The notes under the pieces: model-generated | What the model was told of the DNA's origin: nothing | What the model saw: only the letters and a program-made list of their open reading frames with translations | Database searches by the model: none | Source of the DNA: Candidatus Woesearchaeota archaeon | Lineage (GTDB): Archaea; Nanobdellota; Nanobdellia; Pacearchaeales; GW2011-AR1 | Direction of reading: 5' to 3' | Assembly: GCA_964364885.1 (NCBI GenBank) | Contig: CAYIOA010000001.1 | Span: forward strand, 1 to 56,592 | Length of the DNA: 56,592 nt | Shown: piece by piece, positions 1 to 56,592 of the stretch | Layout: every line of letters starts with the position of its first letter | Position numbering within the stretch: position 1 is the stretch's first letter | Program-made: the position numbers and the translations under genes

Positions 1-11
1 CAATAAAAAAT

Positions 12-1142
12 CTATTTAAACTCAAGGAGGTTTTCTTTTATATATAAGGAAAGTTTTTCAGACACAAAACGCGCCCCATTCTCATTAAAATGCATGTCAT
101 CATAGAAATAATCAAGTGTTTTTGGAACATCCTTATCAAGATCAATACAAAAAATATCCTTATTATTTTTACATACTTTAAGAAGTCTTTTATTAAAAGC
201 ATCTATTGAATATATCATCGTTTCTGTAGGATAATAAATCTCCCCAAAATCATTTGTCATCCAAAGACTTGCGTCTTCTTCTTGAGTCATATTCTCTTTC
301 CAAAGATATGGCTGCGTCAAAAATATAAGAGTGATATTCTTTTCTTTAGAGAGATTAATGACTCTCTTTAGATTTCTTTCATAATCTTCAAGTGCCAGAT
401 TCAAGTCAGGAGTTTCGTTTATCCAGTTTTTTGCATTTTTTCTTTTAAGTCTATTCTCAACAAGAGTATTCCCAATACCGTCTTGAGGTTTAATTTTTTT
501 AAATTTTAAGTCCAAAACCTTGTAAACATTATAAATTATAGTTGATTTCCACGTATATCCCGGGTATACACTAAAAGTATAACTCTCTGTATTATTAAAT
601 TCATTTTCATTAAAAGGTTCCCATCCTTCTTTTCTGCTTAATTTAAATAGCATGTCGTTAGCCCCAGTCAGCATAATAATTAAATCAGGTTCATAATCTT
701 TTGGAAGATATTTAAGTGCGAGTATGTTGTTTCTTAAACCATGCCCGCTTTTTCCAATATTCATTGTAATTACTTTTTTATTATCTTTTGTTTCTTTTAA
801 TTCATTCATTAAAAGGTAAGGCCATGCCTCTTCGTTATCTAAATACAAAGACTCGGAAGTGCTTCCTCCAACAATTAAGATTCTATATTCATTTTCATGC
901 TCTTTGAATTTAATGCCTCTATATCCAAGGCTGTTAATTGTAAAAACCGATTCTCCGCTTATTCCATGGAATATGCTTGAATTTGGAAAAAATACATATT
1001 CTAGATTAGGAGGCCATACATAAGAATAAGTTACTTTTGATACATTTAAATAATTGAAAATTTCAAAAATAACCAAGCCGAATATGATTGTAATAAAAAC
1101 AATAAGAAAATATACTAGCCATTTTTTAATTTTATTTTTCAT
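12..1142 (-). CDS. Membrane-anchored SGNH/GDSL-type hydrolase (esterase/lipase-like)
   Basis: N-terminal TM helix (WLVYFLIVFITIIFGLVIF). SGNH blocks seen by eye: GGSTSE (block I Ser), LTGANDM (block III GxND), DDMHFNENG (block V DxxH). Confidence 0.65.
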   Translation of the reverse strand: MKNKIKKWLVYFLIVFITIIFGLVIFEIFNYLNVSKVTYSYVWPPNLEYVFFPNSSIFHGISGESVFTINSLGYRGIKFKEHENEYRILIVGGSTSESLYLDNEEAWPYLLMNELKETKDNKKVITMNIGKSGHGLRNNILALKYLPKDYEPDLIIMLTGANDMLFKLSRKEGWEPFNENEFNNTESYTFSVYPGYTWKSTIIYNVYKVLDLKFKKIKPQDGIGNTLVENRLKRKNAKNWINETPDLNLALEDYERNLKRVINLSKEKNITLIFLTQPYLWKENMTQEEDASLWMTNDFGEIYYPTETMIYSIDAFNKRLLKVCKNNKDIFCIDLDKDVPKTLDYFYDDMHFNENGARFVSEKLSLYIKENLLEFK

Positions 1143-1379
1143 ATGCTCTCCTATTTAGTAAGAGAAATCATGTTTTAATAAATTCTGTTTCTTCAAACTT
1201 CTTTCCATCCACAAATATGGAAGATTTCATAATCAGAGGGGTTTAGCAACCTATAAAAACTTTTGGATTAATCTGACTTATGAAAATCTCTAATTGCAAT
1301 TATTCCATTACAATTGAAGTTTCGATTTAACATAATAGACAATAAAAACAATTAAAAATAACCCATAACTCATCCAGAC

Positions 1380-2774
1380 ATGCTAAGAACACATACCTGC
1401 GGGGAATTAAGGAAAGATCATATAGGAAAAAGTGTAAAGCTCTGTGGATGGGTTGACACAATAAGAGAACACGGAAGTCTTATTTTTATTGACCTCCGCG
1501 ACCGTTATGGTAAAACGCAGGTAATCGTCACAAAATCCTGCAGGGATTTTCAAAAAGCTAAATCGCTCTCCTTAGAATCAAGTGCTAAAATTCAAGGGAA
1601 AGTTCAAGCAAGAAAATCAGGCACAGAAAATAAAAATATTGAAACAGGAGAGATTGAAATTTTTGCAGAAGCTCTTGAAATATACAACAAGGCGCCTCTC
1701 CTTCCTTTTGAAATAAACGATTTAAAAGTCTCAGAGGATGTAAAGTTAAAAAATCGCTATTTGGATCTTCGCAATATGAAATTACAGCAGAATCTTATAA
1801 CACGGCACAAAATTTATAGCACATTATTTGAATTCCTGACAAAACAAGGGTTTATTTGGGTTGACACTCCTATGCTTGCAAAAAGCACGCCAGAAGGCGC
1901 GCGCGACTACATTGTTCCAAGCAGAGTAAATCCTGGAAAATTCTATGCCCTGCCTCAAAGCCCCCAGCTATTCAAGCAATTATTAATGGTCTCTGGTTTT
2001 GACAGATATTTTCAAATTGCCAGATGTTTCCGTGATGAAGATTTAAGAGCCGACAGACAGCCGGAATTTACGCAATTAGACATAGAAATGTCTTTTATTG
2101 ACGTTGAAGACATCATAGCTGAAATGGAATCTCTTTTCAGGCATATCTTCAAACAAGTGCTGGATATAAACATCAAAACTCCATTTCCTCGTATCTCGTA
2201 TGAAGAAGCAATGAAAAAATACAAGACAGACGCTCCAGACATAAGAAAAAACAAATCTGATAAAAATGAATACGCGTTTGTCTGGGTTGTTGATTTCCCC
2301 GCGTTTGAATACAACAAAGAAGACAAACGCTGGTATGCTGTTCACCATCCATTCACATCACCTGAAGACAACGCCGATTTCTCAAACCCAGGAAAAATAA
2401 AAGCTAAAGCCTACGACCTGGTGTTAAACGGAAGTGAAATTGGCGGCGGCTCAATCAGAATTCACAATCACGAAATGCAGAACAAAGTATTTGAAACTCT
2501 CGGGATATCTAAAAAAGAAGCGCAGAATAAATTCAGTTTTCTTCTTGAAGCCCTCTCTTACGGCGCCCCGCCCCATGGAGGCATTGCTTTCGGTTTAGAC
2601 CGCATAACCGCCATAATGACACACTCTGAATCAATCCGTGATGTTATCGCCTTCCCAAAAAATAAAGCAGCACAAGACATAATGCTAGATGCTCCCTCTG
2701 AAGTTTCTCCAGAACAACTGAAAGAAACCCACATTCAAGTTAACCTGCCAAAGCAGGAAAAAAAGAAAAAATAG
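1380..2774 (+). CDS. aspS: Aspartyl-tRNA synthetase, bacterial-type but lacking the GAD insertion domain
   Basis: N-terminal LRTHTCGELR, QSPQLFKQLLM, class II motif 2 FRDEDLRADRQPEFTQLDIEMSF, HHPFTSP, motif 3 GGIAFGLDR. Only 464 aa. Confidence 0.9.
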   Translation: MLRTHTCGELRKDHIGKSVKLCGWVDTIREHGSLIFIDLRDRYGKTQVIVTKSCRDFQKAKSLSLESSAKIQGKVQARKSGTENKNIETGEIEIFAEALEIYNKAPLLPFEINDLKVSEDVKLKNRYLDLRNMKLQQNLITRHKIYSTLFEFLTKQGFIWVDTPMLAKSTPEGARDYIVPSRVNPGKFYALPQSPQLFKQLLMVSGFDRYFQIARCFRDEDLRADRQPEFTQLDIEMSFIDVEDIIAEMESLFRHIFKQVLDINIKTPFPRISYEEAMKKYKTDAPDIRKNKSDKNEYAFVWVVDFPAFEYNKEDKRWYAVHHPFTSPEDNADFSNPGKIKAKAYDLVLNGSEIGGGSIRIHNHEMQNKVFETLGISKKEAQNKFSFLLEALSYGAPPHGGIAFGLDRITAIMTHSESIRDVIAFPKNKAAQDIMLDAPSEVSPEQLKETHIQVNLPKQEKKKK

Positions 2775-2803
2775 CTTTAAATAACCCTGAAATATATTAA
2801 AAC

Positions 2804-3229
2804 ATGAAAACAATAACTCTCCCTGAAAAAAGAATAAAAAAACTTAGAGAGGCATACACATACATAAAAGCAGATTATATCGCTTCTATTCTTTCTGAAA
2901 GCGATTTGCAGTCCATTGACAATACAAGAGGCATGACGCAGGAAGACTATATCTTCGTTGCCAGAGCAAAACGCATCGTTGAAGTTGAAAAAAAACGGCA
3001 GCTCAGAGATAAATACGACCCAATGAGAAGAACTGACCCTCATCATTACAATACTCTCGAGAGATACTGGCTTGAGCATGAAGAAATAGCCCTCAAAAAA
3101 AGATTAGGGCGCGAGCCGACAGCGCGCGAATTTGCAGAGGATTTTGAAGAAAATAAAAATGGCGAGCGATTCAAGATTTTTTATTGTCTTAAATTCCCTG
3201 AAAAAGTAGAAAAAAAGATTAAAATATGA
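2804..3229 (+). CDS. Hypothetical protein (141 aa)
   Basis: Long ORF in the same orientation as its neighbours, with a 4-nt ATGA overlap to the next ORF. No motif recognised. Confidence 0.5.
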   Translation: MKTITLPEKRIKKLREAYTYIKADYIASILSESDLQSIDNTRGMTQEDYIFVARAKRIVEVEKKRQLRDKYDPMRRTDPHHYNTLERYWLEHEEIALKKRLGREPTAREFAEDFEENKNGERFKIFYCLKFPEKVEKKIKI

Positions 3230-3459
3230 AAGAAGAACAAAAAGAAACAATACAAAAAGAAGCAAAAGAAATTCTAAGAAGATTTGCCGCATCACTTGAG
3301 AAAGTAAGCTCAAAAAAGAAGCCTTTAAAAGAGGAGTTTGGCGGCTTTAGAGAAGAAGGTTCCGGCGAATCTGCCAATCAAGAATTTAGAAAACAAATGC
3401 TCAAAAACGCCCCTGAAAAAGATAATGATTTTATAATAGCAGAAAAGAAAAAATGGTAG
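3226..3459 (+). CDS. gatC: GatC-like subunit of aspartyl/glutamyl-tRNA amidotransferase (short form)
   Basis: C-terminal FREEGSGES...MLKNAPEKDNDFIIAEK resembles the GatC signature (mReDe ... l.NAP..kdG.f.VP). Lies between aspS and gatA. Confidence 0.55.
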   Translation: MKEEQKETIQKEAKEILRRFAASLEKVSSKKKPLKEEFGGFREEGSGESANQEFRKQMLKNAPEKDNDFIIAEKKKW

Positions 3460-3752
3460 CAAATGACGATGAAAAAGTGCAGGAAGTAAAAATAAAAGCA
3501 TCAAAGCCAATAGAGCAGGTAAAAAAAGGGGATAAAATCAAAGTTGATTCTTTAGTTCTCGAAGTTGACTCGCATTATGTTTTAATGGACCATGGAAAAA
3601 CAAAAGAAATGACAATAGAATGTTTCGACCCAAAAACAGACAAAGACTATCAATTAAGATATTTCTCAGACCAGATAGAAACCAGCATGGAATTCTACCA
3701 GCTTGACGAAATTGTCTACAATAAAATTGATATAGAGAAAGTTGAGTGGTAA
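3453..3752 (+). CDS. Hypothetical protein (99 aa)
   Basis: ORF overlapping the gatC-like stop. Composition is coding-like. No motif recognised. Confidence 0.45.
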   Translation: MVANDDEKVQEVKIKASKPIEQVKKGDKIKVDSLVLEVDSHYVLMDHGKTKEMTIECFDPKTDKDYQLRYFSDQIETSMEFYQLDEIVYNKIDIEKVEW

Positions 3753-3755
3753 GAT

Positions 3756-5420
3756 TTATTTCTTGGGCGTATAACGCACTATCATCGGATTATTCCCTTC
3801 AAATAGCTCTACATCTCCCCAAAATTCCTCTCCCTGACTAAACTGAATTTCTCCGCCATAAAAATCTGTTGAAAATCTATAATCTGTCCCAGGAACTATT
3901 CTTGATGGCTCTTCAAAAGGAAGTGATACTCTGCTTGCTCTAAGTAAATGTCCATTATCTCCCACATTATACCACGCTCCATCAATTTTAACAATTGGCT
4001 CTCTGCTTTCTTTAATTATATGTGCTTCTTCAAATTCTTTATCAGCAGTCCATACATTCTCGTCCATAGAATTATTAACCAAACCCTTACAACTGCCATC
4101 GCTTAAAGAAACACTATAAATTTGAGGATATCTTCTATCGACTGACATCAGACCATATGGAAGAATTTCTTCTCCTGTATAAAAAAGATTATTTTCATAT
4201 ATTCCTAACACACTTTTCACTGGATGTATTGGTAAAACTATCTCTGTTATTGGAGGATTTTCATCCAAAACCTTGCTGATTGAAACAAGTTTTAAATTAG
4301 TATAATGCGTGTATGCAAGATGCACATCCGGAGATGCTCTCTCAAACTCAGCTTTTGCAGCAGCCCTTGTCTTTGGCTCAAAATAACATTCGTCTATTAT
4401 AACTCCTCCTAAAAGCCCGCCAGCACCGTAAAGTAAACCACATAAGAATAAACCCAGAGGTCCGCTCCCCGCAGTATCCTTCTCAGCAGACCTATATAAC
4501 CAGGACGGAAACCAAAACGGCGCACTAACTGTCAACCCTGCATACTTCGCTGTCAAACCAATAGCTCTTCCTATTCTAGAAATAACCGTATGCCCAGCAG
4601 AAACATCAAACTTTCCTTCAATACCTTTCTGGATTTCAGAACGCATATCTAAAGCATAATGATATCTCTTTTCTGGATTGTTATTCGTTGCTTTATCTAT
4701 CACATCATCAAGCCATTTCGGAGAGCCGGTTTTACTTGCTTCTCCCTCTCTGTCAATAAACCTTGTTCCTGTAATCATTTCATACAATATCTGCCCAGTT
4801 TGATGAATGTCTGACTTTCTTGTAATATCTTTCCCGTTTCTATGCTCGGGAGTGAAATATAAAACACTTCCCTCAGTAAACTTTGGCTGTTTGCCCTGAT
4901 GCATTAATGACGCAGACTGCAGCATTGAACGGGCATATGCCTCTGGATCACCAATAGTCTGAGTATTAAAATCGCTAAGTTTGATACAATTATCACGAAG
5001 TAGAACATTTGATGGCTTTAAATCACCATGAACCTCTCCATTTTTGTGTATAAAATCAAGCGCCTCCAACATTTGTCTGGTATAATCTGCCGCAATTCCC
5101 CAGCCAATTTTTCCATTCTGTTCAATCAATGATTTTAAAGAAGTGTCGCAATACTCAACAACTATATATGGATTATTCGCATGAACATCAGCATCATAAA
5201 CATCAACTATGCCTGCATGATTCCCAACTTTCGCAAGTTTATCCGCCTCTCTGCTCAATCTTTCCTGCTGCGAGAAATCATTCAAAACTTTAACTGCCAC
5301 AGGACGATCTATTTGCTTATGCTTTCCTCTGAACACAGTTAAAAAAGCCCCCTCTCCAATTTTCTCTTCTATTAAATACTCTCCCAACTCTTTCCCTACT
5401 AATTCGTCCAATGTTTCCAT
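3756..5420 (-). CDS. Membrane-spanning Ser/Thr protein kinase with a C-terminal non-kinase domain
   Basis: Hanks kinase motifs GEGAFLTVF...VAVKVL (Gly loop and Lys) and HGDLKPSNVLL (catalytic loop). Hydrophobic segments PFWFPSWLY and GLFLCGLLYGAGGLLGGVII. About 210-aa C-terminal domain of unknown type. Confidence 0.85.
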   Translation of the reverse strand: METLDELVGKELGEYLIEEKIGEGAFLTVFRGKHKQIDRPVAVKVLNDFSQQERLSREADKLAKVGNHAGIVDVYDADVHANNPYIVVEYCDTSLKSLIEQNGKIGWGIAADYTRQMLEALDFIHKNGEVHGDLKPSNVLLRDNCIKLSDFNTQTIGDPEAYARSMLQSASLMHQGKQPKFTEGSVLYFTPEHRNGKDITRKSDIHQTGQILYEMITGTRFIDREGEASKTGSPKWLDDVIDKATNNNPEKRYHYALDMRSEIQKGIEGKFDVSAGHTVISRIGRAIGLTAKYAGLTVSAPFWFPSWLYRSAEKDTAGSGPLGLFLCGLLYGAGGLLGGVIIDECYFEPKTRAAAKAEFERASPDVHLAYTHYTNLKLVSISKVLDENPPITEIVLPIHPVKSVLGIYENNLFYTGEEILPYGLMSVDRRYPQIYSVSLSDGSCKGLVNNSMDENVWTADKEFEEAHIIKESREPIVKIDGAWYNVGDNGHLLRASRVSLPFEEPSRIVPGTDYRFSTDFYGGEIQFSQGEEFWGDVELFEGNNPMIVRYTPKK

Positions 5421-5586
5421 AGAATTATGACATATATAACTCTTTTAAGCTTTTCTATAAGTTACCATTATCCAGATATGACTCTGTCTTAAAAAATGGC
5501 AACAAACTTTAAATAACATCTTTCTCAATCAAAACCATGAATTCAGTAGTCCACTTTGAAATTCCTTTTGATGATAAAGCCCGCGT

Positions 5587-5770
5587 AATCAAAAAGTCCT
5601 TGTGCATTACCGCACACTAAAGTGTGCGGTTTGTTGGACTCATCAAAGTCCATAGGACTTTGAGTGCCGTCAAGAATCCGACTTTGGAGGATTCTTGAGG
5701 TTTGGATGTCTAAAGTTGCATTCGTCTGCGGACTTTAGTCCGCAGTTTTCCGCTCAGCAATCTTGACATA
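5587..5770 (+). repeat. Modular nested-hairpin repeat, copy A (long, four-hairpin form)
   Basis: Shares the 5' end AATCAAAAAGTCCTTG, the hairpins CCGCACAC-TAAA-GTGTGCGG and CTGCGGAC-TTTA-GTCCGCAG, and the 3' end CTTGACATAAA with copies at 11159, 41409 and 54462. Has two extra hairpins: CAAAGTCC-ATA-GGACTTTG and CAAGAATCC-(9 nt)-GGATTCTTG. Confidence 0.8.
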
Positions 5771-5807
5771 AACTAAACTTTATTAACTCCCTTATTCTTC
5801 ATTAAAA

Positions 5808-7109
5808 ATGCATCTCGAGTCAAAAGTAAAATCATACCTTGATAAAATAAAAAAAGAAGACAAAAAAATAAACTCATTTCTCCACTTAAATTCCAATGCA
5901 ATTGAAGAAGCAAAAATTATTGAAAGGAAAAAGGAAAAAGGAAAACTCTACGGCAAGATAATAGGAATAAAGTCAAATATAAATGTCAAAGGTCTTATAA
6001 CAAACTGCGCCTCAAAAACGCTTGAAAACTACACCGCCCCTTACGACGCAACTGTAATAAAGAAAATAAAAGATGAAGATGGCTTAATTATCGGCATGAC
6101 GAACATGGATGAATTTGCCGCAGGCTCGTCAGGCGAAAATTCAGCCTTCGGCCCGACGCAAAATCCCAAAGCTCCCGGCAAAATCCCCGGCGGTTCTTCT
6201 TCAGGAAGCGCTGCGGCAGTAGCAGCAGATTTCTGCGACATCTCACTCGGCAGCGACACTGGCGGCTCAATAAGAAATCCTTCAAGCCAATGTGGAGTGA
6301 TTGGTCTGAAACCTTCTTACGGATTAGTCTCCCGCTATGGTCTAATTGATTTATCTATGTCCTTAGACCAAATAGGTCCGATAGCAAAAACTGTCGATGA
6401 CATAGAATTAATGCTGAATATAATAAAAGGCAGAGACGACAAAGACACGACAACCGTAGAATCACAACAAAAAACAAGCAAAAAAGAAGTAACAATAGGA
6501 GTATTAACAATAAAAAATGTAGACAGTAAAATTCAAGAGTTGCTCAATAAAAAAATAGGCTCAATAAAAAGTAAATACAAATGGAAAACAAAAAATGTTA
6601 AAATAAAGCATATTGATTTGGCAGTCCAAACTTATTACTTAATGGTTTATACAGAATTCTTCTCGGCAACAAGACGCTTTGACGGTCGGCGCTATGGAAA
6701 AAAGATAGAAGATTTTTCAGGCGCAGAAGTTTTAAGAAGAATCCTAGGCGGCTCTGAAATTGCAAAAGCAGAATTTGAAGGAAAATACTATGAAAAAGCC
6801 CGCCAAGTCAAAGAACTAATAAAAGAAGAATTTGAATCTGTATTCAAAGAGGTGGACTGCATAATGCTTCCCACGCTTCCAAATCTTCCTTGGGATATAG
6901 GAGCCAAAAAAATGAAGCCGGAAAAAATCTATGCTTATGATGCATTAACAATTCCAGTCAATCTAGCAGAGGCGTGTGCAATCTCTATGCCTGCAGGGAC
7001 AATAAACAAAATCCCAATTGGCTTGCAGATTATCTGCGCCAGAGAACAAGATAGTCTTCTCATAAGTCTTTCAAAAAAAGTTGAAACAACATCACAATTA
7101 AATTTATAA
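5808..7109 (+). CDS. gatA: Aspartyl/glutamyl-tRNA amidotransferase subunit A (amidase family)
   Basis: Amidase signature GGSSSGSAAAVAA and GSDTGGSIRNPS. 433 aa. Confidence 0.85.
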   Translation: MHLESKVKSYLDKIKKEDKKINSFLHLNSNAIEEAKIIERKKEKGKLYGKIIGIKSNINVKGLITNCASKTLENYTAPYDATVIKKIKDEDGLIIGMTNMDEFAAGSSGENSAFGPTQNPKAPGKIPGGSSSGSAAAVAADFCDISLGSDTGGSIRNPSSQCGVIGLKPSYGLVSRYGLIDLSMSLDQIGPIAKTVDDIELMLNIIKGRDDKDTTTVESQQKTSKKEVTIGVLTIKNVDSKIQELLNKKIGSIKSKYKWKTKNVKIKHIDLAVQTYYLMVYTEFFSATRRFDGRRYGKKIEDFSGAEVLRRILGGSEIAKAEFEGKYYEKARQVKELIKEEFESVFKEVDCIMLPTLPNLPWDIGAKKMKPEKIYAYDALTIPVNLAEACAISMPAGTINKIPIGLQIICAREQDSLLISLSKKVETTSQLNL

Positions 7110-7128
7110 CACAAGTTAGTTCTAGAAT

Positions 7129-7218
7129 ATCCTCGTGGTTGCTGGAACTCCTAGAAACCCGCTGGAGGTTTGTATCCTCGTGGTTGCTGGAACTCCTAGA
7201 AACCCGCTGGAGGTTTGT
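7129..7218. repeat. Perfect 2 x 45-bp tandem duplication (ATCCTCGTGGTTGCTGGAACTCCTAGAAACCCGCTGGAGGTTTGT)
   Basis: Units 7129-7173 and 7174-7218 are identical base for base. The repeat ends 2 nt before the ATG at 7221. Confidence 0.97.
7209..7214 (+). promoter_or_regulatory. Shine-Dalgarno-like GGAGGT, 6 nt upstream of the ATG at 7221 (duplicate copy at 7164-7169)
   Basis: GGAGGT followed by TTGTAG then ATG. The same hexamer recurs in the upstream repeat unit. Confidence 0.5.
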
Positions 7219-7220
7219 AG

Positions 7221-7892
7221 ATGGAAATTAAAGATATAAAACTAGATTTCCTAGGGCATTCAGGTTTTCTAATTAACGAAAGTTCTGGAAAAAAGATTGC
7301 AATAGATCCATACAACATTTCGGAAAACATCCAAAAAGTTGATTTTATACTAATAACCCACAGCCATTACGACCATTGCAGTATCAAAGACATAGAAAAA
7401 ATATCTAAGGAAGGCACAATCATTGTTATTCCGCCGGATGCGCAAAGCAAAATAACAAAAATAGAAAATGTAGAAATGCAGATTATTGAAGTAGGTGACG
7501 AGCTGACTTTCGGAAATATAAAAATAGAAGCGCTTCCGTCATATAATGTCGGCAAAGAATTCCATCCAAAAAGCGAGGGCTGGATTGGGTACTTAATAAA
7601 AATCAACAACGTTATCATCTATCATGCAGGTGACACTGATAAAATCCCAGAGATGAATAAATTAACAGGTTACGGAAAACATGGAAATTCTTTTATAACT
7701 CTCCTCCCGGTATCAGGAACATATGTTATGGATGCAGAAGAAGCAGCAGAAGTGGCATCTATTCTAAGTCCAGAAATTGCAATTCCAATGCATTACGGTG
7801 CTGGTGTCGCCGGCACAAAAGAAGACGCAGAGAAATTCTTGAAATTATGCTCTGAGTTGAACATAAAAGCTGAAATTCTGGAAAAGATATAG
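7221..7892 (+). CDS. Metallo-beta-lactamase-fold hydrolase (UPF0173-like)
   Basis: LGHSGFLI near the N-terminus and ITHSHYDHC (HxHxDH metal motif). 223 aa. Confidence 0.8.
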   Translation: MEIKDIKLDFLGHSGFLINESSGKKIAIDPYNISENIQKVDFILITHSHYDHCSIKDIEKISKEGTIIVIPPDAQSKITKIENVEMQIIEVGDELTFGNIKIEALPSYNVGKEFHPKSEGWIGYLIKINNVIIYHAGDTDKIPEMNKLTGYGKHGNSFITLLPVSGTYVMDAEEAAEVASILSPEIAIPMHYGAGVAGTKEDAEKFLKLCSELNIKAEILEKI

Positions 7893-8050
7893 TCAAATAG
7901 AATTAAAAGACAAAGAAAAATTCGAGAAAGAATTAAAAAATACATAATCTTTATTTTTCCGACAAATACTATTAACAACAATCAAATATATAAAGGGAAA
8001 GGATTTAATTTTTCAAACCTCTAAAGAAGTGAAAGGGGGTAGACAAATAA

Positions 8051-9130
8051 ATGGTACTTGATTTCGCAAAGGAAGCAATAAAAAATGCAGAAGCATATAG
8101 TATAAATTTTGACGAACTAAGGGCGGGAAAAGCCAATATCAAGGTTTTTGGTGTTGGCGGTGCAGGTTCAAACACAGCAACGTGGTTATTCAACAAAGGT
8201 ATCAATGGAGCAACAGTCTATGGAGTCAATACAGATGCCTTGCATCTTAGTATTACAAAAACAGACGAAAAGATTCTTATCGGAAAAGAGCTGACACGCG
8301 GGCTTGGTGCTGGAGGAAAGCCAAATATAGGAAGAGAAGCTGCAAAAGAATCTCTTTCCGAGCTTAAAAGAGCAACAAGCGGAGCTGACATGGTTTTTGT
8401 GCTAGTCGGTCTTGGCGGTGGAACAGGAACAGGAGCAGCACCTGTAATAGCGCAACTGGCTAAAGAGTCAGGAGCAGTTGTTATTGCAGTAGCTACAATG
8501 CCATTCGACTGTGAAAAAGTCAGACAGGATAAAGCTGAATTCGGCTTGCAGGAGCTAACAGAAGTAGTTGACACAGCAATTCTCATAGACAACAACAGAC
8601 TCGTAGATATCGCAGGAAATCTTCCAATGGAGCAGGCATTTGCAGTCGCGAATGAGCTAGTTAGTACAATGATAAAAGGAATCGTGGAAACAATTACCTT
8701 GCCATCATTAATTAATCTAGACTACGCAGACGTTTCTGCAATTATGAAAAACGGCGATGTTGCCGTCATTGGAGTAGGAGAATCAGATGCAACATCAAGA
8801 GTTGATGAAGCAGTAAGACAAGCTCTAACACAGCCATTACTTGATGTAGATTACCGGGGAGCAACAGGCGCGCTCATTCACATAACCTGCGGTCCAGACT
8901 TCAAACTAGAAGAATTCTCTGGTGTTGGAGAGCTCGTCACTGAAAACATAAGCCCTGACGCACAAGTCATTATAGGAGCAAGAATCAACAAAGAATTCGC
9001 AAATAAAGTGAGAGTAATCACAATAATGACTGGAGTTAAATCTCCTTACGTCTTAGGAAGACTCAATGAAAAAGAGCAGGAAAGAGCATCCTCAGAAATG
9101 TCAGAGCTAGGTATAGAAGTTTTCAGGTAA
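8051..9130 (+). CDS. ftsZ: Cell division GTPase FtsZ
   Basis: GVGGAGSN, the tubulin signature GLGGGTGTGAAPVIA, and NTDALHL. Confidence 0.95.
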   Translation: MVLDFAKEAIKNAEAYSINFDELRAGKANIKVFGVGGAGSNTATWLFNKGINGATVYGVNTDALHLSITKTDEKILIGKELTRGLGAGGKPNIGREAAKESLSELKRATSGADMVFVLVGLGGGTGTGAAPVIAQLAKESGAVVIAVATMPFDCEKVRQDKAEFGLQELTEVVDTAILIDNNRLVDIAGNLPMEQAFAVANELVSTMIKGIVETITLPSLINLDYADVSAIMKNGDVAVIGVGESDATSRVDEAVRQALTQPLLDVDYRGATGALIHITCGPDFKLEEFSGVGELVTENISPDAQVIIGARINKEFANKVRVITIMTGVKSPYVLGRLNEKEQERASSEMSELGIEVFR

Positions 9131-9182
9131 ACTTCCTATTTTATTTTTCTTCTTTTTTGTTTTATTTTCTCAATTATCACTT

Positions 9183-9764
9183 CTAACTAGGAGGATTATA
9201 ATCTTCCTTGCCCTCTTCAAATAATGTTGGTCTTCTCGTTTTATTCCACTCCTCCCAATACAAAGAACTTTCCAGTGATCTCTTTATCCTATCTCTTTTT
9301 TGAACAGAGTTATTCTCATGTCCGACAGGTATAATTGCCTCAATCTGTATATGTTGGGGAATTTTCAGCTTCTCTTTCACGATTTCATCAGAATAAGCGC
9401 CAACCCAGCAGGCACTCAATCCTAAATCAACCAGCTTGAATAGCAGTGTAACAATCGCTGCACCAGCTTGCTGCCTGGAATAAACTCTCCCGCGCTCGCC
9501 GTAGATATTCTCAAGATGAGTATCGTCCGATAACACCAAAACTAAAATAGAAGACTCATTAATCCAAAGTTGCTCGCAAAATCCAGCTATCTCTTTTATA
9601 ATCTCCTTGTTCTCGACAATTAAAAATTTCAAATTATTCTGGTTTCCGGCAAATGGCCCGTTACTAGTCGCGTCTATTGCTTCTAAAACATCCTTCCAGC
9701 TTGTCTTCTTTTTTGTAAAACCCCTCACCGACTTTCTTTTTTTAATAACACTGTCAAATTCCAT
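9183..9764 (-). CDS. Nitroreductase-family protein
   Basis: N-terminal VIKKRKSVRGFTKK and overall nitroreductase-like layout. 193 aa. Confidence 0.7.
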   Translation of the reverse strand: MEFDSVIKKRKSVRGFTKKKTSWKDVLEAIDATSNGPFAGNQNNLKFLIVENKEIIKEIAGFCEQLWINESSILVLVLSDDTHLENIYGERGRVYSRQQAGAAIVTLLFKLVDLGLSACWVGAYSDEIVKEKLKIPQHIQIEAIIPVGHENNSVQKRDRIKRSLESSLYWEEWNKTRRPTLFEEGKEDYNPPS

Positions 9765-9800
9765 AGCAAAAACAGGTAAATGATATATAAAAAGCTTGTC

Positions 9801-10895
9801 TTACTGTCTCACTCTAATTTCTCCTCCGCCGACAACTCTCTCTCCGTCATATAAAACAACTGATTGCCCCTCCGCCACTCCTTCAACTCCGCTAACAAAA
9901 TTAAAAATAATTCTCCCTTTTATCCTGTTTATTCTTCCTTTATGCATCTCCCCAAGATGGCGTATTCTTGCATTAAACTTTTTATTATTAACTTTCTCTC
10001 TTAGGTCTATCAAATGAAAATTCTTTACAAATATTTTTTTTCTTTTCAGAGTGCTATGCCCCTCTGGAGCAACAATCAAAGTGTTTCCTTTCTTTTGAGC
10101 AACATACAATTTGCAGATTTTGCCTCCTAAATTTTCTCTATTAATCTCAAACCCATTCCTCTCGCCGGCTCTCTCGCCAATTGTAAAAAACATGCTTCCA
10201 GGATGTACTCCAATAACCTCTCCAGACGGTAGAATCACCTTCCCCTTTTTCTCTTTTATTTTCTTTTTTAAAAATAATTTCATATCCCTCTTCCCGACAA
10301 AACAAATTCCTCTTGTGCCTTTTTTATCCCAGTTGGGAAATTTGCCCCCTCTTGCAATCTCTCTAATTTCTTCTTTCTTGTACTCTCCTACAGGAAATAA
10401 AACATGAGAAAGATGCTCTTGATTTAGTTCATAAAGAAAATAAGACTGATCCTTATTCTTGTCTATTCCAGCCAGCAAATAAAATCCATTTTTCCCGTGG
10501 CGAACTCGGGCATAATGCCCGGTTGCAATAAAATCAGCCTTCTCTTTTTTTGCCTCATTCCACAAAAAAGGAAATTTGATAACTTTATTGCACAAAATAT
10601 CAGGATTAGGTGTTAGCCCTCGAGAATAATCTCTGTACATCTTTTCAATTATTTCTTTTTTATAATTCTTTTCGTAATCAACTTTTTTTATTGGTATCTT
10701 CAATAAAAAAGCGATTTTCTGAGCCATTCTCCATTCCTCCCGCCAGGAGCATTCTCCAGTCAGTTCATTCTTGCTGTCAGAATAATTCTTCATGAAAATA
10801 CCTCTAACATCATATCCTTGTTTTTTCAGCAAAAACGCAGCTACGCTTGAATCAACCCCGCCGGACATTCCAATAACAACTACTCTCTTCCCCAT
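9801..10895 (-). CDS. mnmA: tRNA-specific 2-thiouridylase MnmA (bacterial-type)
   Basis: PP-loop VVIGMSGGVDSSVAA, NPDILCN, GHYAR, KDQSYFL. Confidence 0.9.
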   Translation of the reverse strand: MGKRVVVIGMSGGVDSSVAAFLLKKQGYDVRGIFMKNYSDSKNELTGECSWREEWRMAQKIAFLLKIPIKKVDYEKNYKKEIIEKMYRDYSRGLTPNPDILCNKVIKFPFLWNEAKKEKADFIATGHYARVRHGKNGFYLLAGIDKNKDQSYFLYELNQEHLSHVLFPVGEYKKEEIREIARGGKFPNWDKKGTRGICFVGKRDMKLFLKKKIKEKKGKVILPSGEVIGVHPGSMFFTIGERAGERNGFEINRENLGGKICKLYVAQKKGNTLIVAPEGHSTLKRKKIFVKNFHLIDLREKVNNKKFNARIRHLGEMHKGRINRIKGRIIFNFVSGVEGVAEGQSVVLYDGERVVGGGEIRVRQ

Positions 10896-10945
10896 CTCAA
10901 TTCAAAAAAAGGAAAGATTATAAAGTTTCTTAAATCTATAAAAAT

Positions 10946-11155
10946 ATGACAGAAAAAGTTTCAACAGGTGGCTTGATGAGCTTTAAATATGAAAAAACTC
11001 ATGCTCCAAAACTAAACGAAGATGAAAAAAAAGAAATAGAAAAAGCATATGAAAAGTACTATGAAAGGAAAAGAAAAGAAAAAAAGCGGAGAGTAATTAT
11101 AATATCAATAATAACAGTAATATTGCTTGTCTCAATTTATTTCCTGCTCAAATAA
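10946..11155 (+). CDS. Small Lys/Glu-rich protein with a C-terminal TM helix (tail-anchored type)
   Basis: 69-aa ORF with C-terminal VIIISIITVILLVSIYFLL. No homology recognised. Confidence 0.4.
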   Translation: MTEKVSTGGLMSFKYEKTHAPKLNEDEKKEIEKAYEKYYERKRKEKKRRVIIISIITVILLVSIYFLLK

Positions 11156-11158
11156 AAA

Positions 11159-11272
11159 ATCACAAAGTCCTTGAGTTTTACCGCACCTTAAAAGGTGCGG
11201 TTTGTTTGGACTTTGGGAGGACCGGGAGAAATCGACAGCAACTAACTCCAATCTAAAGATTGGAGATTTCTC
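11159..11272 (+). repeat. Modular nested-hairpin repeat, copy B
   Basis: AATCACAAAGTCCTTG...CCGCACC-TTAAAA-GGTGCGG-TTTGTTTGGACTTTGGGA, then GAGAAAT...CTCCAATC-TAAA-GATTGGAG-ATTTCTC. Ends 12 nt from the tRNA-Asn 3' end. Confidence 0.75.
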
Positions 11273-11284
11273 ACGTGTATTAAA

Positions 11285-11357
11285 CGTCTCGGAGAGGACT
11301 CGAACCTCTGACCCCATGGTTAACAGCCATGTGCTCTGCCAGCTGAGCTACCGAGAC
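11285..11357 (-). tRNA. tRNA-Asn (anticodon GTT), no encoded CCA
   Basis: The reverse complement folds as a cloverleaf. Acceptor GTCTCGG/CCGAGAC, D stem GCTC/GAGC, anticodon stem CATGG/CCATG with loop CTGTTAA, T stem AGAGG/CCTCT with loop TTCGAGT, discriminator G. Confidence 0.93.
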
Positions 11358-11592
11358 TTAATAATTCGAGAAAAAAATCTTATTTAAAGATTGCTATGAA
11401 AAAAATTCCGGCAGTTGTCGCAAAATAACTGGATTTATTCTTCCGTCGACAAAAATTTATCATTAAATTGTCTAATCAGACAAAAAAATAATTTATACGA
11501 TAAATTTATAAACAAAAACTCCATAATACATGTATCACTAAAAGAGGTGAAATAAAGATATGGCAAAGAAAAAAAAGAAAAAAAGATAAATA

Positions 11593-12123
11593 TTACACAA
11601 TTTTTTTATTTTTATTATTTTTTATTTTCAATCCAAGTTCATAATTTAATTTTGTCTTGTTTATCTTCTCTAAAAATCTGTATATATTCGATTGTTTTGC
11701 GCCCCTTATGAGGTTAACGACAGCAGTCGTGACATCCTCTATAGATTCTGCATCTCCTAAAATACCGACTTCACTTTGTCTTATTATGATGCTGCATCCG
11801 GAAATTTCTTCTATTATCTTTTTTGTTTTGCCTTTTATACCTATCAACCTCGCTCTCACAACACTCAAGTTTTTTCTTCTTGTATGCTCTTTAATATGAA
11901 TTTTCTTAAAAACTACATCTTCATTTTTCAGCAATAAAGACTTTTTAACTGAAAATCCAAAAAGAAAAGCATCAAGCGCCATATCCGCCTCGTATTCATC
12001 CAGTGAAGAGCCGGAAATTAAAACTTTTCTGCCGGAAATTTCTATCTTTACATTCAGTCCCTTTTCCAATTCTTCTCTGAATTTTCTTAGCGATTCGATA
12101 TTGTCAGTATAAATTGTTATCAT
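11593..12123 (-). CDS. KH-domain RNA-binding protein (archaeal Dim2/Pno1-like)
   Basis: GxxG KH motif in LIGIKGKTKKIIEEISGCSIII. Sits in the conserved neighbourhood with aIF2-beta. Confidence 0.65.
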   Translation of the reverse strand: MITIYTDNIESLRKFREELEKGLNVKIEISGRKVLISGSSLDEYEADMALDAFLFGFSVKKSLLLKNEDVVFKKIHIKEHTRRKNLSVVRARLIGIKGKTKKIIEEISGCSIIIRQSEVGILGDAESIEDVTTAVVNLIRGAKQSNIYRFLEKINKTKLNYELGLKIKNNKNKKIV

Positions 12124-12162
12124 ATAAGAATCAATAAAAGCTTTTTGCTCATCTAAGCTGTC

Positions 12163-12462
12163 TTACAGCAGGACCAAAGCAAAAGGAACTCCTTGCACCA
12201 TTCCGATTCCTCCCTCGGCGATTATCCCTGCCTTTAAAGCAGTATTAATCGACTTCTCTCCTACAATATTAAAAGTGGCATCATCCATAGAAAAGTTTTT
12301 TAAATGCTCTATAATCTCGTCAGAATCTGCTTCCTCTCCCTTGAAAAAATTTTCTTGAATTTCAAGTTGTTTTATTCCCTCCTCAAATTTTTTCCCTAGA
12401 AGCTCTTTGTCGCATATAGCAACAACAAGCCTGTAAGACCTGTGAACTTTAATATACATCAT
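12163..12462 (-). CDS. DUF424-family archaeal protein
   Basis: MMYIKVHRSYRLVVAICDKELLGKKFEEG ... GVPFALVL resembles the DUF424 pattern. 4-nt overlap with the aIF2-beta gene. Confidence 0.6.
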   Translation of the reverse strand: MMYIKVHRSYRLVVAICDKELLGKKFEEGIKQLEIQENFFKGEEADSDEIIEHLKNFSMDDATFNIVGEKSINTALKAGIIAEGGIGMVQGVPFALVLL

Positions 12463-12869
12463 AAATTATATCTTACTGGAGACTTTGCTCCGCAGGCAAG
12501 ACAATGCTTATACTTAACTCCCTTCTCAGATATAATCTCTGTGTCTGGTTTCTTGCATTCATTGCAGATAACAAACTCTCGCGTATATTTATCTATCTTC
12601 TCATTGACAATAAAAGAATTCATTTTTGTTTTTAATATTAATCTGCCATTCTCTAGTTTTACATAAACAGCCAGCTCCTTCTGAAGAAATTTTGTTAAAT
12701 GCTCAACTGGACGCCTCAAATAATTTGCAATTGGGGATATATTAGTTATAACAGTATTATTTCCCATCACTTGGCCCTCAACTTTTGGCACTTCAAATCT
12801 CTCCGACCCTCTTTCAACTACCTTAACTTTCTCATACGCTTTCTTCAGAAGTTGCTCATACGTTTCCAT
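12459..12869 (-). CDS. Translation initiation factor aIF2 beta subunit
   Basis: 136 aa. C-terminal zinc ribbon CNECKKPDT...CLACGA and N-terminal YEQLLKKAYEKV typical of aIF2-beta. Confidence 0.85.
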   Translation of the reverse strand: METYEQLLKKAYEKVKVVERGSERFEVPKVEGQVMGNNTVITNISPIANYLRRPVEHLTKFLQKELAVYVKLENGRLILKTKMNSFIVNEKIDKYTREFVICNECKKPDTEIISEKGVKYKHCLACGAKSPVRYNL

Positions 12870-12919
12870 GATAAAAAAGACTAAGAAGACTTTATAAAGA
12901 TAACTCTCCTAAATAAAAA

Positions 12920-13537
12920 ATGTTCAAGATAAAAAATTTTGTTCTTGGAATAGGTATTGTAGTAGTTTTTGCGCTTACCCTATGGCAGGGAATAGAAGCT
13001 TTTTATCCCTCGCCGGCATATGAAGATTTTTGTAAAGGTACAGATTTTGGAAGATATCCTGTTAAAGAAAACCTTGCTGCCCCGATAAGTGAACAAACTT
13101 GTACCTTCTCAAAAAATCTGCAGGAGCAGCAGCAGCGCTGCTATAACGAAGGAGGCACCCCTATATTCGAATATAATGACAGCGGTTGCACAATCAATAT
13201 AAAAAATTGCGATTTTTGCAACAAAGAATTCAATGAAGCAACAGATTCCCACGCCAAAACAGTATTTTACATATCCCTGATAATAAGCATTCTTGTCTTA
13301 ATAATCGGTTTTTCTGTCCTGAGTATTGAGCCAGTTGGCTCCGCTCTGCTCGGCTCAGCAATCTGGTCTATTTTTTATGGCACAGTAATAAATTGGAGAA
13401 ACTTTTCTAATATTTGGAGGTTTCTGCTTTTGTTTTTCGTACTTATCCTTATAATATGGATAACACTAAGATTAAATTCAGTCAAAGAAAAGAAAAAGGG
13501 CTTTTGGATTTCTTTGGGTTTTGGCAAAAGTCAATAA
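12920..13537 (+). CDS. Membrane protein with a Cys-rich ectodomain (hypothetical)
   Basis: N-terminal TM helix, about 90 aa containing 8 Cys, then three C-terminal TM helices. Confidence 0.55.
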   Translation: MFKIKNFVLGIGIVVVFALTLWQGIEAFYPSPAYEDFCKGTDFGRYPVKENLAAPISEQTCTFSKNLQEQQQRCYNEGGTPIFEYNDSGCTINIKNCDFCNKEFNEATDSHAKTVFYISLIISILVLIIGFSVLSIEPVGSALLGSAIWSIFYGTVINWRNFSNIWRFLLLFFVLILIIWITLRLNSVKEKKKGFWISLGFGKSQ

Positions 13538-13544
13538 CAAAAAA

Positions 13545-14171
13545 TTATCCAAGATATCTTAATTTCCCGGGTCTTGGCTCATAAGCAATACCATCTTCCA
13601 ATAATTTTTTTATTTCCTGATTAATAATTTCCGGAGGCTCGTGAGACTCTATAATAATTTTCTCTATATCAACACCCCCGTTTTTTTCAGCTTCTTTAAC
13701 CATGCTCACTATTCTGTCCCTAAGCTCAGCAATAACTGTCTTATCAACAATTTTCGGCTGCTCCAAGTCCAGCTCCAATTTTCTCACAAGTAAATAAGCC
13801 GGCTCTTTTTTCTTAATTATCTCCGGCGTGATATAAAGTTCATTATTCCAAGAACGCAAAAGACCAATAACCAAAACAGTATCTCCTTGATTCAAATTGC
13901 TGAATTTATCAACATCCTCGCCGAATAGCTTAACACGAAGCTGTCCGCTTGCGTCATCAATTGTTATTGTGCCGTATTTTTTCTCCCCCTCTTGGATATA
14001 CTTATCAACTATATTGGCTATAACATTTATTCTAAAAAATTTTTTGTCTGAAACTTCAAGATATCTGAGTCTCTCGCCTTCGATAACAGGCCTGCCGGCA
14101 AGTATTGTTCCGATTCTGGCTTTGTAAGCTATATTCCTTTTTTGCGGAGATTGTAAACTTTGCTCTTCCAT
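13545..14171 (-). CDS. OB-fold plus C-terminal winged-helix protein (RPA32/RPA2-like ssDNA-binding candidate)
   Basis: OB-like core (FFRINVIANIV...GTITIDDASGQLRVKLFGED...GDTVLVIG). C-terminal wH-like tail ending GIAYEPRPGKLRYLG. I chose the ATG at 14171 (MEEQSLQ); the ORF-track start at 14249 would overlap mcm by 77 nt. Confidence 0.6.
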   Translation of the reverse strand: MEEQSLQSPQKRNIAYKARIGTILAGRPVIEGERLRYLEVSDKKFFRINVIANIVDKYIQEGEKKYGTITIDDASGQLRVKLFGEDVDKFSNLNQGDTVLVIGLLRSWNNELYITPEIIKKKEPAYLLVRKLELDLEQPKIVDKTVIAELRDRIVSMVKEAEKNGGVDIEKIIIESHEPPEIINQEIKKLLEDGIAYEPRPGKLRYLG

Positions 14172-14172
14172 T

Positions 14173-16200
14173 TTAAGTTCTTTGAACAAATCCTTTTTTT
14201 GGTTTGAAAATAAATCCCTCTTTCTCCAAATGCATAAGAGCATCTTCAAGTTCTGCTTCTGTTATCTTCCCTCCCAAGAAAGTTATTATCTCCTCCCGAG
14301 GAATAAGCTTGCCCAGCTTTGACTCTAACTGCGAAAGAGTCTCTCTGACTAGAATCATTTTGCCCCTTGTTGAAGAAGCTATTCCCGTTGTAATTCTGTC
14401 TATATCAAAAGTTTTTGTTTCTTCATCATAGCCAACCTGCATTAGCGAGTATTTTAACAATTCAATTGCTATTTTTGCATCCTCTTTGAGCAGCTCACCA
14501 CGAAGATGCATTTTGGCATGGGCTTCCGAGAGCCGTATAATCCCTTCAAGCTGGCGCGCAGTTATCGGAATTGGTTTTATTTCTGTATCTGATTTTACAG
14601 CCCTGTTTCTCAGCTTGATATAAAAATCTTTAATCTCATCAATTGCTTCATTTGTAAGCCTGGGTTTTATTTTCTGCCTTGCATAAGCAATATATTTTCT
14701 TAATAATTTTGGCTCAATAACATCTCTTATTACTCCCTGCTTATGCTCCTCAAGCACATGAGATGCAATCGCTTCATCCTGCGCTCTGTTTGGCAAATCT
14801 CGGATAATAAAAATAACGTCGAATCTGCTCAGTAAAGCAGGAGAAATATCAATCTGTTGCGGTATAGGTGTATATGGATCAAATCTTCCTAGTTTGGGGT
14901 TGCCAGCAGCCAGCACAGTAGTCTCAGCTCTCAAGCTGGCATGAATATTCGCCTTGCTGATTGTAACAGATTGCTGCTCCATTGCCTCATGCAGCGCGCT
15001 TCTGTCCTGCTCATTCATCTTTTCTATTTCATCTATGCAAACCACTCCTTTATTCGATAAAACCATAGCCCCGGCTTCAAGACTCCATCCGCGCAAAAAT
15101 TCATCTTTTACAACAGCAGCAGTCAAACCAGCAGCAGACGCAGCTTTTCCAGAAACATAACGTCCTTTAGGAGCAATGCCGGAAGCATATTTCAATAAGA
15201 CTGACTTTGCCACTCCAGGATCCCCAACAAGCAAAACATGAATATCCCCTCGTGTAGACCCCCCGTCAGACTTTGTTTTTTTAACACCTCCAAACAGCTG
15301 CAATAACACTGCTTCTTTAATCTTATCATACCCGTAAATGCTGGGTGCAAAACTCTGGCTCAATCTTTTAAATAATTTCGGATCTGCAGCAAGCTCTCTA
15401 ATTTCTCTTTCATCCTCTTCAGATATTTGAAGGTCCTCAAAAGAATCCTCCATAGGTATTATATTATTTACCTCTAAAGCAATATCAAACCTTGTTGAAA
15501 TAGCTCCGGTCTGCAAGGGAACAGGAACCTCTTTTAAAACGCCGAATATTTTTGTTCTGCTCCCTGGAGTTGTGCGCTCTTCCATTCTTGGGTCTACTAA
15601 ATCTTCTTTCAGGAAAACATTAATTCTTCGCGGCTGCTCTCCTCCGTCCAATGTATCCGGCGATTCCTCAAGAACAAGTCTCTGCGCATCAACCATTTCT
15701 TTTGATAAAAGCTTGAAATTCCCTTTCCAGTTGCATGAACATCTAGAAGGCTCGCGAAATTTTCTGTCAATCTGCAAAACAGACAAAACAGCTCCGCAAT
15801 TAGGACATTCAAACTTGGCGTTTACAACTTGAGGTCTAACATCTGAAGATTGCCTGACAATTCCTTCAACCCATAAAAATTTATCAAGATGTTTTGCTCT
15901 AATCTCGCGAATCCTGAGAAAAGTGCTTCTAGGCAAGTCTTTAATCCTTACCCTTGGTTTTGCTACCCACTCCAAATCTTCCAGCGCTATTTCAAGGTCA
16001 GCAAGCGTCTCTTCCGGAAACTCTATAACTCTCTCTGATAAAACAGGAGAAAAAGCAAGCAGTCTCGGAAATTCCAACTGCACTATCCCCTCTCCTGATC
16101 TTATCGACTCCCCAAACTCTCTTTTATGAATATCAAAAAAATTCTTCGCCTCAAGTATCAGCTCTTCTTTCCCTTGCTTATACCTCTGTTTTGCCTCCAT
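14173..16200 (-). CDS. mcm: MCM replicative helicase
   Basis: Zn finger CPNCG...CSC, Walker A GDPGVAKS, Walker B CIDEIEKM, arginine finger SRFD. 675 aa, no intein. Confidence 0.95.
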   Translation of the reverse strand: MEAKQRYKQGKEELILEAKNFFDIHKREFGESIRSGEGIVQLEFPRLLAFSPVLSERVIEFPEETLADLEIALEDLEWVAKPRVRIKDLPRSTFLRIREIRAKHLDKFLWVEGIVRQSSDVRPQVVNAKFECPNCGAVLSVLQIDRKFREPSRCSCNWKGNFKLLSKEMVDAQRLVLEESPDTLDGGEQPRRINVFLKEDLVDPRMEERTTPGSRTKIFGVLKEVPVPLQTGAISTRFDIALEVNNIIPMEDSFEDLQISEEDEREIRELAADPKLFKRLSQSFAPSIYGYDKIKEAVLLQLFGGVKKTKSDGGSTRGDIHVLLVGDPGVAKSVLLKYASGIAPKGRYVSGKAASAAGLTAAVVKDEFLRGWSLEAGAMVLSNKGVVCIDEIEKMNEQDRSALHEAMEQQSVTISKANIHASLRAETTVLAAGNPKLGRFDPYTPIPQQIDISPALLSRFDVIFIIRDLPNRAQDEAIASHVLEEHKQGVIRDVIEPKLLRKYIAYARQKIKPRLTNEAIDEIKDFYIKLRNRAVKSDTEIKPIPITARQLEGIIRLSEAHAKMHLRGELLKEDAKIAIELLKYSLMQVGYDEETKTFDIDRITTGIASSTRGKMILVRETLSQLESKLGKLIPREEIITFLGGKITEAELEDALMHLEKEGFIFKPKKGFVQRT

Positions 16201-16296
16201 ACATGAGAAAAAAATTATCTCTTTATATTGTTTATTGTTCTAAACTATAAAAAATTAATATTGAGTACCACGAATCAATGACATGAGAAACCCCAG

Positions 16297-17403
16297 TTAT
16301 TCTATCGGAAACCTCAAAATAGCTCCGACGCCCTTTGTTAAATTTAAAAATTGCTCTCCATGCTGATTATCCAACGAGATTATAACTGTCTCAGCACCTG
16401 TATTCAAAGCAGCCTCCTCAAATTCCTTGACTAAATTCTTCTCAAACGTTCTAGAAATCAAGAGAACATTTACCGCTCCCCTGTTTAATGCAAGCCTTAC
16501 TTTCTCTGGCCCGTAGGCAGCAAGACTCTTATTTTTTCCAAGAGTCTCAAAGAATCTAGTAAGGATTTTTTTCTCCTTAATTAACTCTTGCTGGGATATA
16601 TCCTCCTGAGAAACTTCAACCAGCAATTCCAAGCCATGCTCATCAACATATCCTATATCCTTCACCGCAATGATTTTCTCTTTTAACTTAGTTACTAGCT
16701 CCCCCTCGTCAAGAAAATCCTCCTTCGTCGGTATAGGCCCTCCAACCAAAATTCCCTTTAGTCTAGGCATCTCAAAAAAGATTTTTTTCATTTCATCAGC
16801 AACTCTTCTAAAAAATTCTTTTGCCAAACCCTCTGTAACCCTATGAAAACGCTGAGAAGATTGCCCTCCAGCCCTCACCTTCCCGGGAACACCGGAAGTA
16901 AGTTTCTGCAGAACATTAATGCGCTTCCCCTCCAATAATCCTATAGTTGCCTGCTGCCTGTCAATAACTAAAAGGCCGTAAACTTCCTTCACACCAATAA
17001 TTTCTTTTAATGGCTCAACAACAAATTCCTGATCGCAATGATATAATTTAACATTCATAGGCTGAGGCGGCTCGTAAATCCACAGCTTAATATCTTGCTG
17101 TCCCTCTTTTTCAGACACATTTCCGCAGAAAATAGCCAGCCCGTTGGGAGGAGTCATTTTATAATTTTTTAGTTCTCGGATAATCATTTCCAAGGCAGTT
17201 GTCACAGCATTCCTGGTTTGTTTTGATTTTATATTAGAAGCCATTGATTTTTCATATTCAAGCTGTCTTGAAATTGAATTAAGATTATGCCCTGCCGGAA
17301 CATAAACAGTCACCAGCTCTGTATGCCTCCCCTTTATACTTCCAACTAGCTCAATAAGTTCTTCAATTTCTCGTTTTTTCTTCTCATCTACATCCATAAA
17401 CAA
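16297..17403 (-). CDS. prf1: Peptide chain release factor aRF1
   Basis: NIKS (ASNIKSK), YxCxxxF (YHCDQEF), GGQ (RAGGQSSQRF). Confidence 0.92.
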   Translation of the reverse strand: MFMDVDEKKKREIEELIELVGSIKGRHTELVTVYVPAGHNLNSISRQLEYEKSMASNIKSKQTRNAVTTALEMIIRELKNYKMTPPNGLAIFCGNVSEKEGQQDIKLWIYEPPQPMNVKLYHCDQEFVVEPLKEIIGVKEVYGLLVIDRQQATIGLLEGKRINVLQKLTSGVPGKVRAGGQSSQRFHRVTEGLAKEFFRRVADEMKKIFFEMPRLKGILVGGPIPTKEDFLDEGELVTKLKEKIIAVKDIGYVDEHGLELLVEVSQEDISQQELIKEKKILTRFFETLGKNKSLAAYGPEKVRLALNRGAVNVLLISRTFEKNLVKEFEEAALNTGAETVIISLDNQHGEQFLNLTKGVGAILRFPIE

Positions 17404-17442
17404 AATAAAAAGCAGAAGTTAATAAAACTTAGCATTCAAATT

Positions 17443-17778
17443 TCACTTCTCAAACCTAAAAGCTCTTTGTCCAAAAGCATTTAGGGGCGCGCCGTGTTTC
17501 AGTCTATACAAATCATCAAGATGCATCTCGAGCGCTTCTGCGTCACTACCTGCTCCGTAGTATCTCTTGTGAAAATTCTCCTTGTCTACACGAAGTATTC
17601 TCCCCGCATAATCAACCACAATCAAATACTCTATTGGATGTTTTCTCCTGTCAAAAAATAAATCCATTTTTAAATTTACAATCTCTTTCCCCAAATAAGA
17701 ATCACCCCTCTCACCCCCAAAAATCTTAAGCCCCATTTTTTCATTTAAAGCAATGCCGTATTTAAAACTGATTGTCAA
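17443..17778 (-). CDS. Hypothetical protein (111 aa)
   Basis: ORF with coding-like composition. No motif recognised. Confidence 0.45.
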   Translation of the reverse strand: MTISFKYGIALNEKMGLKIFGGERGDSYLGKEIVNLKMDLFFDRRKHPIEYLIVVDYAGRILRVDKENFHKRYYGAGSDAEALEMHLDDLYRLKHGAPLNAFGQRAFRFEK

Positions 17779-17827
17779 ACTGCTTTGACATTAACGGTTG
17801 GTAAAACCAACAAAAAATAATGGCTTT

Positions 17828-18565
17828 CTATTTTTTGGCCATTTTCCATAGAAACAGAAAATATTGTTTAAAACTCTCAGAGATTCTTTTATTTTTAATC
17901 ATAAAAACAAATGGGTTTTCTTCCCAAAGGAAAATATAAACATAATCTTCAAAAATATCAATGGCTGCAGGACTGATATAACATTTAGGCATATATTTTA
18001 CTTCTGTATATTTCTCTTTTTCCCTATCTTTCCCTAAAGTTTCTCTCGCAGAACTATCCATTAAAATCTTTAATTTTTGTTTTTTCTGGGCACTTTTAAC
18101 ATTCATATTGCTAATAAATACTCTTAAGGATTCTGTAGCAAATGGCTGTTCAGAAAATCCAAGAATGTGAATAGTTTCTTCTTTAGGACAGTCATCTATT
18201 ATTTTCTTAAATGCTGTCTTGAAACCTTCAAAACCTTCGTAAATAGCAACATTAGTTTCTTTCTCTTCTCTCGTTTGTATTGATTTTAATGATGGGATTA
18301 AAGATTCTATTTTCTTCAATTTCTCCTTTTCATTCTCTAAGAATTTGGAAGGATCTGCAGCTTGGAAATATTTTCCTCTTTTCTGTATTCTATAAGTTAC
18401 AAGGCCCTTTTCTATCAGTGTATTAAGAGATTCATATACTCTTGAATTTGCTATTCCTGTCTCCTTGATAATTGGGCCTGTTGTTTTCCCTCCGTGCCTA
18501 AGTAAGAATAAATAAATTTTTGATTCATTACCTGATAGACCTAGATTTTCTAATTCTCTCTCCAT
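17828..18565 (-). CDS. TrmB-family transcriptional regulator
   Basis: N-terminal wHTH LENLGLSGNESKIYLFLLRHGGKTTGPIIKETGIANSRVYESLNTLIEKGLVTY. I chose the ATG at 18565 (MERELENLG); the ORF-track extension to 18673 looks non-coding. Confidence 0.75.
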   Translation of the reverse strand: MERELENLGLSGNESKIYLFLLRHGGKTTGPIIKETGIANSRVYESLNTLIEKGLVTYRIQKRGKYFQAADPSKFLENEKEKLKKIESLIPSLKSIQTREEKETNVAIYEGFEGFKTAFKKIIDDCPKEETIHILGFSEQPFATESLRVFISNMNVKSAQKKQKLKILMDSSARETLGKDREKEKYTEVKYMPKCYISPAAIDIFEDYVYIFLWEENPFVFMIKNKRISESFKQYFLFLWKMAKK

Positions 18566-18748
18566 ACCTAAAAATGAACCTTTATACTTTATAAAGATTT
18601 CTCCTTTACGGGAGAAATAACAATTAAATATAGTAATATTGTTACTACAATAAAGTAAATAATTACTTAACAAGAAAATGGAAAACAGAAAAATGAAATG
18701 TAATAGAGAAGAATCTCATGACGAGATACTTAGAAGGAAAGAACTAAA

Positions 18749-18755
18749 AGGAGGT
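18749..18755 (+). promoter_or_regulatory. Shine-Dalgarno-like AGGAGGT, 11 nt upstream of the ATG at 18767
   Basis: AAAAGGAGGTTTAATAAGAAAATG. Confidence 0.5.
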
Positions 18756-18766
18756 TTAATAAGAAA

Positions 18767-19240
18767 ATGACAATCAAAAGAACTTTGGGCCAAATAGTTA
18801 GTGCTCTAGACAATATGATTACTATTGCTCCAAGAGTTTGCAATGTTTCATATGGGGTAAGAGAAAATGAAGAAAGTGGCGAGAAAGAAGTTTACCCCCT
18901 TATGGGTTATAGATTATCAGAAGGAACACACGGCAACAAATGGGAAGTAGCAAGAGCACTTGCTAAGGCATTTAAGCTAAGAAGAACAGTGGATATTGGA
19001 GAAACTTTTGTAATACAGGAGGCATATCTGCTTGGCTCGGGTTTTGGCGGAAGAATCCCTGTAGATTACGAAATCAAAAGAGTAAGCAAAAATGCAGTAG
19101 AAGTTGTTGGTAAGGCTATCGGCTCTTACACAGGTTGCAATCATTCTACTGATCACTTTCTAGTTTCAGTCTCGAGTGATGAGTTAATGAAATTGAATAA
19201 CGGCGGTCGTCACGTTGTCTATAAGAATGTAATCTTTTAA
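18767..19240 (+). CDS. Hypothetical protein (157 aa)
   Basis: ORF with a strong SD-like site, divergent from the TrmB-family gene. No motif recognised. Confidence 0.55.
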   Translation: MTIKRTLGQIVSALDNMITIAPRVCNVSYGVRENEESGEKEVYPLMGYRLSEGTHGNKWEVARALAKAFKLRRTVDIGETFVIQEAYLLGSGFGGRIPVDYEIKRVSKNAVEVVGKAIGSYTGCNHSTDHFLVSVSSDELMKLNNGGRHVVYKNVIF

Positions 19241-19307
19241 TTTTCTTTATTTTTTACTTAACTTAATAAAACTGCTTATATCAACCTTTTAAATCTTTAG
19301 ATTTAAA

Positions 19308-21641
19308 TCAAACAATCTCAACCCTGAACTTCCCTTCATTAATCTCGCGCGCATTGCAAACACTCTTTAAGTCATCCAGAACTTCATGTAAAATTTTCAT
19401 ATCCTCTTTAGGCAAAGTTAAAGCTATCTCTGCCTTCATAGACTTCTTTCCCTCGGACTTCGCCTGCCGAACTTTTGTTATAATCTCAGTCATCTTCTCC
19501 CATGTTTTCTTATCGTGCCTCAACTCTCTAACGCCAATTCTCTTAGGCCAGTCTTCCAGATGAACAGATTTCCCATTTTCATACTTTCTAAAGTGATTCT
19601 GATAAATCTCCTCGCAAATAAAAGGAGTGAATGGCGCCATCATTTTAACAATAGCTAAGAAAGAATGATATAACGTAAAGAAAGCAGAATCTTTCTCTTC
19701 TTTCGTGCCATTATAAACTCTGTTCTTTACAATCTCCAGATAATTATCCGCAAATATTCTCCAAAAGAAACCATCCACATCACTCTTAACCTTAGAATAA
19801 TTATATTTATCAAACGCCTTAGTAGAGTCTTCAATTAATTTATTCAATTCAGATAAAAACAATCTATCTGTCTCAACAAGTTTAGGGCTCCTCTCCTGAT
19901 GCTCAAGATTCATAAAAACAAAATTTGCAGCGTTCCATATCTTAGTAATAAACTTCTTCCCAGTCAAAACATCTTTCTCCAGATATTCCATGTCGTCCCC
20001 TAATTTAGAAGTTGCAGCCCAATAGCGAAGAGCATCACCGCCATATTCCTTCATGACTTCCTGCGGTCTAACAACATTCCCTTTAGACTTAGACATTTTC
20101 TCGCCGCCGAGGGTAACAAACCCAGATATAGCAATATCTTCCCATGGAGCTTTGTCCTCGTGCAAAAGCGCCTTGACAATCGTATAAAATGCCCACGTCC
20201 GTATTATATCATGCGCCTGCGGTCTCAATGAATAAGGAATCTTGACTCTCTTATCAACAAGCAGTGATGTTATCTTAGGAGTCAGCGAAGAAGTTGCCCA
20301 GGTATCCAAAACTTTTCTCTCAGGCTCAGCTTCTTTCTTGCACTTCTTGCATTCCTTCTTAACCTGAATAGGATCAACAGGCAGCTCATCAAGTCCAGCT
20401 AAAATTATTTCATCACACTCAGTACATTTCCAAACAGGTATCGGAATTCCAAAATGCCTGTCGCGGGAAATAGACCAGTCCCATTGCAATCCTTTAATCC
20501 AGTTCTCATATCTTTTATGCATGTATTCAGGATGCCAATTTATTTCCTTTCCTACTTTAATCAACTCTTTCTTTTTATCAAGTATTTTAATAAACCACTG
20601 CTCAACAGGCAAAAACTCAATTTCTGTTCCGCATTTGTCATGCACATTGACATTATGAGTAATTTCTTTTTGCTCAATAATCAAACCACGATTCTTCAAG
20701 TCCTTCAATATCTCTTTTCTTGCTTCCTTAACTCTCAGGCCTTTATACTTTCCAATATTCAACCTGCCGTCTGTGCCAAACACAATTTTCGGCTCTAACT
20801 TATATCTCTGAATTGCATCAACATCATACTTGTCTCCGTAAGAGCAAACCATCAAAATACCAGTTCCTTTATCTAAATCAGCGCTTTCATCCGCAATAAT
20901 CGGAACTTCAAAATCAAACAACGGAACTCTTGCCTTTTTCCCAATCAGCTCTTTATATCTCCTGTCTTTAGGATTCACAAAAACACAAACACATGCCCCT
21001 AATAATTCTGGTCTTGTCGTAGCTATCAACAGCTCTTTCCTTCCAGAACTAAATTTCAATGTAGAAAATTGCGACTCCAGAACCTTGTCCTCAAGTTCTG
21101 CCTGCGCAATCGGCGTCTGGCATTCAGGACAGAAAATAGTGGGAAAATTCTCCTTGTAAATCAAGCCTTTCTTGTATAGCTCTATAAAAGACTCCTGAGA
21201 AATCCTTTGAGAATGTTCGTCAATAGTCGAGTAAAACAAATCATAATCACAGCTAACTCCTAAATCTTTCCAATCCTGCACAAACCTCGGCGTTATCTCC
21301 TTTAAAGTCTTCAGGCACAATTTAATAAACTCAGCCCGTGACATTTCCTTGCTCTTAACATTTTTCAGTCTTTCAATCAATCTCTCAGTTGGAAGTCCGT
21401 TATCGTCTGTCCCAAAAGGATAGAATACATTATATCCCTGCATTCTCTTATATCTTGCAATAAAGTCCTCCTGCGAATATGAAAAGGCATGTCCCATATG
21501 CATATCTCCCGACACAGTCGGCGGCGGAGTGTCTATAGAATAAATTTTCTTCTTGCTCTTTATGTCAAATCTATAAATTCCCTCTTTCTCCCAATGCTCT
21601 CTCCATCTTTTTTCCATTTCCAGGATGTTAAATTCAGGCAT
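19308..21641 (-). CDS. valS: Valyl-tRNA synthetase
   Basis: PPPTVSGDMHMGHAF (HIGH region, Val-type PPPxxxG) and KMSKSKGN. 777 aa. Confidence 0.87.
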   Translation of the reverse strand: MPEFNILEMEKRWREHWEKEGIYRFDIKSKKKIYSIDTPPPTVSGDMHMGHAFSYSQEDFIARYKRMQGYNVFYPFGTDDNGLPTERLIERLKNVKSKEMSRAEFIKLCLKTLKEITPRFVQDWKDLGVSCDYDLFYSTIDEHSQRISQESFIELYKKGLIYKENFPTIFCPECQTPIAQAELEDKVLESQFSTLKFSSGRKELLIATTRPELLGACVCVFVNPKDRRYKELIGKKARVPLFDFEVPIIADESADLDKGTGILMVCSYGDKYDVDAIQRYKLEPKIVFGTDGRLNIGKYKGLRVKEARKEILKDLKNRGLIIEQKEITHNVNVHDKCGTEIEFLPVEQWFIKILDKKKELIKVGKEINWHPEYMHKRYENWIKGLQWDWSISRDRHFGIPIPVWKCTECDEIILAGLDELPVDPIQVKKECKKCKKEAEPERKVLDTWATSSLTPKITSLLVDKRVKIPYSLRPQAHDIIRTWAFYTIVKALLHEDKAPWEDIAISGFVTLGGEKMSKSKGNVVRPQEVMKEYGGDALRYWAATSKLGDDMEYLEKDVLTGKKFITKIWNAANFVFMNLEHQERSPKLVETDRLFLSELNKLIEDSTKAFDKYNYSKVKSDVDGFFWRIFADNYLEIVKNRVYNGTKEEKDSAFFTLYHSFLAIVKMMAPFTPFICEEIYQNHFRKYENGKSVHLEDWPKRIGVRELRHDKKTWEKMTEIITKVRQAKSEGKKSMKAEIALTLPKEDMKILHEVLDDLKSVCNAREINEGKFRVEIV

Positions 21642-21696
21642 TTCTAATTCAAACTAATAAAGTTTAAAAAGATACCCAATTTGTGATGATTTACTA

Positions 21697-22317
21697 ATGG
21701 GTTCCAAACAAAAGAGGGATCTCTTCATAGCCATATTCAAAAAAGCAGAAAAAAAATACGCTAAGAACAAAAAACGTCTCGCAGGAGATAACTGGAGATA
21801 TGGCTGGCAGACATTAATCGCCACAATTATGAGCGCACAGTCAAGAGATGAAACAACAATCCCTGTAGCAGAAAGCCTTTTCAAAAAATATCCTTCTCTG
21901 AAATCCCTCGCAGAAGCAGACTATAACAATGTACTAAAAATATTCAGAAGTCTGAACTACAATAAAACAAAAGCAAAGCACGTTATAGGCGCGTCTAAAT
22001 CTGTAATAAAAGAATTCGGGGGGAAAATCTCGAATAAAATAGAAGAGTTAATAAAAATCCCTGGCGTAGGAAGAAAAACAGCAAACCTCGTCCTGGCAGA
22101 AGTTCATAAAAAGAATAGTATAACAGTTGACACTCACGTCCATAGGCTCGCGAATGTTCTCGGATTAGTAAAAACAAAAAATCCTCATGAAACAGAGCTC
22201 GCGTTGCAGAAAATAGCTCCAAAAAAATACTGGAGCAAAATCAATCGCATATTTGTTCTCTGGGGAAAAGAAATCCCTGGAAAAAACAAAGAAAAGCTTC
22301 TTGCACATATAGAATAA
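21697..22317 (+). CDS. nth: Endonuclease III-like HhH-GPD DNA glycosylase with no cysteines
   Basis: HhH motif IPGVGRKTANLVL and catalytic-Asp region VDTHVHRLANVLG. The protein has no Cys residues, so no Fe-S cluster loop. Confidence 0.8.
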   Translation: MGSKQKRDLFIAIFKKAEKKYAKNKKRLAGDNWRYGWQTLIATIMSAQSRDETTIPVAESLFKKYPSLKSLAEADYNNVLKIFRSLNYNKTKAKHVIGASKSVIKEFGGKISNKIEELIKIPGVGRKTANLVLAEVHKKNSITVDTHVHRLANVLGLVKTKNPHETELALQKIAPKKYWSKINRIFVLWGKEIPGKNKEKLLAHIE

Positions 22318-22346
22318 TTTATATATCTTAAAAACACTGAAATAAT

Positions 22347-22517
22347 ATGGCTCAGCAGCAAAATCAAATTAATATGCCGGGTGTTTTCGGCGGCTTAGTT
22401 AGATACAACGAAGAATATGAAAGTAAATTCAAGATATCTCCAGTGCAGGTAATTATCTTTATAATATCAATTATTGCATTCATTTTTATACTAAAAACCT
22501 TCTGGCCGGTCGTATAA
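22347..22517 (+). CDS. Sec61-beta / SecG-type translocon subunit (56 aa; below the ORF-track length cut-off)
   Basis: My translation is MAQQQNQINMPGVFGGLVRYNEEYESKFKISPVQVIIFIISIIAFIFILKTFWPVV. The GGLVRY box and single C-terminal TM helix are typical of archaeal Sec61-beta. Confidence 0.65.
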   Translation: MAQQQNQINMPGVFGGLVRYNEEYESKFKISPVQVIIFIISIIAFIFILKTFWPVV

Positions 22518-22555
22518 ATAGAAATCTATAAATAAGCAGGCAATTCACTTTAACC

Positions 22556-22888
22556 ATGTTCCCAGGACTAGGAAATATAGACCCAAAAAAAATGCAGGCT
22601 ATGATGAAGCAGCTTGGCATAAAGCAGGAAGAAATAGACGCAAAAAAAGTGACAATCGAAAAGTCTGAAGGAAAAATAATTATAGAAAATCCTTCAGTCC
22701 AGAGAATAATCATGCACGGGCAGGAAAGCTTCCAGATTACAGGAGAGTCAAAAGAAGTCAGTGAAAATTTCACTGAAGAGGATATAAAGTTAGTAATGGA
22801 AAAAACAGGCAAAAATAAAAAAGAAGTCGAAAAAGTTCTGGCAGAAACAAAAGACATTGCAGAAGCAATACTAGCGCTAAGCGTTTAG
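22556..22888 (+). CDS. nac: Nascent polypeptide-associated complex protein (NAC)
   Basis: N-terminal NIDPKKMQAMMKQLGIKQEEIDAKKVTIE (NAC domain) and C-terminal UBA-like EEDIKLVMEKTGKNKKEVEKVLAETKDIAEAILAL. Confidence 0.85.
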   Translation: MFPGLGNIDPKKMQAMMKQLGIKQEEIDAKKVTIEKSEGKIIIENPSVQRIIMHGQESFQITGESKEVSENFTEEDIKLVMEKTGKNKKEVEKVLAETKDIAEAILALSV

Positions 22889-22950
22889 CTCGTCGAAAGG
22901 TATATAAAGGAAAACTACTTTTATATGACGCATTAAATTTAGTATTCTGT

Positions 22951-23376
22951 ATGGAAGAGATAATAAAAGAGAAGATAAGCGCTGATCATTTGCTTTACGT
23001 AAGCTTAAAATACACAAAAACCTGCGATGTAATAATTAATCTAATTTCTCGATGGAAGATAATGATTGAATTAGGGCTTGAAAGGTTGATAGAAAAAGCA
23101 AAGAAAGAAAGAAAATGGAAGCCTGTGCCAAATGCCCCAAGAGCAAAGGTTCTCCAGATAAAAAAGATTTATAAGAACAATGAAGTAATTGCAGAAACAA
23201 TAAAGCTGTATGAATTATTCAGGGACATAGACCGGCTTGAAAAAATAAGGGAAAACGAGTTCAGAAAAGGAGTTAATCTGAAATTAATTTACAAGGACGG
23301 AGTAATAAACATAAATCTTATCCAGCTGAAAGAATACGCTTCTCTTCTAGAAAGGTTTATAAGCTACATAAAATAA
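22951..23376 (+). CDS. Hypothetical helical protein (141 aa)
   Basis: ORF upstream of minD. No motif recognised. Confidence 0.5.
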   Translation: MEEIIKEKISADHLLYVSLKYTKTCDVIINLISRWKIMIELGLERLIEKAKKERKWKPVPNAPRAKVLQIKKIYKNNEVIAETIKLYELFRDIDRLEKIRENEFRKGVNLKLIYKDGVININLIQLKEYASLLERFISYIK

Positions 23377-23416
23377 TTTCTTTTGCATTGAAAATATAAT
23401 TTTAAAGTATTCTAAA

Positions 23417-24178
23417 ATGAGCAGAATAATAACTATAACTTCGGGAAAAGGGGGGGTAGGAAAGACTACAACAGCAATTAATCTTGCCACAGCACTAAAT
23501 TTTTTTGGCAAAGATGTTATAATAGTTGACGCAAATCTTACAACGCCGAATGTTGGATTGCATCTAGGAGCGCCAATTGTCCCAATAAGCCTAAATCATG
23601 TTCTGTCAGGAAAAGCAAAAATCTCAGACGCAATATACGAGCACGAATCAGGAACAAAAATAATTCCAAGCTCTCTTTCAATTAACGAGCTAAGAAAAAT
23701 AAATCACAGTAAGCTGAAGGAATTAAGCAAAAAGCTGAAAAAAATGGCAGATATAATAATATTCGATTCTGCAGCAGGTCTGGGTGATGAGGCAATTGCA
23801 GCAATTGAATCAGGAGACGAATTAATTATAGTAACAAACCCTGAAATACCAGCAGTAACAGACGCTCTGAAAACCTCAAAGCTTATCGAGCAATTGGGAA
23901 AAAGCGTAAAAGGAGTTATTGTAACCAAAGTAAACGGCTCAAAGTCAGAAATGCCGGTGTCAAATATAAGAGACATGCTGGAACTTCCCATTTTAGGAGT
24001 AATCCCTGAAGATAAAAGAGTCCAGTCAGCTTTGGCAATGAAAGACGCGCTAATCCATGTTTATCCAAAATGCAAAGCATCCTTGGAATATAAAAGAATC
24101 GCAGCAAGACTAATAGGAAATAACAATTATAAAGAAAGAACAAATGGTATATTCGAAATGCTTTTAGGAAGATATTAG
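23417..24178 (+). CDS. minD: MinD/ParA-family ATPase
   Basis: Deviant Walker A SGKGGVGKTT and the DSAAGLGD region. Confidence 0.85.
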   Translation: MSRIITITSGKGGVGKTTTAINLATALNFFGKDVIIVDANLTTPNVGLHLGAPIVPISLNHVLSGKAKISDAIYEHESGTKIIPSSLSINELRKINHSKLKELSKKLKKMADIIIFDSAAGLGDEAIAAIESGDELIIVTNPEIPAVTDALKTSKLIEQLGKSVKGVIVTKVNGSKSEMPVSNIRDMLELPILGVIPEDKRVQSALAMKDALIHVYPKCKASLEYKRIAARLIGNNNYKERTNGIFEMLLGRY

Positions 24179-24511
24179 CTAAGATATCTTAGTTCCTTCT
24201 GCAATATCCCTCTCAGGCTCTATAATAACAACTTTGCTTTTGTCGTCAGAAACAGCTGCAAGAATCATCCCCTCGCTTTTAACACCTCTTAGAATAACAT
24301 GCTCTAAATTAAAGACAAAAATCGCTTTCCTGCCCTCAAGTTCCTCGCGCTCATAATGCTCTCTCAAACCAGCAACAATTGTCTTATTCTCGCCCTCTCC
24401 AAAACCAACCTTCAGCACATACAATTTACTCGCATTGGGGTGCTCCTCAACTCTCAAAATCCTGCCAACTCTCAAGTCAACTCCCTGAAAATCTTTTAAT
24501 GAAATTGCCAT
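24179..24511 (-). CDS. tRNA-binding domain protein (Trbp111/CsaA/EMAP-like OB fold)
   Basis: VDLRVGRILRVEEHPNASKLYVLKVGFGE...IVAGL...LRGVKSEGMILA. Confidence 0.8.
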   Translation of the reverse strand: MAISLKDFQGVDLRVGRILRVEEHPNASKLYVLKVGFGEGENKTIVAGLREHYEREELEGRKAIFVFNLEHVILRGVKSEGMILAAVSDDKSKVVIIEPERDIAEGTKIS

Positions 24512-24603
24512 CTAAAATAAAACAGAATTCCATTTATATGCTTTTCTGCATCAAAAACTATCTTTTCTGCATAAAATAAAAAATAATAAAATAAATAACA
24601 AAA

Positions 24604-25077
24604 TTAAGCTGTTATCTTTTCAGCTATTGTTCCAGTTGATGTTAGCACAACCGTACTACTTGGTTTGGTATAAGTTATAGTTATATCGCCCTTATAGTTG
24701 TTTCCAGTTGTTAAAGCGCTTGCGCAACCAACTGTAAACGCTTGAGCTGTTCCTACCGAAATACCAGTCGTTATTACACCAGTTGTGCAATCAATATCTG
24801 GAGCAGTGCCGTCAATATTTATGCCAGTAACAGTATAAACTTCCCCTCCATTATTCTGTAATTCAAGTATAGCACCGGAACTTCCAGCTCCTGTATCAGC
24901 CTGAACATTCCAAGCATTCATATAAAAAGGCGGAGTTACAACAGCAGATCCAGAAACATACTTGCCAGGACTAAATACTCCAAAATAAGCCAAAACTCCA
25001 ATAGCAATTACCGCCGCAAGTATAGCCCAGCCGTAAGTCATCAAGAACTCCATAGCTGCCTGTCCTTTCTTTTGCAT
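24604..25077 (-). CDS. Type IV pilin-like protein with a class III signal peptide
   Basis: MQKKG|QAAMEFLMTYGWAILAAVIAIGVLAYF (Q at +1, E at +5). I chose the ATG at 25077; the ORF track extends to 25104. Confidence 0.75.
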   Translation of the reverse strand: MQKKGQAAMEFLMTYGWAILAAVIAIGVLAYFGVFSPGKYVSGSAVVTPPFYMNAWNVQADTGAGSSGAILELQNNGGEVYTVTGINIDGTAPDIDCTTGVITTGISVGTAQAFTVGCASALTTGNNYKGDITITYTKPSSTVVLTSTGTIAEKITA

Positions 25078-25180
25078 TTTAAACCTCCTTTTATTAATAT
25101 GCAATATACTATAGAAAATACTATATAAATATTGTCATGCCGACAGAAAGCTTATAAAATACACCTCATATAAAAACAGA

Positions 25181-25744
25181 ATGAAAAAGAGCTTATTTTT
25201 AATACCCTTAATATTTCTGGCATTAACAATCATCATCATACTTTCTCTAGTCAATCTAAAAATATCGCCGATTGTCGGAGAAGCAATAAAAGAATCTAAA
25301 GACATCCAGGAAGACATAAACAACAACCCAGAAACAACAATAGAAAAAGAAAACATTGAAAAAGAGGATGTCAAAAATCCAAAACAAGAATCATTGAATA
25401 ACCTTGAGCCAGAATGTGAAGAACAGCAAATAGCATACGCTCTAAAAAATCTGAATAAGAACGAAACCTGCACAAAATTTCAAAACACCATCTGCGCAGA
25501 AAAAGAGATAATCTGCTCTGTAGAGCTCCATAACCTGGACGAGCAAGTAAAAGGATATTTTAAAATCAACCTGCTAGTGTTGAATAATCAAGGAACTCTG
25601 GAGACTATTCCTGAAGAATACACTTTAAATCCAAAGGAATATACAACATTTGAGGAAACAGTTACAATAAAAGGAGAAAACAATCTAAACAACATAAGCT
25701 GTTCTTTCTCAACTGAAACAATACCCAAAAAAAAGAGCTGTTAA
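25181..25744 (+). CDS. Secreted or membrane-anchored hypothetical protein with 7 Cys
   Basis: N-terminal signal or anchor LFLIPLIFLALTIIIILSLV. The antisense ORF 25135-25473 looks like a shadow ORF. Confidence 0.5.
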   Translation: MKKSLFLIPLIFLALTIIIILSLVNLKISPIVGEAIKESKDIQEDINNNPETTIEKENIEKEDVKNPKQESLNNLEPECEEQQIAYALKNLNKNETCTKFQNTICAEKEIICSVELHNLDEQVKGYFKINLLVLNNQGTLETIPEEYTLNPKEYTTFEETVTIKGENNLNNISCSFSTETIPKKKSC

Positions 25745-25746
25745 TA

Positions 25747-26670
25747 CTAAAGACAGTTAACCTGATAAACAGTTAAATGCTCGTTATCTAATTTAAACCA
25801 AGAAGGCAGTCCATTTGGAATAACATTACACGAGCTCGGATTAGCCGTCGAGAAATAAATATAATCAACAACAGATTTATCCTTGACATATACTCCCTGG
25901 GAGGATAATTTCTCCAAATTAACCAAAGATTCTATTCCATACAAGTTAGCTCCGACATTCCCCTGAAGTCTGTCAAGAAAGCTGGGAGCAGACGCAGAAG
26001 CAATATAATAAGAATTCGTCAAGTGCAAAAGCAAATTCTGAACATCACTCCCAGAAACAAAATTTGTATACAGGCTCTTTGTTATTTTATTTGTAATCAA
26101 TCCATTTGTGTTAACAACATACAAAGGATCCTCAAATCCCTCAACAGGTATCAACCCAACAATAGAAATGCTTTTATTCCAGCTTGCAAGTTTGTTCTTA
26201 TCCTCTACAAAAAAACTAGAGTTAAAAACCACCTTAACATGCCACGGATCATCCTGAGTAACCAAAATCGAAGGATCAAACAAGCTCGCGTTAGCATTTA
26301 TCTTTCTCGCTTTATTTTCCAAAGAACTTTTTATCTCGCTGAAAGTAGCTCCCGTCATCAAGCTCTGCGGTTGCCCGTATATAGTTCCATTATAAAAAGC
26401 CTCATCAAATGTAGCAGGAAAATTGCTTATAAAGGTTCCATTTTCAACAATTCTCTTCTCAAACAAGAATATAATTCTAAAGCCGGAGATATAAATCTGT
26501 CTAGATAAATCCTCTTCTGCAGAAAAAACAAAACTATCCAGGCTCTCAACTCTTTTCTGCACAACATTTCTTTCCTGGGCATTTGATACAAAAACAAGAG
26601 ATAAAAGAAAAAAAGTCAGCAATAAAATTGCCATGATAGTAAAAAACATTCCTTTCTTTTTCATGACCAT
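25747..26670 (-). CDS. Pilin-like (pseudopilin or minor pilin) protein, 307 aa
   Basis: KKKG|MFFTIMAILLLTFFLLSLVF N-terminus. 10-nt overlap with the upstream vWA gene. Confidence 0.55.
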   Translation of the reverse strand: MVMKKKGMFFTIMAILLLTFFLLSLVFVSNAQERNVVQKRVESLDSFVFSAEEDLSRQIYISGFRIIFLFEKRIVENGTFISNFPATFDEAFYNGTIYGQPQSLMTGATFSEIKSSLENKARKINANASLFDPSILVTQDDPWHVKVVFNSSFFVEDKNKLASWNKSISIVGLIPVEGFEDPLYVVNTNGLITNKITKSLYTNFVSGSDVQNLLLHLTNSYYIASASAPSFLDRLQGNVGANLYGIESLVNLEKLSSQGVYVKDKSVVDYIYFSTANPSSCNVIPNGLPSWFKLDNEHLTVYQVNCL

Positions 26671-29084
26671 GTTCTAACCTGAACCTCTGTTGACCATGTA
26701 AATGGAATTCCTGTAACTTCGCTGAAATCAATCTGCATATCCTGCTCTGAAAACTTAGTGTCTATCTTGTTATTAAGATTAAAATCAAGAATTCTCAATA
26801 AGTTGTAAACAGCTCCCTGCAAAGCATCATTTCCGTCATACTGCTGGATATTCTCCTGATAATAGCAGACATTCGCTCCAGAATATGCAGAAGGAATGGA
26901 AATTGTTAAATTAGAATCATCCTCAAATTGAATATTCCAGTTGCATCCCTCTGTAATAGAAGCTATAGAAGAATAGGCTAAAAAATCTTTTGCAATTGTA
27001 TAAATTATCTTGTTAGAAGATGTTCCAACGCTATAATTAGCCGGAGAAATTCCAATGCTGACATTAACTATATTGTTTCCTTGTATAAAAGAGTTAGGTA
27101 TGTTAATAGCATACGGATCTCCTAAACTGACATATTCACTTCCATAATCGCCAAGCTCATAAATAGGAATTTCATTAATCAAAACATTATTAGTCCACTG
27201 CGGCCCAGAATAAGAAATAACTTTTGTTTCAACAATTGTAGAATCATTAGAAACTGAAAAACTCCCTGAAGCAGCATTATTAAAAACTTTTTCTACACTC
27301 GTCAGCAGGCCAAATGGAGGAGGCTCCTTTACATAGCTGAATTCTATATAAGAATCAGGATAAAGTCTTGTATAAACATTTCCTATTGCCAAAATTGTCT
27401 GCTCTTTATATAAAGCAGAAAGAATATTATTCGCTATTTGTTTATAAATATCAACTAACTCGCTAACACTTCCAAAATAATAATCTCCTCCTCCACACGC
27501 AGCAATCTGCTGAAGAGTGTCCTCATCCGCCCCATTACCAAATCCTACAGCATGAACAGTGATATTATAATTATTATGTGCCTCGCACGCCGCCTGAATA
27601 GCATCATTCTTCGGATTTCCAGTATTCTGCTCATCACATTTTTTATTAGCTCCCCCGTCGCTCATAACAATCATTGACTTAAGTCTGTAAATGGAAGAGT
27701 TTGCAGCAAACTCGCTGGCAGCCCTATTAATCCCACAGCAAATGCAGGTAAACCCTCCGGCACTCCAGCTGTCTACTTCACTTTTCAAAGAAGCACTATT
27801 ATTCGAAAGAGAATGAAAATAATCTTGATAAGCTAGACTGCTGTAACCAACAAGCCCGACTCTGTTTCCAGAAACATTAAGAACAACATCTATTAAAATT
27901 TTATTTGACTCCTTAACAGCGATTAATTCAGCTCCCACCATGCTTCCCGAAAGGTCTGAAACAGAAATAACATCTGCATTAGTGCTCAGATTGCCGGCAT
28001 AAGAAACATTTTCCATTCCAAATCTAACTGGGATTGTGTTCTTGCTTAATGAATTATAATCAAGCAAAGAAGAAAGCTGCGCGTTATCAATCAAGAAACT
28101 CTGCTCGCCCTGAGTTGAATTCCTAAACACAGTTTTGTTTCCTATATTCAAAAAAGTATTATAAGAACTGTTGAAATGTAAATAAATCTCCAATGCGCTC
28201 AAATTTCCAGGAACATAAAATCCATCATAGACATTAATAAGTCCGCTAACACCGGGAAAAGAATACTTAGAAGCGTGCTCGTACTGCGCTCCGCTGATAT
28301 CATAATCAACCTTGATAAATCCGCCAGCGATATAAAGATTGTCTCCTTTTATATCAATAACATTCGCCCCGGAATTAAAATAACTAAGATTCCCGCCAAC
28401 CAGATTATATCTCACAGGAGTAAAATCAGAAGGAGATTCCTTATATCTCCCAGCATAATTTCCGTTTATATACAAATCAAAATCATTATTTATTGCTAAT
28501 TCAATTTCAGCAGAATTAATTGTTCCATTATAATCAACTCCCGCAGTTATATTGCCGTCTCCAGCATACCCCCCAAAGTAAAAATATTTGCTTCTCAGAT
28601 TGCTTGTTAAAAAAGCCCTTGCTGAAAATCCGCTGACACTTCCTCCTTCTTTAATCCCGGAAATAACCTGGCGCGCGGTGTCAATCCTTTCAGCTGTTTC
28701 AATCGGTGTAGAGTTTAAAGAAGAAATTAGCTTGTCGCCATACCAAATTCCAACATTCATATTCCCAAAATCCAGCTCAGAAAAAATAGAATCACTAAAA
28801 CTCCTTGAGAGGTTTATATCTGTAACATAAATCTCCCCGATCTGCTCCAGCAAAGAATTATTAGTGTTGTTTATCACGCCCTGGGCTACAAGAGACTGCA
28901 CATAGCTGTTGTTTATCTCGCTGACTTTCAAAGAGGAAAAAGTGTTTATAATATCGTAATGAACCTCGACATTTGGCTCGCTCTTAAAAAACACAGGATA
29001 AGAAATAATCAGCACAAGTAGTATAATTATTAGCGCTATCAAAGAATCTATGCTGAAAAAAACACCTCTTTTTTTTATTGCCAT
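26661..29084 (-). CDS. Large pilin-like protein with a von Willebrand factor A domain (TadG/PilY1-analogous tip adhesin candidate)
   Basis: KKRG|VFFSIDSLIALIIILLVL N-terminus. MIDAS-like DVISVSDLSGSM and a downstream MSDGGAN. 807 aa. Confidence 0.75.
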   Translation of the reverse strand: MAIKKRGVFFSIDSLIALIIILLVLIISYPVFFKSEPNVEVHYDIINTFSSLKVSEINNSYVQSLVAQGVINNTNNSLLEQIGEIYVTDINLSRSFSDSIFSELDFGNMNVGIWYGDKLISSLNSTPIETAERIDTARQVISGIKEGGSVSGFSARAFLTSNLRSKYFYFGGYAGDGNITAGVDYNGTINSAEIELAINNDFDLYINGNYAGRYKESPSDFTPVRYNLVGGNLSYFNSGANVIDIKGDNLYIAGGFIKVDYDISGAQYEHASKYSFPGVSGLINVYDGFYVPGNLSALEIYLHFNSSYNTFLNIGNKTVFRNSTQGEQSFLIDNAQLSSLLDYNSLSKNTIPVRFGMENVSYAGNLSTNADVISVSDLSGSMVGAELIAVKESNKILIDVVLNVSGNRVGLVGYSSLAYQDYFHSLSNNSASLKSEVDSWSAGGFTCICCGINRAASEFAANSSIYRLKSMIVMSDGGANKKCDEQNTGNPKNDAIQAACEAHNNYNITVHAVGFGNGADEDTLQQIAACGGGDYYFGSVSELVDIYKQIANNILSALYKEQTILAIGNVYTRLYPDSYIEFSYVKEPPPFGLLTSVEKVFNNAASGSFSVSNDSTIVETKVISYSGPQWTNNVLINEIPIYELGDYGSEYVSLGDPYAINIPNSFIQGNNIVNVSIGISPANYSVGTSSNKIIYTIAKDFLAYSSIASITEGCNWNIQFEDDSNLTISIPSAYSGANVCYYQENIQQYDGNDALQGAVYNLLRILDFNLNNKIDTKFSEQDMQIDFSEVTGIPFTWSTEVQVRTWS

Positions 29085-29093
29085 CTTATATAA

Positions 29094-29576
29094 CTATTCC
29101 CACAAATATATAGTTAATGTTATTGGAACATCTTTATATATGCTAACTCTCGTAATCCTTACTAAATTATCCGAATTTGGGTCCAGCAGTCCAATCCCTT
29201 CTATTCTAGACCCGCCAATAACAACCGATTCAGAAAGATTAACATAATAATTATGCCTGATGCCGAATAATGTTTTTGTTTTCCCATAATCAATTTGCGC
29301 AAGATTATAAAAACTCTCCAGTTTTGTTTCATTTATCTTCTTGTCAGTTAACAGTCCAATTTTGACAACACTGCTTTCATCCCAATTGCTAGGATATCCC
29401 TCCGAAAGCAGAGTATTTGAAACAATTTCTCCTTCATGGCTCAAAATACTAAGTTTCTCATCTGTCCCTGAAGAAGAATTCAAAGTGTAAATATAAAGCA
29501 AGAATGCAGCAGCTAAAAAAATAATAGCGGAAACAGCCAAATCAAATCCCCATGCCTGGGCTTTGCTCACTTTCAT
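29094..29576 (-). CDS. Pilin-like protein, 160 aa
   Basis: MKVSKA|QAWGFDLAVSAIIFLAAAFLLYIY N-terminus. 4-nt overlap with the KaiC-like gene. Confidence 0.55.
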   Translation of the reverse strand: MKVSKAQAWGFDLAVSAIIFLAAAFLLYIYTLNSSSGTDEKLSILSHEGEIVSNTLLSEGYPSNWDESSVVKIGLLTDKKINETKLESFYNLAQIDYGKTKTLFGIRHNYYVNLSESVVIGGSRIEGIGLLDPNSDNLVRITRVSIYKDVPITLTIYLWE

Positions 29577-30430
29577 TCTCGGTTGTTTTCCAGAAAATTA
29601 GAGGCTGGATTTTTGCTGACGACAATGCCTTTGCCGGAAATATCAAATGGATAGACTTTCTTTGAATGTTTAGTCCCTCTCATCTTCAAAACTTCTAGAA
29701 ACCTCCTCCTCTCTCCTCCGTTTCTCACAAAATACAAAACAACAATAGCATCTGCTTCAAATTCCAATGTCCTGGAGGAAATCTTGCTCTGGTCAGAAGA
29801 CTCAACCTCAAGTGTCAATAGCGAAGTGCAGTCCCAATCTCGAATCATGCCGAACAAAAACAAAGCGGCTTCTCTCTTAGAAAGTTCATCCTCAAACAGC
29901 AGCTCAAAAGAAGTGATGCTGTCAATAACCATTCTGCTTATCTTTTTTCCAACTACAATAGTCTCGATAAATCCCCCTCCTTCTTCAAGCATTGTTTTAA
30001 CCTTGCTGGGGGTGTATTCCAAAAAAGTAAATAGCCCTTTTTTTTCGTAACTCTCCAAGTCCCATCCAAAATCTTTCATATTTGCATAAAACTGCTCTTT
30101 CTTTTCTTCAAATGTAACAAATAAACATTTCTCTCCTTTCTCCATGCCTCGAAGCAGAAACTGCACAGCGAAAATAGTTTTCCCGCTTCCAGAACCTCCG
30201 ACTATTAAGCTGGTAGACTTTCTTTCAAAGCCTCCGCCAATAAGAGAGTCAAAATTAGGGATATACGTCGGAACTCTTGCCGTATTATTCTTCAGAGATT
30301 TCCTTTTCTCCTTTTTCTCCTCTTTAACTTTGGCTGAATCGCGCTTATCACTCTTTTCCGGCCTTTTCCCACTGTCTTTATTATTCAGTTTTAATCCCCT
30401 TTCCTCAACACTTCTTTTTAATTTCTTCAT
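29573..30430 (-). CDS. KaiC/RecA-superfamily ATPase (FlaH-like) with a Lys/Ser-rich N-terminal extension
   Basis: FDSLIGGGFERKSTSLIVGGSGSGKTIFAVQFL (Walker A) and VTFEE. About 55-aa basic N-terminal tail. Confidence 0.85.
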   Translation of the reverse strand: MKKLKRSVEERGLKLNNKDSGKRPEKSDKRDSAKVKEEKKEKRKSLKNNTARVPTYIPNFDSLIGGGFERKSTSLIVGGSGSGKTIFAVQFLLRGMEKGEKCLFVTFEEKKEQFYANMKDFGWDLESYEKKGLFTFLEYTPSKVKTMLEEGGGFIETIVVGKKISRMVIDSITSFELLFEDELSKREAALFLFGMIRDWDCTSLLTLEVESSDQSKISSRTLEFEADAIVVLYFVRNGGERRRFLEVLKMRGTKHSKKVYPFDISGKGIVVSKNPASNFLENNRE

Positions 30431-30477
30431 CGCCCTTTTTAAAACAAAATACTCTATAAAAACTTATCTAAGAAAAA

Positions 30478-30735
30478 CTATTTCCTGAGATAAAAAACGA
30501 TAAATAAAATAACCAAAATAAGAATAAACATAAAAAAAGCTATAAAGCTCATGAATATAAATTCCTGAGCTTTTAAACCAGTGTAATCCTGTCCCGGGCC
30601 CAGCATAATCTCTGGGGAGCTAAAAAGAATACTCACTAAAATAATAAGCAAAGCAAAAGACACAGCCAGCGTAAAAAAAGCGAGAATCTTCCTTTCTCTT
30701 CTCTTTCTAACACTTCTCTTTCTCTCCCTAATCAT
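30478..30735 (-). CDS. Small membrane protein with two TM helices
   Basis: 85-aa ORF and first gene of the minus-strand pilin operon. No homology recognised. Confidence 0.45.
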   Translation of the reverse strand: MIRERKRSVRKRRERKILAFFTLAVSFALLIILVSILFSSPEIMLGPGQDYTGLKAQEFIFMSFIAFFMFILILVILFIVFYLRK

Positions 30736-30823
30736 GTAAAATTAAGAACTCCAGAGTTTATAAAAATGTTTGATAACACTCTAATCCGGAAAGGTATATA
30801 AATCAGAATCCTTTCTGCCAATT

Positions 30824-31207
30824 ATGAATCAAGATAAGATATTAAACAACAAGCTCATCAATGAACTAAAGAAAGATAAAAGAATCATAGCTGTGCTTTT
30901 ATTCGGCTCGCGTGCAAGAAACGAACAATATAGAGACACTGATATCTGCCTCGTTCTCGACAAAAAATACTCAAATTTAGAAATGTCAAAGATAGTATTA
31001 AAATATTCATCCGAATTGACAGCTAAGCACGATATCCAGGTATTCCAGCAGCTTCCTCTCTACATAAGGCAGAGAATTCTTAAAGAGGGAAAAATACTTT
31101 TATGTATTAACGAACCTGCTCTCTATGACATAGCCTTTGCAACAATAAAAGAATTTGAATATTATAAAAAAATATATTATACATATCTTGAGGCAATGCA
31201 AAAATGA
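30824..31207 (+). CDS. mntA: MNT-type nucleotidyltransferase antitoxin
   Basis: LFGSRARNEQYRDTDICLVLD (GS...DxD polymerase-beta-type NT motif). 4-nt overlap with the HepT gene. Confidence 0.8.
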   Translation: MNQDKILNNKLINELKKDKRIIAVLLFGSRARNEQYRDTDICLVLDKKYSNLEMSKIVLKYSSELTAKHDIQVFQQLPLYIRQRILKEGKILLCINEPALYDIAFATIKEFEYYKKIYYTYLEAMQK

Positions 31208-31638
31208 GAAAAAGCTCAATAGATAAGGAAAAAATTCTTTCTAAGATAGATGAATTAGATGGTTACTTGGAAGAGTTGGAGCAAATTAAGCCCGCTGACT
31301 TTGATGAATACAAAAATTCAATAGAAAAGAAAAGAGCTGTTGAAAGATTGCTACAAATAGCGATAGAAACCGTTATAGATATTTCTAACATCATAGTCTC
31401 TGGTCTTAAACTCGGAATACCATACGATGAAGATTCTCTTTTAGACAAACTGGAAGAAAAAAATGTCATTTCAAAAGAAATAAAAAATATTATGAAGGAA
31501 ATGAAGGGCTTTCGCAATGTTCTAGTCCACAAATACGCAGAAGTCAAAGATGAAATTGTATTCGAAAATCTCAATAAACTTGACGATTTTGATAAATTCA
31601 AGGAAGAAATTCTTTCATTTCTTAAGAAACATTCGTAA
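31204..31638 (+). CDS. hepT: HepT (DUF86/HEPN) toxin
   Basis: Rx4HxY motif in FRNVLVHKYAEV near the C-terminus. 144 aa. Confidence 0.85.
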   Translation: MRKSSIDKEKILSKIDELDGYLEELEQIKPADFDEYKNSIEKKRAVERLLQIAIETVIDISNIIVSGLKLGIPYDEDSLLDKLEEKNVISKEIKNIMKEMKGFRNVLVHKYAEVKDEIVFENLNKLDDFDKFKEEILSFLKKHS

Positions 31639-31642
31639 AAGC

Positions 31643-34600
31643 CTAAACCTTCTCTTCATTTCTCCGTCGCGCAAGAATCCAACTAGCAACAATAATTAAA
31701 ACAACACCAATAGAAATAAATATCACAGTCAGTATTATAGTTACTAATTTATTTTGCTCTTCATCTTGCACAGAAGCAGAAACCCTGCCTCTATTTCCCT
31801 TAGACGTGCTTTTAAAAACCTCTGAGCCAGGACCACTTGCCAAACTCTCTGAACTGCCCACTAAACCTTCTGAACTACTCCCTGAACCTAAATTGCTATT
31901 TGAAGAGTCACCGCTATTCAAAGAACTAATACCACCTAAACTAAGAATGCCTGCCGAACATAGCTCCATAACATGAAGGTTGCCAGAAAATTCGGCATCC
32001 CACGAGTTCCATACAATACGGCTGCCTTGCACGCCGATATTAGAATTAAAATTAGGATATCCTTTGTCTACTTCTAATACTCTGCTGTCATCACTCGTGC
32101 CAGCTATGCCGTCAGCACCCAAGTAATAAAGAAGAATACGTCCATATTCCTGCCAGACAATATATGTTCCGGATATTTCAGGCTCAACGCCAAAAGACAA
32201 ACCACCATACATTCCAGAATCATCTCCTCCGTTATTCTCAAACAATCCATTTGCTCCAAGTCCATATAAAAATATCTCTGGGAGGTATTTCAAATTTCGC
32301 CAGTCTTCCCATACAATCACATTTCCGTCAATAGAAGGATTCTCCTGTCCCTGCGGATTATTCGTTATTCTATCTTCCTGTCCACTAACTATATCCCTCA
32401 TGTATATCTCCCAATTGCCATCTCTCCCATCCTGCCAAACAACTTTAGTATCATAAATATCAGGATTCCATTGGCTTTGCTGATTAATCACAAATGGAAC
32501 TTCTGTATTGGTAGAAAAATCATAAAGATAAATATCCCAATTGCCGTTTCTTTTATCTGCCCAAACAATACTATCGTCATAAATAGACAAATGATTCTTA
32601 TCACTGCCAGTATTAGTTAATTGTGTTGGACCTAAGTCGTCATTTCCATTCTCAAATAATCCATTTACTCCATTATCATAATAAAACACTTCGTAACTCG
32701 GTCCTACAGGACCAAGCCAGACAATTAAATCATCATAAAAGACAAGCTCCCCAACATCAACATATCCGCTAACATCAAACTCATAATGAATATCATCAAA
32801 AGACTTATACAATCCATCAAGTCCTAATTCATGTAAAACTATTTTCTCCTGATTGCTCAAATGATTGTATTCTTTCCATAGAATCTTCGTGTCATACACA
32901 TCACCAAGAGTTCTACTACGCTCAATCCATATAACTGCTTTCTTACTTCCATCATTTGTGTTATGATAAGACCTATCAAGGAACACATCAATCCCGTGCA
33001 CATTCTGCCAAACACCTTGCTGAAGAAGAACAATATCAACAATTGCTGGGCTTGTTACAGAAACACTTGTTACTTTTACACTAGCACTGCTTCCTGTTAT
33101 AACGTCTAAGAGTTCAAAAGTATGCTCCTCTCCGTTATACAAAAACTTATGCGAGGACTTTGGAGAGCTTCCTCCGACTATCAAATCAAATGTCTTCGCG
33201 CCTGATAACTTAATCTCACTCCCGATTTGTCCAAACTGGCAAGCCTGTGAATTCGGCCCCCCGTAGCAATAATTTGAATAACTCTCTCCTCTGTCAATCA
33301 CAGCTACACCAGCATTGGCACAATTCCACCAAGGTAAATACGGTCCGGTATCACCTGATTCATGCACATAAACGCTCCCAGGATAAATACCCTTGCACGC
33401 ATCAAGCGCAGTTTGATAGCACATAAAAATAGGAAACTCGTTGCCGTCACTTTTAATATCAACTTCTTTATACACGTTCATAGAATTGTCAAACTGATTT
33501 CCAGGAAGATTATCATATATCACGCCTAATAAACTGCCCGTGCATGCATTCCCTGTGCATCCATAAGGACATTGATATAATGTTGCGCCAGGAGCCACAC
33601 CAAAGCACGACTTCTCATTAAGCAAAGTATTATCAGCAACCCACTGGCTATTAGTGTCATAACTGCAAATATCACTTGCCCATCCCTCCCTAATCAATAT
33701 AACCTCATTTCCAGAATTACCTGCTCCAATAAACTTAATACCCGAAACATAAACATTGTAATTCCAATCAATAGGATCAAATAATGTAAAAGAGCCAAGC
33801 CAAACTGTTTGAGTAACGCCGTTCATAGTCAAGATTGCCTCATCATCTGAGATAACTTGTAAGCTATATCCTTGATAAACTCCCTCCTGCAAAACCTCCC
33901 CTCTTCCTCCTTTAAAAGAAACAGAGAAAGCCACATAATTATTTCCTCCGTCATAATCCCGGCATATCTGCGCTTCAATAGAAACACATGAATGCAGCAA
34001 AAGCACTGCACTTAACGATGTTGCTGTTTCATCAGCTTCAAGCAAATAAACTTCAATACCGCCTGAAAACACTTTCGCACCATTTTCCGGAATATCACGC
34101 ACTTCCGACCGACCAATATTATCAGTCATTTTTATCGTCGCTGATGTATCAGACGCAGAAACCAGCTCAATCTCGTACAAATCAACACTATCAACTAAAA
34201 TCTGTCTGACAAAATCCTTGTTTGTATCCAAACTAATTTTCACCGCCCCATTAAGAACAAGTATATCATCATCTGAATCTGCTCCGATACTATAATCACT
34301 ATCTAAAAGAGTAAGAAGCGTGCCATAATCAAAAGCAGAAGTGGAAAGCGGCAGTGCTGGAGTAAAAGCAGTCTTATAAGTATAAAACGGTTCTCCAACA
34401 GGGTCTGTAGAAATTTCCAAAATAGTTTCTGGCTCCATGCCAAAAACTGGAGATTTATAAGTCATATCATAACTCCCATAACTCTTAAATGTTATTGACT
34501 GTCCGTAATTATATGAATTATTGCCAGAAGAATCTCTTACAACACCCGAAGCAAGTAAATAAGGTAATTCGCGCTCTCCTATAATAATAGAACCAGAAAC

Positions 34601-37600
34601 ACCAACATTCAGCACAGCGCGGATAATTCCCCCAGTCGTATCTTCATCAGCATCTTCAACTTGAACAATCAACCCAGAAATAATATCGCTCTGTCCTTCA
34701 TGAACAATTCTTGTATCGATCAATCCAGTTTGACTACGCACTTCAATCGTTGCAGTTGTATCACTAGCAGAAACAAGAGTTAAAGTATATTCCACTCCGC
34801 TAATAAAAACTTTTCTCACTGAATTGCCAAAAGTATTATCAAGATAAACAGTTTCAAGTGGAGATTTCTCTCTATGAAAAGGAACTAAAAATGAAAAGAA
34901 TTCGGACTGCTCTCCTCCCTCAACTGTCAAGCGACCATATTGCTGTTTTAATGGAACATTTATGTTTACATTCGATGCCCAAGAATAATTCGTTAGTGTT
35001 ACCGAGCTTCCAAACGAAGTTATTTGTTTATAATAATATCTGTTACTTGATGAAGATGCAAGAGCTTCCCCGCCAGAAGAAAATACAGGCGTTGGAGTTA
35101 AACCTGATAATGTATAAACAGAAGGAACACAAATTGCATTTCCCTCCTCTTCACCAAACACAGGAGGCTCAAGAATAAGAACAGCAGGACCGTGCGCGCT
35201 GTCAAATATACACGGCTGTCCATAAACATAAACACGGTCAAGCAATCCTACGTTTCCAGAACTCCAGCGCACTCCATAATCAATCTTCCCTACAAAAGTG
35301 CTCGTTGAAGCTCCGGCATTATATATAAAAGATGTTCCTTGTAAATAATCATCCACAACAAATCTCCCAGGCACTTGATAAATAATATTTTTATCTACGC
35401 GAGTCTCACTAAGAAACGCGACCTTGGCTCCGCGTTCTGAAGTAAGTATTGGAAATAATCTCATTTCTGGTTGTGCATCGTGAGCTTCAACCCACCCAGA
35501 CTGTGCAAATCCTAAATTGCCCAGATTAATTAAAACACTGCCCTCAACTAACAGCTGTGCGCTAAAGCTCTGTGTCAAGCTATCAAATGATGATTGTATA
35601 ACTCTTATTCTCAAACCATTTACAGCTTCTGTTGTTCCTAAAGCAATGTTGCGCGCCATCGTCGTGGTTGAATCACTTACTCGAACAATAGCACTCGTAG
35701 AACTCGCGCTTTCAATCTTAATAGTATAAATCTGCCCGTCTAAAGTTACATCCCAAGATAGAGAGCCATCTCCGACACCTGCATCCTTTCCATAAGCTAA
35801 TGAATATGTCTCTGCCCCAATAACCAAACTCCCAACTCCCTGTGAGCTTATCGTTGCAGAATAAACATTTCCAGTCAATACATCTCTGAACTCAACAATA
35901 TCACTATTAAATCCAGAATCTATATCCGCCACTCTTTCAACCTCAAACAACCATCCCTGCTCATTCTTTAAACTTGATAGCAAAATTAATTCCTCCTCCC
36001 ACGCACGCTCTCCTTCATACACATGAATAGGGTCATAATTTCTTGCTAAATCAGCCCCGATAATCTTCTGATTCTCATCCTTGCGTGGAGAAGCATATAA
36101 AATCGCCTGATATGGTGTATCAAACACAATACTATCAAAAGACATTTCGCTTGATTGCCCGTCGCCGTATACCTGAATACTATCACTGCCAAAATACCAC
36201 GGAGGAGAAAATGTAAAGTGCAGCGACGCACTGCCTTTTTCAAATACTCTGTCAGTATATGTTTGAGACTTAGTTAAATAAGATGAGGTGTTATCTGCCG
36301 CAGCGTACGAAACACTCATTGAATCCATGCCTGCTCCAGGTATTCCCTGGTTGTCAACAGAAGTTCCGCGCACAAGATTACCCTGAATACCTTTTTGCAC
36401 AACAGAATCATCGTCAAATTTCAGCATAGAACGCACAGAAGAAACACATAACGATTGCTCTACAAAACACTGAGACGAACACCCGTCTCCGCCCCGCGCC
36501 CCGCATTGTGAGCCATCAGTGCAAACTCCATTTAAAGTGCAGTCACTTCCATCCCCACACTGTCGTCCATCATCACAATCTTCTATGCCCTCAATAAGAC
36601 TATCTCCACATAAACTACAAGAGCGTATATCAACAGAATCCTGCGTAACACCAACAATCTCCATATCCTTCCCTAAATAATGAATCTTCAGAGGATTTTG
36701 CGCACTTGTCTGTCTCAAATCAAACGCTCCATTAAAAGCATAATATAAATCTGTAGAAATAGGCTGAACATCAACTATAGCTCCGACAATCGCCAAGGGC
36801 AAAGTTACTCCTGTTCCAACTTCAGGCGAAATTTTTCCAAAAATTAGCTCCTCTGAAGCAGAGTCACTTATACCATTAAAGCTTAAAAATTCTGAAAATC
36901 CTGCAATAGACAAACCAAATCCAAACAAATTATCAGATAACGGCTTTCCAACTGGCAATTGGTGTTGAGTTTGCGCGCCATTCAAAGTCAAAAGAACATT
37001 CGCCAAAACCTGGTCTCCAGGAATATCTATCAAAACTCTATCCTGAAAACTATTAGTCGCCTGATTCCCGATTTTAATTCCGTATGTTGTCATAACGCCA
37101 GAAGTCGTCCCTTTCTGAACCCTTCCCTGATTAGCAACCTCTGCTCCGCTGATCTCTATTTCCGCAGCCTCTGGAATTTGCGGCTGATTGCCAAGTCCTG
37201 CAATCTTTCCGTTTAAACTATCAAATAAAAATTTCATACTGATAATCTCTTGCGTTAACAACTCCGGAGTATCTCCTTTCGTTTCAATAAGCAAATCAAT
37301 AATATTATTGCTCCCTGAATCTCTCACCAGCTTTATGACTGCATTATTTCCAGTTGTTTGTAAATGCTCAACATGGAAAATAGAAACTGGCTGTTGTGTG
37401 CTATCAGGAACAGAAACTTCACCCAAGTATTGAAGAACTCCTAAAATTTCTCCGTAAATATCTGCTTTTAAGATACTCCCGACAATTTTTGTCTCAAGTA
37501 AAATCGCGCTTGTTCTTTGTCCGTTATAGCCTTGATTAATATCCCATCCCGCGTCATCAATAACAAATATCTCTCCATTGGATTTATCTTTAATCTCAAT

Positions 37601-39544
37601 TAATTCGCGCTCCTCAGGAAGCACCAACAAATTGCCGGAGCCGACTGTCTGGCCATTACAAGAACTATCAACTGTAAAATGATATAAGTTTGAATACTGG
37701 GAAAGAATTCCGCTCGGAATAGTCCACCTGATTAACTCTTCCTTCGGCCCAACTTTCATCTGAACCCTTCCGTTTGTGCCGAATGGTGTGACTATCTGTC
37801 CGAAATTATCAAACATTCTTACATTTAAATCAACCCCCGTACATGAGCCATACTTAGTCATGCTCAATATTACTGACTTCCCTTCAGATGAAACAATTAA
37901 AGGATTAACATCACTAGAATCAATGCCGTTGCTCCAATAAGCAGTTTGAAACCCGCAAATACCGCCCCTATCAAAAATCTCATTCTCACAAAAAGTTGGA
38001 GATAGCTCATCAACCCTCTCACAATTTGACTCAATGCTAAAGCAGTCGCACAACAAGCCAATTCCGCCAGCTGGCTCGCGCAGTTTCGGATTCGCATCAG
38101 AGCATTCATCAAGTCTTTGTATAAAAACATCATCCGCACTTTGTCTTCTATCCAAGTTCAAATCACACAACTCTCCCCTGCCAATGGTAGAATCATAACA
38201 ACCAGGATTAATAGAAGCATCTACCGGTCCATTTTTATTATAATTGCAATATGAATAAATATAATCACAATTCATACCGCACCCCAATGCGCTGTTAAGT
38301 CCGAATGTAGACTCGGCAGGTCCTGCGTTCGGAAAATCAGAGCATGTTAATCCTTGGGAGAATACATCATCATTAGGATTCTCGCTGGGCTCATATAAAC
38401 CAGTTGCAAAATTTTTATTTATAGAAAATCCATTTCCATTTAAACCCTTGTCGCAAATTTCCATGCCGTCTATAATTCCATTCCCGCACTGGCTTGTTCC
38501 TCCATTATCCTGGCACTGGCACTGCACACATTCCCAGCCCTGTCCCATCAAAGAACACTGTGTTGCATCATTCAAGCATCCATCAAAACAAATTCCCCGC
38601 GAACACACCTGATTAAAGGCACAGTCATTATGCCAATAGCACTCCCCGCAATACCCGTCATAACTGCATACTTCATTAAAATTACACTGAGAATCAGAAG
38701 TGCATCTGTCAGGAATATCACAAACTCCCCCTGCGCCAGCTATATCTGAAGAGGAGACAAGAATAGTTGTTCTGCTCTGAATATTTCCCGGTCTAAGATT
38801 ACCCTGAACCAAAGACTTGCCAATACTAACCGGCGCGTAATCGCTAGAAGGAACACTCAATCCATGCAAACACGCAGACGCATAATCATCAGGAAAATCA
38901 AGACACTCCCCTATCTGCAAACTATTACTAATAACATTGGATATTCCGATAAACGGTCCTTGAGGATCAGCATCAGAATCAACAATTTGCGTCGGCCCAA
39001 CTTGGTCTAAATTTCCAAGCTCCCATATCCATTCTGGGTTATTAGGGTCCTGCCCTATGAAAGGATCTCTATCCCTATAAGTTCTTATCGTGCACTGAGC
39101 ACCGCCAGATGAAGCAACACACGCCCCGTCCACACATCCATTATCGCACTTAATCCGCGTCTCCATAATTACCCCTTGATCACACCACTGCTCATGAACA
39201 TAATCAATATAACTTCCGTCTCTATTTCTTACCTGAGAGCAATAATCTTCATCGCTCTCCCCATACTTCACATACGTAGTAGACTTCGTATAAATTCCAT
39301 TATTTCCATCAGGATCAACACATCCGTAACCATCATCAATCACTCCAGAGCCAACACACTGAGCAAAATTCAGATAATCATTATAATCAATATCTCCGTC
39401 GTTATCAAAATCAGATGAAGTTCCAGTCTGTCCAAGAGCGCTATTAATAATAAATATCCCTGCCAGCAAGACAAAAATTCCAAATAAAAGTCCAACTCTC
39501 CAAATTTTTCTCTTCTCTATTTTTATCTCCTTTTTTCTCTTCAT
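31643..39544 (-). CDS. Giant (~2,633 aa) multidomain cell-surface protein
   Basis: Uninterrupted 7.9-kb ORF with a Sec-type signal or anchor (WRVGLLFGIFVLLAGIFIINSALG). Dockerin-like DFDNDGDIDYNDY. Cys-rich repeats CGNGIIDGMEICD and CGDSLIEGIEDCDDG. Four SASDT-type modules (e.g. YTLTLVSASDTTATIEV). C-terminal PD40-like repeats (NGNWDIYLYD, DGNWEIYMRD). Ser/Gly linker and C-terminal TM anchor followed by RRRNEEKV. I prefer the ATG at 39544; the ORF-track start at 39565 is a TTG. Confidence 0.9.
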   Translation of the reverse strand: MKRKKEIKIEKRKIWRVGLLFGIFVLLAGIFIINSALGQTGTSSDFDNDGDIDYNDYLNFAQCVGSGVIDDGYGCVDPDGNNGIYTKSTTYVKYGESDEDYCSQVRNRDGSYIDYVHEQWCDQGVIMETRIKCDNGCVDGACVASSGGAQCTIRTYRDRDPFIGQDPNNPEWIWELGNLDQVGPTQIVDSDADPQGPFIGISNVISNSLQIGECLDFPDDYASACLHGLSVPSSDYAPVSIGKSLVQGNLRPGNIQSRTTILVSSSDIAGAGGVCDIPDRCTSDSQCNFNEVCSYDGYCGECYWHNDCAFNQVCSRGICFDGCLNDATQCSLMGQGWECVQCQCQDNGGTSQCGNGIIDGMEICDKGLNGNGFSINKNFATGLYEPSENPNDDVFSQGLTCSDFPNAGPAESTFGLNSALGCGMNCDYIYSYCNYNKNGPVDASINPGCYDSTIGRGELCDLNLDRRQSADDVFIQRLDECSDANPKLREPAGGIGLLCDCFSIESNCERVDELSPTFCENEIFDRGGICGFQTAYWSNGIDSSDVNPLIVSSEGKSVILSMTKYGSCTGVDLNVRMFDNFGQIVTPFGTNGRVQMKVGPKEELIRWTIPSGILSQYSNLYHFTVDSSCNGQTVGSGNLLVLPEERELIEIKDKSNGEIFVIDDAGWDINQGYNGQRTSAILLETKIVGSILKADIYGEILGVLQYLGEVSVPDSTQQPVSIFHVEHLQTTGNNAVIKLVRDSGSNNIIDLLIETKGDTPELLTQEIISMKFLFDSLNGKIAGLGNQPQIPEAAEIEISGAEVANQGRVQKGTTSGVMTTYGIKIGNQATNSFQDRVLIDIPGDQVLANVLLTLNGAQTQHQLPVGKPLSDNLFGFGLSIAGFSEFLSFNGISDSASEELIFGKISPEVGTGVTLPLAIVGAIVDVQPISTDLYYAFNGAFDLRQTSAQNPLKIHYLGKDMEIVGVTQDSVDIRSCSLCGDSLIEGIEDCDDGRQCGDGSDCTLNGVCTDGSQCGARGGDGCSSQCFVEQSLCVSSVRSMLKFDDDSVVQKGIQGNLVRGTSVDNQGIPGAGMDSMSVSYAAADNTSSYLTKSQTYTDRVFEKGSASLHFTFSPPWYFGSDSIQVYGDGQSSEMSFDSIVFDTPYQAILYASPRKDENQKIIGADLARNYDPIHVYEGERAWEEELILLSSLKNEQGWLFEVERVADIDSGFNSDIVEFRDVLTGNVYSATISSQGVGSLVIGAETYSLAYGKDAGVGDGSLSWDVTLDGQIYTIKIESASSTSAIVRVSDSTTTMARNIALGTTEAVNGLRIRVIQSSFDSLTQSFSAQLLVEGSVLINLGNLGFAQSGWVEAHDAQPEMRLFPILTSERGAKVAFLSETRVDKNIIYQVPGRFVVDDYLQGTSFIYNAGASTSTFVGKIDYGVRWSSGNVGLLDRVYVYGQPCIFDSAHGPAVLILEPPVFGEEEGNAICVPSVYTLSGLTPTPVFSSGGEALASSSSNRYYYKQITSFGSSVTLTNYSWASNVNINVPLKQQYGRLTVEGGEQSEFFSFLVPFHREKSPLETVYLDNTFGNSVRKVFISGVEYTLTLVSASDTTATIEVRSQTGLIDTRIVHEGQSDIISGLIVQVEDADEDTTGGIIRAVLNVGVSGSIIIGERELPYLLASGVVRDSSGNNSYNYGQSITFKSYGSYDMTYKSPVFGMEPETILEISTDPVGEPFYTYKTAFTPALPLSTSAFDYGTLLTLLDSDYSIGADSDDDILVLNGAVKISLDTNKDFVRQILVDSVDLYEIELVSASDTSATIKMTDNIGRSEVRDIPENGAKVFSGGIEVYLLEADETATSLSAVLLLHSCVSIEAQICRDYDGGNNYVAFSVSFKGGRGEVLQEGVYQGYSLQVISDDEAILTMNGVTQTVWLGSFTLFDPIDWNYNVYVSGIKFIGAGNSGNEVILIREGWASDICSYDTNSQWVADNTLLNEKSCFGVAPGATLYQCPYGCTGNACTGSLLGVIYDNLPGNQFDNSMNVYKEVDIKSDGNEFPIFMCYQTALDACKGIYPGSVYVHESGDTGPYLPWWNCANAGVAVIDRGESYSNYCYGGPNSQACQFGQIGSEIKLSGAKTFDLIVGGSSPKSSHKFLYNGEEHTFELLDVITGSSASVKVTSVSVTSPAIVDIVLLQQGVWQNVHGIDVFLDRSYHNTNDGSKKAVIWIERSRTLGDVYDTKILWKEYNHLSNQEKIVLHELGLDGLYKSFDDIHYEFDVSGYVDVGELVFYDDLIVWLGPVGPSYEVFYYDNGVNGLFENGNDDLGPTQLTNTGSDKNHLSIYDDSIVWADKRNGNWDIYLYDFSTNTEVPFVINQQSQWNPDIYDTKVVWQDGRDGNWEIYMRDIVSGQEDRITNNPQGQENPSIDGNVIVWEDWRNLKYLPEIFLYGLGANGLFENNGGDDSGMYGGLSFGVEPEISGTYIVWQEYGRILLYYLGADGIAGTSDDSRVLEVDKGYPNFNSNIGVQGSRIVWNSWDAEFSGNLHVMELCSAGILSLGGISSLNSGDSSNSNLGSGSSSEGLVGSSESLASGPGSEVFKSTSKGNRGRVSASVQDEEQNKLVTIILTVIFISIGVVLIIVASWILARRRNEEKV

Positions 39545-39548
39545 TTTT

Positions 39549-40451
39549 TCATATCTCAATATCAAACTTTGGATAGCTCTTTCTCACTCCAGCGCCATTA
39601 ATCGCAGTAATAGTGACATGTGCCAGCCCATCATCATTCAAATTTCCTAAGTTATACTCCCACTTTCCGCTTCCAGAATTATAAACTGCATTAGCAATCT
39701 TATCAGCAATCTTCGGCTTCCCAAATCCCACAAAAGCGAGCTCAACGCCTGAAATGCCCCTCGCATCACTAACGCTGGTTTCAATAAGAGAATTTGTCGT
39801 AGCTGGAATATAATCGCTGAAAGTTGAAACATCTTTCCCATCAATTAAAATATTTGTAAACACTGGTTCTGACGCCGGCTCAACTCTCACTGATAAACTC
39901 TTTCTCACAACTTTTTCAGCTACATTCAATCCAGGCACATTCACTAATCCAGAAAGATCTTCCTTAGCTTCAATTGTAAATGTATAACTTCCAACGCTTC
40001 CAGCAGGAGAAGCCCAGGTTAACATTCCCTGATTATCTATTTGAACATTATACGGATTAGGATTATTAACATCACAATCAACAGTGATAACTCCTCCAAT
40101 AACGGCTCTCGTGCAATAAATCTTATAGTTCAACGGAAAACCCTCTGGATCACTAACTCCAAGAGGGAAATTCAGGCTTCCGCCGTCAGAAATAATCTGT
40201 CCTGTCCATCGCGGAACCAAAGGATCCTGATTCTTCAGCGCATACTCCTGCCAGAATATTGTTTCATCACTGCTCCCGACAATTCCGTTTGAATCTAAAT
40301 CAGCATTAACGCTGCATTGTCCTGCCGGAGAGAAAGAAATAATTTCAAGAAGTTCAGGTTTCAGAGAAAAAAAAGCAAGTAAAACAATAATAGCAATCAC
40401 AACACCAAAACGTAAAGAATCATTCAATACAATAACCCTCTTCTTCCTCAT
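39549..40451 (-). CDS. Secreted or anchored Ig-like-domain protein (300 aa) sharing its C-terminal module with the 1,226-aa protein
   Basis: N-terminal anchor FGVVIAIIVLLAFF and dockerin-like DLDSNGIVGSSDE. The C-terminal ~100 aa align with residues near the C-terminus of ORF 46457-50137. Confidence 0.7.
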   Translation of the reverse strand: MRKKRVIVLNDSLRFGVVIAIIVLLAFFSLKPELLEIISFSPAGQCSVNADLDSNGIVGSSDETIFWQEYALKNQDPLVPRWTGQIISDGGSLNFPLGVSDPEGFPLNYKIYCTRAVIGGVITVDCDVNNPNPYNVQIDNQGMLTWASPAGSVGSYTFTIEAKEDLSGLVNVPGLNVAEKVVRKSLSVRVEPASEPVFTNILIDGKDVSTFSDYIPATTNSLIETSVSDARGISGVELAFVGFGKPKIADKIANAVYNSGSGKWEYNLGNLNDDGLAHVTITAINGAGVRKSYPKFDIEI

Positions 40452-40481
40452 AAATTAATGAAATAACTCCAATATATAAAA

Positions 40482-41393
40482 TTAACCAAAAAATTGTGAG
40501 AAATATTTCAAGAGAAATATCCTTGAAAAAAAGAAGACAGCCAAGCTGACTAAAATTAAAGGAACCATATATACAAATCCATCTCTCTCTTTTCCTCTGC
40601 TTACCACTCCTAAAACTAAAGAAGCAAGAACATCAGTCATAACAATAAAAAAAGCTGAGAAATAAAATATAAAATCAACAGAAACATTTACTTTTGTCAG
40701 GGAAAATGGAAGATTTATATTCGCCTGCTCAACAGGAATATCAGACAGCAAATTAGTCATAACCTCAACAAGAACTGAAGAAAGCCCGAAAAGAACAGGA
40801 GCCCCGATGGCAACAGCAAAAAAAATGAAAATAACATACATCAAAACATTTGAAGCAGCTCTTTTTCTCACATAAATTCTCTCTCTCATATTATAGGAAG
40901 TCTCTTCCAGCAGAACTGACAGATTCCCCCCGGAAACTATTCCAGAAGTTATCAGCTTCATAATCCTGCTGATTTCATCAGATTTTATTCTGGCAGCCAT
41001 ATCATTTAACGCCCGCCCTATCTCTTTCCCGGTCGCAATATCCTTTCCCAATCCAAGTATCTCCTTGTCAAGCGGAGCAAACTCTTTCCTTGAGCTGTAC
41101 AAAAGCGCCTTGTCAATAGTCATGCCGGCACGGAGATTAGAAGCCATCAAAGAAATAAAATCAGGAAAAGCATCCTCCATCTTTTTAATATCAGAGTACT
41201 TCTTAAGGCGCCCCTTGACAAAAAAATAACCCAAAAGCAGAACAAACAAGAAAACAAATGAAATTGTTGCTCCATTAGCATTTTTAGTAAGTGCATAAAT
41301 AATTCCTCCCAATAAAACAGCAATTATCAAGCTAATAAAAAATTGGACAGCGTAGTTTTTATCTTCATGAGCTTCATTATTATTTCCGTTCAT
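40482..41393 (-). CDS. Type IV pilus platform protein, T2SS-F family (TadC/EpdK-like half)
   Basis: FPDFISLMASNLRAGMTIDKAL and multiple TM helices. Start is ambiguous between the ATG at 41393 (MNGNNNE) and the ATG at 41534. The 41534 start would translate repeat copy C as a 47-aa extension. Confidence 0.72.
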   Translation of the reverse strand: MNGNNNEAHEDKNYAVQFFISLIIAVLLGGIIYALTKNANGATISFVFLFVLLLGYFFVKGRLKKYSDIKKMEDAFPDFISLMASNLRAGMTIDKALLYSSRKEFAPLDKEILGLGKDIATGKEIGRALNDMAARIKSDEISRIMKLITSGIVSGGNLSVLLEETSYNMRERIYVRKRAASNVLMYVIFIFFAVAIGAPVLFGLSSVLVEVMTNLLSDIPVEQANINLPFSLTKVNVSVDFIFYFSAFFIVMTDVLASLVLGVVSRGKERDGFVYMVPLILVSLAVFFFSRIFLLKYFSQFFG

Positions 41394-41408
41394 TTTATTC
41401 TTCTTAAA

Positions 41409-41515
41409 ATCAAAAAGTCCTTGTATTTTGCCGAAGACTGAAGTCCGCAGTTTGTTTGGATTCATCAAAGATTCTCCTCGCACTTCAGTGCGTGTTTTGT
41501 CAGGAGTCTTGGCAT
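41409..41515 (+). repeat. Modular nested-hairpin repeat, copy C (partly degenerate), between or within the platform genes
   Basis: AATCAAAAAGTCCTTGTATTTTGCCGAAGACTGAAGTCCGCAGTTTGTTTGGATTCATCAAAG...CGCAC-TTCA-GTGCG...CTTGGCATTAAA. Both termini match copies A and D. Confidence 0.7.
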
Positions 41516-41535
41516 TAAATTTTTTCAGCATCATT

Positions 41536-42417
41536 TTAAATAAGACTTGGTCTGATAGACCTCATTACCCCCAAAAACATGACTTGCACAAGCATGACAA
41601 AGAAAAACAATCCAAGGAACATACCAGTTGTAATAGCTTCAGGAAGATTAACAAGAGAAGAGATTATAGTTAAGAAAGTAATTGACAAAGCAGGAACTAT
41701 AACAGAGATAAGCATATAAAAAACAATAGTCGGATTTAACTTGTTTCCATAATTTTGTATCTGTATAAATTGCTCTTCGTTCAAGGACTTTATGCTGTCC
41801 GCAAGAACTATAGAAATGTCGCTTCCAGCTCTCATCCCATTGCTGATTTGCCACAAAGTTCTCCTAAAAAATAAGGAAGAATTTATTTCTCCAGTCTCTT
41901 CAAGAACATCTACCTGCGGCCTCCCGGAGTTTATTTTTCTTACAATCTTCTTAAACTCTTCGCTAAGCTCCCCATATCCTGAAGAGGAAATATTTACAAG
42001 AATGCTAAAAAGAAGTATGCCGGAGTTCAATTGCACAAGCATATCCTGCAAAGCAGGAATAAGATTGCTTTCTATATCTTTTTGCTTTCTAGAATCGTAA
42101 ACCTTGGGATAAATTCTTCTGATAAGAAAAATAAAGATTGAAAAGGCAAGCGAGACTGCCAAAGACAAAAGAAAAGCGCTGGAGATTTTTAATAAGACAA
42201 GAACAGTTGAAGATAAAATAAGACTAATAGCAAAAGCCATAACAGAGCCCTGAAGGCAGATAGAGAGATACTCCTCCCTTGTAAGCTCAACATCAATATT
42301 ATTCAAGATACTCTGTAGTTTAGAGCTTTTTTTAGGTTTTATATACTTCTTAAAAAAAGCAGATCTCTGCTTTAGTTTGTCAACTGAAGAGAAAGTTAAA
42401 GGAATGCGAAATTTCAT
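41536..42417 (-). CDS. Type IV pilus platform protein, T2SS-F family (TadB/EpdJ-like half)
   Basis: LIPALQDMLVQLNSGILLFSIL and TM helices at both ends. 293 aa. Confidence 0.72.
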   Translation of the reverse strand: MKFRIPLTFSSVDKLKQRSAFFKKYIKPKKSSKLQSILNNIDVELTREEYLSICLQGSVMAFAISLILSSTVLVLLKISSAFLLSLAVSLAFSIFIFLIRRIYPKVYDSRKQKDIESNLIPALQDMLVQLNSGILLFSILVNISSSGYGELSEEFKKIVRKINSGRPQVDVLEETGEINSSLFFRRTLWQISNGMRAGSDISIVLADSIKSLNEEQFIQIQNYGNKLNPTIVFYMLISVIVPALSITFLTIISSLVNLPEAITTGMFLGLFFFVMLVQVMFLGVMRSIRPSLI

Positions 42418-42422
42418 CTCAG

Positions 42423-44051
42423 CTAAGTCCTCTTTTCATTTTTATTCCCGAAAATAATTTCTTTGTTGTTCGATTTAATAGCCTTGAATAAAAGCTCCTT
42501 GTTCTTGTAATACAAATTAATAACTCTTCCCGCTTCATTCAGGCTTCTTAAGTTATTTTTAATAAGCCATAGAAAAATTTCTTTTTTCTCATTAAGGTCT
42601 TCGCTTATCTCTTCATCCGACATACCGGTATTTCTGCCTATATCCTCAAAAAATCTGGAGCTCTCGCTGTGTTTTATCATTTTATCTCCTTCAGGGCTCC
42701 ATCTATACAAGATATTTGGTCTTGCAGCATCTTTTTCAGTTTCAAATTCAGCAATTTGCATTACCCTTCTTATTCCCTTTTTTCTATCCCTGAACATAAC
42801 AACATTAAGATTGACAGCCCTCAGTAAGTTAGGAGGAACGCTCAAGGGAGGATTAATTAATCTTGAGATTGTTTCAGAAGCTGAATCAGCATGGACAGTT
42901 GCATAGACAGAATGCCCTGTGTGCATCGCCTCAAACAAAACCATTGCTTCCTGCTGTCTTCTCATCTCACCAAGAATAATTCTGTCTGGTCTCATTCTTA
43001 AGCTGTTTATAAGCAAGTCAAGCATATTGACCTCTCCCTTGCCTTCAGGATTTGGAGTCCTCGTAACCAATGGAGTCCAATACAAAAATTCAGGTAAATT
43101 CAGTTCACGTGTATCTTCAATACTGACAATTCTCTGGTTAGGCGGAACAAAAGGCATGCATGCGTTCAAAAAAGAAGTCTTCCCTGAACCAGTGCCTCCA
43201 GAAATAAGAATATTCATCTCATATTCAATAGCAAGCCAAAGCAGGGCGGCAGTATCGCTGTCGCAAGTTTTATTATTGATAAAGTCCACAATAGTAAACG
43301 GATCTCTCGCAAATTTTCTGATTGTGATTGTATTCCCCTTCGTGTTTATAGGATATAAAACAGCATTAATTCTATCTCCGCTTATCAAGTGCGCATCAAG
43401 CAAAGGATTAAGAAGAGTAATCTGCCTTCCAACTCTTCTGGCAATAATATTTGAATAATTAACAATCTCCTCTTCTTTAGTTATTGTAATATTTGTCGTC
43501 AGCCAGCCGTACTTCTTGCTAAAAACTCTTATTGGCTCTTTAGAAGAGGGTATAACAATCTCCTCAAGGTTCGGGTCTCCAACCAGAAATTCTATTTTTC
43601 CCAGTCCAAGCATTTCCTGCATCAGAACACCAACTAAAAAATCTTCAACATTCTTCTCTATCTTAGGAAGCCTTTCTTTCAGCAGCTTTCTAGCATCTCC
43701 CATAAACCTCTTCTTCACTGAAAAGAAAAATGCCGGATCAACAAGTTCGCTCATACTTATTGTTGTAACAGAAACAAGTTCATTTCTTATTCCTTCCAAA
43801 AGAGTCATTGTAACAGGGCTTATTTCAGGAATATGCAGAAGATAATTAATCCCTATAGAGTCTTTTATTATTTCTACATTTACTCTGGCTCCATCAAGCT
43901 CTATCTCATATTTTTCAAGCACTCCTTCCTTGCTCCCAACTCTGCCGGAAAATTTCTCATTTCCCCTATTTTCTTTTTGTTCCTTATCTTCAGGAGGAGC
44001 TATAGCTCTCTCATGAAATTTCTTCAAATGCTCGTCTCTCTTTTTTTTCAT
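42423..44051 (-). CDS. FlaI/TadA/VirB11-family type IV filament assembly ATPase
   Basis: Walker A ISGGTGSGKTS, Asp box VSIEDTRELN, Walker B DRIILGEMR, His box TGHSVYATVHA. Confidence 0.9.
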   Translation of the reverse strand: MKKKRDEHLKKFHERAIAPPEDKEQKENRGNEKFSGRVGSKEGVLEKYEIELDGARVNVEIIKDSIGINYLLHIPEISPVTMTLLEGIRNELVSVTTISMSELVDPAFFFSVKKRFMGDARKLLKERLPKIEKNVEDFLVGVLMQEMLGLGKIEFLVGDPNLEEIVIPSSKEPIRVFSKKYGWLTTNITITKEEEIVNYSNIIARRVGRQITLLNPLLDAHLISGDRINAVLYPINTKGNTITIRKFARDPFTIVDFINNKTCDSDTAALLWLAIEYEMNILISGGTGSGKTSFLNACMPFVPPNQRIVSIEDTRELNLPEFLYWTPLVTRTPNPEGKGEVNMLDLLINSLRMRPDRIILGEMRRQQEAMVLFEAMHTGHSVYATVHADSASETISRLINPPLSVPPNLLRAVNLNVVMFRDRKKGIRRVMQIAEFETEKDAARPNILYRWSPEGDKMIKHSESSRFFEDIGRNTGMSDEEISEDLNEKKEIFLWLIKNNLRSLNEAGRVINLYYKNKELLFKAIKSNNKEIIFGNKNEKRT

Positions 44052-44053
44052 AT

Positions 44054-44599
44054 TCAGCTTTTCTCCGAATAAGGCTCTTTACTATAAAAAACCAGCTCTG
44101 GCTCCCCAAATCTTGGATATTCTATTGTTATAAACTTCCCAGCCTGAAGAGCCCCCGCCCAATTTTCTATAACTTTTTTGTCCACATTAAACGCTTTTGC
44201 AACATTAGACAATCTTAGGCGCTTTTTCTCCTTTAATAACTCGTAAAGTTTGTCCAAGTCAGTTTTAGTGCCGCTATTCTCAGAATGAAAACTCATCATC
44301 AAATCATCAAATTCTACTTTCATGCCGGTAATTCTTCTAGTATAAAAAAATACAATTATCGAGATAACAAAAATCCATTCTATAATCACAATTATCGCTG
44401 AAAAATCTGCTCTAAAGGGATAAAAACTGCTGAACTCCTCTCCGAGGTCCAATTTTCCTACAGAATATCCTGATAAGCCGTTCTCAGCAAGTTTTGGTAT
44501 GCCGGTCCCGTAAACAACAACATGAAAGAAAGAATGAACAATACTGGCAAAAATCAATAATAAAACTACCAAACTAATAAAACCTCTTTTTCTGTCCAT
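44054..44599 (-). CDS. Membrane protein with a C-terminal winged-helix-like domain (first gene of the assembly operon)
   Basis: Two TM helices, then LYELLKEKKRLRLSNVAKAFNVDKKVIENWAGALQAGKFITIEY. 2-nt gap to the ATPase gene. Confidence 0.55.
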   Translation of the reverse strand: MDRKRGFISLVVLLLIFASIVHSFFHVVVYGTGIPKLAENGLSGYSVGKLDLGEEFSSFYPFRADFSAIIVIIEWIFVISIIVFFYTRRITGMKVEFDDLMMSFHSENSGTKTDLDKLYELLKEKKRLRLSNVAKAFNVDKKVIENWAGALQAGKFITIEYPRFGEPELVFYSKEPYSEKS

Positions 44600-44649
44600 A
44601 TTTAATTATATGTAAGAACCTTTAAAATCTTAACTATATTTAGAGATGT

Positions 44650-45060
44650 ATGAAAAAAAAGAAAGGCCAGATAAGCACAGAATATATAATAATAATATCT
44701 TTCATAACATTTGTAGTTTTAAGTATAATTGGGGTGGCTCTTTTTTATTCCTCGCAAATACAGGAATCAATTAAGTTCGGTCTTATCGAAAATATAGCGC
44801 AAAAAGTTACTTCCTCTGCAGAAGCAATATATTATTCTGGCGAGCCATCGAGAATAACTTTAACACTCTACATTCCAAGAGGAGTAAAAAGCATAGAGAT
44901 TGCAAATAACGACTTGATATTCAGCGTATCAGCCCTTGGTGGAGATGCTAAATTAGCTTACTCAAGCAAAGTGCCGATAGAAGGAGTTCTTACAAGCACC
45001 CCTGGAATTAAAAAAATAAAATTAGTTGCATTGCAGGACCGAGTATTAATATCAAATTAA
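44650..45060 (+). CDS. Type IV pilin with a class III signal peptide
   Basis: MKKKKG|QISTEYIIIISFITFVVLSIIGVALF (Q+1, E+5). Confidence 0.75.
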   Translation: MKKKKGQISTEYIIIISFITFVVLSIIGVALFYSSQIQESIKFGLIENIAQKVTSSAEAIYYSGEPSRITLTLYIPRGVKSIEIANNDLIFSVSALGGDAKLAYSSKVPIEGVLTSTPGIKKIKLVALQDRVLISN

Positions 45061-45062
45061 AA

Positions 45063-45455
45063 ATGGATAAAAAAGCGCAGACAGGCATAGAACTTATCGT
45101 CATAATAAGTGCTGTATTTGTTTTCTTTATTTTTATGTTATTTCTCTTTCAGCAGAGAATATCGGAAAAATCTGCAGAAAAAAGAAATTTAGAAATAACA
45201 GACATAGCGTTGTCTGTCCAAAACGAAATAGAAATTGCATCAAAATCAAGCGAGGGCTATCGCAGGCAGTTCGATCTTCCAGAGTTGATTCTAAACGCCA
45301 ACTATACAATTACCTCCAATGAAAACATTATTTTCATTAACACAACAGACGGCAGACATGCTGTTGCTTTCCCAATTCAAAACGTCACTGGACAAATCCA
45401 GAAAGGCCAAAATATAATAAGAAAGCTCAACGCGACTGTTTTCTTGAATCAATAA
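45063..45455 (+). CDS. Type IV pilin with a class III signal peptide
   Basis: MDKKA|QTGIELIVIISAVFVFFIFMLFLF (Q+1, E+5). Confidence 0.7.
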   Translation: MDKKAQTGIELIVIISAVFVFFIFMLFLFQQRISEKSAEKRNLEITDIALSVQNEIEIASKSSEGYRRQFDLPELILNANYTITSNENIIFINTTDGRHAVAFPIQNVTGQIQKGQNIIRKLNATVFLNQ

Positions 45456-45671
45456 TTAAGAAAGCCTTCTAATAAGATAAGGTACACTTTCAACAGGTTC
45501 AAGATAGATCTCTCTATTAACCGATTTTTCATACTTGTCAAGAAATTCAATACATTCTTTATATTCTCTATAAATCGGATCGCTCCTATCTTGGTTTAAA
45601 ATAGATTCTTTATTATCGGCATATAATTGAATCATCCTGCTAACTATTCCTCCAAGAGTATTCTTTTTCAT
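45456..45671 (-). CDS. Hypothetical protein (71 aa)
   Basis: Small ORF convergent with the pilin genes. No motif recognised. Confidence 0.4.
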   Translation of the reverse strand: MKKNTLGGIVSRMIQLYADNKESILNQDRSDPIYREYKECIEFLDKYEKSVNREIYLEPVESVPYLIRRLS

Positions 45672-45866
45672 TCAGTATCTTAAATCAAGAGACTTTTAAG
45701 ATTAATGGCGGGCAAGTCTCTATATTGCACAATGTGTACTCCAATTCAGCAACCCCCACTTAAAAACACTATAGTATAGAAAATACCGCTATATTGGTAA
45801 AAAACACATAGAAAAATATATAAATACCAAAAATATGGTACATTAAATTAAAACAAATAACTGAAA

Positions 45867-46448
45867 ATGATAGCTAATATACTTGACAAAAATCTTGCAC
45901 AAATAACTGCTTACTTTCTTATTAGCCCAGGTAGCAGGCATACAAGAAAAGAAATTAAGGAACAAACAGAACTGAACAATATTCCTCTTGATGTAACGTT
46001 AACAAAATTACAATCCCTGAATATATTAAAAAAAGAAAAAAACCTGTTTTCTCTTAACTTTGAGTCAGATGAAATAGCAGTATTTTTAAATGCTATTCAA
46101 AAAGAATATAAAAAATTCAACGTGCCTTATAAAATATTCATGGTGCTTCTAGACATAACTGAAAGTTTATCAAAGGTAAAACACATAAATTCTGTAACTC
46201 TCTTCGGGAGCTATGCAAAACTGATTTATTCAGAAAACTCCGATATTGATATAGCGATAATCTTTTCAAACGGAAAAAAAGAGCAAAAGACTCAAGAGAA
46301 AAAGATAGACAAAATATTAAAGAAATTTGGAGATAAATACAAAAAAGTTATTGAGCCCCGCTATTTCACTGAAAGAGAAATAAAAGATAATAAAACTAAG
46401 GATTTTTTAATTAAAGACATTCTAAAAAACGGTAAAGTGATTTTGTAA
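45867..46448 (+). CDS. wHTH plus nucleotidyltransferase-domain protein
   Basis: LFGSYAKLIYSENSDIDIAIIF (GS...DxD) in the C-terminal half. The N-terminal half looks like a winged helix. Confidence 0.65.
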   Translation: MIANILDKNLAQITAYFLISPGSRHTRKEIKEQTELNNIPLDVTLTKLQSLNILKKEKNLFSLNFESDEIAVFLNAIQKEYKKFNVPYKIFMVLLDITESLSKVKHINSVTLFGSYAKLIYSENSDIDIAIIFSNGKKEQKTQEKKIDKILKKFGDKYKKVIEPRYFTEREIKDNKTKDFLIKDILKNGKVIL

Positions 46449-46456
46449 AGTAACTC

Positions 46457-49400
46457 CTAAATTCCAAACACCCTCTTCATCCATCTCACAATAATACTTT
46501 CTTTAGGAGGCGAAAGATAGGCATCATCAATTTCAATATCAAACTCCGTAAAAGAAGCAGAAACTCCTGCAGTATTATAAGCTCTAACACTAACATGAGC
46601 CAATCCATCATCATTTAATCCTGTTAAGTTATACTCCCACTTCCCGCTTCCAGAGTTATAGACTGCATTAACAATCTTATCGCCAATCTTCGGATGTCCA
46701 AATCCTTTCAATTCCAGTTCAACTTTATCAATCCCTCGTGCATCACTAACATTCACTTCAATAACTGAATCAGAACCAATAATATTTTCCACATTAGAAA
46801 CATCCCTGCCATCAATCTGAACACTGTTAATTATTCCAGCAATATTGTTCTGAGCTCCTAAATCTAAAGAAGTAGTATTGCCTCCGCCCCCTCCACCGCC
46901 TCCAGAGCTTCCGCCTCCGCAAGACAGTCTTGCATTGTCCGCCCAGACACATTCATTTCTTGTAGCAAAAGTATTCTTAAAGCCTGTATTAGATTCCGAG
47001 TTATCACACGAAAAGTCCATACTCAGACTACCACAAACCAAGTTGCTATCAAAATTGTTATTAGAACTAGAGAAAAGTACAACTCCCTCCTCGTTATTTA
47101 CAATATTATTATTCCTAATGCTATTTTGAGAGCTCTGAACAATATTAAGCCCTCTTTTATTTGAATCCAATATGTTGTTCTCAACTAAATTATTGTCACT
47201 ATAAATTCCCAAAGCTATACCATTTAGTCCGCTATTATCTACCCTGTTATTAGAAATTATATTTCCAACACCGCGATTAATATAAATCCCATATTCCACA
47301 CTCTTATCTACAAGATTATCGGAAATTATTGAATCAGAAACAACAGTTAAACTAATTCCTGTACCAAAGTTAAAAATCTTTAAATTCTCTATTTTAAGCT
47401 CCTTCATTCCGAGAGAGTTAACGCCTATATCTCCAGCACTGTCATCACCGATAATTGAAAAGCCATTTCCATCTAAAGTAATATTGTTTGCTGTTATAAC
47501 AAAGCAATCCGAGGTTGTTGTTATGTCCTTAGCAAGAATATACTTCGTGTTTGGTTTGTCAAGAGTCTGACAGCCATTCAATAAAACACCCTCAAGGCAT
47601 GCTCCATCCACACAACCATTATCACATTTGATTACATTTTCCATTATTACTCCATTATCACAATATTGCTCGTGTATATAATCAACATAAACCCCACCTC
47701 TTCCTCCAGTCCTCTGACAATAGTCCTCGTCGCTCTCTCCATAAGGCACATACGTAGTAGACTTCGTATAAATTCCGTCAGGTCCGTCAGGATCAATACA
47801 GCCATACCCGTCATCTACAATCTTTGGAACAGTATAATTAACAATTAAAGTCGGCTTAAGGGAAGGGTCTTTAGACCCCATAAAGAATAGCTGAAGTTCT
47901 GTATATTCTCCATTATTAGGAGTAGTATAGAGGTCATACCCCCCACGTAATCCAAATACAGTATAGCCATTATTATTAATAGTAGCCAGCCCATCAGAAT
48001 TCAATGGAAAAACTATATTTACATTAGATGCAAGTTGCCCACTTATATCAAATCTATCACTCAATTCCATAGGATTATCTACTGAACTAAACTGATCAAA
48101 ATCTTCAGTAGTTAAAAATGGGGGATTTTTTAAAGTTGTAGGCACAATAGTAATAAAATCATCTGAATTTGGATGTGTGTTAATATAAAAATCAGAAGAT
48201 TTTGAAAGACTCAATTCTGCAGAATCAATTATGGCAGAATCTGGCAATGAACTTGTATAAAATGGAATTGAGATTCTATAAAGAAGAGAAAAAGAGGTTG
48301 ATGGGTCTGATTTTAGCAATAATAAATAGTCAGAAATTGGGGGTTGGGGGCTTATTCCATCTCCATTTGGACTTTTTCTCAGATCATCCCATGACCCTAC
48401 CGAGATCATGGATGATCTATATACTCCTGTTCCTTCATTATCTGCTGTGAATATAGCAGTACAAGAATTATTTCCATTATAAACATCTCCAGGAGCACAT
48501 ATAGGACCCGTACATTGTGATACATCAAAATCACAATGTAACATACATCCTAAATTGCCATATCTAAAGCCCAGAGTCTCACAAGTATGACCATTTAGAT
48601 TCTGACCATCACAATCTTCTCCAAGATCAATGATGCCATCCCCACAATCTATAGACCCCACATACAATTCAATACTCGTATCATTTAGATTTAACGTAGT
48701 CACCATAATATCATTATTTGAGTCATAAAAAGTTTCGCCTTGTCTAAGAACAACATCAAGGCTATTAGCAGTATTACGAGAGCTATCTAATAACTGTGTA
48801 TCCCCACTCCCAATAAAAGAATCAATATGTAACATTGCTCCATCATAAACATTTCCTCCATAATTAAAATTATATATATCAAAACCAATAGGTCTGCGAT
48901 ATTCAAAATAATAATTATAATTCGAAGTAGGAATTTTTAATCCTTTAACCCCTCCTGTATTAGTTTCAAGAGGTTCAATAAAATAACTTCCACGACTATT
49001 TACTTCTAAAATTTGTTGAGGATCTAACCAACCAATAGTTTCCTTATGGATTATATTAAAATAACCTTTATTATTGGACAAACCCATAATATCAAATGGA
49101 TCTCCGTAATAAACTGTAAAACATTTGTTAATTAGATCAATAGTTGAAGCTCCACAATTAAGAAAATTGGCATGCTCGATACCAAAATTATGACCTAATT
49201 CATGAGCAGTAACCCCGAAATTCCAACCCGAACTATAAACCCCATTTAACCATGATACAGCTAAAGAAGCAGGACCATCAGATGTTTGATGGGTATATTC
49301 GCCAACACTTCCCGCTCCACCAAAACTACATAAATTAGCGCCCCACACGATTACTAATTTATCAACAGTCAACCAATTAATGTCCCTGCTTATAAGAGGA

Positions 49401-50137
49401 TCATTTAGTATCTTATCCGTAATAGCAGATATATCACATTTTGCATTTAATGATAAAGTATAATATGGATATACTGTAGGAACAAGCCAAGATTTGCCAT
49501 ATGAATTCTCTCGATAATACTGACTAACTCCAGCCATAATGGAGTATGCTTCGGTTTCACTTAAAAAATCAGTCTGATCATCCAAAAACTTAATACGAAC
49601 ATAAGCTACTTTCTGCTCCCCCAAATTTGGATTCGCTGCTACTCCTGCTAATATTTGAGGTTGATATAAAATTTCATAATTATCTACAGCAAATTCACTT
49701 TGATTATTAACTTCTAAAGTCCTACCTCTAATCTCTATTCGTTCACCAGAGATCAATCTCGGATCAATAGAAAAATATACCCTACTACGCTTCCCGTCTC
49801 CTTCTCTAAAAAAATACTGATTTTCGCTCCTGGCATTTTCAAAATCATCAACATGAACAACCTCCAAATCTCCAGTTTTTACTGTGGATTTCCCATGAGT
49901 AGAAACATAAGCCATTCTATCCATAACAGATTGCTTGTTAAACAATTGCACTCCAGGTATCTTTTCAGAAGCACCTCTCTGTAGAGTATCGCCATTAAAG
50001 AACCTCTGTTCAGGGCTTTGTGCAACATCCTCAAATCCTAAAAAGAGTATAACACTCAAACCTATCAAAAATAATAGGGCAATAACAAATAAAAAGAATA
50101 TTCTATTTTTACGCCAGACAACCTTCCTCTTTTTCAT
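46457..50137 (-). CDS. 1,226-aa secreted or anchored protein with zincin metalloprotease, Cys-rich repeat, right-handed beta-helix (PbH1/NosD-like) and Ig-like domains
   Basis: N-terminal anchor IFFLFVIALLFLIGLSVILFLGF. HELGHNFGIEH (HExxHxxGxxH). CGDGIIDLGEDCDG. Parallel beta-helix repeats (ISDNLVDKSVEYGIYIN..ISNNRVDNSGLNGIAL..VENNILDSNKRGLNIV). Gly run GGGSSGGGGGGGGN. Confidence 0.88.
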   Translation of the reverse strand: MKKRKVVWRKNRIFFLFVIALLFLIGLSVILFLGFEDVAQSPEQRFFNGDTLQRGASEKIPGVQLFNKQSVMDRMAYVSTHGKSTVKTGDLEVVHVDDFENARSENQYFFREGDGKRSRVYFSIDPRLISGERIEIRGRTLEVNNQSEFAVDNYEILYQPQILAGVAANPNLGEQKVAYVRIKFLDDQTDFLSETEAYSIMAGVSQYYRENSYGKSWLVPTVYPYYTLSLNAKCDISAITDKILNDPLISRDINWLTVDKLVIVWGANLCSFGGAGSVGEYTHQTSDGPASLAVSWLNGVYSSGWNFGVTAHELGHNFGIEHANFLNCGASTIDLINKCFTVYYGDPFDIMGLSNNKGYFNIIHKETIGWLDPQQILEVNSRGSYFIEPLETNTGGVKGLKIPTSNYNYYFEYRRPIGFDIYNFNYGGNVYDGAMLHIDSFIGSGDTQLLDSSRNTANSLDVVLRQGETFYDSNNDIMVTTLNLNDTSIELYVGSIDCGDGIIDLGEDCDGQNLNGHTCETLGFRYGNLGCMLHCDFDVSQCTGPICAPGDVYNGNNSCTAIFTADNEGTGVYRSSMISVGSWDDLRKSPNGDGISPQPPISDYLLLLKSDPSTSFSLLYRISIPFYTSSLPDSAIIDSAELSLSKSSDFYINTHPNSDDFITIVPTTLKNPPFLTTEDFDQFSSVDNPMELSDRFDISGQLASNVNIVFPLNSDGLATINNNGYTVFGLRGGYDLYTTPNNGEYTELQLFFMGSKDPSLKPTLIVNYTVPKIVDDGYGCIDPDGPDGIYTKSTTYVPYGESDEDYCQRTGGRGGVYVDYIHEQYCDNGVIMENVIKCDNGCVDGACLEGVLLNGCQTLDKPNTKYILAKDITTTSDCFVITANNITLDGNGFSIIGDDSAGDIGVNSLGMKELKIENLKIFNFGTGISLTVVSDSIISDNLVDKSVEYGIYINRGVGNIISNNRVDNSGLNGIALGIYSDNNLVENNILDSNKRGLNIVQSSQNSIRNNNIVNNEEGVVLFSSSNNNFDSNLVCGSLSMDFSCDNSESNTGFKNTFATRNECVWADNARLSCGGGSSGGGGGGGGNTTSLDLGAQNNIAGIINSVQIDGRDVSNVENIIGSDSVIEVNVSDARGIDKVELELKGFGHPKIGDKIVNAVYNSGSGKWEYNLTGLNDDGLAHVSVRAYNTAGVSASFTEFDIEIDDAYLSPPKESIIVRWMKRVFGI

Positions 50138-50173
50138 CTTGTTAAGAATAAAAAGAGATATATTAATGTTTCT

Positions 50174-51946
50174 TCACTCAACAACCGCCTTAATCCTTCT
50201 AACACCCGCAGCAGCACTTTCCTCTTTAATAATCTTAAATCTTCCAAGTTCTTTCGTGTTATTAACATGGGGCCCTGTGCAAATTTCTTTGCTGAACCAT
50301 CCTTTGCCACCTCGCCCCCAGATTGTATAAACCGAAACAAGCTCAGGATATTTCGCCCCAAACTCTGCCTGCGCTCCTGAATTCAAGGCATCTTTCAATA
50401 ACATTTCTTCCATCCTAACCTCCAAACCTTCATCAATCTTCTCCTGCACTAATTTCTCAATTTTCTTAATTTCTTCTCCTGTCAATTTCCTTGAAAAATT
50501 AAAATCGAATCTCAATCTCTCAGGATTTATATTTGAGCCTTTTTGTTTTACTTCCTTTCCAAGAACTCTTCTCAAAACCTCATTCAACAAATGTGTAGCA
50601 GTATGCAGTTTCCGCGTCGCTTCAGAATCATCAGCCAATCCTGACTTAAACATTCCGGATGAAGCTGTCCGCGATAAATCTTGATGCCTCTTAAATTCCT
50701 CGTTATATTCTTCTAAATCAACTTTAATTCCTTTCTCATCAGCCAGTTCTTCAGTCATCTCAATAGGAAAACCATAACTTTGAAACAGCAAGAATGCCTC
50801 TTTCCCGCTCAATAATCTATCCTCGGCAAGCTCATTAAATTTCTTTAAGCCTTTCTCAAGTGTTAAACTAAAGCGCTCTTCCTCTTCATCCAGCTGTTCA
50901 ATTACAAATTTGTGATTTCTCTCAAGCTCCTGATAATCCGGATATTCCTTAACAATTATTTTAGCTATTTTACCGCAAAATTTATCTTGCATACCAAGTA
51001 TCTTCCCATATCTAATTGCTCGCCTGATCAATCTCCTTAAAACATATCCCTGCCCCAAATTCGAAGGTTTTATTCCTCGCTCATCTCCCAAAATAAAAAC
51101 ACTCGCCCGTAAATGATCTGTAATAATTCTAAATGCCTTTTCATTTCCCTTATATTTCTTTCCGCTTATCTCCTCAATCTCCTCAATAATTGGAGCAAAT
51201 ATCGAAGTTTGAAATACATCACGAATTCCATTCAAGACCGCGATCGTCCTCTCAACCCCTCCACCAAAATCCACATTCTTCTGCTTTGCCTTTTCATATT
51301 TTCCTCCCCGCATCTTCACATACTCCATCAAAACATCATTTCCGATTTCAATCCAATTATCATCTTCTGGCTCAAATTTTTTCGGCGGTTTTTTCCCAGC
51401 ATAATAAAACATTTCTGTATCCGGCCCGCACGGCCCAAACTCCCCTGCAGGCCCCCACCAATTATCTTCCTTTCCCAAGAACACAATTCTATCCTTCGGA
51501 ATACCAAGACTCTCCCAAATTTTAGCACTCTCTGTATCTTTATCAGCATTCTCATCACCTTTAAAACAACTTACGCCTAATTTACTAATTGGAATATCCA
51601 GAACCTTAGTTAAAAATTCAAAACTAAATTTTATCGCTTCCTCTTTCCAATAACCTGCAAGAGACCAGTTTCCCAGCATCTCAAAAAAAGTCAAATGCAC
51701 TTCATCCCCAACTTCGTCAATATCGCCCGTCCTAATGCATTTCTGCACATTCACAAGTCTTTTCCCAAGCGGGTGTTTCATTCCCTGCAAATACGGAACA
51801 AGAGGATGCATTCCCGCAGTTGTAAACAATACAGTCGGATCATTCTCAGGAATTAGCGAAGATGAAGGTATATGATGGTGCCCTTGCCTCTTAAAATAAT
51901 CAATATACAGCTTTATCAGCTCCTGCCGCGTTTTTACTTTCCTCAT
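50174..51946 (-). CDS. alaS: Alanyl-tRNA synthetase, bacterial-type, ending after the editing domain (no C-Ala domain)
   Basis: FTTAGMHPLVPYLQG and WGPAGEFGPCGPDTE, with editing-site HTATHLL and CTGPHV. 590 aa. Confidence 0.88.
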   Translation of the reverse strand: MRKVKTRQELIKLYIDYFKRQGHHHIPSSSLIPENDPTVLFTTAGMHPLVPYLQGMKHPLGKRLVNVQKCIRTGDIDEVGDEVHLTFFEMLGNWSLAGYWKEEAIKFSFEFLTKVLDIPISKLGVSCFKGDENADKDTESAKIWESLGIPKDRIVFLGKEDNWWGPAGEFGPCGPDTEMFYYAGKKPPKKFEPEDDNWIEIGNDVLMEYVKMRGGKYEKAKQKNVDFGGGVERTIAVLNGIRDVFQTSIFAPIIEEIEEISGKKYKGNEKAFRIITDHLRASVFILGDERGIKPSNLGQGYVLRRLIRRAIRYGKILGMQDKFCGKIAKIIVKEYPDYQELERNHKFVIEQLDEEEERFSLTLEKGLKKFNELAEDRLLSGKEAFLLFQSYGFPIEMTEELADEKGIKVDLEEYNEEFKRHQDLSRTASSGMFKSGLADDSEATRKLHTATHLLNEVLRRVLGKEVKQKGSNINPERLRFDFNFSRKLTGEEIKKIEKLVQEKIDEGLEVRMEEMLLKDALNSGAQAEFGAKYPELVSVYTIWGRGGKGWFSKEICTGPHVNNTKELGRFKIIKEESAAAGVRRIKAVVE

Positions 51947-52079
51947 GCTAAGTAAAAATTATTAAACTATATAAAATTGGCGTTATTTGCTTGCAGGTAG
52001 TTATTCATCACACAAAACAGCCAAAAACCTTAAATAGTAATTATTACATATGTAACAAGAGATAATTACAAAAGTAATA

Positions 52080-52487
52080 ATGAAAATAGAACAGCATGAA
52101 GAAGCCTACAAAGAGCATTTAAGCAGCATAAACAGAGCAATTGAAGAAGGAATTGAATCCAATCAGAGAAACATAGGGTATAATGTTTCACAAGGCTCAA
52201 TTGAGCTATTCGCAATTTTTCTTCATAAGCTTCATCTCATTCAGGGCTCAGGAGACCAGCTAGACCATAGAGTATTCAAAAGCCCTTCTTTAATCGACAA
52301 AAAGATTCCTATGGATTTTCCAAACAAAGTTAAAATTCTAAACTTGCTAAAAGCAATAGAAACAGAAAGAAACGCTCTCTGCTACGGAAACAGAAAACCA
52401 GAAACTAGAATTGAGAAAGCAATCCATAATTTCAATCAATTAAGAAAAATAATCAATGAGGAGTTAAAAAATGCCAGAACAAAATAA
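52080..52487 (+). CDS. Hypothetical helical protein, possible HEPN-like partner of the downstream nucleotidyltransferase
   Basis: 135-aa ORF overlapping the next gene by 17 nt. I could not find an Rx4-6H motif. Confidence 0.5.
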   Translation: MKIEQHEEAYKEHLSSINRAIEEGIESNQRNIGYNVSQGSIELFAIFLHKLHLIQGSGDQLDHRVFKSPSLIDKKIPMDFPNKVKILNLLKAIETERNALCYGNRKPETRIEKAIHNFNQLRKIINEELKNARTK

Positions 52488-53091
52488 ATTAATATCTTAC
52501 GCAATGGACATATCTTCTTACTTAATTAGTAAACTGAGTACAATAGATCAAATCATCCTTCATGGTTCAATTGCAAGAGGTGATTTTGATGAGCACTCAG
52601 ACATAGATTTATTCATAAATGCAAAAGACAAGTCCCTAAAAAACAAAATTCAAAAACTAATAGACTCGTATTACAAAACTGCTAAATATAATGAATGGAA
52701 GTTAAAAGGAATAACAACTCTTATTTCGCCAATAGTAGGCGATATTGATGGCCCGGAATGGAAAAACCTCAAGCGGGCAATTGCGAACACAGGCATTATT
52801 CTCTATGGGAAATATAAAACAGAGGCTGAAAAAGTAAGCCAGTATACTTTAATTTCTTTTGAGAATATCTCTCCAGACAAAAAAAGAATAGCAATTCATA
52901 GAAAACTTTTTGGTTTTAAACAAAATAAAAAGTACTATTCTGGCTTATTAGAAAAAACAAATTCTATAAGGATAGGAAAAGGAGCAATCTTAACTCCTAT
53001 AGAACACACTCAGAAAATTCTCAATTACCTGAAAGAAAAAAAGATAACACCAAAACTCTTTGACTTTTGGTCTGATGAAAAACTTGTTTAA
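52471..53091 (+). CDS. Nucleotidyltransferase-domain protein
   Basis: LHGSIARGDFDEHSDIDLFI (GS...DxD) plus a ~130-aa C-terminal extension. Confidence 0.7.
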   Translation: MPEQNKLISYAMDISSYLISKLSTIDQIILHGSIARGDFDEHSDIDLFINAKDKSLKNKIQKLIDSYYKTAKYNEWKLKGITTLISPIVGDIDGPEWKNLKRAIANTGIILYGKYKTEAEKVSQYTLISFENISPDKKRIAIHRKLFGFKQNKKYYSGLLEKTNSIRIGKGAILTPIEHTQKILNYLKEKKITPKLFDFWSDEKLV

Positions 53092-53175
53092 TCATCTCCC
53101 GTCTTGTCTCCACACGTTTTAATATCTATTTAGAAGTATAATAATTTATAAAAAAAGTGGGCAGATAGTGAGGAA

Positions 53176-53484
53176 TTAATCTTTAACTTCATCTAAAATG
53201 ATTTTATCGTCAAATCCACCTCTTTCCTCTCTCTTTTTCTTTTGAACTTCAACAATCTCTTCAATAGTCCATCTCTTAAGAAAATTTATTGAAGTTATAA
53301 CTTCAAAAATATCAGCCATTTCTTCCTTATTGCTATCTTTAATAAATTCATCAACTTCCTCTTTTAGCTTAGCTTTTAATTTATCCCAATACTCCTTTTC
53401 ATCTGCAATATGAGTCACAGAAGTTTTGCCTTTTTCTTTAATTATTTGAGGAATTTTATCACGAACTAGTTTATTGTATTTCAT
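53176..53484 (-). CDS. MazG-like nucleoside triphosphate pyrophosphohydrolase (small single-domain form)
   Basis: MKYNKLVRDKIPQII... and EEVDEF...EEMADIFEVI (EExxE/D metal motifs). Confidence 0.7.
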   Translation of the reverse strand: MKYNKLVRDKIPQIIKEKGKTSVTHIADEKEYWDKLKAKLKEEVDEFIKDSNKEEMADIFEVITSINFLKRWTIEEIVEVQKKKREERGGFDDKIILDEVKD

Positions 53485-53515
53485 ATAAATGTTAGAGAGA
53501 ATAATCAGTTATATA

Positions 53516-53613
53516 TTTTGTCATAAGAATCATTACATGTTTTGTCATAAAAATTAAGCCAGCTTTTCTAGGCACAATTTATAAATTTAAGCCCTATTTC
53601 TAGGACATAATTT
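53516..53613. repeat. Two pairs of intergenic direct repeats, upstream of the MazG-like gene and downstream of the 53616-54416 stop
   Basis: TTTTGTCATAA at 53516-53526 and 53540-53550. TTAAGCCAGCTTTTCTAGGCACAATTT (53554-53580) versus TTAAGCCCTATTTCTAGGACATAATTT (53587-53613). Confidence 0.6.
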
Positions 53614-53615
53614 CT

Positions 53616-54416
53616 TTAGGCGGTAACTTTCAAGTCAGACTTAAGCTTTCTTTTCTCATAGAGATAAAGCTCGTACAAGCCCGAGAATGAATTAAGTCCC
53701 AACTGAAGGGCCCCGATTCCCAAGGCTATATCCGGATTAGCCTTATAAAGATAAAGATAGCCCATTATCGGAAATGTCCCCAGAGAAGGAACAATTACAC
53801 TTAAAAAACCAGTTAAATACGAATATCTTCTAACCTCACTCCAAGAAGCAGTTTTACTTTTGTTATTATCTGCCTCACGAAGTCTACGTACCATAGTTGG
53901 TATCGCCATAGCTGTCTCAAAAAAACCTTGCATATATCCGCCCACAGCCTGCCCTACTTTAATTGCAGCATTTTTAGCAGCGCATAAATCAGTATCATAC
54001 TTACTAAAAAAATCAGCCTTGTCCGCAGAAGTAACCTTCGCGTATAAACCAGTTTTTTCTCTGCTCCCAACCATGAGGGCTTCTTTTAAACTTCTAAATT
54101 TCTCACCATAAACAGCTTCATAAATATCTGGATGTTCAGATAAATATGCAAATTCTCCTTGAATCAGTAATTCTCTCGTTGTCCCAAAAATGATTGTCCT
54201 TCCATTTTCATCATCAATCGCCTTGAATGTCTTTCCTCTAATTTTCCCCTCATACAATTCATGGGGCTTCCTCTTCGCCTTTTCCGCTGGATTCTCTGTC
54301 AGCACAGATTCAGCTTCACGTTCATTTACTGCCTCCAAAATCGATTTAGCAACTTTTCTTTCTAGCAATCCTTCTTCCATAAAAAAACATAGAACAAACA
54401 TATATAAATATTTCAC
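53616..54416 (-). CDS. Hypothetical protein with C-terminal TM helices
   Basis: Long ORF. The likely true start is the ATG at 54380 (MEEGLLERK). No motif recognised. Confidence 0.5.
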   Translation of the reverse strand: MKYLYMFVLCFFMEEGLLERKVAKSILEAVNEREAESVLTENPAEKAKRKPHELYEGKIRGKTFKAIDDENGRTIIFGTTRELLIQGEFAYLSEHPDIYEAVYGEKFRSLKEALMVGSREKTGLYAKVTSADKADFFSKYDTDLCAAKNAAIKVGQAVGGYMQGFFETAMAIPTMVRRLREADNNKSKTASWSEVRRYSYLTGFLSVIVPSLGTFPIMGYLYLYKANPDIALGIGALQLGLNSFSGLYELYLYEKRKLKSDLKVTA

Positions 54417-54461
54417 TCAAAAATTATCAAAAATAGTAACAAAAATTACCTAGAAGCGTAT

Positions 54462-54584
54462 ATCAAAAAGTCCTTGTTGCTTACCGCACACTAAAGTGTG
54501 CGGTTTGTTTGGACTTTGGGATGTCCAAAGTTGCATTCATCTGCGGACTAAAGTCCGCAGTTTTCTGCTCAGCAACTTTGGCAT
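54462..54584 (+). repeat. Modular nested-hairpin repeat, copy D (canonical two-module form)
   Basis: ATCAAAAAGTCCTTG..CCGCACAC-TAAA-GTGTGCGG-TTTGTTT-GGACTTTGGGA, then CCAAAGTTGC-ATTCAT-CTGCGGAC-TAAA-GTCCGCAG-TTTTCTGCTCA-GCAACTTTGG-CAT. Confidence 0.8.
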
Positions 54585-54632
54585 AAAAAAGATTAACAGC
54601 GAATACACCCGCCATCTCGGTCGAAAAACCTC

Positions 54633-54971
54633 TTAATCACCGCCCGCCCGCAATCTTTCCAGTTTCATGCTTATGCGTTCAATTTCATCTCTAACACTCA
54701 AATCTTCTCTATCCCTAAAATCTTCAAAAATATCATCACTCTCTGTTTTCTTCTCAACTTTGGGGAACATCTTCCTGAGTTCGCTGATTAAAACAAAAAC
54801 CTCGTCTATCTTGCTCTTCAGGGATACCTTTAAGTTAATCTCCTCTTTTCTTAGTTTCCTGTAATCCCTTAATCTATTCAAAGAATTCAAAAGAGCCATT
54901 TGTGTCTGCAATAAGCTCTCTTCTCCATAAGATTTTTCAGGAGCAGATATCATAGCATAAGTCGGGTCCAT
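54633..54971 (-). CDS. Hypothetical coiled-coil protein (112 aa)
   Basis: ORF that begins immediately after the stop of the upstream gene. No motif recognised. Confidence 0.5.
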   Translation of the reverse strand: MDPTYAMISAPEKSYGEESLLQTQMALLNSLNRLRDYRKLRKEEINLKVSLKSKIDEVFVLISELRKMFPKVEKKTESDDIFEDFRDREDLSVRDEIERISMKLERLRAGGD

Positions 54972-55565
54972 CTAATCAATTTTCTCAAATATATTTTCAG
55001 AGACCTCTTTTACCTTATTTTTAGCTTGAACAATCTCAGAATCCCAGACATTCAGCTCCTGCTCCTCCCGCATTTTAATCTCCTTAATTTTCTTAATCAT
55101 GTTCTCAATATCATTCAGCTTGTTTTCAATATCTCTTAAGGCGGTTTTTGCAGAATTAAACTTGCTCAGCTTAACAAACACGTCTCCCCGAGGTTCTGCT
55201 CTTCTTGAAAGATAAGAAAAATCTCTGTTCTTTCTTGGCTCAGAAGCACCTCCACCGATTAGCTCACCATCATTATCTCCGGAATTATCAAAGTCATCCA
55301 TTTCAATAACCTTCGTGCCTCCTCTTTTATTAAAGTCAAAAGAATCAAATTTATTTTCCTCTTTCTTCTCAGAATTAACAGCGTCTTTTATCGCTGTCTG
55401 CGAAAAGCCTTTGTCTATAGGAGAATCTGGAAAAGAAGGAAGCAAGTGATGCTCCGCTTCCTCATTATCCTCGGGAGGATATATAATGTGGGGATTAGCA
55501 GGAATCCGCGGCAAAGGCAAATCAGGAAGTTTTTTCTTATCCTCTTTTTTACTCCAAAACATCAC
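54972..55565 (-). CDS. Hypothetical protein with a Pro-rich disordered N-terminus and a C-terminal coiled coil (197 aa)
   Basis: ORF contiguous with 54633-54971. No motif recognised. Confidence 0.5.
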   Translation of the reverse strand: MMFWSKKEDKKKLPDLPLPRIPANPHIIYPPEDNEEAEHHLLPSFPDSPIDKGFSQTAIKDAVNSEKKEENKFDSFDFNKRGGTKVIEMDDFDNSGDNDGELIGGGASEPRKNRDFSYLSRRAEPRGDVFVKLSKFNSAKTALRDIENKLNDIENMIKKIKEIKMREEQELNVWDSEIVQAKNKVKEVSENIFEKID

Positions 55566-55691
55566 TCTAAATTTTCCAATAAATTTATATATGTTTATGT
55601 TAATTAGTTAATGGTAACAAAAAACATTGCAAATTAAACTGGCAATTCAAAAAATAGAAACATTTTTAATCAATTTTTTCAAAGAAGATAT

Positions 55692-56417
55692 ATGAAAGAA
55701 GATTTTATAGAAAAATTAATAATAAAAATTGTCTCAAATTACATCGGGCAGGAATCAGAGAAGCTAGTTAAGATATTATATGACAAAAAAAATGTAAATG
55801 AATTCCATATAGCAAAAAAACTTGCTCTTACAATAAATCAAACAAGAAATATACTTTACAAGCTGTCAGATGAAGGTCTTGTCACATTCATAAGAAAGAA
55901 AGATAAGAAAAAGGGGGGATGGTATACTTATTTCTGGACTCTAAAAACAGAAAAAAGTCTGTATAAATTTAAAGAGAAAATAGATGAAAATGCAAATGGT
56001 TTGCAGGCCAAGCTTAAAGACAGAGAAACAGAGAGATTTTTTTATTGTAAAAATTGCGAAAACGAATACAGCGAAGAAGAAGCCCTGTTAAACAACTACA
56101 CCTGCCCGGAATGTGGGGAAACCCTGGAAATAGATAACAAAGAAAAGATAGTAATCCATATAAAAAACGAAATCAAAAGAAACAGTGATCTCCTTGAGCA
56201 GATTACCGAAGAATTGAAAAAAATCCAGCTAAAAGAGAATAAACTAAGGGAGAAAAGAATGAAAGCAGAACAAAAGAAAAAAGAGATTGAGAGAAAAAAT
56301 AAAGCGAAAAAGAGAAAGAGAGAAAAGCTTAAAGAGATGTCCAAAGAGATTTCCAAAAAAAAGTTGAAAGAAAGAAATAAAAGTAAACCTAAAAAGATTT
56401 CTAAGAAAAAGAAATGA
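55692..56417 (+). CDS. tfe: Transcription factor E alpha (TFE) with a Lys-rich C-terminal tail
   Basis: wH region NQTRNILYKLSDEGLVTFIRKKDKKKGGWYTYFWTL. Zn ribbon CKNCENEY...CPECGE. About 70 C-terminal residues are mostly K/E/R. Confidence 0.8.
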   Translation: MKEDFIEKLIIKIVSNYIGQESEKLVKILYDKKNVNEFHIAKKLALTINQTRNILYKLSDEGLVTFIRKKDKKKGGWYTYFWTLKTEKSLYKFKEKIDENANGLQAKLKDRETERFFYCKNCENEYSEEEALLNNYTCPECGETLEIDNKEKIVIHIKNEIKRNSDLLEQITEELKKIQLKENKLREKRMKAEQKKKEIERKNKAKKRKREKLKEMSKEISKKKLKERNKSKPKKISKKKK

Positions 56418-56592
56418 AATTAAATAAAAACAAATTCGAAAAAAGAGGTTTCTCCCAGACAACCTGGCTGATAATCATCAGCGTACTTGTATCTATATCC
56501 GAGCTTATTGCTCTGCAAGTCAACGAAAATTACATTAATTATTTTGCACTCAAGCCCTCTAGTATCATTCAAGGAAAATATCTCTGGACTCT
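56414..56592 (+). CDS. Partial ORF running off the window end, possibly a rhomboid-family intramembrane protease N-terminus
   Basis: My translation is MKLNKNKFEKRGFSQTTWLIIISVLVSISELIALQVNENYINYFALKPSSIIQGKYLWT. The ALxP...G.YLWT pattern resembles the region preceding rhomboid TM2. ATGA overlap with the tfe stop. Confidence 0.4.
   Translation, partial: MKLNKNKFEKRGFSQTTWLIIISVLVSISELIALQVNENYINYFALKPSSIIQGKYLWT

Follow-up and report, generated by a model that had tools for sequence, protein, structure and literature searches.

GC-rich nested-hairpin repeats of a DPANN archaeon as probable non-autonomous IS200/IS605-type elements

Nested-hairpin repeats recur in one orientation along the archaeal DNA studied here, and they raise the question of what kind of sequence they are and how they came to lie where they do. 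The window, by which we mean the whole analysed stretch of 56,592 nucleotides, comes from a DPANN (Nanoarchaeota/Woese-Pacearchaeota-type) MAG contig from Hainich groundwater. The original prediction, made from the letters of the window, had described four such copies and had offered a MITE-like element, a structured RNA family or a portable terminator as possible readings. Our best explanation, which we hold to be very probable, is that the repeats are non-autonomous IS200/IS605-type elements, that is, palindrome-associated transposable elements (PATEs). The element is an addition to a known class and not a new kind of RNA.

Copies of the repeat in the window and in other DPANN archaea

Repeat detection and a covariance model (CM) of module 1 recovered all four same-orientation copies (A to D) where they had been predicted. 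Repeat detection united them in one family (D2, with members at 5588, 11159, 41409 and 54462) and placed the 3′ modules of copies A and D in a second one (D6, 88% identity). The features are listed below, with the strand where one is assigned.

5588 to 5767, minus strand: copy A, the long form, with a core length of 180 nt (CM match at 5588-5648, 67.6 bits; folding z -6.8 and -8.0)
5610 to 5629: inner hairpin 1 of copy A, CCGCACAC-TAAA-GTGTGCGG, with helix covariation; the right-end (RE) subterminal palindrome of the top strand
5630 to 5633: TTTG after hairpin 1 of copy A, putative guide for ATCA, the terminus of the element itself (top strand: TGAT)
5644 to 5662: optional cassette hairpin CAAAGTCC-ATA-GGACTTTG, confined to long-form copies (also in L168, L133, L138 and L142)
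5671 to 5697: optional cassette hairpin CAAGAATCC-N9-GGATTCTTG, also in other long-form copies
5726 to 5745: inner hairpin 2 of copy A, CTGCGGAC-TTTA-GTCCGCAG; the left-end (LE) subterminal palindrome of the top strand
5746 to 5749: TTTT after hairpin 2 of copy A, putative guide whose fourth base T would pair with the A of the target AT-A-A
5768 to 5771: ATAA adjoining copy A, host target tetranucleotide (TTAT on the minus strand), kept in the empty sites and with a third base that covaries with the guide base
11159 to 11278, minus strand: copy B, from another subfamily, in which module 1 precedes a 3′ module of its own that ends ...CACGTGT (CM 90.4 bits)
11181 to 11200: inner hairpin 1 of copy B, CCGCACCT-TAAA-AGGTGCGG, with two compensatory changes relative to A and D
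11246 to 11265: inner hairpin 2 of copy B, CTCCAATC-TAAA-GATTGGAG
41409 to 41513, minus strand: copy C, 105 nt, old and degenerate, of the TTTGTC/ATCA subfamily
41514 to 41517: ATTA adjoining copy C, target tetranucleotide
54462 to 54582, minus strand: copy D, the canonical two-module form of 121 nt, between two minus-strand genes (CM 82.7 bits; z -7.0 and -7.5)
54484 to 54503: inner hairpin 1 of copy D, CCGCACAC-TAAA-GTGTGCGG
54541 to 54560: inner hairpin 2 of copy D, CTGCGGAC-TAAA-GTCCGCAG, followed by the putative guide TTTT (54561-54564)
54583 to 54586: ATAA adjoining copy D, host target tetranucleotide

The common 5′ end that had been noted is real, since copies A, C and D carry the 15-mer ATCAAAAAGTCCTTG exactly and copy B with a single mismatch. 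The proposed central box GGTTTGTTTGGACTTTGGGA is exact in B and D and in neither A nor C. Copy B lacks the CTTGGCATAA end and extends to 11278 instead of the predicted 11272. Copy A, which reads ATCAAAAAG...CTTGAC on the plus strand, indeed equals copy D plus an insert with two extra perfect hairpins, and the loop of its hairpin 2 is inverted compared to copy D (TTTA versus TAAA).

Copies A, B and D matched the module-1 model with 67.6-90.4 bits (E 1e-14 to 1e-21) and fold much better than shuffles on both strands (z -4.8 to -8.0). Copy C is a degenerate one, with a partial CM match (26.6 bits) and no folding signal (z -0.2 and -1.0), and has relatives of its subfamily at L185:1383 and in L128, L186 and L173. 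Mismatch-pattern searches and the CM revealed no copies within the window beyond these four. A fifth same-orientation copy, copy E, lies approximately 530 nt past the window end (L113:791-851). Copy B is located 6 nt from the 3′ end of a tRNA-Asn gene (11285-11357, minus strand) and is followed by ATTA at 11279-11282; its relatives stand in other contexts, one being identical and one differing by a single base over the shared length (L189 and L136, respectively). The window also contains a 45-nt tandem duplication at 7128-7217 that is unrelated to the family, folds no better than shuffles and is present in no locus.

The family extends beyond the window. In DPANN genomes and metagenomes, the module-1 CM picked out approximately 117 copies that are distinct from one another, and about 25 of these are on contigs of the window's own population. 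Archaeon BMS3Abin17 carries 18 copies with sharp ends, 9 of which are identical. Tiny DPANN archaea thus commonly carry members of the family, whereas viral contigs yielded none. The units are two-ended, co-oriented and 105-280 nt long, and none of the approximately 117 copies has a gene between its two modules. They are mostly intergenic, and in most of them every frame is closed by stop codons. Of the 81 parsed copies, 9 are spanned by ORFs of 100 aa or more; there are 10 such ORFs, and copy C accounts for two.

Stem pairing is strongly preserved across these copies. The stems of module 1 are 93.7% paired with 234 double-change cells, a result reached by 0 of 500 shuffles, and one-sided changes (G-U type) are about 10 times rarer than double changes. 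The outer stems (helix 2) are likewise conserved and covarying, and in alignment A3 the sequence GGTTTGT is invariant across 15 diverse copies. Mobility is evidenced by the many further copies and the strong stem covariation, together with two empty sites.

Insertion sites and guide-target covariation

Both comparisons of an empty with a filled site revealed a precise insertion of 114-115 nt. In BMS3Abin17, a paralogous gene copy that is 98% identical over 107 nt is empty and reads ...GTTGGA|ATAATATT..., and the filled site reads ...GTTGGA[115 nt]ATAATATT, so that the gene is interrupted (L102 paralogue, compared at the DNA level). The second case is copy E, which forms exactly 38 codons after codon 9 of a SpoIIM-like gene when compared with 8 orthologues. 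Each empty site has ATAA, and AT is the only ambiguity at the junction. The target tetranucleotide is therefore host-derived and the insertion is precise; the trailing ATAA (ATTA in B and C), initially counted as part of the element, is host sequence. Target-site duplications, proposed as a mark to look for, were not seen at the two empty sites beyond this 2-nt ambiguity. The ambiguity is expected because target and right end both finish in AT, and a 2-bp duplication would fit as well.

Copy C also lies within a gene. It makes up 35 in-frame minus-strand codons in the 5′ portion of a TadC/FlaJ-like gene, the second T2SSF gene (40482-41534); in relatives this gene encodes 344-350 aa and abuts the upstream gene. 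Since the N-terminal region of T2SSF is of low complexity in these relatives, orthologue comparison lends weak support to an in-frame insertion. The ATTA beside copy C is probably a mutated ATCA.

In nearly all parsed copies (80 tabulated) the core is followed by AT-N-A. Terminal inverted repeats are absent from the 18 sharp-ended copies, where ATCAAAAAGTCCTTG... and ...GAATCCTTGGC are not reverse complements. Instead, one strand carries two similar subterminal hairpins with 8-bp stems and TAAA or TTTA loops. A base shortly after the second hairpin covaries with the host: the fourth base after the 3′ inner hairpin (TTTN) is complementary to the third base of the host AT-N′-A, and this in four states (T-A 55, G-C 5, A-T 4 and C-G 2). 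Watson-Crick pairs account for 66 of 80 copies, as counted with a purpose-written parser to which 36 of the 117 copies did not yield automatically, and copies of the same subfamily are not fully independent in this count if any part of the junction is inherited. When N is other than T, 11 of 13 copies are Watson-Crick (14 of 17 with hand-read copies added), and the states switch inside single subfamilies (the ...CTGT and ...TGGAC end types). The exceptions, 14-15 copies, are mostly TTTT beside ATCA or ATTA, and some of them are tandem insertions. Furthermore, TTTG comes after hairpin 1, and ATCA, with which the element itself ends, obeys the same pairing rule. This sequence covariation points, indirectly, to cleavage sites that would be recognised by guide bases 5′ of the hairpin foot.

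From these patterns we infer a single-strand mechanism, its active strand and the type of transposase. On the top (minus) strand, the left end would consist of 5′-(T-N-A-T host target)^ G(C/T)CAAG... guide (g1 g2 A A g5)-(inner hairpin 2), and the right end of guide (ACAAA)-(inner hairpin 1)-~18 nt-TGAT^-3′. A Y1 (HUH) TnpA supplied in trans would bind both subterminal hairpins in single-stranded DNA and make two cuts, at the left end on the 3′ side of the target tetranucleotide and at the right end on that of the element's own TGAT. The top strand would be excised as a circle and would re-insert, without duplication, 3′ of a tetranucleotide able to base-pair with the guide beside the left-end hairpin. 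The guide base differs between subfamilies, and the target tetranucleotide would therefore differ too (TTAT, TGAT, TAAT or TCAT). A parent element would be expected to have the flanks T-N-A-T^G(C/T)CAAG...hairpin and hairpin...CTTTTTGAT^. The outer stems, and the cassette hairpins where present, would be family-specific additions, and they may hold the cleavage sites near their guides.

Relation to known elements and candidate transposases

PATEs are defined by the lack of TIRs, by palindromes near the termini, by insertion without target duplication and by a length that leaves no room for a transposase; their terminal oligonucleotide is the targeting sequence and is host-derived (PMC3119063). 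The element shares every point of this definition with the PATEs of Haloquadratum walsbyi and further non-autonomous elements derived from IS200/IS605, and in both cases homogeneous (near-identical) and heterogeneous subfamilies occur (PMC3119063). It differs from them in its hosts, which are DPANN Woese/Pacearchaeota-type archaea with small genomes, in subterminal hairpins that are each nested in a covarying outer stem, and in a modular build with short and long forms created by optional cassette hairpins. Also, no parent IS with matching ends was found for the element.

Read on the minus strand, the geometry of the element is IS608-like. The guides of IS608 lie directly 5′ of each hairpin foot (GL AAAG for the target TTAC), and its right cleavage site is inside the IS, 3′ of the right hairpin (PMC3201880). 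As in IS608 and ISDra2, the target tetranucleotide is found 5′ of the left end and outside the element, and guide bases beside the hairpin foot would pair with the cleavage site. The distance from the target to the left hairpin foot is approximately 20 nt in the element, with 20 nt in BMS3Abin17-type copies, and 19 nt in IS608 (PMC3201880), whereas the right cleavage site is approximately 22 nt from its hairpin in the element and 10 nt in IS608. Unlike IS608 and ISDra2, the element is non-coding, and its guide seems to be five bases long, of which those at positions 2 and 5 pair. The conserved, covarying outer stems are not a described feature of IS608 ends. Moreover, natural subfamilies of the element cover all four bases at one guide position, and the family is in this respect a natural experiment on the IS608 guide/target rule, with T, G, A and C guides beside the complementary host base.

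According to PMC6006769, the lagging-strand template is where IS608 and ISDra2 insert. In the window region, the top strand of all five copies is the G-rich one, and neighbouring copies are generally co-oriented (22:5, p=0.0015). Orientation had no association with the local coding strand or the flanking GC skew (21:20), and outside the window its association with locus-level GC skew was not significant (42:30). On the 21:20 count we abandoned the notion of an orientation set by the local coding strand.

A Pfam search of 62 window ORFs detected no transposase gene in the window. A Y1 HMM built for this analysis was also run over every six-frame ORF from 200 loci (~1.4 Mb), and no cognate transposase with the exact element ends was found there. 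The sole Y1 match in these loci (L037:3783-4256) has a degenerate HUH motif (DNIQ) and different ends. A DPANN-specific Y1_Tnp clade comprises approximately 300 proteins, the majority encoded on contigs that are only about 1 kb long, and one identical protein occurs in at least 5 contexts. The IS ends of this clade follow the same guide and cleavage rule as the element (GAAAT/T-N-A-A, mostly TTAA; GAAAC/TTAG; GGAAA/TCAT; GGAAG/TCAC). Their nested-hairpin ends resemble those of the element, with GC-rich right-end hairpins and a TTTA loop (CCGCACCC-TTTA-GGGTGCGG and CTCCACAC-TTTA-GTGTGTGAG), and these IS200-type elements, with Y1_Tnp proteins of 155-157 aa (P0305, P0246 and the HLH variant P0288), occur in the same kinds of genomes and samples as the element and on the same contig in L037. 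A cluster look-up and two contig look-ups gave no tie of the clade to Hainich samples. Unlike the element, the IS200-type elements of the clade possess a transposase gene, have the termini TTGAGAAG... and ...GGATGTCAC and use the target T-N-A-A instead of T-N-A-T; in most members H-V-Q replaces the HUH motif. The different termini rule out the L037 gene and its clade as the direct parent. Nevertheless, this clade, which is mostly H-U-Q and not H-U-H, is a candidate that can be tested directly on the ends of the element.

Short palindromic repeats with partly similar properties exist in bacteria. Rickettsia palindromic elements (RPE) are short palindromic repeats of a reduced genome, and some of them lie in frame within protein-coding genes. 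Copies C and E, in frame inside genes, resemble them; however, few copies of the element are in frame, and for the element an insertion mechanism can be proposed. BOX elements of Streptococcus pneumoniae are built from conserved modules at the ends and internal hairpin modules that vary in number. This modular build is shared with the element, but sequence and host are unrelated, and BOX elements are not known to follow a guide-target rule.

Alternative explanations

A bolder version of the IS200/IS605 explanation would regard the outer stems and cassettes as functional innovations of a DPANN-specific branch driven by a "HUQ" Y1 transposase, with some copies co-opted. Here, the outer helix would set the cleavage tetranucleotide beside its guide, and the transposase might come from another replicon or from the host cell of the episymbionts. 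Co-opted copies might serve, for instance, as donors of start codons or N-terminal peptides (C, E and L193) or as bidirectional transcript ends. We consider this version unlikely.

Repeats of the REP/BIME type, that is, palindromes spread by a single-copy domesticated Y1 transposase (RAYT) and not derived from an IS, would imply the same enzyme superfamily and the same reliance on hairpins in single-stranded DNA. REPs have a conserved GTAG-type head. A passage in PMC3333891 likens them to the subterminal hairpins of IS200/IS605 elements. The high number of mostly intergenic copies and the failure to find an autonomous parent would agree with such an origin. However, two distinct ends, a target tetranucleotide and a guide-target rule are properties of transposon ends and not of single REPs. 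REP units are single short palindromes, frequently alternating in orientation, and they flank a single-copy RAYT gene; the units found in the loci are two-ended, co-oriented and 105-280 nt in length. In addition, the sole Y1 clade found in these archaea is multi-copy and mobile, unlike single-copy RAYTs. Thus, we give the REP/BIME explanation a slim chance.

Could the repeats instead serve the host, as a structured RNA or a portable terminator or stabiliser family that is kept for the benefit of neighbouring genes? The predicted folds are very stable on both strands, compensatory changes preserve the stems, and in several places a copy follows a gene or a tRNA. On the plus strand the inner hairpins are trailed by T-rich tracts, and on the minus strand a T5 run ends the element. 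Yet it is within the T-rich tracts, read in the original prediction as possible terminator tails, that the base covarying with the host target lies; no terminator model would predict such a link to sequence beyond the element. The rarity of one-sided changes is likewise against an RNA, and the loops occur in both orientations, as TAAA or TTTA and as TGAA or TTCA; such a flip alters an RNA loop and leaves a DNA palindrome as it is. Orientation is linked neither to the local coding strand nor to skew, and copies interrupt a gene or lie within coding sequence. Copy A has no Rfam match even at E<=1, and at the gathering score the whole window matched only tRNA-Asn and, marginally, IRE_II. A structured RNA or terminator as the primary nature of the family, as suggested by the original prediction, is therefore very improbable, although the elements may have incidental effects on transcripts.

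A non-autonomous rolling-circle element (IS91/Helitron-like, Y2 HUH) would insert between A and T and duplicate nothing. A TC start, insertion into AT and a subterminal hairpin at the 3′ end are characteristic of Helitrons, and the 2-nt ambiguity permits the element to be written as TC...GGCA in host A^T. Its 3′ end is unlike CTRR, however, and it has two similar hairpins in place of one. The host base after AT covaries with an internal base beside a hairpin, which is the recognition mode of IS200/IS605, and no Rep/helicase gene was noticed in any locus, as judged without a profile search. A rolling-circle origin is hardly credible.

A classical MITE with TIRs, mobilised by a DDE transposase, has next to no probability. 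Size, copy number and non-coding nature would be typical of one, and an automated census that lists a Woesearchaeal genome with 105 MITEs per Mb (PMC11602168) would speak for it, but it is contradicted by termini (ATCAAAAAGTCC... and ...CCTTGGC) that are not mutual inverted repeats, by inverted-repeat-like stems that are internal to each module, and by both empty sites, where no target duplication exceeds 2 nt. Of the MITE-like element first proposed, the mobile, multi-copy and non-coding character and a length too short for a transposase stand; without TIR or target-site duplication it is not a classical MITE.

As IS200/IS605-type elements, the repeats account for a conspicuous recurrent feature of Woese/Pacearchaeota-type genomes. 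Symbiont genomes of about 1 Mb tolerate roughly one element per 10-15 kb, insertions inside genes included. The repeats can mislead gene callers, because ORFs get extended through them. They also break assemblies, and contigs of other assemblies terminate inside copy D.

Copies, distribution and structure of the hairpin family

The original prediction placed four copies of a GC-rich nested-hairpin repeat in the window, all in the same orientation. Reading of the sequence revealed all four, each in plus orientation, and a repeat search grouped them as a single family, with the 3' modules of copies A and D joined at 88% identity. The 15-mer ATCAAAAAGTCCTTG occurs unaltered in A, C and D; B differs from it at a single position. 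Likewise, the claim that copy A equals copy D plus an insert with two additional perfect hairpins was borne out. Copies A, B and D fold with z-scores of -4.8 to -8.0 against dinucleotide shuffles on either strand; copy C did not fold above such shuffles (z -0.2 and -1.0). A fifth copy, E, is located on a retrieved neighbouring locus.

Refined coordinates of the copies
5588-5767, plus orientation: core of copy A
11159-11278, plus orientation: core of copy B
41409-41513, plus orientation: core of copy C
54462-54582, plus orientation: core of copy D
L113:791-851 (minus), ~530 nt past the right end of the window, oriented as A-D: copy E

Only 6 nt separate copy B from the 3' end of tRNA-Asn (gene at 11285-11357, minus strand). 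By eye, two copies at retrieved loci also have stable-RNA neighbours: one (L185:~900-1040) is near the 3' end of an apparent 16S rRNA gene and one (L053:~840-1040) adjoins the start of an apparent tRNA gene.

In a pattern scan of GTDB genomes, the true copies among the matches listed were confined to DPANN archaea (Archaeon BMS3Abin17, several Candidatus Woesearchaeota MAGs, one Nanoarchaeota MAG and one Pacearchaeota MAG); numerous Streptococcus hits were chance matches to the pattern and not family members. The expectation that a covariance model and a wider scan would yield more copies held, as R1, our model of module 1, together with a metagenome scan gave 117 distinct copies in total. Retrieved pieces of BMS3Abin17 contain 18 copies, and nine of these are the same sharp-ended 119-mer (core plus ATAA). 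The window is a 56,592-nt contig of an NCBI MAG assembled from the 0.1-um fraction of Hainich groundwater well H51, and 20 further copies were found on contigs of this assembly that match it in coverage (8-11x). Because these contigs share coverage and subfamilies with the window, we infer that they belong to the same organism and that the window's population carries ~25 copies. Short contigs of other assemblies terminate within copy D. No copy was found on viral contigs, and Rfam returned no match for the element even at E<=1.

The element consists of two modules. In module 1, ATC(A)AAAAGTCC and GGACTTTT(G)GAT form the outer stem; inside it lies an inner hairpin, GC-rich and 8 bp long, whose loop is TAAA or TTTA, and TTTGT comes directly after this hairpin. 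In module 2 the outer stem pairs sequences of the form (C/T)CAAG-N4-5 and N4-5-CTTG(G/A) and surrounds the other inner hairpin, after which TTTTC is usual. Zero to five optional cassette hairpins, all with CAAG...CTTG-like feet, lie between the modules. The longest variant seen, of ~280 nt (L143:7380-7665, equal to L191:6426-6707), has five additional cassette hairpins inside the outer stem of module 1.

The proposed covariation of the stems was confirmed: for 86 distinct sequences of module 1 the share of paired cells is 93.7%, compared with 80% in shuffles and 38-45% with slid partners. Module-1 stems show 234 double-change cells versus ~23 one-sided ones, and none of 500 shuffles reached the observed values. 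Compensatory change maintains the stems. The loops flip between reverse-complementary forms (TAAA/TTTA, TGAA/TTCA) in otherwise near-identical copies with intact stems, for example at 5734-5737 versus 54549-54552. We read these flips as a DNA-level event that points to template switching inside the hairpins at the DNA stage.

Insertion sites and the guide-target rule

Two empty sites were found, a BMS3Abin17 paralogue and the orthologues of the gene hosting copy E. At L102:3400-4900 (Archaeon BMS3Abin17), three tandem paralogous genes encode a secreted or membrane protein with a common N-terminus (M..N.FSNR.L.TFI.I.GIILISVVV.AYSGNVGHTSDQIDEVDPS), and one of them is interrupted by the element. 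The empty paralogue reads ...GCAATTGTTGGA|ATAATATTAATTAGTG... and the filled one ...GCAATTGTTGGA[ATCAAAAAG...CCTTGGC]ATAATATTAATTAGTG..., with flanks 98% identical over 107 nt. Copy E sits in frame inside a SpoIIM-like gene as exactly 38 additional codons after codon 9. Eight orthologues (52-63% identity) align along M-K-x-x-x-L-(S/N)-(I/V/T)-(K/R)-T-Q-F, placing the additional codons between N9 and I48 (full-length coordinates; I10 without the insert), with the junctions ...TTGAAT[ATCAAAAAG...CTTGAC]ATAAGA.... The insert measures 114-115 nt in both comparisons, and at both sites the ATAA after the copy is host sequence. Target-site duplications, suggested as a further check, were absent at both empty sites past an unavoidable 2-nt (AT) ambiguity, and the termini are not inverted repeats of one another.

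For 80 parsable copies we tabulated N, the fourth base after the foot of inner hairpin 2 (TTTN), against N', the third base of the host AT-N'-A.

Combinations of N and N' in 80 parsable copies
T-A: 55 copies
G-C: 5 copies
A-T: 4 copies
C-G: 2 copies
Off-diagonal: 14 copies, 12 of the 14 with N = T

Where N is other than T, the two bases are Watson-Crick partners in 11 of 13 copies (14 of 17 with hand-read copies added). The '...CTGT' end type contains T-A, G-C and A-T states within one subfamily, and the '...TGGAC' end type T-A and C-G states. Since the tetranucleotide is host sequence, every copy is an independent insertion. The rule also applies at the other end, where TTTG follows hairpin 1 and the element begins with ATCA.

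On the minus strand, the left part of the element reads [T-N-A-T]^, ~16 nt, guide, hairpin 2', and the right part second guide, hairpin 1', ~18 nt, TGAT^. This is the same arrangement as in IS608, which inserts 3' of TTAC. Its left cleavage site is external to the IS and 19 nt on the 5' side of the foot of the left hairpin, whereas the right one is internal and lies 3' of the right hairpin. Guide bases directly 5' of the hairpin feet recognise the two sites by base pairing (GL AAAG for TTAC) (PMC3201880). The element also agrees on every point with the published definition of palindrome-associated transposable elements (PATEs; PMC3119063). The repeats form a real, well-defined family, and we consider it highly probable that they represent a non-autonomous element of IS200/IS605 type, a PATE, in DPANN archaea. 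The other proposal, a structured RNA or portable terminator, is unsupported as the primary explanation. What sets the family apart within this known element class is its nested outer stems, its cassette hairpins and a naturally occurring series of four guide/target states.

A candidate transposase

We searched all six-frame ORFs of 200 loci with a profile derived from solved TnpA structures; the single match, L037:3783-4256, lies in a Woesearchaeota MAG rich in hairpin elements. Its homologues (including P0241-P0360) form a DPANN-specific clade of ~300 Y1_Tnp proteins of 155-157 aa, mostly on ~1 kb contigs, with members annotated as IS200/IS605 transposase in Pacearchaeota and Nanoarchaeota MAGs. 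The clade keeps the catalytic tyrosine throughout, but most members have H-V-Q in place of the HUH motif and a few have HLH or HVH. The L037 protein has DNIQ there and may be inactive. A single protein, P0305, recurs unchanged in at least five different contexts, and therefore its ~0.8 kb IS is active. Its ends differ from the two modules, which rules out the clade IS as direct parent of the element.

The ends of the clade IS nevertheless follow the element's guide/cleavage rule.

Ends of the clade IS (5-mer before hairpin; cleavage tetranucleotide)
LE (left end), most copies: GAAAT; T-N-A-A, mostly TTAA
LE, L206: GAAAC; TTAG
RE (right end): GGAAA; TCAT
RE: GGAAG; TCAC

These ends have nested hairpins, as in the element, and the right-end hairpins (CCGCACCC-TTTA-GGGTGCGG and CTCCACAC-TTTA-GTGTGTGAG) closely resemble the element hairpins read on the minus strand. 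The shared rule, similar hairpins and nested ends suggest that a clade member or close relative would move the elements in trans. The missing piece is a cognate transposase with the element's ends: no window ORF has a transposase domain, and none with these ends was recovered by the profile search of the 200 loci.

At L211:832-1974, two related IS200-type elements lie in tandem, one with an HVH and the other with an HVQ transposase; the second lies 8 nt (ATATTTAA) past the right end of the first, 3' of TTAA.

Orientation, host genes and the rest of the window

The inferred top strand of all five window-region copies is the minus strand, which is G-rich throughout the window and carries most genes. 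IS608 and ISDra2 target the lagging-strand template (PMC6006769), so a top strand on the G-rich strand would be the expected picture. Neighbouring copies are co-oriented 22:5 across all loci (p=0.0015) and 18:5 for pairs >400 nt apart. The association of orientation with locus-level GC skew is weak (42:30; flanks 21:20).

Most copies are intergenic, and the consensus of the BMS3Abin17-type copies has stops in all six frames. Of 81 parsed copies, 9 are spanned by ORFs of >=100 aa (10 such ORFs, with copy C accounting for two). Copy C lies in frame, as 35 minus-strand codons, in the basic N-terminal part of the second T2SSF gene. In relatives this gene encodes 344-350 aa; there, as in the window, it directly adjoins the gene upstream. 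E-type copies (copy E; L193, before an ABC ATPase) carry, close to the 3' end, an ATG that shares the reading frame of the host gene, so that translation may restart there instead. The in-frame copies resemble Rickettsia palindromic elements.

The window (G+C ~36%) encodes MCM, FtsZ, an archaeal Tad/FlaIJ-type pilus operon, eIF2-beta, aRF1, TFE and several tRNA synthetases, and its closest protein relatives reach merely ~65% identity. A perfect 45-nt tandem duplication (7128-7217; two copies of TATCCTCGTGGTTGCTGGAACTCCTAGAAACCCGCTGGAGGTTTG) between an amidase (GatA-like) gene and a metallo-beta-lactamase-fold gene folds no better than shuffles, is absent from all retrieved loci and is unrelated to the hairpin family. 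An Rfam IRE_II match at 24791-24821 (30.3 bits versus a gathering score of 30, E 0.083) is almost certainly due to chance, given the archaeal host. A nucleotidyltransferase/HepT (MNT-HEPN type) toxin-antitoxin pair and two more Pol-beta-type nucleotidyltransferase genes occupy 30824-31638, 45867-46448 and 52080-53091. Two very large minus-strand ORFs, 31643-39565 (2640 aa) and 46457-50137 (1226 aa, with reprolysin-like and NosD/beta-helix domains), have 74-83% identical stretches in or just beside them (39240-39337 versus 47718-47815; 39586-39793 versus 46563-46770).

Follow-up and report, generated by a model that had tools for sequence, protein, structure and literature searches.

A mobile hairpin repeat beside tRNA-Asn in a Woesearchaeota archaeon, likely a PATE-like relative of IS200/IS605 elements

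What is the paired-stem repeat that lies between a small protein gene and the tRNA-Asn gene of a Woesearchaeota archaeon, a structured RNA or a piece of mobile DNA? The initial annotation of the window (that is, the whole stretch of 56,592 nucleotides analysed here) had noticed that the stems of this repeat, termed copy B, remain complementary while their sequences differ from those of other copies, had read this as selection on an RNA or DNA fold, and had remarked on the adjacent tRNA gene. The window is contig C1 of an assembly (G000) of 814 kb in 68 contigs, with 36% GC and a completeness of 87%, and this contig also encodes aEF-1beta. Here, we followed the repeat through this genome, its relatives and metagenome contigs.

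The boundaries of copy B could be drawn from the four copies of its own type in the genome, one further copy in a congener (G020) and an empty site in another congener (G015). The locus is then arranged as follows.

10946-11155, plus strand: conserved gene for a small membrane protein of 69 aa, convergent with tRNA-Asn; a homologous 75-aa ORF adjoins tRNA-Asn in the congener G015.
11159-11278, minus strand: copy B, 120 nt, B-type (type IV).
11160-11218: module 1 of copy B, with the outer stem TC.CAAAGTCC x GGACTTTG.GA around an internal loop and the inner hairpin ACCGCACCT-TAAA-AGGTGCGGT at 11180-11201 (from the fold and covariation).
11221-11278: module 2 of copy B, with the outer stem CGGGAGAAAT (11223-11232) x ATTTCTCACG (11266-11275), a 13-nt bulge after the 5' arm and the inner hairpin CTCCAATC-TAAA-GATTGGAG at 11246-11265 (from the fold and homology to type II).
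11279-11284, minus strand: flank between element and tRNA gene, TTTAAT on the tRNA strand (ATTAAA on the plus strand), whose last four bases, TAAT, fit the T-D-A-T target motif described below.
11285-11357, minus strand: tRNA-Asn (GTT), found by ARAGORN and with the Rfam tRNA model (69.5 bits); a neighbour outside the element.

The stop codon of the upstream ORF occupies 11153-11155, 3 nt before the element, in agreement with the earlier description of copy B as directly following that stop. The other end has to be corrected: the element reaches 11278 rather than 11272, and the distance to the 3' end of tRNA-Asn at 11285 is 6 nt rather than 12 nt. The plus strand of 11159-11280 reads ATCACAAAGTCC...GGACTTTGGGAGG...CACGTGTAT, and we infer that the top strand of the element is the minus strand of the window, ACACGTGAG...CAAGGACTTTGTGAT. 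As a single strand, copy B is predicted to fold into two nested hairpins on either strand (z = -7.6 and -5.9 versus shuffles). The core stem of module 1 is CCGCACCT / TAAA / AGGTGCGG at 11181-11200, extended by a ninth predicted pair to 11180-11201, and its counterpart in copies A and D is CCGCACAC / TAAA / GTGTGCGG. The module 2 outer stem GAGAAAT / ATTTCTC lies at 11226-11232 and 11266-11272 and could be extended to 10 bp with one mismatch, and module 2 of copy D has CTGCGGAC / GTCCGCAG nested in CCAAAGTTGC / GCAACTTTGG. All the stems previously quoted for copies A, B and D are present in the sequence.

Copy B belongs to a large repeat family. Searched with a profile of module 1, the 814-kb genome yields about 40 copies, many of them at contig ends, with lengths of 107-183 nt that are too short for a transposase gene. 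On the plus strand, all copies share the 5' end ATCAAAAA(G/A)TCCTTG, a T-rich spacer, the linker TTGGATG and the 3' end TTG(G/A)CAT, and each module between the shared ends and the linker is composed of an outer stem and a GC-rich inner stem of 8 bp. At least four subtypes are distinguished by their stem cassettes, and that of copy B, with the 3' end CACG(T/C)GTAT, has four copies (copy B, C9:3546, C2:24064 and C32:8310). The cassettes move between modules: the pair CTGCGGAC/GTCCGCAG, for example, serves as the module 2 stem in type I and as the module 1 stem in type III, and the module 1 hairpin of copy B recurs identically in copies of 'Archaeon BMS3Abin17', there in combination with an ordinary module 2. 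The loops, for their part, invert to the reverse complement on unchanged stems (TAAA/TTTA and TGAA/TTCA). Three pairs of copies at unrelated loci are fully identical. Further copies in the window are listed below.

5588-5769, minus strand: copy A, a long form whose middle holds an additional 60-nt module of two hairpins.
41409-41515, minus strand: copy C, degenerate, in the gap that separates the stop of the upstream gene from the probable start of a T2SSF-like gene.
54462-54584, minus strand: copy D, the canonical two-module form of type I, identical to a copy on contig C52.

The middle of copy A (5640-5700 of the window) appears as a separate mini-element of 55-60 nt with two hairpins, arranged as C-TCA..stem..TGA-TGCCG-TCAAG..stem..CTTGA-GG. 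The same type is nested at differing places in three other loci (L276, L265 and L283), in L276 within the loop of the module 2 inner hairpin, and its behaviour recalls the small mobile repeats of Haloquadratum for which PATEs are the target. At the edge of copy A, a short ORF at 5538-5621 starts with MNSVVHFEIPFDDKARV, which we take to resemble a glyoxalase/VOC-type N-terminus, and extends into copy A as far as a stop codon in the first loop; a gene that the insertion of copy A disrupted may have left this remnant.

Then, does the repeat move? The congener G015 carries the convergent pair of tRNA-Asn and the homologue of the 69-aa ORF with a T-rich spacer of 27 nt (TTTTTTCTTAATTTTTTCAAGATTTTC) and no element between them, which is an orthologous empty site. 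Copy B is flanked by TTTAAT and TTTTTA, and an uninterrupted allele of its own locus would join TTTAAT to TTTTTATTTGAG. The element is absent from the tRNA-Asn trailers of the 14 congeners examined, and among the 40 relatives searched (20 of them congeners) only four carry it anywhere, all of the same genus. It is also found in other Woesearchaeota/Nanoarchaeota MAGs and, by a scan with module 1, on 66 groundwater and other metagenome contigs, where all the copies are gene-less; Hainich well H51 (ERZ1292623) is a source of contigs from the population studied here. Note that scanning contigs with the 15-nt 5' end is unspecific: mostly chance bacterial matches make up its 115 hits, and the real ones are five copies in three archaeal loci. 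The empty site, the patchy distribution and the identical copies at different loci establish that the family is mobile, and copy B itself is very probably the insertion of a selfish mobile repeat.

The position beside tRNA-Asn, which had been implied to be meaningful, is incidental. A copy lies within 50 nt of only 3 of the 26 tRNA genes, against about one expected, and the three arrangements differ, the other two copies being 25 and 41 nt away. Copy B lies where it does because the T-rich trailer of tRNA-Asn (TTTAAT) offered a target in a harmless spacer between convergent genes. The tRNA-Asn trailers of congeners are T-rich too and hold the same target motif, that of G002 reading TTATTTTTTTGAT. 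That copy B marks a tRNA-linked attachment site, or is a scar left by an integrative element targeting tRNA-Asn, would account for a copy adjoining the 3' end of the gene and for the two copies near other tRNA genes. However, no duplicated tRNA 3' segment and no integrase are found nearby, the unit has just 120 nt and is bordered by conserved genes on both sides, some 37 further copies are located away from tRNAs, and the excess of three over about one is not significant. Given the empty site and the distribution across the genome, which largely refute it, this explanation deserves hardly any credence.

Other observations on tRNA-Asn were made in the congeners. The gene of G013 (L218/L220, G013:C13:57884-58300) is split by about 260 nt, after which two further copies of its 3' segment (GGTTCGAGTCCTCCCCGAGACG) follow, as is typical where an integrative element has used a tRNA gene. 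In several other congeners, the match to tRNA-Asn exceeds the query by 12-18 nt, and the extra length may represent introns.

Why, then, do the stems stay paired? With more copies aligned, the covariation is strong in both modules, and the earlier statement that complementarity is kept while sequence diverges holds. For the inner stem of module 1 (39 sequences), 95.2% of the cells are paired and 6 of the 8 pairs show changes on both sides, while for module 2 (14 sequences) 97.9% of the cells are paired, with both-side changes in 13 of 21 pairs. Values as high were reached by 0 of 500 shuffles in either module, and slid controls are paired in at most 50% and 35% of the cells, respectively. Module 2 types with a short spacer were left out of these counts owing to their misalignment by MAFFT. 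The outer arms of module 2, collected from this genome, its relatives and metagenomes, comprise 16 haplotypes among 33 distinct sequences, and in 31 of the 33 all nine positions pair, compared with 6.85 of 9 when partners are shuffled. The outer stem of module 1 covaries as well. At its position 9, 22 copies have the pair G-C, 17 have A-T and one has G.T, and its position 5, A-T in most copies, is C-G only in all four B-type copies, a compensated pair that had been overlooked. The outer stem of module 2 in the B-type copies shows a compensation from G-C to A-T, as read from the sequences.

Module 2 of copy B had been described as a divergent counterpart of module 2 in copies A and D, to which its inner stem bears almost no resemblance. 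Its homologue is instead module 2 of type II (CTAACTCCATGCTAAAGCATGGAGTTTT), with an identity of 26/35 in the inner hairpin, and four of the differences form two compensated pairs. Therefore, module 2 is a genuine part of copy B and not an unrelated hairpin that happens to lie beside module 1. The sister copy on C9 is 98.3% identical to copy B, and the sole difference is a dinucleotide in a 5' arm: the sister combines the type I 5' arm with the B-type 3' arm and is mismatched there, whereas the dinucleotide of copy B restores pairing, so that copy B is fully paired.

The simplest reading of the paired stems is selection for a hairpin that is recognised during transposition, and templated correction from arm to arm probably contributes as well. 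Because such correction can yield perfectly complementary arms, these need not mean selection alone. The structural half of the earlier conclusion, that of a retained fold, has gained statistical support, and the evidence favours its DNA side. The stems are a clean natural case of covariation without an implied RNA function, which calls for caution in covariation-based RNA discovery.

That the repeats are paralogous genes of a structured RNA, acting as a small RNA, a terminator or an insulator after the ORF stop and the tRNA, would be consistent with the strong covariation, with GC-rich stems followed by T-rich runs on the plus strand, and with the location of copy B, 3 nt past a stop codon and just 6 nt short of where the tRNA gene has its 3' end. 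However, orientation relative to the neighbouring genes is mixed (16 copies antisense, 7 sense and 9 between divergent or convergent genes), copies inside genes are translated through in both orientations, loops flip to their reverse complement, whole hairpin cassettes swap between modules, and the same gene pair has an empty site in a congener. Neither these traits nor the patchy presence among congeners and the target motif on a single strand (see below) would be anticipated for an RNA gene or a cis-regulatory RNA. With the Rfam covariance models no family was found over the element: only the tRNA passes the threshold, and the next best match over the element has 18 bits (E = 0.67). The G.T wobble pairs, 7 versus 10 between the strands, show no asymmetry and are uninformative as to which strand folds. 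Termination in archaea, moreover, requires oligo-T and not hairpins, which counts against a terminator. We regard a structured RNA as very improbable; a by-product role of the insertion as a barrier to transcription or mRNA decay is compatible with the transposon reading developed below. A candidate for a new structured RNA next to a tRNA is thereby removed, and a documented insertion of selfish DNA takes its place.

Some copies are inserted in frame within protein-coding genes, as listed below.

C42:2796-4037, with a type III copy at C42:3454-3566: enolase, the sole one in the assembly, gaining 37 aa (DAKILDKPRTSVRGESWTSKNPDKLRTSVRSKTQGFF) between AASSFF and DKGKY; absent in 15 orthologues.
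C28:10536-10648: small CWYYP-motif protein, gaining 37 internal aa identical to the enolase insert; absent in 2 orthologues.
C15:9584-9699: LivG-like ABC ATPase, gaining 38 aa after residue 7; orthologues uninterrupted there.
C38:7605-7720: SpoIIM-like membrane protein, gaining 38 aa after residue 9; orthologues uninterrupted there.

The enolase insert is located just before the segment FYKDG of the M. jannaschii enzyme (2pa6), has a 9-nt repeat, TTTTTTGAT, at both junctions, and is found at the same locus on a metagenome contig (L310). The inserts in the ABC ATPase and the SpoIIM-like protein are type II copies with a common 1-nt deletion, which brings them to 114 nt and removes an in-frame TAA, and both contain an internal ATG (MHLD) at which translation might start anew. 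In all four cases, the length is a multiple of 3 and the frame of the gene is free of stops, and the copies are read through in both orientations. Such a filter, which keeps copies that are open and in phase, speaks for translation of the inserts and against their removal by splicing.

An intron-like element, cut from the RNA by the archaeal splicing endonuclease for example, would make gene insertions harmless and would explain why they are tolerated in essential genes such as that for enolase; DPANN archaea do possess splicing endonucleases of broad specificity. Splicing, however, would need neither the phase nor the freedom from stops seen in all four copies, and would render the frame-restoring 1-nt deletion in both type II copies needless, and no bulge-helix-bulge geometry is visible by eye at the in-gene junctions. 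Hence, we consider an intron-like element extremely unlikely. Another copy, at C3:37336-37448 in an AMP/thymidine phosphorylase-like gene (C3:36083-37477), replaces the first half of a domain of about 85 residues that is N-terminal in congeners. This case is an insertion with a deletion that leaves most of the N-terminal domain missing, and not a clean in-frame insert.

How does the element choose its sites? On the minus strand, the left flank of 35 copies reads T (34/35), then D (T, G or A, with a single C), A (35/35) and T (35/35), immediately before G(C/T)CAAG, and a T-rich tract is found farther upstream. The tetranucleotide is TTAT in 19 copies, TGAT in 10, TAAT in 5, among them copy B, and TCAT in one. 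The right end is constant, ...GGA(C/T)TTTTTGAT, and closes in TGAT in all copies. The flanks show no target duplication, although a 2-nt duplication of AT is compatible with the sequence since AT is invariant at both junctions. At the position that mirrors the invariant T, T occurs 24 times, A 12, C 5 and G 0, so that the target is strand-asymmetric. The ends share 4/15 positions in inverted register, or 7-10/15 when the invariant AT is counted. The first three bases of the plus-strand unit (ATC) and its last three (CAT) can pair with the linker GGATG (through GAT and ATG, respectively). On the minus strand, the linker CATC could pair with GAT|G, the junction that an excised circle would have. 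Because these end-linker pairs are invariant, covariation speaks neither for nor against them.

Neither a Y1 gene (PF01797) nor a TnpB gene (PF07282, PF01385) is found in this genome, with its 87% completeness and 68 contigs, whereas 14 of the 20 congeners have Y1 transposase genes, including three of the four carriers of the element. Searches for Y1_Tnp, OrfB_IS605 and the TnpB Zn-ribbon in this genome and the element-bearing congeners gave no parent element. Inspection of the flanks of seven IS200 copies in congeners showed end hairpins unlike those of the element and no ends in common with it, and nhmmer with the module models returned nothing convincing beside them. No autonomous element with these ends occurs among the loci or the 66 metagenome contigs, and no element copies lie beside the RAYT-like gene of the congener G006.

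One congener locus was looked at apart. L066 (G014:C61, about 700-900 in locus coordinates, 1851-2060 in the reverse complement) has five consecutive hairpins just downstream of a decayed IS200-type tnpA. Their stems, such as AAAAATCC/GGATTTTT and CCAAGAATTT/AAATTCTTGG, resemble the outer stems of the element, and the stretch ends in ...CTTGACAT (...GGTTCTTGACAT). As the end of a parent IS200 it was rejected, its orientation being wrong for a simple left or right end, and it is read as a neighbouring copy. The hairpin stretch may nevertheless hint at how the family arose.

Could the repeat be a classical MITE, moved by a DDE-type transposase that duplicates AT and binds imperfect terminal inverted repeats (ATSMMAAGATYCTTG-like)? 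The AT that is invariant at both junctions, the inverted similarity of 7-10/15 that includes it and the lack of a Y1 transposase in this genome would agree with such a mechanism. However, the target is strand-asymmetric, the T at -4 having no mirror A (T 24, A 12, C 5, G 0), and the weak inverted similarity of the ends would arise in any case from two hairpin modules that resemble each other. A non-systematic look revealed no DDE element that has such termini. A MITE is consequently improbable, though less so than a structured RNA.

The best explanation, which we hold with good confidence, is that copy B is a non-autonomous, hairpin-ended, PATE-like element, that is, a gene-less relative of the IS200/IS605 'peel-and-paste' elements, in a DPANN host; to an IS200/IS605-type mechanism specifically we lean only slightly. 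By such a mechanism, insertion would take place just 3' of a T-rich T-D-A-T motif on the presumed top strand (minus in the window), without target duplication. The hairpins would be the feature recognised by a single-strand Y1 transposase, and pairing with the linker, acting as a guide, would draw both ends to one point in the folded single strand. The palindromic arms might meanwhile correct each other by templated events.

PATEs are known from Haloquadratum walsbyi and other haloarchaea and are derived from IS200/IS605-type transposons (Dyall-Smith et al., 2011, PMC3119063). Like the present element, they are too short for a transposase, have mutually similar palindromes at both ends, cause no target duplication, follow a one-sided short targeting oligonucleotide, occur in many copies, differ between strains and have other small repeats inserted into them (PMC3119063). 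As in PATEs and IS200/IS605 elements, a short targeting sequence (4-6 nt) lies immediately 5' on one strand, which is T-D-A-T here. Unlike in PATEs, no IS605-type parent with matching ends was found for the present element, the palindromes, each built of an outer stem, an internal loop and a GC-rich inner stem, are nested and extend right to the ends of the unit, the modules trade stem cassettes, the host belongs to the DPANN archaea, and some copies lie in frame within genes.

IS200/IS605 elements insert 3' of TTGAT (ISDra2) or TTAC (IS608), without duplication, and have subterminal palindromes (PMC8612924). Like these elements (IS608 and ISDra2, with the Y1 HUH TnpA), the repeat has subterminal hairpins and a strand-asymmetric target, the motif T-D-A-T, often TTGAT, and its right end is TTGAT, whereas tnpA and tnpB are lacking from both the element and the genome. 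The ends of IS608 lie some distance from its hairpins, with a guide tetranucleotide 5' of the hairpin. Here, by contrast, the cleavage sites would be at the feet of the hairpins and could pair with the central linker rather than with a guide 5' of each hairpin.

REP/BIME/REPIN sequences (RAYT, Y1) are likewise palindromes dispersed outside genes, their stems covary above a short conserved foot motif, and a single-strand Y1 mechanism is presumed for them too. They differ in having a GTAG-type tag, a RAYT gene flanked by copies and one palindrome instead of two modules. The Rickettsia palindromic elements (RPEs), of about 110-150 nt, are intergenic or in frame in unrelated housekeeping genes, to which they add a short peptide (PMC10969869). 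The likeness is one of behaviour only, palindromic repeats lying in frame in protein-coding genes with the ORF kept: the sequences are unrelated, the hosts are bacterial and archaeal, respectively, about 4 of about 40 copies are in frame here compared with nearly half of the RPEs, and the one-sided target motif is a feature of the present element. The literature searched contained no paper that links DPANN archaea with such elements.

Alternatively, the differences from IS200/IS605 might mark a distinct, DPANN-wide class of hairpin transposons rather than decayed IS200/IS605 ends, with termini that fold onto the central CATC linker, with a not-yet-recognised enzyme as the mover, and with stop-free frames that seed peptide loops in essential proteins. 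We think this doubtful, if less so than a MITE; were it true, the class would be an archaeal counterpart of the Rickettsia palindromic elements.

For the PATE-like element preferred here, the practical consequences are several. Reduced DPANN genomes can hold dozens of active hairpin elements, and these break assemblies, many copies being found at contig ends, and can mislead gene callers on start sites.

A repeat of another kind was also seen in the window. Positions 7128-7217, between ORF 5808-7109 and ORF 7221-7892, are a perfect tandem duplication of a 45-nt unit (TATCCTCGTGGTTGCTGGAACTCCTAGAAACCCGCTGGAGGTTTG).

Follow-up and report, generated by a model that had tools for sequence, protein, structure and literature searches.

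The window, the whole stretch of 56,592 nucleotides analysed here, carries a minus-strand run of open reading frames that the ORF listing confirmed as encoding proteins of 85, 285, 160, 807 and 307 aa, with overlaps of 4 nt (29573-29576) and 10 nt (26661-26670) and a gap of 9 nt (29085-29093). The ORFs, overlaps, gap and motifs of the preliminary description of this DNA were all found in place, although that description overlooked the motor genes (40482-44051) and a further pair of pilin-like genes (44650-45455). A secretion ATPase, two platform genes and the additional pilin-like pair lie 10-16 kb upstream of the run (40482-45455), and the T2SSE gene and both T2SSF genes, recognised with Pfam, are on its strand. 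The features are listed below, a slash in a motif marking the end of the putative leader.

24604-25077, minus strand: pil157, candidate major pilin, 157 aa from its ATG, MQKKG/QAAMEFLMTYGWAILAAVIAIGVLAYFGVF
25181-25744, plus strand: p187, secreted or membrane protein on the opposite strand, present in the minority of loci
25747-26670, minus strand: p307, minor pilin-like, long N-terminal helix and novel head domain, N-terminus NKKG/iFFT
26661-29084, minus strand: vWA807, putative pilin-anchored vWA/MIDAS adhesin of 807 aa, candidate tip subunit (PF00092, E=9e-13)
29094-29576, minus strand: p160, minor pilin-like, KK[AG]/QAWGFDL and a hydrophobic helix
29573-30430, minus strand: single-domain KaiC-like ATPase, 285 aa, GGSGSGKT, candidate motor partner (PF06745, E=3e-62)
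30478-30735, minus strand: 85-aa membrane ORF, two hydrophobic stretches, outside the conserved system
30824-31638, plus strand: MNT/HEPN (nucleotidyltransferase/HepT-like) toxin-antitoxin pair, in the insertion (PF18765, E=3e-15; PF01934, E=6e-29)
31643-39565, minus strand: 2640-aa surface protein, N-terminal signal, C-terminal membrane anchor, 65 Cys
39549-40451, minus strand: p300, lineage-specific inserted gene, N-terminal membrane anchor
40482-41534, minus strand: platform protein 2 (T2SSF2), single T2SSF domain (PF00482, E=4e-15)
41536-42417, minus strand: platform protein 1, single T2SSF domain, TadB/TadC-like (PF00482, E=3e-13)
42423-44051, minus strand: secretion/assembly ATPase, T2SSE/FlaI/CpaF superfamily (PF00437, E=9e-37)
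44054-44599, minus strand: p181, conserved membrane protein, two hydrophobic segments
44650-45060, plus strand: p136, pilin-like, EppA-type signal MKKKKG/QISTEY (+1 Q, +5 E, +6 Y)
45063-45455, plus strand: p130, minor pilin-like, MDKKA/QTGIEL..., found by a screen for class III-like N-termini

Gene order across related loci

Synteny was followed in 80 loci, each from a different GTDB species, 34 of which were fully covered, having 8 kb or more on each side. In this set, the gene immediately upstream of the vWA gene is a p160 homologue in 73 of 77 loci, and the one immediately downstream is a p307 homologue in 71 of 74; the p160-vWA-p307 arrangement, judged from these gene orders, is therefore no product of chance. 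The fully covered loci retained T2SSE, T2SSF and pil157 in 31 cases each, KaiC in 30 and p181 in 29, and ten of them had a p187 homologue, constant in position and orientation where present; p187 has no family match in Pfam or NCBIfam. Gene order, which the preliminary description had proposed to compare across DPANN genomes, is conserved over the 80 species-level loci, and the consensus runs p136, p130 / p181, T2SSE ATPase, two T2SSF, KaiC-like ATPase, p160, vWA807, p307, (p187), pil157.

The cluster occurs in hundreds of ultra-small DPANN archaea (Pacearchaeota, Woesearchaeota and Nanoarchaeota). Its genes specify a single secretion ATPase, a pair of single-domain platform proteins, a KaiC-like ATPase of one domain, the small membrane protein p181 and six products whose N-termini are of class III (prepilin-like) type, namely pil157, p136, p130, p160, vWA807 and p307. 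By gene content and order, the genes flagged at the outset are one half, the filament half, of a larger type IV pilus cluster, of which they are only a fragment. Two layouts were found, collinear (n=20) and divergent (n=33); in the latter, p136 heads an operon p136-p130-p160-vWA-p307, and p160, vWA807 and p307 shift with p136 and p130 as one module relative to the motor. The p136/p130 pair was matched in 69 of 84 loci, p130 always being paired with p136 beside p181 or p160. Further conserved neighbours of the cluster are a tRNA-binding protein, MinD and ValRS.

In the window under study an insert lies between the platform genes and KaiC and divides the cluster; it comprises the 300-aa protein, the 2640-aa surface protein, the MNT/HEPN pair and the 85-aa ORF, and no homologues of the insert genes recur in the 80 related loci. 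The 300-aa protein has no Pfam or NCBIfam match and no homologue among those loci; the 2640-aa protein likewise has no homologue there and no Pfam family, and carries three N-X-S/T sequons against 23 expected. The 85-aa ORF belongs to a 90%-identity cluster of two members and has a homologue in none of the 80 loci, and is therefore not a conserved member, so that the run first described consists of real genes and overlaps but was incomplete as a unit and included one lineage-specific ORF.

Class III-like N-termini and the pilin-like proteins

All four flagged pilin-like families begin with [KR][GA] followed by about 22 uncharged residues and conserved motifs at +1 to +6. Had these been ordinary Sec signal peptides, the pilin reading put forward in the preliminary description would have failed; they are class III-like rather than Sec-like, with [KR][GA] directly adjoining the hydrophobic stretch. 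In a simple screen over the full window, matches to this pattern were confined to ORFs of the pilus cluster: the four flagged ORFs together with p136, p130 and p181, plus a start internal to T2SSF2, which we read as a false positive. None of the six proteins reached threshold with a pilin model of Pfam or NCBIfam, the best being PF04021 at E=0.03-0.11 (Class_IIIsignal, sub-threshold at E=0.033 for p136), and p130 gave a weak match to DUF7266 (E=9e-4, below the cut-off). No prepilin peptidase gene was found in the window, nor within 10 kb in two related loci with precomputed Pfam labels, and leader cleavage therefore stays putative.

These negative results, together with the small and syntenic nature of DPANN genomes, because of which some gene linkage (including that of the tRNA-binding protein, MinD and ValRS) could simply be inherited, would fit a reading of the N-termini as plain Sec signals or anchors, and of p160, vWA807 and p307 as membrane-anchored surface proteins that share synteny and have nothing to do with a filament. 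We consider this very improbable, because every family keeps [KR][GA] directly before the hydrophobic stretch, together with a conserved +1 Q or +6 D, the hydrophobic segment is at least as conserved as the mature part, unlike the h-regions of cleaved Sec signals, and the model of p307 continues this segment as one helix to residue 75. The mobility of the three genes with p136 and p130 as a single module, and the lack of the N-terminal motif elsewhere in the window, also argue against it.

The gene at 24604-25077, previously singled out as of major-pilin type, fits that description. Pil157 has a five-residue leader ending in G, with Q at +1 and E at +5, and is 89% identical over 55 species from +1 to +25, compared with 36% over the rest of the protein. 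The substrates of EppA in Methanococcus maripaludis are marked by a leader of 5-13 aa ending in G, with +1 Q and +5 E (PMC3875500), and by sequence pil157 carries this signature. Its family comprises 3714 clusters at 50% identity (E<=1e-3), the gene is duplicated in some loci, and it has a GGAGG Shine-Dalgarno sequence 7 nt upstream, a TATA-like box and a T-rich 3' end, all its own.

Of the smaller partners, p160 has no Pfam or PDB match, and its alignment to the first 85 residues of vWA807 with hhalign gave a probability of 63% (E=7e-5). The AlphaFold2 model of p307 (pLDDT 92.6) consists of a 74-residue N-terminal helix (residues 2-75) and a globular alpha/beta head, for which no PDB fold match under E=0.1, and no pilin-like fold, was found.

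The vWA protein and comparable tip adhesins

The vWA domain seen in the preliminary description was upheld by Pfam and by the vWA fold in the AlphaFold2 model and Foldseek matches; SDLSGSM occupies residues 376-382, and the MIDAS motif D-x-S-x-S...T...D is intact and conserved in the family, as is the N-terminus KK[GA]/vFFSxDALIAL. The model (pLDDT 78) comprises a TM helix, a helical/beta N-module, a beta-sandwich, the vWA domain and C-terminal beta domains ending in a conserved terminal strand. Foldseek matched it to extracellular adhesive vWA domains (ITIH1, ANTXR2, the Mfa5 pilus tip, LapA) and to the Streptococcus sanguinis minor pilin PilB (7ba2, 7b7p; E=6e-9), which supports the earlier parallel with TadG and PilY1 adhesins. 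The K/R-rich leader, an excess of N-glycosylation sequons (22 against 12.4 expected) and conserved cysteines in the family suggest that vWA807 is extracellular. In relatives, Laminin_G_3, sialidase-type CBM or DUF4215 modules are inserted inside the vWA domain, which resembles the variability of adhesins.

By analogy, vWA807 is probably located at the pilus tip. CpaL is a tip protein combining pilin and vWA modules (PMC12607857; bioRxiv 10.64898/2026.02.14.705861), and vWA807 resembles CpaL/TadG in being large, in its N-terminal pilin module, vWA domain with complete MIDAS, additional beta-rich domains and conserved extreme C-terminal strand, in the small minor pilins encoded alongside it and, as regards CpaL, in relatives with modules inside the vWA domain. 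The cluster as a whole is like the bacterial Tad (type IVc) pili with CpaJ/CpaK (TadE/TadF) in its platform split into two genes and its major pilin with short leader and G/xxxxE motif. However, no sequence homology is detectable: the Tad/TadE Pfam models do not match, the pilin-like partners p160, p307, p136 and p130 fall in no described family, and the present system is archaeal, lacks secretin, TadZ and TadD and has a KaiC-like ATPase. PilB of S. sanguinis, a modular minor pilin with a grafted vWA module (PMC8179133), and the PilY1/PilC tip adhesins also have a vWA/MIDAS module on or attached to tip minor pilins, but PilB is bacterial whereas vWA807 is archaeal, and vWA807, at twice the length, also carries beta-sandwich and C-terminal domains; the two share no more than the vWA fold.

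Motor module, KaiC-like ATPase and proposed assembly

The best PDB matches of the T2SSE ATPase are Archaeoglobus fulgidus GspE (2oap, E=7e-71), FlaI and CpaF; it scores 274 bits on the NCBIfam FlaI model, under the cut-off of 550. Where present, p181 is always just upstream of T2SSE; its conserved C-terminal domain has only weak HTH hints, and the protein gave no significant Pfam or PDB match. The machinery might stop at a short pseudopilus or 'bindosome'-like platform close to the membrane, without building an extended pilus, with vWA807 and the other class III-signal proteins displayed at the surface, or substrates secreted as by a T2SS. Archaeal class III-signal proteins can indeed serve for binding at the cell surface instead of as subunits of a fibre (bioRxiv 10.64898/2026.04.22.720090), many minor-pilin-like genes accompany a single candidate major pilin, and the ATPase also scores on the bindosome BasE model, at 139 bits and below its cut-off. 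The FlaI-type and A. fulgidus GspE-type scores are nevertheless higher, and pil157, a stand-alone gene with a strong Shine-Dalgarno sequence, duplications, a very large family and a near-invariant polymerisation helix, looks like a fibre-forming major pilin, which makes the platform alternative rather improbable.

An extended pilus would find its closest archaeal likeness in the Epd pilus of M. maripaludis (TFF 'System 1', clade 1 of Makarova et al. 2016), which shares with it a pair of platform genes, numerous proteins with class III signals, some of them large and adhesin-like, and a pilin leader ending in G with +1 Q and +5 E; Epd/System 1 has been reported in some DPANN (PMC3875500; PMC4858521; bioRxiv 10.64898/2026.04.22.720090). 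Subsystem 4A likewise has two platform genes in some DPANN (bioRxiv 10.64898/2026.04.22.720090), and this likeness is not a clade assignment. In contrast to Epd, the cluster here has no EppA-type peptidase, its candidate major pilin has 157 aa and a globular domain (about 74 aa in Methanococcus), the adhesin has a vWA domain instead of DUF2341, and a KaiC-like gene lies in the motor module.

The KaiC domain and pilus synteny of this ATPase had been foreseen, as coupling of a KaiC/FlaH-like ATPase to pilins; the domain and synteny held, but the linkage is with the motor. Among 51 cases the neighbour of the KaiC gene is T2SSF2 in 42, p160 alone in four and neither in five, and T2SSF2 is kept when the motor and pilin modules are divergent; by gene neighbourhood the ATPase is tied to the motor module (T2SSE and T2SSF) and not to the pilins, the adjacency of KaiC and p160 in this window being due to its collinear layout. 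With class III-like N-termini, and with synteny between KaiC and pilus genes in 30 of the 34 fully covered loci, neither outcome named beforehand as counting against the proposal, Sec signals or an ATPase unrelated to filament loci, was found. Calling the regulator 'unusual' was an overstatement, since Makarova et al. (2016) had already reported KaiC-family ATPases at archaeal T4P loci, co-transcribed with VirB11/TadC operons in Euryarchaeota (PMC4858521).

The protein resembles ArlH (FlaH), which interacts with ArlI in the archaellum (PMC8978795), as a single-domain RecA/KaiC-fold protein encoded beside secretion ATPase and platform genes. By sequence it is much closer to KaiC domains, scoring 210 bits on Pfam KaiC, 158 on KaiC_arch_3 and 64 on ArlH (cut-off 215), with PDB matches at E=1e-65 to KaiC and 4.5e-6 to FlaH (4yds). 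It differs further in its variable K/R-rich N-terminal tail and in retaining the catalytic EE pair, ArlH reportedly being without ATP hydrolysis (PMC8978795); conservation across 51 homologues covers Walker A, the FEE pair, Walker B and KMRGT.HS. The window also holds no archaellins, ArlF/G, ArlCDE or ArlX, as the preliminary description had noted of archaellum-specific accessory genes. Given the distance from ArlH and the retained glutamates, the KaiC-like protein may act differently from ArlH. It could instead be a co-transcribed signalling hub for the expression or timing of pilus genes or for other processes, and no physical part of the motor, a possibility we regard as less likely than not. 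Its nearness to bona fide KaiC domains and to the archaeal single-domain proteins PH0186, PH0284 and SSO2452, its catalytic glutamates, its absence from four of the 34 fully covered loci, the five genes adjoining neither neighbour and the label 'potential regulatory or modulating proteins' given to T4P-linked KaiC ATPases (PMC4858521) are consistent with such a role; the slot directly after the second platform gene, kept in both layouts and mirroring arlH-arlI-arlJ linkage, and the failure to find KaiB-like or other output partners in the cluster speak against it.

The literature searched contains no demonstration of a filament in these organisms. Each element of the system has a precedent, and every computational test run supported the adhesive type IV pilus proposed at the outset. 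In such a pilus, short K/R-rich leaders would be removed after G/A by a prepilin peptidase encoded elsewhere, and the ATPase-platform motor would polymerise pil157 into a fibre via its near-invariant hydrophobic N-terminal helix. Translationally coupled p160-vWA807-p307, probably with p136 and p130, would form an initiation complex that becomes the pilus tip, in parallel with CpaL/TadG and CpaJ/CpaK of Tad pili. There vWA807, held by its own N-terminal pilin module, would project its metal-dependent (MIDAS) vWA domain, whose ligand may lie on a host cell or a surface; relatives have lectin/CBM modules inserted in this domain. In the cytoplasm, the KaiC-like ATPase would be a partner of the T2SSE hexamer, much like ArlH for ArlI in the archaellum, and would gate assembly or adjust it by binding or hydrolysing ATP or by autophosphorylation. 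The tip location, the formation of a complex and the contact between KaiC and the ATPase are analogies. The system would best be read as an adhesive pilus of Epd/Tad-like type, with a tip adhesin similar to CpaL/TadG and a motor partner similar to ArlH; we think it probable that the cluster is a type IV filament system of DPANN archaea, with adhesin and KaiC partner as proposed here.

The gene cluster and its conservation

Our ORF listing reproduced all the minus-strand genes of the preliminary description (85, 285, 160, 807 and 307 aa, and a separate one of 157 aa), and the two overlaps (4 and 10 nt) and the 9-nt gap are as it gave them. The ORFs are real, but the operon was seen only in part, the motor genes and two further pilin-like proteins, p136 and p130, having been missed. 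The motor genes and p181 lie on the same strand as the flagged run, 10-14 kb upstream.

Genes of the cluster, with positions, strand and the basis of each call. Numbers in protein names are lengths in amino acids; arrows mark the end of the leader.
24604-25077, minus: pil157, candidate major pilin, 157 aa, separate gene (ORF listing; no Pfam or NCBIfam family)
25181-25744, plus: p187, secreted or membrane protein with 6 Cys, between p307 and pil157 (no family match)
25747-26670, minus: p307, 307 aa (ORF listing; no Pfam or NCBIfam family)
26661-29084, minus: vWA807, candidate tip adhesin, 807 aa, SDLSGSM (Pfam VWA, E=9e-13)
29094-29576, minus: p160, 160 aa (ORF listing; no Pfam or NCBIfam family)
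29573-30430, minus: KaiC-like ATPase, 285 aa, GGSGSGKT (PF06745, E=3e-62)
30478-30735, minus: 85-aa ORF (window ORF listing)
40482-41534, minus: platform gene 2, single T2SSF domain (PF00482)
41536-42417, minus: platform gene 1, single T2SSF domain (PF00482)
42423-44051, minus: T2SSE secretion ATPase (PF00437, E=9e-37)
44054-44599, minus: p181, 181-aa membrane protein, just upstream of T2SSE
44650-45060, plus, divergent from p181: p136, MKKKKG↓QISTEY (N-terminus screen)
45063-45455, plus, divergent from p181: p130, MDKKA↓QTGIEL (N-terminus screen)

The window is archaeal, because it carries MCM, aRF1, TrmB, FtsZ and several aminoacyl-tRNA synthetases, and its exact proteins are found in NCBI in a Nanoarchaeota MAG (locus tags AABX73_015xx-016xx). 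We treat pil157 as an independent unit, since its ATG at 25077 is preceded by its own GGAGG at -7 and a T-rich tract follows the gene; TATA-like boxes were noted by eye. At threshold, Pfam and NCBIfam scans gave no family for p160, p307, pil157, p187, p181 or the 300-aa protein p300, and sequence-profile searches of the PDB, using the p160, p307 and p181 alignments and pil157, returned nothing meaningful.

Databases hold more than 559 relatives of vWA807, which share about 50% identity along its full length; the named ones all come from Pacearchaeota, Woesearchaeota or Nanoarchaeota, and the best label among them is 'VWA domain-containing protein'. When each GTDB species was represented by a single genome, 269 genomes proved to have a relative; 80 loci were taken from these, and their six-frame ORFs were searched with the window proteins. 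The consensus order is p136-p130, then p181-T2SSE-T2SSF1-T2SSF2-KaiC-p160-vWA807-p307-(p187, opposite strand)-pil157. As to the synteny across DPANN genomes that the preliminary description had asked about, a p160 homologue lies immediately upstream of the vWA gene in 73/77 loci and a p307 homologue immediately downstream in 71/74. In 34 loci the sequence extends at least 8 kb in both directions; of these, 30 have KaiC, 31 have T2SSE, 31 have both platform genes, 29 have p181 and 31 have pil157. Two layouts recur: a collinear one (20 loci and the window), in which all genes after p181 are on one strand, and a divergent one (33 loci), in which p181-T2SSE-T2SSF1-T2SSF2-KaiC faces p136-p130-p160-vWA807-p307. 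The p187 gene keeps its place and orientation in about one-third of related loci, and one locus, L036, has two tandem vWA807 paralogues. A 5.2-kb contig labelled 'Elusimicrobia bacterium' (L075, MNXB01000016.1) carries archaeal p160-vWA-p307 genes, and its label is probably a binning error in the public record. Just downstream of pil157, at 23417-24511, are a MinD/ParA-type ATPase (plus) and a tRNA-binding-domain protein (minus), both of which recur near the cluster in many related loci; the housekeeping genes ValRS, NAC and EndoIII are likewise syntenic with it, and these neighbours may therefore reflect inherited gene order rather than a functional link.

In this genome an insertion between the platform genes and KaiC, consisting of the 85-aa ORF, the 300-aa protein, a 2640-aa protein and an MNT/HEPN pair, splits the cluster. 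None of the first three has a homologue in any of the 80 related loci, and the 85-aa ORF is thus no conserved part of the cluster. The 2640-aa and 300-aa proteins (31643-40451, minus) come right after the second platform gene and have no Pfam match; the larger, a surface protein, has a signal at its N-terminus, a membrane anchor at its C-terminus, 65 Cys and dockerin-like DxDxDG motifs, and its N-X-S/T sequons are far fewer than expected (3 against 23), whereas those of vWA807 are enriched. The MNT/HEPN toxin-antitoxin pair (Polbeta nucleotidyltransferase and HepT-like; 30824-31638, plus) sits within the split cluster, and two more nucleotidyltransferase-domain genes are found in the window (45867-46448 and 52471-53091, both plus). 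Just past the cluster, a 1226-aa protein (46457-50137, minus), possibly a secreted effector, has both an M12/reprolysin-like metallopeptidase domain and a NosD-like right-handed beta-helix. A 554-aa eukaryotic-type Ser/Thr kinase (3756-5420, minus; Pkinase, E=2e-35), unlinked to the cluster, could matter if phosphorylation takes part in pilus regulation.

Pilin-like proteins and the candidate adhesin

The N-terminal motif of type IV filament subunits is conserved in four families, reading x-K-K-G↓QAAMEFLMTYGWAILAAIIAIGVLAYFGVF in pil157 (MQKKG↓QAAME in the window protein, from the family alignment), KK[AG]↓QAWGFDL in p160, KK[GA]↓vFFSxDALIAL in vWA807, with an invariant Asp at +6, and NKKG↓iFFT in p307, and it is present in p136 and p130. 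A screen of the whole window required [KR][GA] and then a 22-residue stretch in which 13 or more residues are strongly hydrophobic, K and R are absent and no more than one residue is acidic. It picked only pil157, p160, vWA807, p307, p181, p136, p130 and one internal start in a platform gene, the last of which we read as a false positive. Pfam Class_IIIsignal is the best match for pil157 (E=0.11) and p136 (E=0.033), both sub-threshold. In the AlphaFold2 model of p307 (pLDDT 92.6), residues 2 to 75 form one unbroken helix that leads into an alpha/beta head, a lollipop shape that, as modelled, is incompatible with a cleaved Sec signal. The preliminary description had named ordinary Sec signal peptides as the finding that would undo its proposal; the conserved [KR][GA]-hydrophobic motifs, the conservation of the pil157 helix and the p307 model all speak for class III-like N-termini and make ordinary Sec anchors very improbable.

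In Methanococcus maripaludis, EppA substrates have leaders of 5-13 residues ending in Gly, with Gln at +1 and Glu at +5 (PMC3875500). This signature is seen in pil157 and p136 (MKKKKG↓QISTE); p160 has the +1 Gln without the +5 Glu, and vWA807 and p307 have neither. Residues +1 to +25 of pil157 are 89% identical across 55 species, compared with 36% for the remainder of the protein, which is the pattern that would be expected of a polymerising major pilin; in the p160, vWA807 and p307 families, the hydrophobic segment and the mature part show much the same conservation. A short pseudopilus or a bindosome-like display platform would fit this major-pilin behaviour of pil157 less well than a pilus does, and we regard it as unlikely. 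The p307 head gave no fold match in the PDB below E=0.1 when the confident model was searched with Foldseek, and we do not claim a known pilin fold for it. With hhalign, p160 against p307 was negative, and p307 against vWA807 aligned only over the signal-peptide motif. Some members of the pil157 family (P0305, P0308, P0320, P0311) are modular pilins of 450-950 aa, in which the pilin module is followed by Laminin_G_3 lectin domains or GLUG repeats; DPANN archaea therefore appear to functionalise major-type pilins as well.

The vWA domain with a MIDAS that had been reported for vWA807 is borne out by profile, alignment and fold. Residues 371-537 match PF00092 with 49 bits against a cut-off of 23.8, and in a 23-sequence alignment S379 of the MIDAS is invariant, with D377, S381, T446 and D476 at least 90% conserved. 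The AlphaFold2 model (pLDDT 78) comprises a membrane helix (12-34), a helical/beta N-module (41-142), a beta-sandwich (163-332), the vWA domain (370-556) and C-terminal beta domains (572-778), and ends in a low-confidence linker (779-797) and a strand (798-806); the terminal strand is among the most conserved parts of the family, P794, R804 and W806 being invariant. Foldseek matched the model with probability 1.0 to many vWA structures. Its matches are adhesive vWA domains of extracellular proteins, namely ITIH1, ANTXR2/CMG2, TEM8, vWF A3, the pilus-tip protein Mfa5, LapA and the minor pilin PilB of Streptococcus sanguinis. A weak hhalign match (probability 63%) between the N-terminal 85 residues and the p160 family suggests that vWA807 begins with a p160-like pilin module.

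Its composition would predict 12.4 N-X-S/T sequons for vWA807, but it has 22, whereas cytoplasmic proteins of the window have 0-3. In longer relatives (about 1000-1500 aa) the vWA domain is interrupted, between window residues 462 and 463, by Laminin_G_3, sialidase-type CBM or DUF4215 modules, and one locus has a 1497-aa version. The window protein lacks a Cys-rich loop that follows the first MIDAS motif in most relatives. The relatives behind these observations include P0005, P0011, P0016, P0051, L036 12468-15986 and L079 9992-14485. Such variability is what one would expect an adhesin family to show. An intracellular role for vWA807, as an ArnB-like regulator or a partner of MoxR, was considered and rejected on account of the membrane helix with its positive-inside leader, the sequon enrichment and the conserved cysteines; the absence of FHA and MoxR genes counts against it too.

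The motor genes and the KaiC-like ATPase

As core machinery of a type IV filament system, the cluster has a secretion ATPase of the T2SSE/VirB11 superfamily, which matches GspE (2oap), FlaI and CpaF in the PDB, and a platform encoded by two genes with one PF00482 domain each, a split found in 31/34 loci. The p181 protein, always right upstream of the pilus ATPase where found (29/34 loci), starts with a [KR]G-hydrophobic motif; a second segment is hydrophobic too, and the C-terminal domain (TDLDxLY...W) is conserved. Its matches are weak, scattered HTH hits only, and it may be an accessory of the motor or a regulator tethered to the membrane. The cluster yielded no PilT-like gene.

The system is not an archaellum: ArlH scored 64 bits against a cut-off of 215 and FlaI 274 against 550, the platform is two genes rather than a single ArlJ, and, as the preliminary description had noted, archaellum-specific genes are missing, with no archaellins, ArlF/ArlG, ArlCDE or ArlX among the 41 window ORFs scanned against Pfam (smaller ORFs were checked by eye). 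The suggested parallel with TadG found no counterpart at family level, as no cluster protein matched TadE, Tad (TadG N-terminal), Flp, the secretin RcpA or TadZ in Pfam at E<=0.1; the resemblance to the bacterial Tad pilus is therefore architectural only. The split platform, the short leaders and the G↓Q...E motif are in keeping with the Epd/'System 1' type, the presumed source of Tad pili, although two platform genes are also described for subsystems 4A (in some DPANN) and 4B and are thus not exclusive to System 1, and the fit is one of features rather than of a phylogenetic placing of the ATPase clade. Epd/System 1 loci contain a dedicated EppA peptidase, whereas no prepilin peptidase was found in the window, where all unannotated ORFs were screened by TM count and GxGD motif, or within 10 kb of the cluster in two related loci (L001 and L003).

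The KaiC-like protein scores 210 bits with PF06745 (cut-off 26.6) and consists of one KaiC domain behind a K/R-rich tail, which among homologues measures about 10 to about 200 residues; the GGSGSGKT Walker A, the FEE catalytic pair, the Walker B vIDS and KMRGT.HS are conserved in 51 homologues. Unlike cyanobacterial KaiC it is single-domain, and the cluster has no KaiB. The family named in the preliminary description, KaiC/FlaH-like, holds for KaiC; the sequence is far from FlaH/ArlH. We read the protein as neither an ArlH orthologue nor a repair recombinase, because its NCBIfam scores are 158 bits for KaiC_arch_3, 64 for ArlH and 25-34 for RadA/RadB, and because in the PDB it matches the KaiC CI/CII domains at E=1e-65 compared with E=4.5e-6 for FlaH (4yds); PH0186, PH0284 and SSO2452 are much closer to it than is FlaH. 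A RadA/RadB paralogue, the second possibility that had been set against the proposal, was rejected on those scores and on the separate Rad51-type gene elsewhere in a related genome, and the KaiC-like gene itself stands among pilus genes.

Of 51 KaiC genes, 42 adjoin the second platform gene (23 of these adjoin it alone), compared with four that adjoin p160 alone; the gene therefore belongs to the motor module. This fixed place parallels arlH-arlI-arlJ in the archaellum, where ArlH binds ArlI and autophosphorylates (PMC8978795), and KaiC-family genes have been described before in archaeal T4P operons (PMC4858521). The KaiC-like sequence, and the lack of the gene from a few loci, would also suit a co-transcribed signalling protein rather than a motor subunit, which we consider possible, if the less probable of the two roles beside the constant position next to the platform gene.

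Proposed assembly and implications

From the observed gene content, conservation, motifs and folds we infer a mechanism for an adhesive pilus. Leaders would be removed by a peptidase encoded elsewhere, and pil157 would be polymerised by the ATPase-platform motor. A minor-pilin complex of p160, vWA807 and p307, probably with p136 and p130, would prime the fibre and end at its tip, where the vWA domain would give metal-dependent adhesion; the KaiC-like protein would modulate the ATPase. Tight gene coupling (overlaps of 4 and 10 nt) and the conserved terminal strand of vWA807 lend such a tip complex indirect support. The closest worked example is the Caulobacter Tad pilus, whose CpaL/TadG joins a minor-pilin module to a split vWA domain bearing a MIDAS.

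A bolder version, which we think decidedly improbable as a whole, is a DPANN-wide retractile 'grappling hook', with the KaiC-like protein as obligate third motor subunit and a strand-locked vWA807 tip that binds a ligand on the host-cell surface. Under it, the ATPase/autophosphorylation cycle of the KaiC-like protein would switch the single T2SSE ATPase between extension and retraction, and the C-terminal strand of vWA807 would, by analogy with CpaL, insert into its own N-terminal pilin sheet and lock the tip. If all this were true, tip-licensing would be older than the archaeal-to-bacterial transfer that gave rise to Tad pili.

Precedents exist for each element of the adhesive pilus, namely two-platform archaeal T4P, KaiC-family neighbours and, in bacteria, pilin-fused vWA adhesins, and 'dark-matter pilins' are known in DPANN T4P islands (PMC6393860). 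In the searchable literature we found general statements only and no description of this widely conserved DPANN cluster, nor of a pilin-anchored vWA adhesin in archaea, nor of the p160 or p307 families. We offer the cluster as a solid and useful candidate for a DPANN attachment organelle, which would not surprise a specialist.

A life attached to host cells is assumed for DPANN archaea, but few of the molecules that make the contact are known. The products of this cluster, found in at least 269 species-level genomes, are annotated merely as 'hypothetical' or 'VWA domain-containing', and the candidate organelle would supply a fibre subunit (pil157), a defined minor-pilin set and a MIDAS-bearing tip adhesin. 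It would extend the pilin-fused vWA tip-adhesin design (CpaL/TadG, PilB) to archaea, and would provide a second, simpler system besides the archaellum in which to study how a KaiC-like partner affects the motor of a type IV filament. The inserted lectin modules of the adhesin differ between lineages and may track host range.

Follow-up and report, generated by a model that had tools for sequence, protein, structure and literature searches.

Pacearchaeota and Woesearchaeota are abundant, uncultivated archaea, and their envelopes and host-contact structures are essentially uncharacterized. What, then, does the 7.9-kb gene in the window (the whole stretch of 56,592 nucleotides analyzed here) encode, and what could its product do at the surface of such an archaeon? 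The initial annotation described a single open reading frame for a surface protein of ~2,633 aa with membrane segments at both termini, and noted that giant adhesin-like proteins recur in episymbiotic archaea and bacteria with small genomes. Almost all the features it listed were confirmed.

A giant membrane-tethered surface protein

The reading frame extends without interruption from 31643 to 39565 on the minus strand. Its start codon is TTG, and the first ATG, at 39544, gives the 2,633 aa described. Hydropathy places hydrophobic segments at residues ~14-39 and 2597-2627, bearing out the two membrane segments, and the Ser/Gly-rich stalk followed by a transmembrane (TM) anchor with the tail RRRNEEKV was recovered as initially read. 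The gene and its terminal features are:

31643..39544, minus strand: whole gene, 2,633 codons plus stop; 100% identical to AABX73_01595 (NCBI; hypothetical protein of a Nanoarchaeota (DPANN) MAG)
39428..39544, minus strand: residues 1-39, basic N-region, 22-residue hydrophobic stretch and an end of SALG followed by Q (hydropathy)
31757..31954, minus strand: residues 2531-2596, Ser/Gly-rich low-complexity stalk of ~65 residues (from the translation)
31646..31756, minus strand: residues 2597-2633, C-terminal TM helix and basic tail RRRNEEKV; hydropathy up to 3.17

Residues 1-39 are probably a Sec signal peptide; they could also stay uncleaved as an anchor, in which case both termini would be held in the membrane. 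Given the operon described below, a class III (pilin) signal peptide was considered and rejected, as the N-terminus KRKIWRVGLLFG has by inspection no [KR]-[GA] cleavage motif. Canonical KGQ/KAQ/KRG/KKG class III motifs occur in five neighboring ORFs (pilins). In line with its identity to AABX73_01595 and with the archaeal MCM, eRF1 and TrmB also encoded in the window, the gene product is a type I membrane-tethered cell-surface protein of a small-genome, probably episymbiotic DPANN archaeon of Pace/Woesearchaeal type.

Outward from the membrane, the basic tail and TM helix are followed by the stalk, a propeller, a Cys-containing region with a degenerate module, a core of ~820 residues and the N-terminal part. 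The core is nearly Cys-free, with 2 of the 65 Cys of the protein, and the N-terminal ~1,000 residues are mostly Cys-rich.

The SASDT module

At least four modules of ~65 aa with a SASDT-type core had been noted in the sequence and not recognized as a named domain. Using a profile made from modules of other organisms, from which the E-values below derive, we found three solid copies and a weak fourth:

35534..35767, minus strand: SASDT module 1, residues 1260-1337, E 2e-19
34595..34834, minus strand: SASDT module 2, residues 1571-1650, E 7e-25
33989..34240, minus strand: SASDT module 3, residues 1769-1852, E 6e-24
32921..33169, minus strand: possible degenerate fourth SASDT module, residues 2126-2208

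The core positions are 1273, 1586, 1790 and 2143, and the consensus reads YTxELVSASDTxATIKVTD...KEIxEGxSKxIxGLxVxVxxADE. Three copies are firm. The fourth aligns over its full length, but with low scores (conditional E 0.002 and 4 bits with the module profile, 0.0012 with the S-layer profile). The module is ~85 aa long, not ~65. Against the profile of the S-layer family described below, the modules of the giant protein score 1e-12 to 4e-16.

The impression that this is not a named domain was correct as far as databases go: 65 modules gave no consistent match in Pfam, NCBIfam gave no match, and the module profile matched no PDB sequence. A confident AF2 model of module 2 (pLDDT 92.7) has eight beta strands. 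Foldseek comparison of this model with PDB and BFVD returned nothing at E<=1e-3, with best TM-scores of only ~0.5. Foldseek performs poorly on small beta domains, and on this result alone we do not claim a new fold.

The SASDT motif is present at 74 loci in GTDB species genomes, all of them from Pacearchaeota, Woesearchaeota, Nanoarchaeota/Nanoarchaeia or unclassified archaeal MAGs. At 60 of these loci a single motif lies at residues ~206-350 of a complete ORF of 857-932 aa. Judged by sequence, SASDT is a signature module of the ~860-930-aa S-layer-like protein of this clade and is not peculiar to the giant protein. A previously unrecognized repeat is now placed in a concrete family, the ~900-aa S-layer-like protein in which it occurs as a single copy.

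A permuted core homologous to S-layer-like proteins

An exhaustive phmmer search with residues 1040-2239 against 1.84 billion representatives returned 151 matches at E<=1e-3, many of which are proteins of 860-920 aa passing the Pfam model PF05124 (S_layer_C). Our representatives P0003, P0007, P0009 and P0016 pass it with 33-56 bits (cut-off 23.9), and P0009 (MBS3091233.1) also passes TIGR01564 (S_layer_MJ). These canonical S-layer-like proteins carry a signal peptide, have conserved termini (ANYPAPF and LVAGYEAADT) and lack a TM segment. They belong, as distant members, to the MJ0822 / PF05123-PF05124 family of archaeal S-layer proteins, occur in the clade of the giant protein (Pacearchaeota/Woesearchaeota), and share with it the SASDT module and three further homologous domains:

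35780..36427, minus strand: domain B, residues 1040-1255, homologous to residues 303-513 of the S-layer-like protein (family profile E 9e-27, plus pairwise matches)
34922..35473, minus strand: domain C, residues 1358-1541, homologous to ~545-745 (E 1e-18 against P0003; profile E 4e-7)
34241..34582, minus strand: domain A, residues 1655-1768, homologous to ~110-225 (A and SASDT module 3 jointly E 1e-29)

The order in the giant protein is B-S-C-S-A-S (residues 1040-1860; S, SASDT module), compared with A-S-B-C in the S-layer-like protein, and one SASDT copy in the latter corresponds to three plus the weak fourth in the former. We also looked in the canonical protein for extra modules of SASDT type beyond B and C, and found only weak partial matches, at ~495-535 in ~25 of 87 proteins. 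On these homologies, the ~820-aa core of the giant protein is a permuted copy of the central domains of the S-layer-like protein of its clade.

The resemblance ends outside the core. The giant protein gave no match to PF05123, PF05124 or TIGR01564 at E<=0.1, and positions 1-110 and 750-881 of the clade's S-layer profile, including the conserved ANYPAPF/LVAGYEAADT parts, are not represented in it, whereas it has ~1,800 additional residues. The initial annotation had allowed that the modules might match well-described S-layer domains, making this an ordinary S-layer protein. They do belong to S-layer-like proteins, but the family is poorly described and its signatures are not found here. Since the N- and C-terminal S-layer signatures are missing and Cys-rich regions, a propeller, a stalk and a TM anchor are added, the giant protein is not an ordinary S-layer protein. 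S-layer domains have here been reused, permuted and multiplied, in a giant TM-anchored protein whose gene lies last in a pilus assembly operon.

Structural comparison was less informative. The AF2 model of domain B has a mean pLDDT of 67.8 and is confident in 1169-1254 only; Foldseek gave weak hints of a Tudor/SH3-like barrel alone (E~0.5), and sequence searches of PDB with the whole giant protein and with P0009 gave nothing useful. For SASDT and the neighboring S-layer domains there is neither a curated profile nor a structure that has been solved or that Foldseek detects.

Propeller, Cys-rich and unassigned regions

The remaining regions of the giant protein, together with a paralogous copy of one module elsewhere in the window, are:

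31955..32902, minus strand: residues 2215-2530, seven-bladed beta-propeller of TIGR04275 type, TolB/PD40-like
33239..33988, minus strand: residues 1853-2102, second Cys-containing region with 13 Cys and no Pfam or NCBIfam family match
36446..36619, minus strand: residues 976-1033, second Cys-rich acidic repeat block, with CGDSLIEGIEDCDDG at 979-993
36620..37927, minus strand: residues 540-975, with 2 Cys alone (568, 629) and no Pfam or NCBIfam match
37955..38488, minus strand: residues 353-530, Cys-rich region opening with a CGNGIIDGMEICD repeat (353-365)
38513..38722, minus strand: residues 275-344, dense cluster of 14 Cys, EGF-like by spacing alone, no significant Pfam match
39116..39343, minus strand: residues 68-143, 8-Cys module common to the metalloprotease-like ORF 46457-50137
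39374..39412, minus strand: residues 45-57, DFDNDGDIDYNDY, single EF-hand/dockerin-type Asp-rich loop
47594..47821, minus strand: paralogous copy of the 8-Cys module within ORF 46457-50137 (reprolysin-like metalloprotease plus beta-helix)

A C-terminal propeller with PD40-like repeats had been proposed from motifs that fall at residues 2333-2417. The propeller itself is well supported, matching NCBIfam TIGR04275 (beta_prop_Msarc) with 143.2 bits (cut-off 85) in four scored stretches and containing seven [ILV][ILV]W blade motifs, but the PD40 profile reached only E 0.2.

The proposals for the N-terminal part fared unequally. The Cys-rich module said to be common to ORF 46457-50137 is plainly so: residues 68-143 and residues 773-848 of that ORF share 73.7% identity over 76 aa, and the underlying DNA shares 74.7% over 221 nt. 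The suggested dockerin-like Ca-binding loop is present as a motif, yet dockerin type I (PF00404) was rejected, as residues 41-160 have no Pfam match at E<=1 and the DxDxDGxID loop is single, not duplicated. Similarly, Cys spacing recalls the EGF-like clusters that had been named, but no EGF Pfam model matched residues 275-344 and the EGF assignment was dropped. For the Myxococcus-type Cys-rich repeats, TIGR02232 (myxo_disulf_rpt) gave signals at the named positions, although both lie below its 20.8-bit cut-off (residues 351-367, 12.4 bits, E 0.1; residues 978-999, 17.6 bits, E 0.0024). Neither the protein-cluster search nor the metagenome scan described in the following section yielded relatives of residues 540-975.

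Relatives and comparison with known systems

A word-index search of 5.8 billion protein clusters gave no full-length relative of the giant protein, only the protein itself and one propeller-only match. A metagenome scan for orthologs or independent assemblies with six peptide patterns likewise gave propeller matches only; its best match, L076, is an unrelated 1,698-aa protein and was discarded. As the giant protein is a singleton, a conserved role cannot be argued from orthologs.

The closest architecture is that of P0080 (1,620 aa), a protein from the phmmer search, which combines A, four S-like modules, B, C, a Cys region, a PD40/Tricorn-type propeller and a C-terminal TM segment; P0078 and P0141 are likewise TM-anchored. 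Proteins of this type resemble the giant protein in their N-terminal signal, A/B/C-type domains, tandem SASDT-like modules, Cys-rich stretch, propeller and C-terminal TM anchor. They differ in domain order and copy number, with 25-31% identity in the common domains, and do not have the 1,000-residue N-terminal Cys-rich head.

Giant surface proteins are known from episymbiotic DPANN and CPR organisms, including the SPEARE proteins of Nanohaloarchaeum antarcticus, which carry serine protease and restriction endonuclease-type domains. Like the giant protein, these are very large, mosaic, lineage-specific extracellular proteins of small-genome symbionts, for which a role in host contact has been proposed. 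Pfam and NCBIfam found no SPEARE-type serine protease or restriction endonuclease domain in the giant protein, and to our knowledge an S-layer-derived core is not a described feature of SPEARE-type proteins. Another point of comparison is SlaB of Sulfolobales, a conserved membrane-anchored S-layer stalk protein encoded beside slaA. Both proteins have a C-terminal TM anchor and an extended region, which in the giant protein too would lie beneath or within an S-layer, and both occur where the main S-layer subunit has no TM anchor; however, they are unrelated in sequence, and the giant protein is a singleton encoded in a pilus operon.

The hamus subunit of Candidatus Altiarchaeum hamiconexum, which forms an S-layer-derived surface appendage (Perras et al. 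2015, PMC4460559), is by its description a further likeness: it is a non-lattice protein derived from S-layer sequence, without S_layer_C, beta-rich and with a suggested propeller-like region (PMC4460559). Of the S-layer sequence, the hamus protein retains the N-terminal region (PF05123/TIGR01564) and the giant protein the central domains only; hami are filaments of a ~120-kDa subunit (PMC4460559). Taken alone, the giant protein is an example of a mosaic DPANN surface protein and not a new type of system.

Genomic neighborhood

Directly upstream lies a run of co-oriented genes:

39549..44599, minus strand: genes for a 181-aa protein, a T2SSE-type ATPase, two T2SSF platform proteins and a 300-aa membrane protein

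These pilus-assembly genes are separated by gaps of 1-30 nt, and the start ATG of the giant gene follows the upstream stop by 4 nt; the giant gene closes a compact operon for type IV pilus assembly. No intrinsic terminator was found 3' of it by a type of scan poorly suited to archaea. In Nanoarchaeota, the fast-evolving genes regarded as candidates for host interaction encode surface proteins and components of type IV pili (PMC6142677). The linkage may still be accidental, with pilus genes absent from the locus of P0080 (L075), the closest architectural relative. A canonical S-layer gene is absent from the window.

Proposed role

On balance, we think the giant protein is probably an S-layer-associated, membrane-tethered, adhesin-like accessory surface protein. 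Its S-layer-derived core would lie within the S-layer lattice or bind to it via the same kind of domain contacts, and the disulfide-rich, nearly sequon-free N-terminal part would be displayed beyond the lattice as an adhesin-like binding head. The gene may be co-expressed with the type IV pilus genes upstream and contribute to an attachment apparatus; its product would be accessory to the lattice-forming S-layer protein rather than that protein itself. We identified in it no adhesion domain whose ligand is known. The proposed function, if it holds, would make the giant protein and relatives of the P0080 kind candidate S-layer anchors or host-attachment factors in this clade.

A different emphasis would make the protein an S-layer anchor or stalk with a role analogous to that of SlaB, its homologous domains tethering the lattice to the membrane and adhesion not being its main role. 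The canonical S-layer-like proteins have no C-terminal TM segment of their own, the giant protein unites TM helix, stalk and S-layer-homologous domains, and P0078, P0141 and P0080 show that smaller TM-anchored relatives exist; furthermore, the anchoring of MJ0822-type DPANN S-layers is an acknowledged open point (bioRxiv 10.1101/2021.04.28.441871). We nevertheless consider this role unlikely: a structural anchor would be expected to be conserved in the clade, and no orthologs of the giant protein were found; in size and Cys content the protein goes far beyond what an anchor requires, and its ~1,000 N-terminal residues are unrelated to S-layer proteins.

More speculatively, tethering and adhesion could be combined in a site-specific insert of the S-layer. 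The permuted three-module core would co-assemble into the lattice through SASDT contacts, fix a lattice that has no anchor of its own to the membrane and present an unglycosylated, disulfide-locked, host-recognizing head next to the type IV pilus, with SASDT as a previously undescribed beta fold serving as the lattice-contact element of Pace/Woesearchaeal S-layers. This full scheme has, in our estimate, a low probability; if true, it would offer a first molecular handle on S-layer anchoring and host attachment in uncultivated DPANN archaea.

Compared with the accessory adhesin-like role, an enzyme (secreted or surface-bound) or a protein for toxin delivery, such as a protease or glycosidase directed at host envelopes, appears quite improbable. 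Residues 540-975 and 1853-2102, which have no assignable fold, could accommodate such an activity, and a module is held in common with the neighboring reprolysin-like metalloprotease. However, Pfam and NCBIfam searches with the whole protein and with sub-regions found no catalytic family, and PDB offered no sequence match.

That the giant protein is the organism's own lattice-forming S-layer protein, ordinary though oversized, is highly improbable. Its ~820 aa of homology to the clade's S-layer-like protein and the window's lack of a canonical S-layer gene would fit this reading, but the signatures and terminal profile positions noted above are missing, the length is ~3 times the very constant 857-932 aa of the clade, and 65 Cys, a TM anchor and a permuted domain order are out of keeping with it; in 60 related genomes the canonical gene is a separate ORF of ~900 aa.

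An assembly or annotation artefact, whether a chimeric contig or genes fused by error, can hardly be credited: although the giant gene was found on one contig only, with no independent assembly, and its GC (0.39-0.41) is slightly above most of the window, the frame stays free of stops for 7.9 kb at 32-41% GC, has a coherent topology with a signal at the extreme N-terminus and a TM anchor at the extreme C-terminus, and shows domain combinations that recur in independent proteins such as P0080, and the raised GC is consistent with a Gly/Ser/Asp-rich composition.

N-glycosylation sequons also speak for the adhesin-like reading: the giant protein has 3, compared with 23.0 +/- 4.3 expected (z = -4.7), and a pilin-like VWA protein encoded in the window is enriched in them (z = +3.3). 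Such strong depletion is a simple sequence signature that could help find proteins of this kind.

Topology and reading frame of the giant protein

The minus-strand reading frame of the giant gene (31643..39565) is not interrupted in the window. Its first ATG, at 39544, lies 4 nt past the stop codon of the co-oriented upstream gene and gives a protein of 2,633 aa. The same sequence (100% identity) is recorded from a single MAG contig as 'hypothetical protein AABX73_01595 [Nanoarchaeota archaeon]'. Archaeal MCM, eRF1, a TrmB-family regulator, FtsZ and several aminoacyl-tRNA synthetases are also encoded in the window, so that this DNA is chromosomal and comes from a small archaeon of DPANN type. 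Hydropathy shows exactly two hydrophobic segments, residues ~14-39 and 2597-2627, the second directly followed by RRRNEEKV, as expected from the membrane segments and tail proposed in the initial annotation; every motif quoted there was located at a definite position. Since the N-terminus lacks a [KR]-[GA] pilin cleavage motif, the protein is probably Sec-exported and not a pilin. Its 65 cysteines cluster at 63-151, 275-344, 353-530, 976-1033 and 1960-2102, and only two fall within 1040-1852.

The SASDT module and the S-layer-like protein of the clade

The initial annotation counted at least four copies, the fourth weaker, of a ~65-aa module with a SASDT-type core that it could not name; by the profile the module (S) measures ~85 aa. 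Three copies stand: they share about 28% mutual identity, are picked up by BLAST of fragments against one another, and are matched by a 62-module profile at 2e-19, 7e-25 and 6e-24. The fourth (residues 2126-2208) aligns to the full model, yet weakly (conditional E 0.002). The same profile found no module in the remaining ORFs of the window.

An exhaustive phmmer search of 1.84 billion representative proteins with residues 1040-2239 found 151 proteins at E<=1e-3, 52 of them at E<=1e-10. A three-sequence profile placed the SASDT module in 116 of the 151, as a single copy (residues ~225-300) in a large set of proteins 860-920 aa long and as two to five tandem copies in proteins of 300-600 aa. When one genome of each GTDB species was scanned with the pattern Y[TNF][IVL][ET]L[VI][SA]ASD, 74 loci were confirmed; every one belongs to a MAG named Pacearchaeota, Woesearchaeota, Nanoarchaeota/Nanoarchaeia or unclassified archaeon. 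Because 60 of these 74 carry the motif once, at residues ~206-350 of a complete 857-932-aa ORF, the module is, judged by its distribution, the signature domain of the S-layer-like protein of this clade.

The 860-920-aa proteins score above the Pfam threshold for PF05124 'S-layer like family', and the N-terminus of one of them (P0009, MBS3091233.1, Candidatus Pacearchaeota) also passes TIGR01564 S_layer_MJ. Besides signal peptides they have conserved termini (...AAAANYPAPFV and ...LVAGYEAADT..A..YL), and they lack a TM anchor. No solved homolog of this family was found. The size of the Pace/Woesearchaeal gene is very constant (857-932 aa, GTDB loci L001-L072), and where record names exist it is annotated just as hypothetical protein. 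About 25 of 87 of these proteins have, after domain B, a hairpin that weakly and partially resembles the module.

The SASDT module is without a curated model or known structure. Pfam gave no consistent family for 65 diverse modules, NCBIfam did not match the tandem-module proteins, and the module profile matched nothing among PDB sequences. A confident AlphaFold2 model of module 2 from a 65-sequence alignment has eight beta strands at pLDDT 92.7, and Foldseek found no match for it at E<=1e-3 in PDB or BFVD. The supposed unknown domain is real, unnamed and structurally unmatched, yet it is part of the clade's S-layer protein.

An S-layer-derived core

Pairwise comparison and a profile built from 29 S-layer-like proteins showed that the giant protein shares more with them than the SASDT module, including the further domains A, B and C.

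Core segments homologous to the S-layer-like proteins (domain; S-layer profile positions; giant protein residues; E)
B; 303-513; 1040-1255; 9e-27
S1; 228-301; 1262-1336; 1e-12
C; 609-745; 1409-1541; 4e-7 (pairwise to S-layer-like relative P0003, 1e-18)
S2; 219-301; 1565-1649; 4e-16
A+S3; 110-297; 1655-1848; 1e-29

The domain order is B-S-C-S-A-S in the giant protein versus A-S-B-C in the S-layer protein, so that the core, as aligned, has the look of a circular permutation to which two modules were added. The conserved signatures of the family lie in profile positions 1-110 and 750-881, to which nothing in the giant protein corresponds; consistent with this, neither PF05124 nor TIGR01564 matches it.

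The AlphaFold2 model of domain B is confident in part and gave no informative structural match, Foldseek returning only weak Tudor/SH3-like barrel hints. The confident part (pLDDT 80-95) is solely the C-terminal half, residues ~1169-1254 (window 35783-36040), a second small repeatable module matching five tandem copies in P0008, another protein of the phmmer search.

Cysteine-rich regions and propeller

Pfam gave no significant match for the whole giant protein or seven sub-regions. As no dockerin or EGF model matches, these labels describe motif resemblance only. TIGR02232 matches exactly where Myxococcus-type repeats had been placed, at 17.6 and 12.4 bits, both below the 20.8 cut-off. The Cys-rich module thought to be shared with ORF 46457-50137 proved to be so: residues 68-143 are 73.7% identical to residues 773-848 of that protein (74.7% in DNA), and this 74% identity suggests a recent intragenomic exchange of the 8-Cys module. 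ORF 46457-50137 (minus strand) encodes a protein of secreted type, 1,226 aa long, in which a reprolysin-like metalloprotease domain and this 8-Cys module are combined with a beta-helix (NosD/right-handed) and with Ig-like repeats at the C-terminus. The proposed C-terminal propeller was recovered by NCBIfam as TIGR04275 (beta_prop_Msarc; 143 bits, cut-off 85), with weak TolB similarity; seven [ILV][ILV]W motifs in residues 2221-2510 indicate seven blades.

Genomic neighborhood

The giant gene occupies an operon-like position as the last of six tightly spaced co-oriented genes. Beyond a HepT/MNT pair, a KaiC-like ATPase is encoded along with three proteins whose N-termini are of class III, the pilin type.

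Genes around the giant gene
25747-26670, class III N-terminus
26661-29084, class III N-terminus, 807-aa VWA protein
29094-29576, class III N-terminus
30824-31638, plus, nucleotidyltransferase (MNT)/HepT toxin-antitoxin pair
39549-40451, minus, 300-aa membrane protein with N-terminal TM segment and DLDSNG loop, directly upstream of the giant gene
40482-41534 and 41536-42417, minus, two single-domain T2SSF platform proteins (six-gene unit)
42423-44051, minus, T2SSE-type ATPase (six-gene unit)
44054-44599, minus, 181-aa protein (six-gene unit)
44650-45060 and 45063-45455, two pilin-like genes, class III N-termini

The 300-aa protein has no Pfam or NCBIfam match; its loop DLDSNGIVGSSDE is similar to the giant-protein loop DFDNDGDIDYNDY. 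Together, positions 25747-30430 and 39549-45455 make up a Tad/Epd-like locus for a type IV pilus (T2SSE ATPase, two T2SSF, KaiC-like ATPase, five ORFs with class III signal-peptide-like N-termini), split into halves that are separated by the MNT/HepT pair, which is convergent to the giant gene. The locus of the relative P0080 has no pilus genes, so the association is not seen conserved there. An Rfam IRE_II hit at 24791-24821 (plus strand; 30.3 bits against a gathering score of 30, E 0.083) is almost certainly due to chance in an archaeon.

N-glycosylation sequons

N-X-S/T sequons were compared with composition-preserving shuffles, a null that preserves composition only.

Sequons observed and expected
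Giant protein (31643-39544): 3 observed, 23.0 +/- 4.3 expected, z = -4.7
VWA pilin-like protein (26661-29084), same window: 22 observed, 12.3 expected, z = +3.3
Clade S-layer-like proteins, mean of 29: 11.6 observed, 11.2 expected, z about 0
P0019, SASDT-bearing accessory protein: 0 observed, 13 expected, z = -4.2

Residues 40-1040 and 1860-2633 of the giant protein are sequon-free, leaving none outside the S-layer-like core. These counts suggest selection against N-glycosylation of the two accessory proteins.

Possible role and relatives

The initial annotation's observation is confirmed and its interpretation supported in part: the SASDT domain is one of the S-layer protein of the clade, parts of which the giant protein reuses as a mosaic. 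It is best read as a putative membrane-tethered accessory protein associated with the S-layer, whose S-layer-derived core would contact the lattice and whose sequon-poor, disulfide-rich N-terminal ~1,000 residues would form an exposed binding head, possibly cooperating with the pilus during attachment. By way of context only, the candidate host-interaction genes that evolve fast in Nanoarchaeota are those for cell-surface proteins and for a FlaJ/TadC homologue (PMC6142677), and the Altiarchaeum hamus subunit offers an earlier example of an appendage derived from the S-layer (PMC4460559). The main rival is that the giant protein anchors the S-layer; it keeps this place because the anchoring of MJ0822-type DPANN S-layers is an unresolved question (bioRxiv 10.1101/2021.04.28.441871), but the searches described next show no conservation of the giant protein.

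A collection of 5.8 billion clusters held no full-length relative at word-index sensitivity, and six peptide patterns spaced along the protein, run against metagenomes, matched the propeller only. The giant protein joins known kinds, large mosaic DPANN surface proteins and S-layer-derived accessory proteins. Relatives of the same logic exist at the domain level. P0080 (1,620 aa) contains A, four S-like modules, B and C, together with a Cys stretch, a propeller of the PD40/Tricorn type and a TM segment at its C-terminus; P0078 and P0141 are shorter TM-anchored relatives, and P0019 and P0072 combine A and S with LamG and dockerin domains. Given these relatives, the clade seems to recycle S-layer domains habitually into accessory surface proteins, and this recurrence argues against an assembly chimera.
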